From a virus (lineage: Duplodnaviria; Caudoviricetes): a stretch of 25,869 bases of DNA. The notes beneath the pieces were generated by a model. That model was not told the DNA's origin. It ran no database searches and was given only the letters and a program-made list of their open reading frames with translations. Shown here one piece after another: positions 1 to 25,869 of this stretch; positions within the stretch are counted from its first letter, which is position 1, and each line of letters starts with the position of its first letter. Position numbers and translations under genes: made by a program. Where the stretch lies: positions 1-25,869 of the IMG/VR virus record IMGVR_UViG_3300031938_000027. One strand, 5' to 3'.

Positions 1-76
1 CAGCTTTGCGCGCTGGCGCTGCTCGGCGGGTCCGGGCAGCCCAGATGCACTGCCATCACCGAAACGCCGTGCACGA

Positions 77-472
77 CTACGAAATCGTGATCGTTTCGGT
101 CAATGTCAATGCGTCTCCGATGGCGCTGATCGTTGCGGTCGGCGACAGCAGGGACGACCACGGCATGGTGCCGCTGGAGCTGGCGTTGAACACGCCGACC
201 TTGCCGATCGTCACGGGCAGCGAGTCGCTCGCGTTGGCTGTGAACGTCTTCGTCAGCGTGTAGGTGGCCGCGCCGCCCGTGTGGGCGTACGTTGCCTGCG
301 CCCGGATGAGGCCACCGGATGCGGTGGCGATTTCGGCGGTGAGTGTGGTGTCACCGGCCGACGGTGCCGTGGTGTTGGCCGTGAGCGCCAGGTAGTCGGC
401 TGCTGCGGCGCGCGAGCCGGAGCGGTCGCCCAGGGCGGACGCCACGAAGTCTTTCCCTGCGGTGTGCAGCAT
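77..472 (-). CDS. Small Thr/Ala/Gly-rich beta-strand protein, probable virion structural (tail/fibre-like) protein
   Basis: ATG at 472 preceded by AAGGAGGG RBS right after upstream stop; YLALTANTTAP...VGVFNASSSGTM...GDALTLT pattern typical of small phage structural proteins. Confidence 0.65.
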   Translation of the reverse strand: MLHTAGKDFVASALGDRSGSRAAAADYLALTANTTAPSAGDTTLTAEIATASGGLIRAQATYAHTGGAATYTLTKTFTANASDSLPVTIGKVGVFNASSSGTMPWSSLLSPTATISAIGDALTLTETITIS

Positions 473-473
473 G

Positions 474-887
474 TCAGCCCTCCTTGGAGTCGGTCGTGTC
501 AGCGGCCGGTTCGGTGGTGGGCTGGGGCTCGCGCAGCTCACAGCCCCAGTGGGCGGCGAGGAGTTGGGCGAGCGCGGGGTCGGTGGACGCGACCCACGCC
601 GGCGCGTCGGCGTCGGAGTGGGCCTGCCACACGCCGCGGGTCGCGTGGGTGATTTCGTACGCGGCGTCCATGATTTTCGTCCCGGGGGCGAGGATCACGG
701 TGGTGCACCGCTTGCCCGGCAGCGGGGTGCGCATGCGGTTGACCGGGCGCTCCTCCTGGCCGGCGGCCTCCACGTCGCCCGGGTCCTCGACGGACTCGAC
801 CGCATTGCGGTTGCCGAGGTAGACAACGGTCCGGTCTTCGGCGGGCGCCTCGGCCGACCCCGCCCGGTTCTTGGTGCTGGTGCCCAT
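474..887 (-). CDS. Hypothetical protein (137 aa)
   Basis: GGGGG RBS, tight packing with neighbours, high-GC3 frame. Confidence 0.7.
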   Translation of the reverse strand: MGTSTKNRAGSAEAPAEDRTVVYLGNRNAVESVEDPGDVEAAGQEERPVNRMRTPLPGKRCTTVILAPGTKIMDAAYEITHATRGVWQAHSDADAPAWVASTDPALAQLLAAHWGCELREPQPTTEPAADTTDSKEG

Positions 888-917
888 GTGTGATCCCCCG
901 TGGTGTGTCTGGGCCGG

Positions 918-1685
918 TCAGATGGTGATGCGGCGGAGATCGGCGAGCATCGAGTCCAGGTCGAAGCCGAGCGGGTTGGAGCCGCCGACGCTTTCAAGCC
1001 AGTCGGTCGAGACGATCGCGAACGCCTCAGCGACGTAGGTGTCCCACCAGAGCCACGTCGCGCGCTGCGCACGGCCCCAGGTCGAGACGGTGAACCCGGA
1101 GCGGCCGTACGCGCCCATCCGCATCGCGTGGCCGCCCCAGCTCCCGCGCCGGCCGCTGCTGCCGCCGGTCGGGGTCCAGGTCTTGCGCTGCTCGAACTGG
1201 GTCTGCGCCGTCCGCGGCAGTTGCGCAGCGATGTAGAGCCCACCGAACAGGTGCGCGGCGGAACGCACCGCTTCGTCGTTGCGGTGGTCGACCTTCACAT
1301 ACGCGACGATCTTGTGACCGCCGATGCCCGTCTTCCGCCAGTAGTTCAGCGCGTCGATCGAGCGGGTGCCGTCGTCGTTCGCGCCGGTCCGCGGGTCGTA
1401 CCCGGTCACCGCCGAGTATGCGGACACGACGTCCCGTTGCGGGATCAGCGCCGGCGAAGCCGACGCGTATGTGGTCCACCCCTGCACGAGGTGGGCGCAG
1501 CTCACGAACACGCAGTCGCTGATCCGGTCGTTGCCCAGCACTGGCCACGTTTCGGCCTTCTTCATCCAGTCCGCCGCGGCGGGCGGCGCCGGCAGGTCAG
1601 GCGTCGTGTAGCTCTCCAGGCGGAGGGTTCGTGGGTCGTCCGGACCCTTCTGCCACCCGAGCCGGACCGCCAGCGGCGCGGTCAT
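918..1685 (-). CDS. Papain-like (C1-type) cysteine peptidase
   Basis: LGNDRISDCV (catalytic Cys), WGGHAMRMGAY (catalytic His), TVSTWG resembling the NSWG motif; ATGA overlap with upstream gene. Confidence 0.7.
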   Translation of the reverse strand: MTAPLAVRLGWQKGPDDPRTLRLESYTTPDLPAPPAAADWMKKAETWPVLGNDRISDCVFVSCAHLVQGWTTYASASPALIPQRDVVSAYSAVTGYDPRTGANDDGTRSIDALNYWRKTGIGGHKIVAYVKVDHRNDEAVRSAAHLFGGLYIAAQLPRTAQTQFEQRKTWTPTGGSSGRRGSWGGHAMRMGAYGRSGFTVSTWGRAQRATWLWWDTYVAEAFAIVSTDWLESVGGSNPLGFDLDSMLADLRRITI

Positions 1686-1966
1686 TCGACGATGCCTCGT
1701 GCGGAAACCGTCGGGGTTCCCGCGCTGATGAACTTGACGACCGTTGCCCCGGACGTCTTGGGCTTGCGGGTGATGGTCGCCCCGGCGATGGCCGGGATGA
1801 CGTGGGTGCCGGCAGCGCCGACGACGGGGGCCACGCCGTCGAACCGGGCGTACACCGGCGAGGCGCCGGTGACGTTCATCAGCTCGACCTCGGCGAAGTC
1901 CTCATCGAAGGTGAGCGTGGCGACGGTGGCCGCGACCAGGGTCGCGTGCTGTGGGGATGCGGCCAT
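1682..1966 (-). CDS. Small beta-rich hypothetical protein, possible capsid accessory protein
   Basis: GAGGAAG RBS, 94 aa, stop overlaps next start. Confidence 0.7.
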   Translation of the reverse strand: MAASPQHATLVAATVATLTFDEDFAEVELMNVTGASPVYARFDGVAPVVGAAGTHVIPAIAGATITRKPKTSGATVVKFISAGTPTVSARGIVE

Positions 1967-2061
1967 GACGATCTTCCTCTTCTCTTCGAATGTGGTGTGC
2001 AGAGCAGCGGACGGGCCGGCAGCCGTTGACTGCTGGCCCGCCTGCTGCTCGACCGGTCGGG

Positions 2062-2472
2062 CTACGCCCGGCGGGGTACTGTCGTGGCCTTCCTCGGCGC
2101 CTTGCCCTCGGTGTCCGCTCCCGGCTCGGGCTCATGCTCAGGCTCGGCTGCGGCCTCGGCCGCCGGCTTGGACGCCGGCGGGACCTTCCCGCCGGCCCAC
2201 GCCTTCGGGTTGCGGATCTGCGCGGCCACCTCGTCGGGCACGAAGTCCCGCGGGCCGTACGACTTGCCGGCGACGGTGACCGTGCCGGCCAGCTTGTGAC
2301 CGGCGGCGGTGCCGCCGGTCTTGCCCTCGTATGGATCCGCCGCGTCTTCGTCGGTGGGAATCCATGCCTTCGGGTTGCGGATCTGCTCCGCGATCTCGGC
2401 TGGCACGTCGTCGCCGGGACCGTAGGTCTTCCCGGCGACGGTCACGTGCCGGGCCAGTTTCCTGTCCGTCAT
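2062..2472 (-). CDS. Post-capsid hypothetical protein with a tandemly duplicated 33-aa domain
   Basis: GGAGG RBS; KLARHVTVAGKTYGPGDDVPAEIAEQIRNPKAW / KLAGTVTVAGKSYGPRDFVPDEVAAQIRNPKAW (25/33 identical). Confidence 0.8.
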   Translation of the reverse strand: MTDRKLARHVTVAGKTYGPGDDVPAEIAEQIRNPKAWIPTDEDAADPYEGKTGGTAAGHKLAGTVTVAGKSYGPRDFVPDEVAAQIRNPKAWAGGKVPPASKPAAEAAAEPEHEPEPGADTEGKAPRKATTVPRRA

Positions 2473-2488
2473 GAGCTGACCTCCGCCC

Positions 2489-3532
2489 TTACAGGACGTC
2501 GGCGACGAAGAGTCGCTTCGGGTCCGTGATGAGCGGCATGCCGACCGCGGCGACCTTGGTCCAGGTCTGGATCGGGTCGCCGGTCAGCATGGTCATGCCG
2601 ACCAGGCCGGGCAGCTCCTCGAAGAGGAGGCCGGGGTTGTCCCCGGTCGCCAGCCGCAGGCTCTCCGCGGTCACACCCCAAGCCGTGTAGCCCAGGTCGG
2701 CCGCGTTCTCCGGCAGCATGATCACCCGGTCTTCCGAGATGACCCGGACGTTCGACCCATCCACGTTGATCTTCGTGTTGTACTCGATCAACGGCGGGAT
2801 GCCGTACGCCTGAAGCACCTGGTTGAGCTGGACCTGCGTCAGCAGGTTCGGCCCGCCCGTGAGCGTCGTGCCGCGGTTGAACAGGTCGCGGATCTCGCCC
2901 ACCAACAGCAGGTTGTTGATGACCGTGTTGCTGGTGAGGATCTTGCCGGGACGCTCGCCGTTCGCGTCGACGTAGGCGTCGATCCACGCCTTGAGGTTGA
3001 GCAGCGGCGTCGCGTCGGCGTGGTCGGACCACGGCGTCGCGGCGGTCACCGCGTGTTCGGCCGGCAGACCGAAGTCCGCCTCCAACGTCAGGTTGTTCTC
3101 CCCGGCCAGGGTGAACTTGCCGTCCACGAGGACGTCGCCCCGGGCGACCTCCATCCGGCGCCGCACGTTGCCGGCGAGCGTGGCGGCGTCGGTGTAGATC
3201 GCCTCCACGTAGCCGTTGCGGTTGTCTCCGCCGGTCCGGACGCGTTCCAGCATGAGCGTTTCTTGCTCCGCCACTGGGAGTTTCTCACCCAAAGGGGGCA
3301 GCTTGATCTTCGAGCGCTGGAAGCTGTCACGCTGACCGATCGGGGTCTCCGCGTCCCACGAGCGGAACATCGCCGCTCGGTTGGTGCGGGTGACCTGGTC
3401 GATCGCGGCCTCGACGTTGCCGATGTTCCTGTCGGGGAGGAACTGGGCCAGCATCAGGGTGCTGGGCTGTGGGACCTCGCGGACGAAGCCGGTCAGTTCG
3501 ATCGGGTCCACGAAATCATCGATGATTGCCAT
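2489..3532 (-). CDS. Major capsid protein (lambda gpE-like family)
   Basis: 347 aa, follows scaffold and decoration genes; FRSWDAETPIG, KLPPLG, RRMEVARGDVL, C-terminal VGMPLI..P..LFVADVL. Confidence 0.88.
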   Translation of the reverse strand: MAIIDDFVDPIELTGFVREVPQPSTLMLAQFLPDRNIGNVEAAIDQVTRTNRAAMFRSWDAETPIGQRDSFQRSKIKLPPLGEKLPVAEQETLMLERVRTGGDNRNGYVEAIYTDAATLAGNVRRRMEVARGDVLVDGKFTLAGENNLTLEADFGLPAEHAVTAATPWSDHADATPLLNLKAWIDAYVDANGERPGKILTSNTVINNLLLVGEIRDLFNRGTTLTGGPNLLTQVQLNQVLQAYGIPPLIEYNTKINVDGSNVRVISEDRVIMLPENAADLGYTAWGVTAESLRLATGDNPGLLFEELPGLVGMTMLTGDPIQTWTKVAAVGMPLITDPKRLFVADVL

Positions 3533-3546
3533 TGCTCAGCACCCCC

Positions 3547-3942
3547 CTACCGGATCCAGAACTTCACGCCCAGATCCGTGCGGGCGGCGGTGTCCAGACC
3601 GCTGCCCGCCCAGAGCCGGGCGGCGCGGATGACCCCGCGCCAGTGGATGGGTGCTCCCACGTCGGGTCCGCCGGTGCGGACCTTCGTGTTGGAGTAGAGG
3701 AAGCCGACGGCGACCTCACGGCCGTCGCTTGCGGCGTTGTCGTACGGACCGAACAGGCCCGTGGCGGTGATGCGACCGAGGACGGTTCCCGACGGGATGT
3801 ACCCGTTCGGGAAGTGCGTTCCTTCTGTGAAGGTCGAGGTGTCAAGGGTTACGGTCTGCGTGACGTCCGTGCCGTCACGCGATCCGAGCCAGGATCGATC
3901 CTCGGCCTGCCAGCTCTCGGTCGGCTGCAAAGTGATGTCCAT
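3547..3942 (-). CDS. Head decoration protein
   Basis: 131 aa between scaffold and MCP; GYIPSGTVLG, GLFGPYD.AASDGRE.AVGFL motif. Confidence 0.82.
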   Translation of the reverse strand: MDITLQPTESWQAEDRSWLGSRDGTDVTQTVTLDTSTFTEGTHFPNGYIPSGTVLGRITATGLFGPYDNAASDGREVAVGFLYSNTKVRTGGPDVGAPIHWRGVIRAARLWAGSGLDTAARTDLGVKFWIR

Positions 3943-3990
3943 GTGGACACGCCCCCGTCAGTCGATTCGAATGTGGTGAAGGCCGGACGG

Positions 3991-4853
<863 letters not shown>

Positions 4854-4857
<4 letters not shown>

Positions 4858-5048
4858 CGGTTCTCCCATGTCGGGTCGCGGGTGTCGCCCATGCCGGGCT
4901 GGTCGGTGTCGTCCTCGTCCGCGGCCGGGTGGACCATCGCGAGCCGGATGGCTCCGTCCGGACCGGGCACCATCGCCGCTTGCGGGTCACACCCGCACTC
5001 CGCTGTGGGTGCGTGCGGACGACCGTCTTCGGGGATGACATGCAGCAC
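4854..5048 (-). CDS. Small His/Cys protein (H..H..CxC.P...PDG...VH), paralog of 12260-12490
   Basis: AGGAAGGGGG RBS before GTG; motif shared with second gene in window. Confidence 0.6.
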
Positions 5049-5098
5049 GGCCGACCCCCCTTCCTGCTGGTCAGGGGATCGGCCGTGGACGCGGTTGG

Positions 5099-5500
5099 TC
5101 AGGCGGTGGGCTCGGTCGGGGCGGGCTCCGGGGTCGGCTCGGGGGCGGGCTCCTCGGCGGGCTCCGGCGCGATGGCCTTGAGCTGGTCGATCGCCTCACG
5201 CACCTCGGCGCGGGCCTGCTCGATCTCCGCCTGGTCGGCGGTGTCGTTGGTCAGCCGGTCGACCGCCGCCTCCACACGCCGGGCAGCGGCGGCGACGCTG
5301 GCCTTCATCTCGTTGATGTCCGCGTCGAGTCCCTCGAACTGGGCCATGATCTGCTCCTGTTGGGTGAGTACGGTCCGTGTCTGCTTGAGCAGCACGGCGA
5401 CGCCCGCGCAGGCCAGCAAGACGCCGGCGAGCAGGGCGTATTGGAGTGGACGGGGCACAGGGCACCGCCTTCGATTGGCCGGGCAACGCCCGGCGGTCAC
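5099..5500 (-). CDS. Membrane-anchored coiled-coil protein (start may be GTG 5458)
   Basis: Hydrophobic YALLAGVLLACAGVAVLL segment, heptad-like helix, acidic EP-repeat tail. Confidence 0.65.
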   Translation of the reverse strand: MTAGRCPANRRRCPVPRPLQYALLAGVLLACAGVAVLLKQTRTVLTQQEQIMAQFEGLDADINEMKASVAAAARRVEAAVDRLTNDTADQAEIEQARAEVREAIDQLKAIAPEPAEEPAPEPTPEPAPTEPTA

Positions 5501-6996
5501 ACGGTTGCTGGCTGCCGGCGGGTCGCCGGCCGGGCCGCTGGCGTACTCGTCTCGCCGCCCAGCTCGCGGTGCAGCTTGTCGATGCGGGCGGTCTGCCAGT
5601 CGATAGCCCGCTCCAGCCCCTGCTCGCCGCCGGCCTTCCGGCGCAGCAGCACAGCGAGACGGTCCTCGAACGCGTCGAGCTTCGCCCGGTCGCGGACCGC
5701 CTTGTCCGGGTGGCGGGTCCGCGCGACGTCAGCGGGACCGCGGTAGTGCTGGTCCGCGTCGACCAGCGTCGGCCCCAGCTCGCCGTGCTCGGCGAGCGCG
5801 ACCCGCAGGTTCTTCAGCCGTCCGGAGTGCCGCTTCCCGCCGCGGATCACGTCACCGCCGGTGCCGCCGGCGGCGGTGTAGATCCGGGCCAGGTCGCTCG
5901 CGTTCAGCTCCATGCCCGGGTCCAGGTCGCCGATGACGGGCAGCACCTCACACACGCAGTTGTCGTGGATCGGGTGCAGGTCTTCGATGTGGTACAGGCG
6001 GGTCGCGGCGACCACGCACAGCCCGCACGGGCCGGTCTCGGTCAGCTCGGGCCGCAGGATGCGCCGGTAACCGGTGATCCCGGGGATGCGGCGCATCGAC
6101 TTGCGGATCTGCTCGCGGACGGCGAGCGTGACGTCGGTCGCGGCGACGGCCTCGATCCGGACCAGCGCCCGCCGGCGGGCCTCATCCTCGGTGGCTTTCT
6201 CCGCGGCGACCTGGTAGCGGAACTGGTCAGCGATCCGCCCGTACGGGTCGGTCGGGCTGACCACATCACCGGCCGCCGCGGCGGCCGGCTCGGTCCGTAT
6301 GGTCGCGGTCGTCGCCGGCCGGGCCGCGCGGGTCGGCTGCCGCGGGGTGCTGCTGGGGCGGCGCGCGGCGTGCAGCGCCTCCGCCCGGTCGCGGGCCTCA
6401 GCGCGGAGCTGCTCGGCGCGTGCCCGCAACGCCGCCGACGTAGCCGCCGCGGTGGTCGAGCGCGACGCCGCAGCCCGGGTCGTCGTGGCGCGGGTCGAGC
6501 TGGACTCGGGGATCGCCATCGGCGCCGGCGCGTCGATCGTGTCGGCCCGCTCGACGTGCCCGTTGCTGGGGTCGAACTCGCCGAGCACGACGTACGCGGG
6601 GTTGATCCGCCCGTCGACCAGGTCCCTGGCGATCTCCTCGGTGATGGCCCGCCGCAGCGCGGTCACGTCGACCACACCGGCCGGGCCGACCGCCCGGCCC
6701 AGCATCGCCGACGCGGCACGCGTGACGTACGCGTCGGTGATCCTCGCCGCCTGCGTCTGTGTCGGCTGGACCACCCGCAGCACCTGCGCGATGGCCTTGC
6801 TGACCCGTCCCGTGTCCCACCAGCCGTCGAAGTTCGCGAACGCGCCGCGGGCGGCGGCACGCGCTGCCGCTGTCAGCCGCCGGCGGACCGCGGCCTGGGC
6901 CTCGATCAGCGCGATCAGCGTGGCGACGTCCGCGGCCGACAGCCGCCGTGGGGCGGTCGCCGGTCGGGTCTCAGGCTGTTGGACGGGTGCGGTCAT
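5497..6996 (-). CDS. MuF-like minor capsid / head maturation protein with low-complexity insertion
   Basis: Directly after portal; GYRRILRPE..GPCGLCVVAATRLY...PIHDNCVCEVLP Cys/His motif. Confidence 0.8.
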   Translation of the reverse strand: MTAPVQQPETRPATAPRRLSAADVATLIALIEAQAAVRRRLTAAARAAARGAFANFDGWWDTGRVSKAIAQVLRVVQPTQTQAARITDAYVTRAASAMLGRAVGPAGVVDVTALRRAITEEIARDLVDGRINPAYVVLGEFDPSNGHVERADTIDAPAPMAIPESSSTRATTTRAAASRSTTAAATSAALRARAEQLRAEARDRAEALHAARRPSSTPRQPTRAARPATTATIRTEPAAAAAGDVVSPTDPYGRIADQFRYQVAAEKATEDEARRRALVRIEAVAATDVTLAVREQIRKSMRRIPGITGYRRILRPELTETGPCGLCVVAATRLYHIEDLHPIHDNCVCEVLPVIGDLDPGMELNASDLARIYTAAGGTGGDVIRGGKRHSGRLKNLRVALAEHGELGPTLVDADQHYRGPADVARTRHPDKAVRDRAKLDAFEDRLAVLLRRKAGGEQGLERAIDWQTARIDKLHRELGGETSTPAARPATRRQPATV

Positions 6997-6997
6997 G

Positions 6998-8578
6998 TCA
7001 GCTCACGCCTCCCCCGGGCGGGGCGGACGTGGACCCGCCGGCGATGTCTTTGCCGCCGGTGCCTCCGGTGCCGCCGGGCTGGCCGGTGTTCTCCTGGCCG
7101 GGCACCTGCTGCTGGTTGGGCTGCTGGTTGGGCTGCTGCGCAGCGAACGCGGCCTGCACCTGCTGCGCCAGCAACTGCTCCTCGGTGATCTCGGTCATGG
7201 TCCGGTCGGCCTCAGCCGGGGTCATGCGGAACACCTCGATGAGCAGCGTCCGCCTGGGCAGGACGTCCTTGAGCTTGCTCGCCGCGTCGGCACGCTCGGA
7301 CAGGCTCAGCCTGTCCGCCGGCGCCCAGATCGTCTGGAGCTTCGTCAGGTCCGCCCGGTCCGCCTGCCCGGCGTGCAGCAGCATCAGGGACATGACCTGA
7401 GCCCACGGGAACGAGGTGCGGGTGATCCGGTCTTCGACCTTGAACACCAGACCCTCACGGGACAGGCTCGCGCCCTCCGCCGACTGGTTCTCCCCAGCGG
7501 GGGACAGCATGTGCATCGGCGTGCGGGTGACCGCCGCCAGATGCTGAAGGTCGTCCTTGACCGCCGACAAGATCGGCGTCAAGTCGTTGACCGACGACTC
7601 CCACATCTCCGCGGACTCGGGGAGCTGCCACAACGCCGCAGGGTCCGCGGTGAACACCTTCGCGTAGTCGACCTCCTGGCCGGCGAGCGGGTGCCCCTCC
7701 GGGTACAGCAGCGGCAGGCCCTTAACCGCCCGCTGCCGGAACGCCTGCATGGTCGCGATGACCATGCGTTGCAGGATCTGGTGGTTGATCCTGTCGAGCA
7801 GGTCGGTGTGCGTCTCGAACTCGCCGAGCTGGTACTTGTTGACGAACCGGACGACGGGGATGCGGTTATGCGGCAGCGCACCGGAGCGATCCGGCGACCA
7901 CTCCCAGCCCTTCGGGTCGAACGACAGGATCGGGCCGAGCCGCGGCTGGTAGCCGTTGCCCGGCGAGGCCAGGCCACCCCGAAGCTCGGACGAGACATTC
8001 GTTGCGTTGGAGCGGCGAACCGCGACGTGCACCTCACCGGGCAGGAACAGGTAGGCCCGGTCCTCGCTCGCTGCGTCGTCGTGGAGCACCTTCAGCGCGG
8101 CGAGGACACGCCGCGGGTTGGCCGGGTCGACGTCGGCGACCATGAACCGCGGGTCTTCGCAGGTGACGAGCGGAGCGCCAGTGTCCGGGTCGACCGGACC
8201 GACGATGACGTACGCCTCGCCGACGGCGAGCATGAAGTCATGGACGTCGGCGCACGACACGTCCAGGCCGGCGCGGGTCCACAGCGAACCCACCTCGGCG
8301 TCGCCGGTCGCGTCGTCGTCCAGGGCGGTGCGGAACCCGACCGGCGTCATCCGCTCCGACATCACGGAGACGATCAGCTCAGCGAAATTGCTGCGGGCTT
8401 TCCTCTGGAACGCCTCGAACGCCTCACGCGCATTCTCCGCACCCTGGGGCAGCGGGGCGTGGCCGCGGTGATAGTCGAGCAGAAGCTGGAGCCGGGTGCG
8501 GCGCCGCCGGTCGGCGAGCATGTTGAACATCCGGCGCAGCCACCATCCGGGGCTCTGCACGACCTCGGTTTCGATCAC
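6998..8578 (-). CDS. Portal protein (SPP1 gp6-like)
   Basis: KARSNFAELIV, GEAYVIV, IPVVRF, QAFRQRAVKG, NQSAEG..REGLVFKVEDR; start at GTG 8578 after AAGGGGG. Confidence 0.9.
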   Translation of the reverse strand: MIETEVVQSPGWWLRRMFNMLADRRRRTRLQLLLDYHRGHAPLPQGAENAREAFEAFQRKARSNFAELIVSVMSERMTPVGFRTALDDDATGDAEVGSLWTRAGLDVSCADVHDFMLAVGEAYVIVGPVDPDTGAPLVTCEDPRFMVADVDPANPRRVLAALKVLHDDAASEDRAYLFLPGEVHVAVRRSNATNVSSELRGGLASPGNGYQPRLGPILSFDPKGWEWSPDRSGALPHNRIPVVRFVNKYQLGEFETHTDLLDRINHQILQRMVIATMQAFRQRAVKGLPLLYPEGHPLAGQEVDYAKVFTADPAALWQLPESAEMWESSVNDLTPILSAVKDDLQHLAAVTRTPMHMLSPAGENQSAEGASLSREGLVFKVEDRITRTSFPWAQVMSLMLLHAGQADRADLTKLQTIWAPADRLSLSERADAASKLKDVLPRRTLLIEVFRMTPAEADRTMTEITEEQLLAQQVQAAFAAQQPNQQPNQQQVPGQENTGQPGGTGGTGGKDIAGGSTSAPPGGGVS

Positions 8579-8585
8579 CGCGAAC

Positions 8586-8614
8586 CCACCCCCTTCCGTC
8601 ACGCCAGGGGGTGG
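8586..8614 (-). promoter_or_regulatory. 9-bp stem-loop that includes the portal Shine-Dalgarno
   Basis: CCACCCCCT-N11-AGGGGGTGG immediately upstream of portal GTG. Confidence 0.45.
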
Positions 8615-8621
8615 AGGCAAC

Positions 8622-8651
8622 GCGAGGCCCCGACCACGGTCGGGGCCTCGC
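8622..8651 (-). terminator. Strong hairpin downstream of NlpC/P60 gene
   Basis: GCGAGGCCCCGACC-N2-GGTCGGGGCCTCGC perfect 14-bp inverted repeat; no long U-tract. Confidence 0.55.
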
Positions 8652-8671
8652 ATCCTCTACAGGGGTAGCGG

Positions 8672-9457
8672 TTACAGCAGCCTGCGCGCGGTGTAGAAGG
8701 CGTAGACGCTCGACACCTTGATCCCGCCGCGCGGGGTGGAGGCGTGGACCATCCGGCCACCGCCGATGTAGATACCGACGTGCCCGGACGCGGGGAACAC
8801 CACGTCACCGAGTTGCAGCTCGCCCCGGCCGATCTGCCGGCCGCGGCCGACGATCCCACCGGTCTGGTGCGGCAGCCCGATCCCGACCCGGGCGTACGCC
8901 GCCATCACCAGGCCGGAACAGTCAAAGGCGCCCGGCCCGGCGGCGGCCCACACGTAGGGCTTGCCGACCTGGGCGAGGGCGAACGCCACGACGACGGCCG
9001 CGCGGCTCCCGTCCGCCTGCGCGACGTACACCGGGGTGACCGGTCGTGCGCGTGCGCGGCGGGGAGCTGGTGGGGCGGTGCTGCGTTGTCGGGGCTTGGG
9101 TGCCACGGCCCGCCTCTTGGGCGGGGCCGGTGCGGCGACCGGTGGAGTTACTGGCAGGGTTGACGACGCGGCGCTGGCCTCCGGCCGGCCGACAGAGCGG
9201 GCGGCCCGGTCGGCGCGGTCGGAGACCATGCGCTGCTTCATCGCTCGGATCTCGGCGGCTTCGTCGTACGCGACCGCGGGGGCCGCGGCGACGGCCGCCG
9301 GGATGTAGGTGTCGGGAATGGACTTGACCGCCGGCGCCGGGTTGGCGAGCGCTGCCATGCTGAGCACGACGAACGCGACGGTTGCGAGGGCCACGCACTG
9401 ACGCAGCGGACCGTGGTGCAGCGTACTGATGTCGCCTCCAGGGACGACCCGGGGCAC
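8672..9457 (-). CDS. Secreted NlpC/P60 (C40) peptidoglycan endopeptidase; start codon uncertain
   Basis: Signal-peptide-like N-terminus, Pro/Arg linker, GKPYVWAAAGPGAFDCSGLV...HVGIYIGGGRMVHAS with Cys-His-His intact. Confidence 0.88.
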   Translation of the reverse strand: MPRVVPGGDISTLHHGPLRQCVALATVAFVVLSMAALANPAPAVKSIPDTYIPAAVAAAPAVAYDEAAEIRAMKQRMVSDRADRAARSVGRPEASAASSTLPVTPPVAAPAPPKRRAVAPKPRQRSTAPPAPRRARARPVTPVYVAQADGSRAAVVVAFALAQVGKPYVWAAAGPGAFDCSGLVMAAYARVGIGLPHQTGGIVGRGRQIGRGELQLGDVVFPASGHVGIYIGGGRMVHASTPRGGIKVSSVYAFYTARRLL

Positions 9458-9547
9458 TCACGCGTTCGCTGGCTGGGCATACCCCCGTTGAGCTGCCCCG
9501 GCCCCCGCTCCACTGCGGTGAGCCGCCAACGACCCGGGTTAGGTGTC

Positions 9548-9570
9548 GCTGTGGTCATTCTGACCACAGC
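9548..9570. promoter_or_regulatory. Perfect palindrome between terL and NlpC/P60 gene
   Basis: GCTGTGGTCA-TTC-TGACCACAGC. Confidence 0.5.
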
Positions 9571-9582
9571 ACGGAGGCGCTT

Positions 9583-11316
9583 TCAGCGGATTCGCTTCGG
9601 TAGGTACACCTCTTGCGCCCGCGGCTTAACGCCTTGCGCAACTGCCTCGCTCGCCGCTTCGTAGGCCAGCACAGCCGCCATCGCGGCGTCAATTTTTCGG
9701 GGCGAATGCGGGTGCTCCTTGCGGATCTGCACCCCGGCCCGGCCGACAGCGCGCCGAGCGTTGCCGATATGCCGGGTCAGACCCAGCGCCATCCGTTGCT
9801 CGTTCGTGCCGTCGCCGCGGTCCTCCGGCGGCGTGAACCCGATCCGGCCGGCGCGCACCGCCTCGTAGAAGCGCTGCAACGCGGCGACCATCGCGGTGGG
9901 CCGGTTGGTCCACCACTCGATCGGCTTCTTGACGCTGGCCTTGACCTTCATCTTCTCCGCGTACTCGCGGTGCCAGCGGTCCAGCTCGTCGCGCCAGTGC
10001 GCGGGGTCGGCGTAGAACCCGACGACCTCGAAGTGCCGCATCGCGTTGGCGACCGCGGCGTCCACCGCGGACCGGTCGACTTCCCATTCGGTGCCGCCGG
10101 CACCCTCGGGCTTCTCCCACAGGCCGAGCAGCTCCAGGTGCCCATCGGCGACGCGGCACGCCACGAGCGCCGTCGCGTCGTCGCGGACGGAGCCGTCCAG
10201 GCCGAGCGTGACCATGTCGCGGCGCTTGAGCCCGGACCCGGGCCGCCGGCACCCCTCCCACTCGTGTTCCTGAATCCAGGCGTCCGAGCTGGAGGTGCGG
10301 GCGTTCAAGAAGTATCGACGCGAGTCACTCTCAGTGTTGCGAAGATCATAAAATTCATCGATGAGGCCATCGATGTCGATCCACTCAACAGCGTCGCCGT
10401 ACGCCTCGATCAGCGCCGCACGCAGCGCATCCTCGTCGGCGGTGTCCTTGCACTCGCCATACCTGTGGTCGTACATGAGGCGGTGCCGGCCGCGTTTCTT
10501 GCGGCCCTCGCGGAGCGCCTCCGCCTCCTCGTAGGTGGCCTTCGCCATCGAGTCCTCAGACGGGTCGAACATCGTCGTGGACTCGTAAAACCAGGTACCG
10601 GAGCCCTTCTTCCGCTTGCGCATGTTCCGCGTGATGGTGCGGTACATGCGCCGCAGCTCGGGGGTTGTATAGAGGTGCGTCTCATCGAGGACGCAGAACG
10701 TCTCCTTGCCGCCGTCCTTCGCCGAGCTGGAAGCGGTCGACACCCGGATGTCGCCGCCGCCCGGCAGCAGGATCTTGTCGACGCCGGCGTCGACGCCGGG
10801 CACGAACGACAGCGGCGGCTCGTACTCCTCGTCCGTCAGGTTGAAGTGGATGGTGGCGAACACGTTGCTCGCCGCCTGGTTCTCCTCCGTCGCCAAGCAC
10901 CGGATCATCGGCGCTGTCACCGGCCGGCCCATCGGCTCGCCCGGCTCGTAGACGTAGACGAATCCCAGACCCCACGGGTCGCGGAAGACCTCACCGCCCT
11001 TGGCCCATTGCCCGGTGAACCGGGCAGGGCCGAGAGCCTCGAACAGCGCGAGCCTGGCGCCCAGGCCGCTCTTGTCGCAGCCCTTCGGTCGGCTCAGAAA
11101 CGCGCTGTCGTACAGCATGTGGTTGTTCGACGGGTGCTCGCCGATCATGTAGCAGTCGACGATGAACCCGCTGTACTCCTCGCCGTGCGTGACCGGTTGG
11201 CCCTGCACGTCGCCTGGCCCATGCCGGACGAAGTGCTCCATCCATGCCAGCGCCAGCCACCCCAAGCTGCGGTTTCGGTCTTCGTCCCGGTGTGCACGTA
11301 CCAGCGTCCGTGGCAT
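9583..11316 (-). CDS. terL: Terminase large subunit
   Basis: Walker A SRPKGCDKS, Walker B VLDETH, nuclease LGLDGS..DDATAL, C-terminal KIDAAMAAVLA. Confidence 0.95.
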   Translation of the reverse strand: MPRTLVRAHRDEDRNRSLGWLALAWMEHFVRHGPGDVQGQPVTHGEEYSGFIVDCYMIGEHPSNNHMLYDSAFLSRPKGCDKSGLGARLALFEALGPARFTGQWAKGGEVFRDPWGLGFVYVYEPGEPMGRPVTAPMIRCLATEENQAASNVFATIHFNLTDEEYEPPLSFVPGVDAGVDKILLPGGGDIRVSTASSSAKDGGKETFCVLDETHLYTTPELRRMYRTITRNMRKRKKGSGTWFYESTTMFDPSEDSMAKATYEEAEALREGRKKRGRHRLMYDHRYGECKDTADEDALRAALIEAYGDAVEWIDIDGLIDEFYDLRNTESDSRRYFLNARTSSSDAWIQEHEWEGCRRPGSGLKRRDMVTLGLDGSVRDDATALVACRVADGHLELLGLWEKPEGAGGTEWEVDRSAVDAAVANAMRHFEVVGFYADPAHWRDELDRWHREYAEKMKVKASVKKPIEWWTNRPTAMVAALQRFYEAVRAGRIGFTPPEDRGDGTNEQRMALGLTRHIGNARRAVGRAGVQIRKEHPHSPRKIDAAMAAVLAYEAASEAVAQGVKPRAQEVYLPKRIR

Positions 11317-11341
11317 CGCTGCACCACCCGGCTACGGGTGG

Positions 11342-11848
11342 TCAGGCCGGTCGAGTCAGGCGCCGACGCCGGTCAGCGATCGGAGTCACCGACGCGCCGC
11401 CGCTGCTGCCGGCCAGGGCCACCTCGGTGACCTCGACCTCCAACTCCGGCTCGTCTTCCTCCTCGATCGAGGCAGGGTCAGCGACGTACCGGATGCGCAG
11501 CTTCCGCAGCGCCTCCAGCGTCGTGCCCATCTGGTCCTCGCGGCGGCGGATCTCGACGGCCATCGTGGTCGTCGCTTCACCCTGCTCGGCGAGCTTCCAG
11601 TAGGCGTTCTTCATGAACGCGGTCTCCAGCGCGAACGTCCAGTCGACCGCGCGCCACAGCACGCAGTGCGGCATCTCCCGGACCTGCTCCCACCACTGCT
11701 CGACCATCTGGTGCCACCGCTCACGGCGGGGCAGCTTCGGCAGGTCGGGGGACGGGCCGCTGTACGGCGTGTCCACCACGTCGGTCCAGTCGGCGTTCTG
11801 GGTGCGGCCGTGCTTGACCGTCTTGGCGGCGGGGCCTCGGTGTGCCAT
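11342..11848 (-). CDS. terS: Terminase small subunit
   Basis: Immediately upstream of terL; WW..V..MPHCVLW..VDW.FALETA...EIRRREDQMGTT..ALRKLRIRY; start ATG 11848 after GGGAG. Confidence 0.85.
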   Translation of the reverse strand: MAHRGPAAKTVKHGRTQNADWTDVVDTPYSGPSPDLPKLPRRERWHQMVEQWWEQVREMPHCVLWRAVDWTFALETAFMKNAYWKLAEQGEATTTMAVEIRRREDQMGTTLEALRKLRIRYVADPASIEEEDEPELEVEVTEVALAGSSGGASVTPIADRRRRLTRPA

Positions 11849-11936
11849 CGGAATCACTCCCATGTCGGGATGCAGCAGCACGCCCAGCCCCTGTCGGGCC
11901 GGGCGCAGGTGAACAGGTCAAGGGGGAGTGGGCCAG

Positions 11937-12239
11937 CTACAGGGTGGCGGCCTGGGCGGAGTCGGCGCCGGCGTGCGGGTCGAGCTGCACACTGCGCAGC
12001 TCGTCGGCCATCGCCGGGTCGTGGTCGGCAACCGCCTCGGCGAACCCGGCCCGGACCGCATCGGTGACCATGCGGGTGATCTCGGCGGACGCAGCGCGGA
12101 GCGACTCAGCGTCCACGACCAGGACGACGGGAAGCTGTACCGGCGGCATCTGTACCGGCGGCAGCAGCACCACCGGGGCGGGCTGCTCCGGCTCGACCCG
12201 ACGGCCGAACGACTGGACGGGTGTGGGTGCGGATCGCAT
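11937..12239 (-). CDS. Hypothetical protein (100 aa)
   Basis: GAGAGG RBS; short internal PPVQ duplication. Confidence 0.6.
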   Translation of the reverse strand: MRSAPTPVQSFGRRVEPEQPAPVVLLPPVQMPPVQLPVVLVVDAESLRAASAEITRMVTDAVRAGFAEAVADHDPAMADELRSVQLDPHAGADSAQAATL

Positions 12240-12259
12240 GGTGGACGCCGCCTCTCAGG

Positions 12260-12490
12260 TCAGGGCTGCTCGCCGACCGACTCGTACCGTTCACGGCCGT
12301 CAAGCGAATGGTGGACGTAGAGCCAGCCGAACGACCCGTCCGGCCGCGGCGCGGGCTCAACGCGCGGCCCACACGGACACCGGTCCTCGCCGTCGATGTC
12401 GTGCTCGATCAGGTCGGCAAGCGGGTGGACAATTACGGTGCCAAACGTCAGGCCCTCGATGCGCTCCCAGCCGGCGGTCACCGTGCTCAC
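12260..12490 (-). CDS. Small His/Cys protein (VHP..D.IEH....CPCGP...PDG...VHHSLDGRE)
   Basis: GTG start overlapping upstream TGA; motif seen in small actinophage proteins and in 4854-5048. Confidence 0.7.
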   Translation of the reverse strand: MSTVTAGWERIEGLTFGTVIVHPLADLIEHDIDGEDRCPCGPRVEPAPRPDGSFGWLYVHHSLDGRERYESVGEQP

Positions 12491-12780
12491 TCCGGGTCCA
12501 GCCAGACGAGGCGGGTCGCGCCGCCGTGCCCGTGCACAGCCTCCACGGACTCCGCGGAGGGCCACAGCACTGTCGACCGGTGCCGGCCGCGCCACACCAG
12601 CCGCACCCAGCCGGCCGGAAGTTGGAGCAGCGTCCCGTCCGGCCAGGTGATGAGGCATCCGCGCGGATACTGGACCCCATCTGCGACAACACCAGATCCG
12701 GACACCCCAGACACGTCGGTGTCCCGGTGCAACTCGAACCGCCGAACCCCGCCCATGACACCCCCAATGACCTGCGACAA
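12487..12780 (-). CDS. Conserved actinophage hypothetical protein
   Basis: RRFELHRDTDVSGVSGSGVVADGV...VEAVHGHGGATRLVW, a motif recurring in actinomycete phages; start uncertain. Confidence 0.75.
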   Translation of the reverse strand: MSQVIGGVMGGVRRFELHRDTDVSGVSGSGVVADGVQYPRGCLITWPDGTLLQLPAGWVRLVWRGRHRSTVLWPSAESVEAVHGHGGATRLVWLDPE

Positions 12781-12880
12781 CGCCCTGAGATGCCCCGTGT
12801 GGGCTGTTCCCGCGCGTGGTTACTGGGACATGGACAGCGTCGCGTTCGCCGCTCTGCGTGGACGGTTCAGCGACCGATCA

Positions 12881-13207
12881 TCAGCCGATGATCTCGGCCG
12901 TGACGCTGGGCGTCGCCGAGAACGTCACCGTGATCTGCTTGTTCGACCCGACGAACGCGCTGGTGAGCTTCCACCTGCGGCGCGCACCCGCGGCGACCGC
13001 CGCCGGCGGCTCGGTGCCGGTGTTGCCCGCGGGCGTCTTCCCCGGGTCCGTGAACGTGACGTTGATGCTGCCCCCAGAGCCGTTCGTGACTTCCAGGATC
13101 TTGCCGACGTTCGCGCGGTGGATCAGCTCGGTCGCTCCGACCGCGGCGGGAGCGGCCAGAGACCCAGCGCCTCCGGCGACGTCGGTGGTGGTGACGGGAA
13201 TCGCCAC
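12881..13207 (-). CDS. Small beta-rich protein, possible virion accessory protein
   Basis: GAGGAGGG RBS before GTG 13207; ILEVTNGSGGSINVTF. Confidence 0.7.
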   Translation of the reverse strand: MAIPVTTTDVAGGAGSLAAPAAVGATELIHRANVGKILEVTNGSGGSINVTFTDPGKTPAGNTGTEPPAAVAAGARRRWKLTSAFVGSNKQITVTFSATPSVTAEIIG

Positions 13208-13239
13208 GGTGCCCTCCTCGGGTATGACCGGCGCCGCGC

Positions 13240-13548
13240 CTACCGCAGGGCCGGGTGCGTCTCCGGCGGCCGGTTCAGCGGTGGCCGGGCGGCCACGCCT
13301 TCCAGCGCCGACTTCCTTCGGTGGCAGGGCTCGCACGCCGGCTGGAGGTTCTCCAGCGAGTGGTCGTCGCCCCGCCGCTTGTGGTCGACCTGCGTGGCAG
13401 CGCCAACGCACAGGCCCGGGTAGCGCAGCGCGCACACCCGCCCATCCCGGGCGAACACCTGATCACGGACCCCGCCGGGCTTGTCCCAGTCGGCGGGGAG
13501 CCGGGCACGCCGCGTCGAGCCCGCCCACGGCCGGCGCACGCCGGTCAC
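13240..13548 (-). CDS. HNH endonuclease (terminase-associated type)
   Basis: RDGRVC...C...ATQVDHK..GDDHSLENLQPACEPCHRRKS. Confidence 0.9.
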   Translation of the reverse strand: MTGVRRPWAGSTRRARLPADWDKPGGVRDQVFARDGRVCALRYPGLCVGAATQVDHKRRGDDHSLENLQPACEPCHRRKSALEGVAARPPLNRPPETHPALR

Positions 13549-13967
13549 GTTGTGGACTCCCGGTCTTCCAGACCGACCGCGGAGCGCAGCTCGCGGCTGG
13601 CCTGCCGCGTCCGGCCGGCCAGCGCCTCGGCGTCGGACGTTCCGTCACCGGTCGCGGCGAGCAGCTCGGCGAGGCCCTCGGCGAGCGCGTTCAGCTTGTG
13701 CTGCGTCGCCTGGTCGGAGCGGGTGGCCGTGTTCTGGAGGAGTGCCACCAGTAGGAATGTGACGATGGTCGTGGCGGTGTTGATCACCAGTTGCCACGTG
13801 TCGACGTTCCCGAACAGCGGCAGCGACGGCGCCCAAACCAGCACCATCAGCACACATGCCGCGAAGAACGAGGCCCGCGACACCATCCGCGCGGCGACGC
13901 CGGCGAATCGGTCGAACCAGCCGACGCGCGCGGACACCTCGCTCGGCATCCGCTCCCGGCTGCTCAT
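13545..13967 (-). CDS. Low-affinity iron permease (Fet4-like) family membrane protein
   Basis: FDRFA..AARMVSR..FF..CVLMVLVW.P....DTWQLVINTATTIVTFLLVALLQNT..RSDQA.QHKLN signature. Confidence 0.82.
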   Translation of the reverse strand: MSSRERMPSEVSARVGWFDRFAGVAARMVSRASFFAACVLMVLVWAPSLPLFGNVDTWQLVINTATTIVTFLLVALLQNTATRSDQATQHKLNALAEGLAELLAATGDGTSDAEALAGRTRQASRELRSAVGLEDRESTT

Positions 13968-14233
13968 CAGCCGCGGTGCCCGCGGTCGCCGGGGCCGTTG
14001 TTCGCCGAGCCCGTGGCGCGCTGCTCAAGATTCGTGCACAGGCCGTGGATCTCGTGGTCCGGCAGCGGCGGGCGGCCGTCCTTCGTGATCGCTTCCTGGA
14101 TGAGGCGGACGCAGCGGGTGTGGTCGCCCGGCGTCTTCCATTTGATCTTGGCTGCGCCCTCACCGTGCGCCCAGTAGTCCATGAGCCGCTGAGTGGCTCC
14201 CGGATGCTGAAGCTGCCCACCTGTGCTGACCAT
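13967..14233 (-). CDS. Conserved actinophage small protein (YW..GEGAAKI.W..PGD..RCV...GLC.NL domain)
   Basis: GGGAGG RBS before ATG 14233; recognisable actinophage domain of unknown function. Confidence 0.72.
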   Translation of the reverse strand: MVSTGGQLQHPGATQRLMDYWAHGEGAAKIKWKTPGDHTRCVRLIQEAITKDGRPPLPDHEIHGLCTNLEQRATGSANNGPGDRGHRG

Positions 14234-14309
14234 GACGCCCCCTCCCGGGAACACGACGACATGCCCGCGATGCGCACGCGGGGAAGAAGAACGAAAGGCC
14301 GACAGAAGG

Positions 14310-14639
14310 TCAGCCGGCAGCGGCCATCAACTCAGCCGGCGCGACGACCAGCACCGCGGCCGGCCGGCCCGAGCGCGTCGGCCGGCGCACGCCGGCGGTG
14401 ACCAGCTCACCGCCGGCCTTGGCCTCGGTCGCTCGCGCGCTCACCGTCTGGTGCGACAGGCCCAACGCCAGCTCGATCTCGTCCACGGTCGCGCCGTGCT
14501 CACCGCACGACCGGACGTACTCGACTACCCGGGCACGCATCGCGGCCTTGGTCGGCACGATGCTCGCGTGCGCGGCCATGCTCTCCGCGTTCCCGCCGTG
14601 GAAGTTGCGAGTGATGTCGGGACTCTCCACCGTCGACAC
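14310..14639 (-). CDS. Winged helix-turn-helix DNA-binding protein
   Basis: GATVDEIELALGLSHQTVSARATEAK..G.L...G.RRPTRSGRPAAV. Confidence 0.78.
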   Translation of the reverse strand: MSTVESPDITRNFHGGNAESMAAHASIVPTKAAMRARVVEYVRSCGEHGATVDEIELALGLSHQTVSARATEAKAGGELVTAGVRRPTRSGRPAAVLVVAPAELMAAAG

Positions 14640-14823
14640 CCCCTCGAAGGCAGGTGCGCGCTGGCGCCGGATACGAAGAAAGGTGGCCTGCCGCCCCTCC
14701 GGGCAGAGACCACCAACGTGACCATGATGCCTGGCCTAGCCCGTTTTGGGTGGCCGATCCGCATTTGACACGCCAGAAACTTCAGGGCCAGCAGTTCCGT
14801 AACCCGTACGCAGAGCGAGGACC

Positions 14824-14834
14824 AGAACGTACCG
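14824..14834 (-). other. Candidate cos site (11-nt 3' overhang CGGTACGTTCT)
   Basis: Sits at divergence point of the two arms, preceded on minus strand by GGGGACCCCCCCCGGGG tract and followed by GTACGGGTT; resembles actinophage end sequences as recalled, not verified. Confidence 0.5.
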
Positions 14835-15153
14835 GTGCGCCGTGCGCGCCCCCGGGGGGGGTCCCCGCCCACCCCCGGGCGCGCGCGAAAAAACCGCGCC
14901 CGGCCGCGCGTCGTGTGGGCGCGGCGTGCGTGGGCGCGTATGCGCGACGCGTGGGGGTGGGCGCGTTTGCGCAGGTGGGCGGGGGTGCGTGACGCGGGCG
15001 CGCGTGTGTCGGCTCCGCCGTTCGGCCTAGTGGTGGTCAGCCGTTCGGCTGATTCTGGGGTGAGGGGGCTTGACAAGGCCCGCCTCCCTAGTGCCAACTG
15101 AGACCGCACAGCAACCCCGCCCCACCACATGGGGCACGACGCAGGGAGCGGAC

Positions 15154-15351
15154 ATGATCACACTGGCACTGGTGGGGGCACTGGCCATCCTGGCAGCACT
15201 GATGATCCACACCGTGCGGCGCAGGGCCACCGTGCAGCGCAGGGCAGCCGGCCACGCCGTGATCCACTCCGCTCCCATCGCTGACCCTGCCTGCCCAGAC
15301 CCGGACATGGGCGCTCTCTCGTGGCTCATTTGGGACGGACTTGACCGCTGA
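15154..15351 (+). CDS. Small membrane protein (65 aa)
   Basis: GGGAG RBS, MITLALVGALAILAALMI hydrophobic helix followed by basic residues; TTGACA at 15070 upstream. Confidence 0.55.
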   Translation: MITLALVGALAILAALMIHTVRRRATVQRRAAGHAVIHSAPIADPACPDPDMGALSWLIWDGLDR

Positions 15352-15364
15352 CCCTGCCTGCCCA
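15279..15364 (+). repeat. 19-bp direct repeat CGCTGACCCTGCCTGCCCA
   Basis: Copies at 15279-15297 and 15346-15364. Confidence 0.8.
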
Positions 15365-15394
15365 CCCGTTCCCCGTATCAGGAAGGCGCCCACC

Positions 15395-18300
15395 ATGAAC
15401 GCCAACAGCACCCCCACCCCCCGCATCGGCGACGTGATCCTCATCCCCGCCGGCGCTTGCCCCGAGTACCGCGCCGCGTTCCGTCTCCGCGTCTCGGAGA
15501 TCCTCACCCGGGCCGGTCGCGGCACCCTTGACCGGCCGATCGTGGGCGGAACCGTGGTCAACGCCAACGGGCAAGACCGCATGCTCAAGGGCACCCCGGT
15601 CGAGCGCGCTTGCACGGTCGACCTGGGCGCGGTGACCGTGGTCACCCCCGCCCCCGCGACCGACGCGGAGATTCGCGCGGCCTACGCCGATCATGCGGCA
15701 CGCGAGATTGAGCGCACCCGGTGCGCTCACGCACCCGATGCCCTGGGCTGCACGCACGTGCACTGTGTCGGCGTGCCACCGGTCGATGCCGCGACGTCGG
15801 TCGAGCCGGAAGCGTCGGACGTTGCGACCCCCGCGGAGTACGGCACGCAAACGCTCGCACGGACGTTGCGTGACACGCTCCGCGCGTATCCCACGATCAC
15901 GGATGCGTCCATGCCGCGGGTCACGACTACGGGTGAGGGCAACGGCCGTACGCGTCCGTTCACTGTGGCTACCTCCCAGGTCGACGGACACGCCGTGAAC
16001 GTGATCATGTGGGAGGGTCCGCGCTGCGCGCCGATGACCGCGGTCATGATCGATGGCGTACTGATCAACGCCGATGTTACCGGCGGACGTGCCATGCGCA
16101 ACGATGAGCGCACGAACATGATCGTTTGGCGGGTAGCGGACGCGCTCCGCGACACGGCCACGGTCGAGCCTGCCGATACGTGTTGCGCGCAGTGTGGAAG
16201 CCCGGCGAGTAGCAACCGTCACCATGTGGCGCGCCCAGCAGGGCACCCGTTTGTCGCCGAGGGTGAGGCCACCATGTCCGCCACCGTCGCCCAGGTCGAG
16301 CCGGCCACGGTCACGCTTGCCGATCCGGCCGCGCGTGCGCTCGCCACCATGACCGCGCTTACAGCCGATGTCGTGCACGTGGGATGCCTGCACGGTCTGA
16401 AGGGTGCGCCCGGGTGTCACGTGACCGGGTGTGACATGCCGATCCGGCCGGCACTGGTCACGTGCCCCGAGTGTCTCGCGTGGCTTGCCGGCGAGTCCGG
16501 CCGCGCGTGGGCCGGACGTTGGGCTGGCAACTTTGCCCGTATCGCGCAGAGCGGATACGGGTGCGCCGGGTTTACCCCCCGCGACGGGTGGCCGCACACG
16601 TGCGCCGGGTGCCTCCGTCCCGACGTCGCGCACACCCCCGCACTGTCCGCCTACCCGCACAACCTGGGCGCCGATGCGCCCGTAACCGAGAGTGAGGCCA
16701 CCATGTCCGCCACCGTTCCCGCCACCGTCGCCCAGGTCGAGCCGGCCGCCGTGCCCGTGGTCGACGCGGCCCCCGATGTGCTTGCGGCGTTGCTCGCGGG
16801 TGAGCCGATCCCCGCGGACGCGCTTACCCCGGTCGAGCCGGCCCGGCTGTCTGTGACGGTCGACCGCGACACGCTCGCGGACGCGCTCACACTGGCCGCG
16901 TGGTCCGCCCCGCGTCGCCCGTCCGTGCCCGTCCTGTCGGGCGTGATGATCACGGCCGACGCGGATGCCGGCACGGTCACGTTCGGGTCGTTCGATTACG
17001 AGGTTTTCTCGATCAACGCGCTTCCCGCGACCGTGACCGCGGCCGGCCGCGTGTTGGTCGATGTCAAGGCACTCCGCGACATGGTCAAGACGTTCCCTAA
17101 GGTCAAGCGACTGACGGCCGCCCAGGTCCGTAAGGGTGTGACCCTGCCGGCCGGTGCGGGCATGGTCACACTCACGGACACGGGAAGCGCGGTCACGGTC
17201 GAGTACGGCGCGGCCCGTGCGTCCCTGCCGACCCTGCCCGCGGAGGATTACCCGGCGATCATGCTCGGTACCGCGACCCCCGCAACCGTCGCCCAGGTCG
17301 ACGCGGACATTCTGGCCGCGACCGTGGCCCGGGTGACCGTGGCCGCGGGTAAAGACGACACGCTGCCAATGCTCACGGGCGTGCAGCTCACGACGGACGC
17401 GGACGGACTCCGCGCCCACTTGGCAGCAACCGACCGGTACCGTCTCGCGGTCGACGCGACCCGTTGGGTGCCGGTCGTGCCGGACGGGGCAGAGCCGCGC
17501 GAGCACATCATGCCCGCGCTCATCCCCGCCGCGACGCTCGCCTACGCCGCAAAGTGGTTCGGCCGTACCGCGGGCGTGGTCACGGTCGGCATGACGTACG
17601 GCACCCGGTCGACCATGACGGGCAGTGGTAAGACCGCTAAAACGGTCGTGACGACGTACGCCGATTCGATCACGCTGACGTGCGGCCCGGTCACGATCGG
17701 CACCCGCACCCTTGACGGGGAGTTTCCCGCGGTACGCGCGTTGCTCCCGGACACGTACGCCGGTACCGCCCAGGTCGACGCGCACGCACTGGCCGATGTC
17801 GTCGCACGGGTCGGCATGGTCGCGGCGCGTTCAACGCCGGTTCGGCTCACGTGGTCGGCCGACGCGGTCACCGTGGCCGCGACCGGTGACGGTGACGCGA
17901 CCGCATCGGAGACCATGCCCGCGTCCGCGGACGTCGCGGACGGGTTCACGATGGGCCTTAACCACGCGTTTCTGATTGACGGACTCCGCGCGTTCTCCAA
18001 AGGTGCGGCCGTCCGGTTCGGGTTCGTGTCCGCGTCAAAGCCGGCCGTCATCGAATCGGCCGACACGGACGGGCCGGACGCGTTCCGCTATCTGATCATG
18101 CCGGTTCGTATCGGCGGGGGTAGTGAGTCGGCCGCCCCGTCTACCCCGGTCGGTCACCGGTCGGTTGCGGTCGAGCCGGCCCCCGTGGTCGAGCCGGTCG
18201 TCCAGGTCGAGCCGGTCGCGGACGTGACTCCGGTCGAGCCGGCCGCCCCGGCCGCCCCGGTCGAGCCCGTCGCCCAGGTCGAGCCCGTCGCGGCCCCCGT

Positions 18301-19618
18301 GGTCGCACCGGCCGCCCCGGTCGCGGTCGAGCCGGTCACGGTGCCCGCGTCGGTCGACCTTCACGGGGTCACGGTCGAGCGTGTCGCGGAGATCCTGCGC
18401 ACCGGCACGTGGTCGAGCGCGGTTGTCCGCGTCGGCAAGGGTCGGGAGCGGCGCCCGATGGGCGTGAGGGTGCTCGCGCTCAACGCCGGCCGGCTGGACT
18501 ACGCGACCGAATACAAGGCGGTTGCGGCCGTGCTCGCGACCCTGGGCGGGGGTTGGAACCGTGAGGTTAAGGGGTTCGCGTTTGCCCCGTCTGAGACGGT
18601 TTGGAACGGCGCCGGTGCGGGTGCGCGGACGCCGGAACCGTCAGCGAAGGTGACCGGGTGGCTTGACCGGTACGCCCCGGCCGCGGACTCCGCCCCGGTC
18701 GCCCAGGTCGAGCCCGTCGCGGACGTTGCGCCCGCTGAGACGGTCAACGCGGCCCCCGCGGACGTGCCCGCGGTCGACGCGCACGACGCGGCGGAACATG
18801 CCGCCCAGGTTGTGCACGACGCGATGACCGCGGGTGACTACCCGGGCGCACGGGTGGCCCTGGGCGACGTTGCCCGGGTGGCCCCGGCCGGGTACCTCGT
18901 CGCGGGTCGGTTCACGCTTGACGCGCTCGCCGGGATCATCGACGCGGCGGAGCGTGACGCGCTCGCGTCGGCCCCCGCGCCCGTCGCCCAGGTCGAGCCG
19001 GCCGCCGTGGTTGAGCCGGCCGCGATCCTGAAGACGCCTAGCGCTCCCGGCGTTGTGCTGCCCATGGTCGCGGCGGGTACCCGCGTGCGCGTGACCCGTG
19101 AGCCCGTGACCGTGGTCGGGTCGGTCGAGTACGAGCCGGGCATGGTTCGCGTCCGTCACGCCGACGGTTCGGTTACCCGGACGCTGCGCGAGTACGTGAC
19201 CCCGGTCGAGCCGGCCGCGCCCGCGGTCGAGCCCGTCGCGGCCCCCGTGGTCGAGCCGGCCGCGATCGACGCTGACGACGCGGACACCCTGGCCGCGGGC
19301 ACGGCCGCCGCGCTCGCGGCCATGGTCGAGCCGGTCGAGCCGGCCGCCGCGTCCGTGGTCGAGCTGGACGCGGCCGGGCGGCTGTCGTTCACGATCGCGC
19401 CGTACGCGGAAGATGTGAACGAGGGTCGGTCGTACAAGGCGACGCGCAAGCACGTTCACGCGGCGCTGCGCGCGGCGAAGGTGCGGGCCACGGTGCACGC
19501 GGACACCGACAGCCGGCGGGGTATGCACGTTGAGTGCGACGCCGCCGACCGGGTGCGGGTGGCCGTGATCGTGCGTAACACCGTGACCGTGGTCGAGCCG
19601 GCCGCCGCGACTGTCTGA
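15395..19618 (+). CDS. 1407-aa multidomain protein containing a DNA polymerase III beta sliding-clamp (DnaN) domain at about 16847-18112
   Basis: AGGAAGG RBS; RRPSVPVLSGV, SFDYEV, GRVLV, LPAEDYP, AAGKDDTLPMLTGV, AATDRYRLA, LDGEFP.VRALLP, N..FL.DGL, KPAVI, YLIMPVRI are actinobacterial DnaN motifs; flanking modules joined by VEPA linkers. Confidence 0.88.
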   Translation: MNANSTPTPRIGDVILIPAGACPEYRAAFRLRVSEILTRAGRGTLDRPIVGGTVVNANGQDRMLKGTPVERACTVDLGAVTVVTPAPATDAEIRAAYADHAAREIERTRCAHAPDALGCTHVHCVGVPPVDAATSVEPEASDVATPAEYGTQTLARTLRDTLRAYPTITDASMPRVTTTGEGNGRTRPFTVATSQVDGHAVNVIMWEGPRCAPMTAVMIDGVLINADVTGGRAMRNDERTNMIVWRVADALRDTATVEPADTCCAQCGSPASSNRHHVARPAGHPFVAEGEATMSATVAQVEPATVTLADPAARALATMTALTADVVHVGCLHGLKGAPGCHVTGCDMPIRPALVTCPECLAWLAGESGRAWAGRWAGNFARIAQSGYGCAGFTPRDGWPHTCAGCLRPDVAHTPALSAYPHNLGADAPVTESEATMSATVPATVAQVEPAAVPVVDAAPDVLAALLAGEPIPADALTPVEPARLSVTVDRDTLADALTLAAWSAPRRPSVPVLSGVMITADADAGTVTFGSFDYEVFSINALPATVTAAGRVLVDVKALRDMVKTFPKVKRLTAAQVRKGVTLPAGAGMVTLTDTGSAVTVEYGAARASLPTLPAEDYPAIMLGTATPATVAQVDADILAATVARVTVAAGKDDTLPMLTGVQLTTDADGLRAHLAATDRYRLAVDATRWVPVVPDGAEPREHIMPALIPAATLAYAAKWFGRTAGVVTVGMTYGTRSTMTGSGKTAKTVVTTYADSITLTCGPVTIGTRTLDGEFPAVRALLPDTYAGTAQVDAHALADVVARVGMVAARSTPVRLTWSADAVTVAATGDGDATASETMPASADVADGFTMGLNHAFLIDGLRAFSKGAAVRFGFVSASKPAVIESADTDGPDAFRYLIMPVRIGGGSESAAPSTPVGHRSVAVEPAPVVEPVVQVEPVADVTPVEPAAPAAPVEPVAQVEPVAAPVVAPAAPVAVEPVTVPASVDLHGVTVERVAEILRTGTWSSAVVRVGKGRERRPMGVRVLALNAGRLDYATEYKAVAAVLATLGGGWNREVKGFAFAPSETVWNGAGAGARTPEPSAKVTGWLDRYAPAADSAPVAQVEPVADVAPAETVNAAPADVPAVDAHDAAEHAAQVVHDAMTAGDYPGARVALGDVARVAPAGYLVAGRFTLDALAGIIDAAERDALASAPAPVAQVEPAAVVEPAAILKTPSAPGVVLPMVAAGTRVRVTREPVTVVGSVEYEPGMVRVRHADGSVTRTLREYVTPVEPAAPAVEPVAAPVVEPAAIDADDADTLAAGTAAALAAMVEPVEPAAASVVELDAAGRLSFTIAPYAEDVNEGRSYKATRKHVHAALRAAKVRATVHADTDSRRGMHVECDAADRVRVAVIVRNTVTVVEPAAATV
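16263..16716 (+). repeat. 25-bp direct repeat GTGAGGCCACCATGTCCGCCACCGT containing SD-like GAGG and in-frame ATG
   Basis: Copies at 16263-16287 and 16692-16716. Confidence 0.85.
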
Positions 19619-19625
19619 CCCGCCT

Positions 19626-19658
19626 ACCCGGGGCGGGTGACCGCCATCCGCCCCGGGT
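19626..19658 (+). terminator. Hairpin after the clamp-fusion gene
   Basis: ACCCGGGGCGGGTG-ACCGC-CATCCGCCCCGGGT, 14-bp stem with one G-U. Confidence 0.6.
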
Positions 19659-19659
19659 G

Positions 19660-19681
19660 TAACCTTGCCCTAGGTGTTAGG
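19660..19681 (+). promoter_or_regulatory. Conserved 22-bp promoter/operator motif, copy 1
   Basis: TAACCTTGCCCTAGGTGTTAGG; 19/22 identical to 22327-22348. Confidence 0.7.
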
Positions 19682-19708
19682 GCAGAGAACACGAGGGAGT
19701 GACCCGAA

Positions 19709-20302
19709 ATGACGATCATCGACACGCATATGGCCACGGCCACGGATACGGACCCCGCCGCTACCGGGTGGCAGGCCGTGACCCTCACGGAGTACGCCGG
19801 CGACCCCGGGCAGGGCCGCGCGGAGTACGTCGCCAACGACGCCCGCACCGGCGAATACGCCGGCGAAGTCCGGCGCAGCACCCGCGGCCGGTGGCACGCC
19901 TACCGGGGCGGCGTCACCGGTTCGGGCCGGTCGCGTGGCGCCGCGCTCACCGCCGTGCAGTGGCTTGACGCGGTGCCGGTTGAGCGCGTCCGCCGGGGTG
20001 CCGCGCTTGTGCTGGCCGACGGGACCGCGGTCACGGTCGCTGGCACCTGGGCGGGCAACGCGACAGAGCGCCGCGCGCTGGAGTTGCACGCGACCGGCCG
20101 CCGCGTCGAACTGTCCACGCCCGCCCCGGTTGAGCCGATGTGTGCCCAGGTCGAGAGCACCCGGTGGCGCGGCCGTCGGGTGATCTCGTACCTGTACCGG
20201 CCGGCCGCCGGCACGCTCGTGGTGCTCGCCCCGCCGTGCTGGCATTGCGCGACTGAGGCCGGCCGGGCGTGCGCGCCGAACTGCCACACCTTCAACCGCT
20301 GA
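19709..20302 (+). CDS. Hypothetical protein (197 aa), Cys-rich C-terminus
   Basis: GAGGGAG RBS; C-terminal CWHC...C...CH. Confidence 0.7.
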   Translation: MTIIDTHMATATDTDPAATGWQAVTLTEYAGDPGQGRAEYVANDARTGEYAGEVRRSTRGRWHAYRGGVTGSGRSRGAALTAVQWLDAVPVERVRRGAALVLADGTAVTVAGTWAGNATERRALELHATGRRVELSTPAPVEPMCAQVESTRWRGRRVISYLYRPAAGTLVVLAPPCWHCATEAGRACAPNCHTFNR

Positions 20303-20353
20303 CCGTTCCCCGCTTTCCGTTCCACGCTTCACCAGCCTGAGAGAGAGCACATC

Positions 20354-22267
20354 ATGAGCAACGCACGCGCCGCACGCATGGCACAGCGCGCCCGCAAGCA
20401 CGAGGAAGCCGCCGCCCGCGTCATCGATGGATTCGTGCGCACCCCCGCCGGCCTGGCCGATGACCTGGTGTCGGGGCACCGCGACATGAGCGCATTTACT
20501 TGGGGCGCGCGCATCCTGGAACCGTCCGCCGGTGACGGCGCGATCGTGCGCGCCATCCTGGAAGGTGACCGCGACGTGACCGTGATCGCGGTCGAGCCCA
20601 ACGGGGAGCGGGCCGACGCCCTCGACGCGCTCTCCGGTGAGGCAGACCACGCCGGCCGCGTGATCGTGTTCCGGGGCGCGCTTGAGCAGTACGCCGAACA
20701 CGTCGCATGGTGCCGCGAGTACCCGACAGCGGAGGTTGCCGGCCTGCCGGCGACCATGCACGGCGACCCGTTCGACGGCGTGATCATGAACCCGCCGTTT
20801 GGTGACTCGTCCCGTGACCTGGTGTGGATCGATCACGTGCGCACCGCGTGGGAAATGCTCCGGCCGGGCGGACTTCTCGTGTCGATCGTGCCCCCGTCGT
20901 ACGCGTTCCGCTCCGACAAGGCGCACCGCGCGTTCCGCACCTGGGCGGAATCGCACGGCGCGACGTACGCCAAGCTTCCCGGTCAGCCGTTCGCAGAGTC
21001 CGGCACCGGCACGCAAGCGGGCATCCTCACCGTGCCCCGGCCGATGCCGGCCCGCGCGGATGGGCTTCCCACGTGGCTTTACGCACCCGCCGCCGGTGTG
21101 CCGGTGCCGGTGCGGGGTCTGCCGGTGACCACGTCCGCGGGTGCCCTGACCATGCCCGTACAGGAGTACAGCGATTTTTCCGACGGGTCGCGCCCGCGGG
21201 TGCTCCGGTACTCGGGCACGTGCCACACGTGCGGCCGGTGCTGCTGGACGCACGACGACCGGCACGACGCCGCCGCGTTCGAGGCGATCACGGTCGATGC
21301 CGCCGAACACGCCGCCGCCGGCCCGTCCGTCGTGCTCTGCCTCGAACACGGCACGGGCGGGGAGGAGACGGCCGCCGCGCTCGCCGCCGCCGCGCCGCAC
21401 TGGACCCCGGACGCGGACGCTGACCCGCTCGCCGAAACCGGGCCGGTCGTGTACCCGCTCGACCTGGACGCGGGCACCTGGGCGACCGTCCGTGGGATCG
21501 ACTCCCACGGGTGGGTATTCACCATCACGGGTCGCGTCATGTGCACCCCGGAGCGCGTCGCGGACCTGGGCGAGTCGGCCTCGTTCCATGACGAGCGGAT
21601 CGGCGTCACGCTGCGCACCGTGCGCGGGTGGACGGTCGAGCTGTACGCGCTGGAAGACCAGCGGGTGACCGTGCGCGACGTGCTCACCGACGCGGTGCCG
21701 GCCCCGGCCGCAGAACCCCTGCCGGACTGGATGCCTCAACCGGCCGCCGGTCGGCCGCTCGCGACCGCGGGCAGCGCGGAGCGCCTCGCCGAGTCCGCCG
21801 ACATGGCCGCGCACCACCAGGCCGCCGCGGACGCCGCGCGGACGCACATCGTGGGCGGGTCGACCGTCGTCGCACACCCCGACCACGGCGCACCGGTCAT
21901 CGTCGCGCAGACACGGCGGATCGACATCACAGACGCAGGCGACAACCCGCCGGCGGGCGCGTGGGTCGCGGACCCGTCGCGCACCCCGGTCGGCGCCACG
22001 CTCACCGTGTACGGGGTCCGCACCGGGCAGGCTGACGAGATGATCCGCCGCGAGCACGTCACGCTCGACCACGACACGCACGAGGCGGCGCAGGCGCTCG
22101 CGGAAGAGGTCGCCGCCGGCGAGCCGATCACGCCCGGCGTGGCCGTCTGGGTGCTGGTCAGCCGTGACAGCATCAATCACGAGTACGCCGACGCGCGACG
22201 GGCCGCGCCCGCGCCCGCGCCGTTCGTGTCGGACTGGTCGAACTGGACTGAGCCGGCGCTGTTCTGA
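20354..22267 (+). CDS. DNA amino-methyltransferase (likely m6A) with long C-terminal accessory domains
   Basis: FVRTP (motif X), ILEPSAGDGAI (motif I), AVEP (II), VIMNPPF (IV), LRPGGLLVSIVP, PFAESGT (VIII); then CxxC domain and small beta domains. Confidence 0.88.
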   Translation: MSNARAARMAQRARKHEEAAARVIDGFVRTPAGLADDLVSGHRDMSAFTWGARILEPSAGDGAIVRAILEGDRDVTVIAVEPNGERADALDALSGEADHAGRVIVFRGALEQYAEHVAWCREYPTAEVAGLPATMHGDPFDGVIMNPPFGDSSRDLVWIDHVRTAWEMLRPGGLLVSIVPPSYAFRSDKAHRAFRTWAESHGATYAKLPGQPFAESGTGTQAGILTVPRPMPARADGLPTWLYAPAAGVPVPVRGLPVTTSAGALTMPVQEYSDFSDGSRPRVLRYSGTCHTCGRCCWTHDDRHDAAAFEAITVDAAEHAAAGPSVVLCLEHGTGGEETAAALAAAAPHWTPDADADPLAETGPVVYPLDLDAGTWATVRGIDSHGWVFTITGRVMCTPERVADLGESASFHDERIGVTLRTVRGWTVELYALEDQRVTVRDVLTDAVPAPAAEPLPDWMPQPAAGRPLATAGSAERLAESADMAAHHQAAADAARTHIVGGSTVVAHPDHGAPVIVAQTRRIDITDAGDNPPAGAWVADPSRTPVGATLTVYGVRTGQADEMIRREHVTLDHDTHEAAQALAEEVAAGEPITPGVAVWVLVSRDSINHEYADARRAAPAPAPFVSDWSNWTEPALF

Positions 22268-22276
22268 CGGCCGTCA

Positions 22277-22310
22277 CGGTGCCGGGCGGGCGGCTGCTCG
22301 CCCGGTGCCG
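22277..22310 (+). terminator. Hairpin after methyltransferase gene
   Basis: CGGTGCCGGGCGGGC-GGCT-GCTCGCCCGGTGCCG with G-U pairs. Confidence 0.5.
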
Positions 22311-22326
22311 CGTTGGCCCGTTATGC

Positions 22327-22348
22327 TAACCTCGCCCTAGCAGTTAGG
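22327..22348 (+). promoter_or_regulatory. Conserved 22-bp promoter/operator motif, copy 2
   Basis: TAACCTCGCCCTAGCAGTTAGG, preceded by TGC (extended -10-like TGnTAACCT). Confidence 0.7.
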
Positions 22349-22368
22349 TCACGAATCAAGGGGGAAAG

Positions 22369-23619
22369 ATGACCGCAACCACCGACCCGGCCGACGCCTA
22401 CCGCGCCGCGCTCGCGGCTGCCGGCCTGCCGGACGGGCTCACGTGGTCCGTCAAGGTGACCGCGCGCCGCGCGACCGCCACCCCGGCGAAGACCCGCCGC
22501 ACGCTCGGTGCCACGATCGCCCCGGGCGGTACCGCCGTCGTCTTCACCGTGCCCGCCGACACCGACCCCGGCAAGGTCGCCGACGCCGCCCGCCGCATGC
22601 GCGGTAAGCTCGCCGTTGCCGCGGAGGACATGCGCGCCCGGGGCGTGACGATCGTCCGTAAGCAGCTCGTGAACGGCGAAGGGTTCCCGTTCGCGGGCAC
22701 GAACCACCGTCTCCGCCTGGTCGATGACAGCGACACCGGCCGGCGCTGCCCGTGCCAGTGCTCGCGGCTCACCACCGAGCACCCGGGCGTGCCGATCGTC
22801 GCGGAGCGCGGACACCCGACGTGGTCCGGCGTCCGCACGTGGCAGCTCACGATGCGCCGCGACGCAGCCACCGCCCGGACGGTCATCGAGTGGTACCGCG
22901 AGCAGGGCCGCGCGTGGCTCGACCGGCACGTGCCGGACCTGCTCCGCCGGGTGTACGTCCAGCCGGCCGACTGGCCGACGTGGGAGGTTCGCCCGTACCG
23001 CGAGGGTGAGGGCTACGGCGGCACGTGGGGGACGTACCTCCCGCGCACGCACACGATCCGCCTCTCCTGGCTCGTGTTCCAGTTCCCCGCCGACCTGCTG
23101 CGCTACGTGGTCGCGCACGAGGTCGCGCACGCCGCGATCCGCGGCACCCACGGGCACGGCCGGCCGTGGCAGCTCGTGGTTTCGCGACTGTGCCCCGACT
23201 GGGAGACGTTGGACCCGCGCGCCCGCGCACTGCCCGGCCTGTGCCTCTGGGCCGGCGAGCTGGACACACCGCCGGCGGCGCCGGAGGAGTTCCCGGCCTG
23301 GATGCTCGCCGACCTGCGCGAGCTGCTCGCGGGCGCGTCCTGGTCGGTGGGTTCGTTCCGGCCGGGCCTGTTCAAGCGCGGCGAGCCGGTCGCCGCGGAC
23401 GTGCTCCGCGTGCCCACCCGCGAGACGTGGTCGAGCGGCGCTCGCGACATGGCCCGCCGCGTGCTGGACGGCATCGGCGGGCACATGTCGACCGACGCCG
23501 ACGGGTTTCTGTTCCCGCTGGGCGAGGGTCCCGAGCGGCTGCGCGCGTTGCTGGGCGACGTCCCCGCGCCGGTCGCCCCGTTCGTGTCCGCCTGGTCGAC
23601 GTTCGCGGGTGCGCGATGA
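22369..23619 (+). CDS. YgjP/DUF45-like (M48/zincin) metallohydrolase with extra C-terminal domain
   Basis: VNGEGFPFAG..HRL, WGTY....TIRLSW....P.DLLRYVVAHEVAH....H...W..V.RLCPDW. Confidence 0.82.
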   Translation: MTATTDPADAYRAALAAAGLPDGLTWSVKVTARRATATPAKTRRTLGATIAPGGTAVVFTVPADTDPGKVADAARRMRGKLAVAAEDMRARGVTIVRKQLVNGEGFPFAGTNHRLRLVDDSDTGRRCPCQCSRLTTEHPGVPIVAERGHPTWSGVRTWQLTMRRDAATARTVIEWYREQGRAWLDRHVPDLLRRVYVQPADWPTWEVRPYREGEGYGGTWGTYLPRTHTIRLSWLVFQFPADLLRYVVAHEVAHAAIRGTHGHGRPWQLVVSRLCPDWETLDPRARALPGLCLWAGELDTPPAAPEEFPAWMLADLRELLAGASWSVGSFRPGLFKRGEPVAADVLRVPTRETWSSGARDMARRVLDGIGGHMSTDADGFLFPLGEGPERLRALLGDVPAPVAPFVSAWSTFAGAR

Positions 23620-24509
23620 TCAGTGACGGTCAGGGCGTGCTGTTCGAGCTGGGCGACCTATGCCAGCGCTGGAACACCGGCGCGCACACCTGGGCGCCCG
23701 CGGACACGTTCCGGGCGAGCCGGTACGCGGTCCACCAGATCGACACGGCGACCGCGCGCCGGTTCGTGACCGGACACCACTACAGCCGGTCGTACCCGGC
23801 CGACCGGGCGCGGTTCGGGATGTTCGAGGGGTCGCGCCTGGTCGGCGTGGCCGTGCTCGGGCAGCCGATGCACGACCGGGTGACCGGCAAGGCGTTCCCG
23901 ACGTTGGGCCGCATGGACGCCGCCGAGTTGTCCCGGTTTGTCCTGCTCGACCACGTGCCGGCGAACGCGGAGACGTGGCTCCTTGCCCGCGTGTTCCGGC
24001 TCGCCGCCGGCGACGGGCTGCGCGGCGTGGTCGCGTTCTCCGACCCGATGCCGCGCCGCACCGCCGCCGGTGAGCTGCTCATGCCCGGCCACTTGGGGCA
24101 CATCTACCGGGCCGGCGCCGGCGCCACCGGCCGCTACACCGGGCGCGGCACCCCCCGCACGCTGACGATCCTCCCGGACGGGCGCGTGTTCTCCGCCCGC
24201 ACCCGCGCGAAGGTCACCGCGTGGGACCGGGGCGGGCCGGCCGCCGTCCGCGAGCTGGTCGACCTGGGCGCGTCCGGCCCGGTCGACGGGCACGGCTGCA
24301 CCGGCTGGGCGGCACTGGGCGGCATGACCGCCGTCGAGCGCGGCGCGTGGCTCACAGACGCGCTCGCGGCCGTCGGCGCCCGCACCGTCCGGCACCGCGG
24401 AAACCACCGGTTCGTGTGGGCGATCGGCGACCGGGGAGCCCGCCGGCGTACCCCGATCGCGCTTGACGCGCTCCCGTACCCGACGACCCTGGACGCGGTG
24501 ACGGCATGA
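23616..24509 (+). CDS. Mom-family adenine-modifying GNAT enzyme
   Basis: ATGA overlap start at 23616; ARRFVTGHHYS.SYP...FGMF...LVGVAV.G.P, ELSRFVLLD.VPANAETW, GVVAFSDP, GHLGHIYRA...YTGR. Confidence 0.82.
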   Translation: MISDGQGVLFELGDLCQRWNTGAHTWAPADTFRASRYAVHQIDTATARRFVTGHHYSRSYPADRARFGMFEGSRLVGVAVLGQPMHDRVTGKAFPTLGRMDAAELSRFVLLDHVPANAETWLLARVFRLAAGDGLRGVVAFSDPMPRRTAAGELLMPGHLGHIYRAGAGATGRYTGRGTPRTLTILPDGRVFSARTRAKVTAWDRGGPAAVRELVDLGASGPVDGHGCTGWAALGGMTAVERGAWLTDALAAVGARTVRHRGNHRFVWAIGDRGARRRTPIALDALPYPTTLDAVTA

Positions 24510-25165
24510 CCCGGCAACCGCTCCAGCGACCGGCCGGGCACCCGCGGGCGTGCATCTGCACCGCGTGCGGGTTCGCGGAGATGGACGAAATCCGGATCGG
24601 GTTCGGGCTGGAGCCGCTCGGGTTCGACGGCGACCCGTTCGTGAGGGTCCCTCGGGCGTACGTGCAAGCGGTCATGAACGGCGGCCGGGTCCCGATCGTC
24701 CTGCCGGACGAGCTGGAGGACGCGAGCACCGCGGAACTGTACGCGGCCGGCGCGCTGGAGCCGGTGCCCGTGCACGTCGAGGACGTCGCCGCCGGCATGT
24801 TCTGCCGGGTGCAGGGCCTGGACCCGGCCGGCGAGTGGGTCGACGTGACCGGGTACATCGGCTGGCCCGCCGACGCCGGTGACGGCCTGGTGAGCGTGCC
24901 TGTTGCCGGCGTCGCGGTCCTGGTCGACGCGGACGCGCGGCTTGAACTGGCGCCGGAGCCGTGGGACCCGCCGCCGCTGGTCGAGCGGGGCCGGCCGTAC
25001 CGCGTGGACCTGATCAACGTCGCTTGCGAGGTGACCCGATCGGTGCAGGTGTCCAACCTCGCCCAGGTCGACGCGCTCGCCCGCGACCACCACCCCGACC
25101 CGCTCGACCCTGACGGCGCGCTCGCGCCGGCGCTCTACTGCCTGAACTGGAGGGGCCAGCGATGA
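24506..25165 (+). CDS. Hypothetical protein (219 aa) with N-terminal H..C.C..C and a small beta-barrel-like module
   Basis: ATGA overlaps at both ends. Confidence 0.7.
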   Translation: MTRQPLQRPAGHPRACICTACGFAEMDEIRIGFGLEPLGFDGDPFVRVPRAYVQAVMNGGRVPIVLPDELEDASTAELYAAGALEPVPVHVEDVAAGMFCRVQGLDPAGEWVDVTGYIGWPADAGDGLVSVPVAGVAVLVDADARLELAPEPWDPPPLVERGRPYRVDLINVACEVTRSVQVSNLAQVDALARDHHPDPLDPDGALAPALYCLNWRGQR

Positions 25166-25869
25166 CCACCACCCCCGCCGGCGTGCCCGGCGTCGACTAC
25201 CCAGCCCCGCCGTACCCGGGGATCACCTACGTGATCCCGTGCGGGGGCGGGAAGCTCGACCATGCCGCGCCGGCCGCCGAGCTTTACACGGGGAGCATGT
25301 TCCGGCACGCCCTGGCGAACGTCGAACGGCACGCGGCGATGGATGAGGACGAGGGCCGCGGGCCGGCGCGGGTGCTGATCCTGTCGGCGCTGCACGGCCT
25401 GGTCGAGCTGGACACGGTGCTAGAGCCGTACGACCTGCGGATGGACGCGCCGGGGTCGGTGACCGCGGAGACCCTCACCGCGCAGGCGTCGGCGCTGGGC
25501 ATCGACTGGGGCAGTGCGGTGTACACGTTTCTGCCACGGGCATACCTCGCCCGACTTGATGGGGCGTTGCGGACGCTCAACGTGTACGTGCAGGACGTGT
25601 ACGAGGCGTGCGGCGGCAACGGCGAGCAGCGCCGCGTGTTGTCGATCGTCGGCACCAACGACCGGGCCGGCGTGGTCGAGCTGCCCGACGGCCCCGGCAC
25701 GCTGGTGTGGATCGGCGCGGACGTCAACGGGTTCGCGTGGGGCGTGCCGATGCTGGTCAGCTACGGCCGGCTACGGGACGCGCAGACACTGCCGATCGCG
25801 CGGGCGCCGTGGGTGCTGGACTCCCGCGGGTTCAACGAGATCCGCGAGCACGGCCGGTGGACAATCGAC
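25162..25869 (+). CDS. DUF6884-like domain fused to a TGT/DpdA-like (queuine tRNA-ribosyltransferase-like) domain; truncated at window end
   Basis: Not in ORF track; translated by hand: VIPCGGGK...APAAELYTGSMF...VLILSALHGLV..DTVLEPYDLRM, then VPMLVSYGRL...LP.ARAPWVLDSRGFNEIREHGRWT. Confidence 0.75.
   Translation, partial: MTTTPAGVPGVDYPAPPYPGITYVIPCGGGKLDHAAPAAELYTGSMFRHALANVERHAAMDEDEGRGPARVLILSALHGLVELDTVLEPYDLRMDAPGSVTAETLTAQASALGIDWGSAVYTFLPRAYLARLDGALRTLNVYVQDVYEACGGNGEQRRVLSIVGTNDRAGVVELPDGPGTLVWIGADVNGFAWGVPMLVSYGRLRDAQTLPIARAPWVLDSRGFNEIREHGRWTID

Follow-up and report, generated by a model that had tools for sequence, protein, structure and literature searches.

A giant sliding-clamp protein and enzymes with a common C-terminal peptide in a conserved DNA-modification island of a likely actinobacterial phage

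Why would a phage keep a sliding clamp among enzymes predicted to modify DNA? We addressed this question in a fragment of an uncultured phage whose host is likely an actinobacterium, and analysed its whole IMG/VR record of 25,869 nt (hereafter the window). From position 15395 to the end of the contig, the + strand carries co-oriented genes in the order giant DnaN protein, orf197, methyltransferase (MTase), zincin, Mom, orf219 and a truncated DUF6884-DpdA fusion. The first-pass annotation had described a cluster of five named domains without a restriction nuclease, in which the phage stacks three base-modification chemistries and supplies its own clamp as a platform next to the genome end. Profile searches of each ORF bore out the gene identities through Pfam and PHROG matches together with sequence motifs, and all five domains are present and co-oriented on the + strand, in frames with a GC3 of 0.85-0.93. 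The cluster does lack a restriction nuclease: the sole nuclease-like gene of the window is an HNH gene (13240-13548, - strand) that lies beside the terminase gene and outside the cluster. No DNA polymerase gene is in view in the window. The location had to be corrected, because the record is linear and about 30% complete, so that position 25869 is the end of the contig and not of the genome.

The first gene encodes a giant clamp protein of 1,407 aa (15395..19618, + strand), and its best start is the ATG at 15395 as originally proposed, behind a Shine-Dalgarno-like AGGAAGG. The protein opens with an N-terminal region, continues with a complete DnaN core of three domains and closes with small C-terminal modules connected by Pro/Ala/Val/Glu-rich 'VAQVEP' linkers. 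The core (16850..18115, + strand) matched PF00712, PF02767 and PF02768, all above their cut-offs (E 2.9e-18, 2.9e-15 and 2.1e-16; aa 504-923 of the 1,425-aa ORF), and these three consecutive domains identify a DnaN, or beta sliding clamp, domain. Its best solved relatives are the beta clamps 8dj6, 5ah2 and 3rb9, which we take to be actinobacterial clamps. The clamp-structure match reached E 4e-50 with the single sequence and 1.6e-92 with the family profile, other clamp entries being far behind, and the alignment to 8dj6 (E 4e-50) runs from end to end with two insertions. The core also retains the C-terminal IMPVRI strand (nt 18095-18112), presumably part of the clamp cleft. The extensions around the core, 485 aa on the N-terminal and 500 aa on the C-terminal side, are unusual for a clamp. 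We found 12 homologues of 990-1,477 aa, every one with a DnaN domain; according to precomputed Pfam assignments, all three DnaN domains are present in ten of them, two in one and a single domain in another. The order of the accessory modules is shuffled between these relatives. A 17-nt linker motif occurs in frame eight times, compared with 0.02 expected, and only within the giant ORF. The high GC3 throughout the ORF, the 12 DnaN-bearing homologues and the in-frame linker motif show that the ORF is real, and we conclude that giant clamp proteins are a genuine family.

The amino-MTase (637 aa; 20354..22267, + strand) begins with an MTase domain at about aa 1-235; behind it come a conserved middle domain that contains Cys, small modules in shuffled order and a tail at the C-terminus. 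SAM motif I, EPSAGDG (aa 56-62, nt 20519-20539), and motif IV, NPPF (aa 146-149, nt 20789-20800), which has the form (N/D)PP(F/Y/W), are both present and identify an amino-MTase; N146, P147 and P148 are invariant in the family alignment (A4, 17 sequences). No Pfam or NCBIfam model matched the window protein. It matched 10 PHROGs, some annotated as DNA methyltransferase (match at 3.9e-21), and PF05175 (MTS) is recorded for five of its homologues. The family profile weakly matched METTL5 (rRNA), M.TaqI (DNA) and HemK (protein). The enzyme would presumably act on DNA.

The zincin (416 aa; 22369..23619, + strand) is of the YgjP/SprT type. It matched the YgjP-like family (PF01863) at 72.8 bits against a cut-off of 26, matched the SprT-like family too, and has an HExxH motif with a downstream His (HEVAH at aa 250-254, nt 23116-23130, then GTHGHG, with a further His seven residues on). 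A representative library held 271 homologues at E<=0.001. Weak similarity (27% over 70 aa, E 0.002) links its C-terminal extension to one module of the giant protein, and in tblastn the zincin also matched the C-terminal part of the giant protein of a related locus, L070.

The next gene, whose start overlaps the zincin stop (ATGA), encodes a Mom-family protein of 297 aa (23616..24509, + strand). It matched PF25680 at 76.2 bits against a cut-off of 27.1 (profile positions 2-124 of 202), which places it in the family, and phrog_1384 at 3e-24 (positions 15-218 of 245). Several of its 199 homologues are named 'Mom family adenine methylcarbamoylation protein' in their sources. The chemistry of phage Mu Mom is N6 carbamoylmethylation of adenine. 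The window protein is like Mu Mom in belonging to Pfam Mom and PHROG 1384, but differs in being a 297-aa actinophage protein whose gene is probably translationally coupled to the zincin and DpdA genes; in addition, no Com- or Dam-type control is visible here. The following gene, orf219 (24506..25165, + strand), has ATGA overlaps with both the Mom and the DUF6884-DpdA genes, and gave no family in Pfam, PHROG or NCBIfam and no usable Atlas match. The overlaps join four genes, from the zincin through Mom and orf219 to DUF6884-DpdA, which probably form a single translational unit.

The last gene encodes a DUF6884-DpdA fusion of which 236 aa are present (25162..25869, + strand) before the contig end cuts it. 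DUF6884 (PF21818) scored 55.7 bits against a cut-off of 30, and CGGGK (aa 27-31, nt 25240-25254) and LSALHG (aa 74-79, nt 25381-25398) correspond to the CxxxK and LSAxxG motifs described in the available text of PMC11701544. The DpdA fragment (PF23859) scored 24.6 bits, below the cut-off of 27, over profile positions 19-60 only, because the contig ends about 45 aa into the domain; a DSRGF motif lies at nt 25819-25833. A full-length relative of 426 aa (L004) is 67% identical to the window fusion and has a DpdA score of 157.5 bits, and another, from locus L085, scored 136.9 bits. The C-terminus of the window DpdA lies off the contig. We found no mention of a DUF6884-DpdA fusion in the literature searched, in which four papers name DUF6884 itself.

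A lack of co-occurrence in related genomes had been named as an observation that would overturn the proposal, and this test came out in its favour. In phage G001, which is 166,387 nt long, has terminal repeats and is 100% complete, the giant DnaN, MTase, zincin, Mom and DpdA genes are kept with their order and common strand unchanged, at 33-58% identity (giant DnaN 39-43%, MTase 58%, zincin 48%, Mom 54%). The G001 island additionally holds a PAPS-reductase-like gene and a C5-MTase. Locus L070 retains the giant gene, an orf197-like gene and the MTase (69%), and L085, from Actinoplanes, has a giant DnaN, the MTase, a C5-MTase and DUF6884-DpdA, all co-oriented. Homologues of the MTase and of the giant protein were also found on contigs of equal size (55136, 154239, 160088 and 166387), which except for G001 is only a proxy for co-occurrence. 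Parts of the island recur in Micromonosporaceae and other actinobacterial genomes. In a profile search with the MTase, 17 of 78 genome loci carried DpdA, Mom, a PAPS-reductase-like gene and/or a giant DnaN. We conclude that the conserved DNA-modification island is real.

What could tie the enzymes to the clamp? The MTase and the zincin have a C-terminal peptide, PFVSxW, in common. It lies at 22220..22264 (+ strand) in the MTase (PFVSDWSNWTEPALF, ending WTEPALF) and at 23578..23616 (+ strand) in the zincin (PFVSAWSTFAGAR, ending WSTFAGAR), and these are the only two coding-frame ORFs of the window that end in the tail; the window Mom has none. A third match to the tail pattern in the window was dismissed as belonging to a low-GC3 non-coding frame. 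Of the 222 filter-passing ORFs of G001, seven carry the tail, and each of them lies in the 15.4 kb that follow the giant gene (hypergeometric P 1.3e-9). The gene after the giant gene also ends in FVSGW in both L069 and L070, and the tail was seen only in lineages with a window-type giant protein (window, G001, L069 and L070). SxW is kept in 13 of 16 MTase homologues and is directly followed by QLx[LM], within the last 14 aa, in 8 of the 16 (e.g. PFVSGWSQLTLPV); the Trp of the MTase (W628) is conserved in 90% or more of the 17 family members. A related Trp tail is present in 14 of the 20 closest zincin homologues versus 8 of 130 more distant ones, and in 5 of 119 Mom homologues and 0 of 12 giants. 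Further tails among the relatives include QLPLFVSTWGAS, FVSGWGAA and EPDLWGAL, and the DpdA relatives end in EQLDLFAA, DQLLLFGQ or EQIPLFDAG. Thus, the tail is common to island enzymes, conserved and confined to the island.

These observations suggest a model in which the PFVSxW tail docks the MTase and the zincin onto the giant clamp protein, with either the clamp cleft or an accessory module as the receptor. The docked enzymes would modify phage DNA as it replicates, and modification during replication would protect the DNA from restriction; window Mom and DpdA would be active and contribute to the same anti-restriction outcome. The proposal that the clamp serves as a platform gains indirect support from the tail common to the island enzymes and from the QLx[LM] abutting it in MTase homologues, and the tail may well bind the giant protein. 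We consider the clamp-toolbelt reading plausible, with roughly an even chance of being correct, and found no prior publication of it in the literature searched. The best explanation as a whole, in which the + strand arm of the contig is a conserved early-gene island and its giant clamp and tail-docked enzymes modify phage DNA during replication against restriction, we judge jointly to be evenly poised between right and wrong. More tentatively, and somewhat short of an even chance, an actinobacterial phage lineage may have turned its clamp into a scaffold, with the PFVSxW label, often fused to QLxLP/F, recruiting up to seven island enzymes (including the amino-MTase, the zincin, a PAPS-reductase-like enzyme and a DUF6011 protein), DpdA being recruited through a classical QLDLF tail, and several chemistries being written onto daughter strands at the replication fork.

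The tails can be compared with those of known beta-clamp clients, for which the available text of PMC9690074 gives the C-terminal consensus QL(S/D)LF and that of PMC10421592 gives QLPLWG as the clamp motif of mycobacterial ImuB. Like them, the island tails are short hydrophobic C-terminal peptides behind a Pro/Ala-rich linker, several end in xWG as in ImuB, and Q-L motifs occur both in the MTase homologues mentioned above and in the DpdA relatives (QLDLF, QLLLF or QIPLF). Unlike in known clients, the conserved core is FVSxW rather than the published consensus, and the tail sits on DNA-modifying or unknown enzymes instead of on polymerases and repair factors, with binding being putative. The window tails are the least canonical as clamp motifs, since that of the MTase (WTEPALF) has no Q-L and that of the zincin has no QLxL part. 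Of 58 other DnaN-bearing phage loci examined, 57 have no FVSxW tail and the remaining one (L064) is doubtful; L085, which has a giant DnaN of the P0012 type, does not have the tail either. This distribution suggests that an accessory module of the window-type giant, or something else, may be the receptor instead of the clamp cleft.

The same genes could instead be independent and merely co-located, with DnaN as a replication processivity factor, the MTase, Mom and DpdA as separate anti-restriction genes brought together by early-gene clustering, and the tail binding another partner such as the host clamp, SSB, a chaperone or a protease. Among the 17 loci that join the MTase with DpdA, Mom or a PAPS-reductase-like gene, only L085 has a DnaN within 10 kb; the other 16 indicate that the enzymes also work without a resident element-encoded clamp, as independence would predict. 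The canonical QLxLF-type tails of the DpdA relatives would fit the host clamp equally well. In Arthrobacter phages, moreover, an ordinary DnaN of 360 aa has helicase/methylase and MTase genes around it with no sign of coupling; in Arthrobacter phage BenchScraper the DnaN gene lies between a helicase/methylase and a DNA methyltransferase gene. The clamps of Arthrobacter and Mycobacterium phages are homologous to the window core at 32-35% identity but are stand-alone proteins of about 360 aa. In tblastn, the MTases adjoining such ordinary phage clamps were not homologous to the window MTase, and we found no FVSxW tail in DnaN loci of this type. Against independence stand the confinement of 7 of 7 tail-bearing ORFs of G001 to its island, the occurrence of the tail, as far as seen, only in lineages with window-type giants, and the small modules that the giant protein and the tailed enzymes have in common. 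We regard independent genes as unlikely, though still a serious competitor to tail docking.

A further possibility is that the phage packages the giant protein together with the tailed enzymes into its virion and injects them along with its DNA, the tail being a packaging or targeting signal. Such delivery has been proposed for the 'polyvalent' proteins of phages and conjugative elements (Iyer et al. 2017, PMC5512222), which combine many conflict-related domains in one polypeptide. The beads-on-a-string architecture of the giant protein resembles theirs: both are very long and built from numerous small modules that are reordered from one relative to the next. The window MTase domain is likewise kin to MTase domains of giant phage proteins (PHROG families of 1,259-3,925 positions) and matches genes of Pseudomonas and Vibrio phages whose annotation is internal virion or PLxRFG protein. 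In addition, a zincin is nearby, a related locus (L035) carries ArdC-N, DUF3560 and an Arr-like ADP-ribosyltransferase, and the island diverges from the structural module. However, the core of the giant protein, its only part with a named family, is a sliding clamp, and 'sliding clamp', 'DnaN' and 'beta-clamp' have no occurrences in PMC5512222. A clamp and replication-dependent enzymes (MTase, Mom and DpdA) act on replicating DNA in the cell, the tail abuts a clamp-type QLx[LM] in half of the MTase homologues, and no linkage of the tail to structural genes was found. Taken together, we consider delivery with the virion improbable.

Whether all three chemistries operate is a separate question, compatible with either docked or independent enzymes. 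The first-pass identification of the MTase, Mom and DpdA-like genes stands, but 7-deazaguanine chemistry in this phage is doubtful, because two near-complete DpdA relatives lack QueC and QueD and a DpdA-only actinophage has unmodified DNA. G001 (100% complete), G002 and G003 (96%) have neither QueC nor PTPS/QueD; among 14 control genomes, this search recovered QueC in 13 and PTPS in 10. Supply of preQ0 requires FolE, QueD, QueE and QueC in phage or host, and the absence of QueC and QueD speaks against a full set in the genomes of these three relatives, the window genome itself being incomplete. The relatives therefore belong with the DpdA-only group, 76 phages of which are described in the available text of Hutinet 2019 (PMC6884629); there, the Mycobacterium phage Orion had no 7-deazaguanine in its DNA, mycobacteria being without the pathway. 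They resemble Orion in having a DpdA-family domain and no preQ0 genes, and differ from the phage DpdA systems of that source in the fusion to an N-terminal DUF6884. This domain is YaaA-like and a predicted base flipper with a proposed role in repair, as far as the available part of PMC11701544 goes. Only two chemistries may be at work, with DUF6884-DpdA not inserting 7-deazaguanine, either for want of precursor or because it exchanges or repairs a different base. In contrast, precursor genes may lie beyond position 25869, preQ0 could come from a host that has a queuosine pathway (in the Hutinet study, Salmonella phage 7-11, with DpdA only, carried a little dADG), and the DpdA domain is well conserved in relatives (137-171 bits). 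We put the two-chemistry account just under an even chance.

In phage T4, late transcription is clamp-dependent (gp45). The available text of a preprint (bioRxiv 10.1101/2025.01.04.631326) describes clamp-dependent late transcription by the phage Mu C protein. Tail docking would resemble both in hooking a phage process other than DNA synthesis onto a sliding clamp, but the process there is transcription activation and here would be DNA modification, and we identified no such activator in the island. If the tail docks enzymes onto the giant clamp protein, the island would show that viruses of prokaryotes have a counterpart to PCNA-coupled maintenance methylation, with DNA marking physically tied to replication, and would explain how every new genome copy could be modified before host nucleases see it. 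An end-peptide beside a clamp gene would then be a signature for finding unknown DNA-modifying or anti-defence enzymes, and five tail-bearing G001 proteins without a name would fall under it. With the giant clamp family, the notion of a 'polyvalent protein' reaches a replication factor as well, and the DUF6884-DpdA fusion together with the missing preQ0 genes sharpens the question of what this enzyme does in DpdA-only actinophages.

Between the giant clamp and MTase genes lies orf197 (19709..20302, + strand), for which we found no significant family in Pfam, PHROG or NCBIfam and no usable Atlas match; a partial homologue occupies the equivalent position in L070 (60% over 43 aa). A 22-nt motif (TAACCTYGCCCTAGNNGTTAGG) lies upstream of orf197, behind a GC-rich hairpin (19660..19681, + strand), and again upstream of the zincin gene (22327..22348, + strand). 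These two copies compare with 0.00 expected in the window, and the motif is likely a promoter or operator.

From 15395 to the end of the window every gene lies on the plus strand. In this window, in which coding frames were chosen by third-position GC, the row is headed by an ORF of 1,407 amino acids (15395-19618, +; start at an ATG behind AGGAAGG). Downstream of 19618 follow, in order, orf197, a 637-aa methyltransferase (MTase), a 416-aa YgjP/SprT-type zincin, a 297-aa Mom-family protein, orf219 and a DUF6884-DpdA fusion, the last gene, which is broken off after 236 aa by the contig end. The first-pass annotation had placed the island next to the genome end. The 25,869-nt window is an entire IMG/VR virus record, linear and about 30% complete by the CheckV estimate, and therefore position 25869 is the end of the contig and not of the genome. 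Three DnaN domains and the YgjP-like, Mom and DUF6884 domains scored above the curated Pfam cut-offs. The DpdA domain reached 24.6 bits, just under the cut-off of 27, because only about 45 of its first residues are on the contig; in a full-length relative (L004, 426 aa, 67% identity to the fusion) it scored 157.5 bits. The zincin carries HEVAH followed by a further His, and the DUF6884 domain carries CxxxK and LSAxxG, the motifs given by the Pfam authors for YaaA-like DUF6884, for which they predict base flipping (PMC11701544). Pfam scores, motifs and the full-length relative thus bore out the gene identities first read from the sequence (DnaN, MTase, Mom, DpdA-like and YgjP-like zincin). An ESM Atlas search gave no usable match for orf219 or orf197.

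The MTase had no match in Pfam or NCBIfam. It contains EPSAGDG and an invariant NPPF and matches PHROG families of MTase domains within very long phage proteins, and thus we assign it to the amino-methyltransferases, presumably with DNA as the target. Its family profile gave weak matches to METTL5, M.TaqI and HemK. A gene of Erythrobacter phage ZS04 labeled "DNA polymerase processivity factor" was considered as a clamp-MTase fusion and rejected, as it is a 262-aa MTase-like gene (L002, 5671-6459) that matches the MTase domain. A related phage, vB_EliS_R6L, has the same gene annotated as "type I R-M methyltransferase subunit-like protein", which indicates that the ZS04 label is probably an annotation error. 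We also rejected the N-terminal QGVLF of the window's Mom protein as a clamp motif, because the segment is conserved in all four Mom proteins compared, one of which, with its QGVLF-aligned stretch, comes from an unrelated gut-phage record.

The proposal of a modification island had been staked beforehand on the genes occurring together in related genomes, and they do. The 166,387-nt record G001, which has terminal repeats and is rated 100% complete, keeps the window's order and strand, with a giant DnaN protein followed by the MTase (58% identity), zincin (48%), Mom (54%) and DpdA. Its full row reads giant DnaN, a DUF6011/DUF3072 protein, MTase, zincin, a PAPS-reductase-like protein, Mom, DpdA (170.7 bits, lacking DUF6884) and a C5-cytosine methylase. 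A further locus, L070, retains the giant, an orf197-like gene and the MTase (69%). An MTase-profile scan of species-representative genomes returned 78 loci; in 49 the MTase query was the sole match of a local phmmer search, and 17 held another island gene on the same strand. An Actinoplanes locus (L085) encodes a 989-aa DnaN protein, MTase, C5-MTase, DUF6884-DpdA and a DUF3560 protein; L082 has MTase and DUF6884-DpdA; L088, L100 and L102, which like L085 belong to strains of Actinoplanes, Asanoa and Dactylosporangium, have Mom, DpdA and MTase; and five further loci have DpdA and MTase. MTase homologues also lie on contigs equal in nucleotides to those of four giant homologues, which is a proxy for linkage only; for the closest relatives, on contigs of 55136, 154239 and 160088 nt, synteny is read from this equality. 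A metagenome scan matched just the window itself and two short contigs, and scanning viral contigs with Mom as the single query gave no match. Of 60 viral loci with a DnaN gene, L035 alone also had both this MTase type and Mom within 10 kb, and L059 had a weak Mom-like match. The combination is therefore no general trait of clamp-carrying phages; it is conserved within the giant-clamp lineage. Taken together, the order in G001, L070 and the MTase loci speak for a real, recurrent DNA-modification island, which in this phage lineage has a giant sliding-clamp protein at its head.

The PAPS-reductase-like protein (PP-loop, weakly DndC-like) recurs beside the MTase family, in G001 (L073:8146-9354, -) and in seven Nocardia loci (L092, L097, L099, L104, L105, L110 and L128), and may add a further DNA chemistry. 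In the 127.8-kb record G002, the region 1-20700 of L035 brings together Mom, ArdC-N and DUF3560-MTase proteins, an ordinary DnaN of 398 aa and a protein of 1,339 aa that contains an Arr-type rifampin ADP-ribosyltransferase domain. It has the look of a region by which a mobile element escapes restriction or establishes itself.

The first-pass annotation had the phage stack three base-modification chemistries. Methylation and Mom-type modification are predicted by family membership. The 7-deazaguanine step is doubtful, given that QueC and PTPS/QueD were not found in the relatives G001, G002 or G003, in a search to which control genomes responded, and given the precedent of phage Orion. In Hutinet et al. 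2019, a large DpdA-only group comprises 76 phages, and Orion has no 7-deazaguanine, with mycobacterial hosts that do not have the pathway (PMC6884629). The absence of QueC and PTPS applies to G001-G003; for the window's own phage, such genes may lie in the roughly 70% of the genome off the contig, or its host could supply the precursor. The original observation thus stands, and its interpretation holds in part, for a recurrent island and not for the genome end, with the deazaguanine step in doubt.

The giant clamp protein is real and belongs to a family. GC3 is high along the entire frame, and a length-restricted homology search returned 12 homologues of 990-1,477 aa with 31-77% identity, all 12 with a DnaN domain and 10 with all three. 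The architecture resembles beads on a string: an N-terminal region precedes the clamp core, and the C-terminal part consists of several small modules connected by Pro/Ala/Val/Glu linkers. In the nucleotide sequence the linkers show up as an in-frame motif of 17 nt that is present in this ORF only (8 copies vs 0.02 expected). Module order varies among relatives; the modules PVIVAHVxRVD and EPGMxRVR are common to the giant and the MTase family, and a third is weakly common to the C-terminal extension of the zincin. An AlphaFold model of the N-terminal 482 aa was confident for residues 1-254 only (mean pLDDT 58.6), and a Foldseek search of this model against the PDB gave nothing at E<=0.001, with weak SH3/CAP-Gly/Tudor-like rows only. 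Over its full length the clamp core aligns with beta clamps of solved structure, best with 8dj6, 5ah2 and 3rb9 (E 4e-50 with the one sequence as query, 1.6e-92 with the family profile), with other clamp entries far behind. We take these three to be actinobacterial clamps, and together with the GC content of about 70% and the relatives that Mom and the MTase have in Micromonosporaceae they point to an actinobacterial host. The terms "sliding clamp", "DnaN" and "beta-clamp" do not occur in the polyvalent-protein paper of Iyer et al. (PMC5512222).

Several island enzymes share a C-terminal peptide, PFVSxW. In the window the MTase ends in APAPFVSDWSNWTEPALF and the zincin in PVAPFVSAWSTFAGAR, and these are the only two coding-frame ORFs with the tail; the regex also matched once in a frame of low GC3 that is non-coding. 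Of the 222 ORFs of G001 that passed the filter, 7 have the tail (for example FVSGWGAA, PFVSSWGGAL and, on the PAPS-reductase-like protein, QLPLFVSTWGAS), and all seven fall in the 15.4 kb that immediately follow the giant gene (P 1.3e-9). The gene after the giant ends in FVSGWAAI in L069 and FVSGWAGI in L070, and 58 other DnaN-bearing phage loci yielded a single doubtful case. SxW is kept in 13 of 16 MTase homologues, with the Trp at least 90% conserved, and the Trp tail is found in 14 of the 20 closest zincin homologues vs 8 of 130 distant ones, in 5 of 119 Mom homologues and in none of the 12 giants. Unrelated enzymes of one island thus end in a conserved short linear motif that follows flexible linkers. 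In relatives this tail runs directly into a classical clamp motif: QLx[LM] directly follows SxW in 8 of 16 MTase homologues, as in PFVSGWSQLTLPV and FVSDWGQLMLQF. The C-termini of DpdA relatives read EQLDLFAA (G001), DQLLLFGQ (L100 and L102) and EQIPLFDAG... (L105). A consensus of QL(S/D)LF at the C-terminus is given for clamp clients (PMC9690074), and QLPLWG for mycobacterial ImuB (PMC10421592).

Most parsimoniously, the tail is likely a docking peptide for the hub that heads the island, so that the enzymes would dock on the giant clamp protein and, acting on DNA, would travel along with replication. Co-occurrence and conservation are what the analysis shows, and binding is inferred from them. 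Against this, the window's own tails have no Q-L, Mom has no tail, the end of the window's DpdA lies beyond the contig, and the same enzymes occur in loci without any DnaN nearby. A complex model of the clamp core (residues 496-930) with the last 42 MTase residues (score 0.01, mark 0.32) speaks neither for nor against binding. The FVSxW part occurs only alongside giants of the window's type; neither ordinary phage DnaN loci nor L085 have it, so the giant may receive it on an accessory module and not in the clamp cleft. The part of QLxLF type would suit the cleft of the phage clamp or of a host clamp equally. In the library searched we found no published link of clamp motifs to phage DNA-modifying enzymes, co-mentions of DpdA and sliding clamp being incidental, and "clamp" does not occur in PMC10516641; an end-peptide that likely addresses enzymes to a giant clamp is unpublished there.

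The island also carries candidate expression signals. The 22-nt motif TAACCTYGCCCTAGNNGTTAGG has two copies in the window vs 0.00 expected, at 19660-19681 (+) before orf197 and 22327-22348 (+) before the zincin gene; each copy follows a GC-rich hairpin, with the start codon 20-30 nt further on, and the motif is likely a phage promoter or operator. ATGA start/stop overlaps join the zincin, Mom, orf219 and DUF6884-DpdA genes. The two copies of the motif suggest three transcription units. Inside the giant ORF, in-frame ATGs at 16274 and 16703 (+) are each preceded by GAGGCCACC and both open the peptide MSATV, the second 49 codons ahead of the clamp core (16850-18115). The context ESEAxMS is kept in several giant homologues (P0001, P0002 and P0006), and these ATGs may be internal starts yielding a shorter clamp protein.

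The left arm of the window, on the minus strand, is a structural module with HNH (13240-13548), small terminase (11342-11881), large terminase (9583-11316), portal (6998-8653), protease, scaffold, decoration protein and major capsid protein (2489-3532) genes. The best phage relatives of the portal are Gordonia phages, at about 36% identity. Between the portal and large terminase genes lies an NlpC/P60 peptidase-domain protein (8672-9457, -), an odd site for a cell-wall hydrolase domain. Directly upstream of the HNH and terminase genes is a gene for a low-affinity iron permease-like membrane protein (13545-13967, -; PF04120, 5.5e-25; PHROG 3485, category "moron"). The intergenic region between the arms (14895-15010) gave no match to a sigma-70-type promoter; it holds several GC-rich repeats resembling GTGGGCGCG and a single terminator-like hairpin at 14895-14910 (-). 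Between the divergent arms and immediately upstream of the giant gene sits an ORF of about 65 aa (15155-15352, +), preceded by GGGAG and with a hydrophobic N-terminal stretch (ITLALVGALAILAALMI).

Follow-up and report, generated by a model that had tools for sequence, protein, structure and literature searches.

The locus analyzed here raises the question of why two putative DNA-modifying proteins carry, at their termini, short peptides that resemble clamp-binding motifs. The window (the whole stretch of 25,869 nucleotides that was analyzed) comes from an uncultured actinobacterial phage. The original prediction held that a methyltransferase ending in EPALF and a Mom-like protein beginning MISDG-QGVLF are recruited directly to a phage or host clamp. 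The bacterial beta-clamp-binding consensus is QL[S/D]LF or QLxLx[LF], and its bearers include Pol II, Pol III alpha, Pol IV, UmuC, MutS and Hda. Both peptides are present in the DNA as predicted: nucleotides 22250-22267 read GAG CCG GCG CTG TTC TGA (E-P-A-L-F-stop), and from 23616 the codons are ATG ATC AGT GAC GGT CAG GGC GTG CTG TTC (M-I-S-D-G-Q-G-V-L-F). The relevant features, with peptides read from the sequence itself, are as follows.

15341..19618, plus strand: giant single-frame ORF (GC3 frame plot), 1425 aa from TTG 15341, with a clamp between N- and C-terminal extensions
16850..18115, plus strand: complete beta sliding clamp of three DnaN domains (PF00712, PF02767, PF02768; PHROG 947), candidate docking partner
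20354..22267, plus strand: gene for a methyltransferase-like protein of 637 aa, whose translation contains LEPSAGDG (SAM motif I) and NPPF (catalytic motif IV)
22220..22237, plus strand: PFVSDW, Trp-anchored tail element of the methyltransferase-like protein, preceding EPALF
22250..22264, plus strand: EPALF, C-terminal pentapeptide of the methyltransferase-like protein, a degenerate version of the family element with Glu for Gln
22369..23619, plus strand: YgjP-like/SprT-like metallopeptidase gene, 416 aa, with HEVAH (PF01863, PF10263)
23578..23595, plus strand: PFVSAW, near the C-terminus of the metallopeptidase (...APFVSAWSTFAGAR-stop)
23616..24509, plus strand: Mom-family gene (adenine methylcarbamoylation type), 297 aa (PF25680, PHROG 1384)
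23631..23645, plus strand: QGVLF, clamp-binding-type pentapeptide (QxxLF), Mom residues 6-10, in the N-terminal leader
25162..25869, plus strand: gene of DUF6884 and DpdA (7-deazaguanine DNA transglycosylase-type), truncated at the end of the window (PF21818, PF23859)

The candidate partner heads the cluster of tagged genes. All three Pfam clamp domains were found in order and above cut-off at aa 504-925 of the giant protein, and the solved chains nearest to it are those of beta sliding clamps or DNA polymerase III beta (8dj6, E 1.2e-49; 5ah2; 3p16), with which ATDR[YF]RLAV and EFP..R.LLP align. The strings named earlier as pocket-forming (ATDRYRL, FP.VRALLP and YLIMPVR) do occur in the translation of 15341-19618, as LAATDRYRLAV, DGEFPAVRALLP and RYLIMPVR. 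Judged by these alignments, the clamp domain is an actinobacterial-type DnaN with intact pocket strings. The GC3 plot indicates one frame throughout the ORF, homologues suggest a start near 15395, and relatives of 1000-1400 aa also hold the clamp mid-protein. Searches of the giant protein with Pfam and PHROG found nothing outside the clamp, and the Atlas search returned no usable match. Embedding in an ORF of 1425 aa is atypical for a clamp.

The Mom-family assignment rests on PF25680 (E 3.5e-21, 76.2 bits, cut-off 27.1) and on PHROG 1384, the Mom-like DNA modification protein. Its ATG shares bases with the stop codon of the gene before it (ATGA), and close homologues begin alike (P0002, MIDGQGSLFELGELCQRW). 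In the AlphaFold2 model the mean pLDDT is 91.4 overall and 47 for residues 1-10, with the fold beginning near residue 15, as expected of a disordered terminus. Among 117 anchored homologues of 120 listed, 17 carry Qxx[LM]F in the leader, with 3-6 residues between it and the fold (5-6 residues in 16 of them, 3 in one), and 14 of these 17 come within the first 20 of the list. The bearers all keep Q, L and F and differ in the middle pair (GV, GS, VP, EP, LT, LS, LA, LG and others), giving words such as QLTLF, QLSLF, QLALF and QEPLF. The strict motif is absent from the remaining 100, that is, from most of those listed; start-codon miscalling explains some of these, as in P0023, annotated from MHSWRP, upstream of which the DNA reads (GTG)NGQLTLDGTWCQRW. 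Two of the 120 (P0045, ...EQLALFAPGW..., and P0087, ...AQAELFPEL...) bear the strict motif within the C-terminal 25 residues and have none at the N-terminus; the motif is thus seen at either end of Mom. Given the nearly fixed spacing and a short helix at residues 6-9 of the model, a structural role for its L and F is conceivable.

Bacterial genomes tell of the same leader word. Of 80 genome loci sampled, 54 could be anchored and eight of these have the strict motif. Mom starts of the form M-L-E-QLSLFD occur in Hamadaea, Micromonospora, Plantactinospora and Salinispora, and a Q[ED]xLPF[ED]DL form occurs in Streptomyces.

The methyltransferase-like protein matches PHROG DNA-methyltransferase families over aa 24-233, and Pfam returned no family for it at E 0.01 or better; some homologues have a precomputed PF05175, and one source labels relatives "predicted RNA methylase". 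It is a candidate N6-adenine-type DNA methyltransferase, whose substrate may be DNA or RNA. Its tail (...APFVSDWSNWTEPALF) belongs to a family pattern, PFVSGW-QLxLP[VL] or QLxLF, that follows a hypervariable, indel-rich Pro/Ala linker in the alignment of 21 homologues. The nearest relative (P0122) has QPALI, ending in Ile rather than Phe, and others have QLTLPV, QLALPV, QLDMFA or QLMLQF. As a specificity control, 77 complete proteins from other phages that are distantly related to the methyltransferase domain were compared, and only one of them ends in the strict motif. In another actinophage (L258), a PF01555 methyltransferase lying directly after a stand-alone clamp ends ...SQPALFDDEAIA, whose QPALF is close to EPALF.

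The core of the original prediction, clamp-binding-type words at flexible ends of DNA modifiers, is supported by conservation in homologues, the test that it had itself set, and the prediction as a whole is partly supported. The likeness to QxxL(x)F / QL[SD]LF holds for QGVLF and fails for EPALF, which has Glu at the Gln position. The proposed flexibility of the termini is borne out for the Mom leader by its model confidence and looks probable for the methyltransferase tail from its position beyond the hypervariable linker. As for conservation, the Q, L and F of Mom and the QLxLP[VL]/QLxLF of the methyltransferase family are kept, and EPALF itself is not; it may be a decaying remnant of the family word. 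In these alignments, the strict motif appears conserved beyond chance in Mom (17/117; shuffle mean 0.43, maximum 4 in 2000), methyltransferase tails (8/21; 0.12) and bacterial Mom loci (8/54; 0.25, or 17/54 against 0.91 for the broader Qxx[LM][FW]/QxxLx[FLYIW] form), and the W motif is found in 14/21 methyltransferase tails (0.19), with kinship among homologues inflating all of these shuffle contrasts.

From the homologue alignment, the best-kept feature of the methyltransferase tail is the Trp element PFVSxW, with W628 nearly invariant beyond the linker and a Trp within the last 20 residues of 20/21 tails. The original prediction had overlooked both this element and its copy on the YgjP-like peptidase, whose gene lies between those of the methyltransferase and Mom (PF01863, E 5e-20, 72.8 bits, cut-off 26; PF10263, E 9.7e-07; HExxH present). 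Among 17 YgjP-like homologue tails, the W motif occurs in 10, a Trp within the last 20 residues in 16 and the strict clamp motif in none. In the complete 166-kb relative G001, PFVSxW ends seven clustered proteins, with an eighth degenerate. Such tails were seen only in the giant-clamp-fusion lineage (the window, G001, L181 and L175, with DPW-type tails in L003 and L180) and in 0/32 viral loci with stand-alone clamps, which speaks for a receptor peculiar to this lineage and against the universal clamp pocket. PFVSxW fits no described clamp motif; we read it as a putative docking element confined to this lineage, whose target would be the same hub, the giant protein with the clamp.

The word is rarer than chance, and in the window and in G001 it lies at protein termini. 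The pattern [QE]xx[LM]F occurs exactly twice in the 24 ORFs of the window (7,435 residues), at the EPALF and QGVLF termini, and Qxx[LM]F occurs twice in the 175 ORFs of G001 (41,079 residues), both times in the last 12 residues of DNA-modification proteins, namely DpdA (...EQLDLFAA) and a PAPS-reductase-like protein (...GQLPLFVSTWGAS). The DpdA gene of the window matches PF21818 (E 7.4e-15) and also PF23859 (E 1.5e-05), the latter below cut-off because the gene is truncated, its C-terminus lying beyond the window; besides that of G001, full-length relatives end ...QEALPIF... (L181) and ...DPWGTVLAEQLQLF (L180). In Micromonosporaceae loci, the gene of a Mom with QLSLFD at its N-terminus precedes that of a PF01555 methyltransferase ending ...EQLTLFDAP..., and in L095, L110 and L126 the next gene after this methyltransferase encodes a DpdA ending ...DQLTLFDD.... 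Hence QL[ST]LFD is common to Mom, an unrelated methyltransferase and DpdA in these genomes, which the original prediction had not noticed; no clamp gene was found within 10 kb of these loci. Counting Mom, two methyltransferase families, DpdA and a PAPS-reductase-like protein, motifs of this kind are carried by five enzyme families.

With a probability of roughly 0.6, we interpret QGVLF of Mom and the methyltransferase tail (PFVSDW...EPALF) as conserved short linear motifs that would dock DNA modifiers onto a beta sliding clamp. The disordered ends of both proteins would bind the phage clamp domain, host DnaN, or both; host DnaN appears an equally good target because bacterial genomes contain relatives with perfect QLSLFD, and no clamp gene was found in the 10 kb around these. 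Docking would couple modification to replication, with phage DNA modified at or just behind the replication fork. Both modifiers thus likely ride the clamp, marking new phage DNA during copying.

It is important to consider that PFVSxW, and with it the methyltransferase tail of the window, may dock elsewhere than the clamp pocket, on one of the extra N- or C-terminal domains of the giant protein or on another phage hub, so that only the QxxLF words would be true clamp motifs. We hold this to be possible but rather doubtful. The confinement of PFVSxW to the fusion lineage fits such a receptor, as do the YgjP-like tails, which bear the Trp element and no strict QL word, and a tail in which Trp is the very last residue (...AAFVSGW-stop); moreover, the clamp pocket strings are ordinary and thus offer no explanation for a new motif. 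However, P0138 and P0139 have QLDMW and QLDIW in their tails, where Trp takes the place of the canonical Phe and aligns to the family Trp column, and in other tails the Trp element shares residues with a QL word or directly adjoins it (QLPLFVSTWG in G001, PFVSGWGQLALPV and DPWGTVLAEQLQLF). Trp-containing clamp motifs exist in actinobacteria (QLPLWG of ImuB), and the Pfam, PHROG and Atlas searches yielded no candidate receptor domain outside the clamp.

A purely structural or chance origin of EPALF and QGVLF, with no docking role, could be argued from the lack of the key Gln in EPALF, from the strict pattern in just 17 of the 117 Mom homologues and from the nearly fixed spacing to the Mom fold. 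We nevertheless judge it very unlikely, as the word is rare in the window and in G001, is enriched over shuffles in three protein families and recurs on unrelated enzymes, while the Mom leader is modelled with low confidence and the words are conserved across hypervariable linkers. Also very unlikely, in our view, is that the tails are packaging or delivery tags that bring anti-restriction proteins (the methyltransferase, the peptidase and others) into the capsid for co-injection, in the manner of capsid-internal proteins known from other phages, the clamp resemblance being coincidental. The tagged genes do form one cluster, which adjoins the structural module and runs divergently from it; in several tagged proteins no DNA-modifying domain is recognizable, and the PHROGs matched by the methyltransferase domain include those of giant multidomain proteins. 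Yet canonical QL[ST]LFD is found on Mom, methyltransferase and DpdA in bacterial genome loci, Mom can bear the motif at either end, and a clamp gene heads the cluster; furthermore, it is inside the cell that DpdA, Mom and methyltransferases act on DNA.

Docking of modifiers onto a clamp, the reading we prefer, can be compared with known systems. As in established beta-clamp clients, the candidate motif is a five- or six-residue Gln/Leu/Phe word at a flexible terminus, with a variable middle and often an acidic residue after it, and relatives of the window proteins read like such clients (QLSLFD, QLTLFD, QLALPV). The carriers differ, being Mom, methyltransferases, DpdA and PAPS-reductase-like proteins rather than polymerases or repair factors, and the window methyltransferase, a putative client by sequence, has Glu for Gln. 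In eukaryotes, DNMT1 and the Spartan/SprT-type protease bind PCNA through PIP boxes: short peptides at a terminus or in a linker tie a maintenance methyltransferase and a SprT-family metalloprotease to the replication clamp. A parallel in the window is a methyltransferase and a YgjP/SprT-like peptidase with the same tail; this is an analogy only, as the clamp is PCNA, the motif is different and the tags are not homologous.

The idea of a phage DNA-modifying enzyme riding a sliding clamp has a precedent in T4, although with another clamp type and other motifs. Binding of T4 alpha-glucosyltransferase to the gp45 clamp was an earlier in vitro claim, cited in a preprint that itself reports no interaction of alpha-GT or beta-GT with gp45 in vitro or in vivo (bioRxiv 10.64898/2025.12.06.692756), so that this precedent is contested. 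MuC of phage Mu is described as a late-transcription activator that has a clamp-binding motif and drives mom expression (bioRxiv 10.1101/2025.01.04.631326). It is likewise a phage protein using a clamp-binding motif of the host type, but acts as a transcription factor, whereas here the Mom-type enzyme itself bears the motif. The clamp-binding motif of mycobacterial ImuB is given as QLPLWG (PMC10421592). PFVSxW is unlike it in lacking Gln and in having Gly, Ala, Asp or Ser, not Leu, before the Trp; the ImuB motif, with Trp at the aromatic position, resembles QLDMW and QLDIW of P0138 and P0139, QGTLWE of the L178 Mom, which starts MSLIIPGQGTLWEL, and ...QLPLFVSTWG of G001.

The window, a 25.9-kb IMG/VR virus record, is estimated at about 30% complete, with a G+C content of about 70%, and a plus-strand cluster beginning at 15.3 kb runs divergently from the structural and packaging genes on the minus strand. 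A search of phage records for close relatives of the window yielded just 100 bases matching mycobacteriophages, in another of its genes. The genes that concern the present analysis are the following.

Genes of the window considered here.
Minus strand: small and large terminase, SPP1-type portal, lambda-E-type capsid, head decoration protein and NlpC/P60 protein (Pfam)
15341-19618, plus strand: giant open reading frame (ORF) with a complete beta clamp at residues 504-925 (translation, Pfam and PHROG)
Plus strand, between the giant ORF and the methyltransferase-like gene in list order: 197-residue ORF
20354-22267, plus strand: methyltransferase-like gene, 637 residues
22369-23619, plus strand: YgjP/SprT-like metallopeptidase
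23616-24509, plus strand: Mom-family gene
Plus strand, between the Mom-family and DUF6884-DpdA genes in list order: 219-residue ORF
25162-25869, plus strand: DUF6884-DpdA gene, truncated at the window edge

DUF6884 and DpdA are fused as a single gene both here (25162-25869, plus strand) and in L181, a metagenome contig of the same lineage (11671-13023). This fusion suggests a 7-deazaguanine-type DNA modification in the window phage, besides the Mom-type and methyl modifications. Among the small genes upstream of the terminase, the ORF at 13545-13967 on the minus strand matches the low-affinity iron permease family (PF04120, E 5.5e-25) and adjoins an HNH endonuclease ORF.

The original prediction proposed clamp-binding-like motifs at the C terminus of the methyltransferase (EPALF) and at the N terminus of the Mom-family protein (QGVLF). 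Both are found exactly where it placed them (EPALF and stop codon, 22250-22267; MISDG-QGVLF from the ATG at 23616), and no other [QE]xx[LM]F word occurs in the 24 ORFs called in the window (7,435 residues). The proposed interpretation is supported in part. Both termini carry conserved docking-type peptides, and that of Mom is a good clamp motif, whereas the EPALF of the methyltransferase is degenerate.

For the Mom leader, we used the 120 best of 347 homologues, 117 of which could be anchored on a conserved CQRW block. Qxx[LM]F was present in the leader of 17 of these 117 (14 of the 17 among the first 20 listed); 2000 residue shuffles of these leaders averaged 0.43 and never exceeded 4. The Gln, Leu and Phe are constant while the middle pair varies freely, and the distance from the word to the QRW anchor is 5 to 6 residues in 16 homologues and 3 in one. 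Among 80 loci of bacterial genomes, 54 could be anchored; the strict word occurred in 8 (shuffle mean, 0.25) and the broader Qxx[LM][FW]/QxxLx[FLYIW] form in 17 (shuffle mean, 0.91). The nearest named relatives of the window Mom protein belong to the Micromonosporaceae (Hamadaea and Micromonospora). In this family and in the Kribbellaceae, QLSLFD stands directly ahead of the CQRW block, mostly as M-L-E-QLSLFD-PAFCQRW (loci L093, L094, L096 and L110), and Streptomyces copies carry Q[ED]xLPF[ED]DL. Since gene callers often miss the Mom leader and thereby hide N-terminal motifs in protein databases, counts taken from protein records are lower bounds. An example is P0023, the Mom of the complete relative virus record G001 (stretch L090, approximately 1703-2500, minus strand), which is annotated from MHSWRP while the DNA encodes (GTG)NGQLTLDGTWCQRW; the alternative GTG start overlaps the upstream stop and gives (M)NGQLTLDGTWCQRW, and the database start is probably wrong.

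In the AlphaFold2 model of Mom (99-sequence alignment; mean pLDDT, 91.4), residues 1 to 10 average 47, and the first strand begins at residue 15. Two homologues that lack the word at the N terminus have it in an extension at the C terminus instead (P0045, ...EQLALFAPGW...; P0087, ...AQAELFPEL...). A tag that is functional from either end behaves as a docking peptide and not as part of the fold. Alignment queries were needed for the viral contigs, as scans with a single Mom or methyltransferase sequence found none.

The methyltransferase tail was compared across 21 family members, which align well over approximately 450 residues, diverge fully in a Pro/Ala-rich, indel-ridden linker and converge again in the last 15 to 25 residues. 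The consensus of these tails is P-F-V-S-x-W-x-Q-L-x-L-P-x (examples are ...PFVSGWSQLTLPV, ...PFVSGWGQLALPV, ...FRSDWAQLDMFA, ...FVSDWGQLMLQF and ...VSAWGEQLSLLDA). The strict clamp-type word occurs in 8 of the 21 (0.12 in shuffles) and the Trp element, PFVSxW, in 14 (0.19 in shuffles), with a Trp within the last 20 residues in 20. The window protein, which ends ...APFVSDWSNWTEPALF, has kept the Trp element; it precedes EPALF, is better conserved and is common to neighbouring proteins. Because EPALF reads QPALI in an 86%-identical relative and has lost the Gln, it is a lineage-specific, probably weakened version of the QL element of the family. The possibility that the tail is generic to this methyltransferase domain was rejected, as the strict word ends only 1 of 77 complete distant relatives from other phages. 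A QPALF word (...SQPALFDDEAIA) ends an unrelated PF01555 methyltransferase located directly downstream of a stand-alone clamp in the actinophage contig L258 (9619-12309, plus strand). Past its methyltransferase domain, the window protein also contains, at residues ~285 to 440, two conserved regions without a family. The first is rich in Cys, with C290 and C293 invariant, and also has W298 and D301; the second has VYPxDL...TGRVM.

A feature absent from the original prediction is that the Trp element is shared by the YgjP-like peptidase encoded between the methyltransferase and Mom genes, which ends ...APFVSAWSTFAGAR. Endings among the homologues of this peptidase include ...PFVSGWSSVPT..., ...PFVSGWASLPA and ...PFVSSWGGAL; of 17 tails, 10 have the W motif, 16 a Trp within the last 20 residues and none the strict QL word. 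The same tail recurs in G001 (166,387 bp, with terminal repeats), whose methyltransferase is 58% identical to that of the window and which was examined as nine stretches. Adjoining its clamp-fusion ORF (1372 residues; 1383 from stop to stop), a 14-kb cluster encodes seven proteins with a PFVSGW-type end and an eighth in which the element is degenerate, and a DpdA of the cluster has it in looser form (L090, 771-13565, minus strand; L089, 18570-19553). Among the 374 GC3-supported frames called across the 166 kb, no PFVSGW-type tails were found outside this cluster.

Tails in the G001 cluster.
Methyltransferase: ...PFLSGWGDLADA
YgjP-like peptidase: ...PFVSSWGGAL
PAPS-reductase-like protein: ...GQLPLFVSTWGAS
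DUF6011/DUF3072 protein: ...AFVSGWGAA
Two proteins without known family: ...AAFVSGW-stop and ...EPFVSGWADQATA
100-residue protein: ...PPVSWWGAS (degenerate)
DpdA: ...SWATPAHEQLDLFAA (looser)

Metagenome contigs of the same lineage show the same pattern of tagged clusters. In L181, a 1474-residue clamp fusion is followed by ...AFLSGWATL, a methyltransferase ending ...PFVSGWRDVEQLSLI, the DUF6884-DpdA protein (...QEALPIFALMG...) and ...SFVSGWRDVNPAGC, and L178 encodes six tagged proteins, including a PAPS-reductase-like one (...GQLPLFVSGWSGP...), plus a Mom starting MSLIIPGQGTLWEL. The Trp and QL elements are merged into one unit in more distant members, as in ...DPWGPVIAEQLTLL and, on a DpdA, ...DPWGTVLAEQLQLF.

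The Trp element could itself be a clamp motif or a tag private to this lineage. A clamp motif is supported by P0138 (QLDMW) and P0139 (QLDIW), where the Trp column of the family coincides with the aromatic position of the canonical word, and by tails in which the Trp element overlaps or abuts a QL word. Mycobacterial ImuB, which binds the clamp via QLPLWG (PMC10421592), counts in the same direction. However, PFVSxW differs from the canonical motif in having no Gln and a small residue ahead of the Trp, and on several proteins it stands alone, without a QL word. Its role as a general actinophage clamp tag was rejected, as it occurs in 0 of 32 viral loci with stand-alone clamps; the regex matches there (e.g., TDHWDGY and DPWDDW) are unrelated strings, and these loci show only ordinary QxxLF-type tails, sporadically. 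PFVSxW was seen only in the giant-clamp lineage, on proteins of the window, G001, L181 and L175, while L003 and L180 have DPW-type tails. A tag restricted to one lineage suggests that its receptor is restricted likewise; one of the domains fused into the giant protein could take this role instead of the universal pocket.

The beta clamp of the window is not a separate gene; it forms the middle (residues 504-925) of a single 1425-residue frame, coding over its full length according to the GC3 frame plot. The clamp pocket strings quoted in the original prediction were all recovered in this translation and align with the matching segments of the solved beta sliding clamp/DNA polymerase III beta chains 8dj6, 5ah2 and 3p16 (E down to 1.2e-49). 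In a library of 1.8 billion proteins, the closest relatives are 1000 to 1400 residues long with the clamp mid-protein (P0167-P0170, P0173-P0175, P0179, P0183 and P0211). No family was found for the 500-residue parts flanking the clamp, and an ESM Atlas look-up of the C-terminal 500 residues gave no usable match.

For the window tags, the phage clamp domain and the host DnaN are both candidates. That the Mom motif is tied to a neighbouring phage clamp was rejected: of 80 genome loci searched by tblastn with the clamp domain of the window as query (E 1e-5 or better), 3 showed a clamp within 10 kb, and these 3 are not from Micromonosporaceae. In the loci of this family, the gene after Mom (QLSLFD) encodes a PF01555 methyltransferase ending ...EQLTLFDAP..., and in L095, L110 and L126 (Micromonospora and Salinispora; ~10000-13200, plus strand) a DpdA ending ...DQLTLFDD... 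comes next, placing QL[ST]LFD at a terminus of three consecutive genes of different families. Five Micromonosporaceae genomes each contain one housekeeping-type dnaN, with a weak second match, apparently outside the Mom loci, in three, and host DnaN would be the obvious partner of the tagged enzymes there. G001 encodes DnaB and SSB (ending ...DEPPF), together with thymidylate synthase ThyX, thymidylate kinase and dCTP deaminase (stretches L082-L089), and Pfam detected no DNA polymerase family among 94 of its larger ORFs. If G001 really is without a DNA polymerase, its clamp would have to work with the host polymerase and would need an ordinary pocket, in line with the conservation of the pocket strings.

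The canonical proteins with a clamp motif are polymerases and factors of repair or regulation. In phage Mu, a preprint describes a clamp motif used by MuC for late transcription (bioRxiv 10.1101/2025.01.04.631326). Binding of T4 alpha-glucosyltransferase to gp45, an old claim and the single published phage precedent, is contested; a 2025 preprint did not reproduce it (bioRxiv 10.64898/2025.12.06.692756). For plasmid single-strand methyltransferases, PMC7736820 proposes an intermediary host protein as the link to Pol I and points out an interaction of Pol I with the sliding clamp. A full-text literature search covering few subscription journals turned up no account of clamp motifs carried by phage methyltransferases, Mom or DpdA.

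Binding of the tags to a clamp, which clamp this would be and where the Trp element would dock are inferred from these patterns. The most far-reaching reading, of low probability (about 0.25), is a built-in tool belt, in which the giant protein would ride DNA by its ring and, itself or through its fused domains, capture an island of proteins via the private tag P-F-V-S-G-W. The island would comprise Mom, methyltransferase, DpdA, the PAPS-reductase-like enzyme, the SprT/YgjP-like peptidase and several unknowns, and the tag would have evolved from the universal QLxLF motif, which it sometimes still overlaps. Such an arrangement, if true, would be a phage-specific, replication-coupled factory for DNA modification and anti-restriction on one clamp. 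If the tags bind a clamp, the replication fork would be linked with Mom-type carbamoylation, adenine methylation and 7-deazaguanine insertion alike, which would explain how each new phage genome copy is protected before exposure to restriction. DNMT1 on PCNA would be the parallel in animals. A docking code specific to the lineage would come on top through the Trp tag and the clamp fusion, and terminal tag motifs could serve to predict unannotated phage genes acting at the fork.

VAQVEP and similar Pro/Ala/Val/Glu strings are repeated many times as inter-domain linkers in the giant protein, and strings of this kind also occur in the linkers ahead of the tails of tagged proteins (e.g., the homologue P0127).
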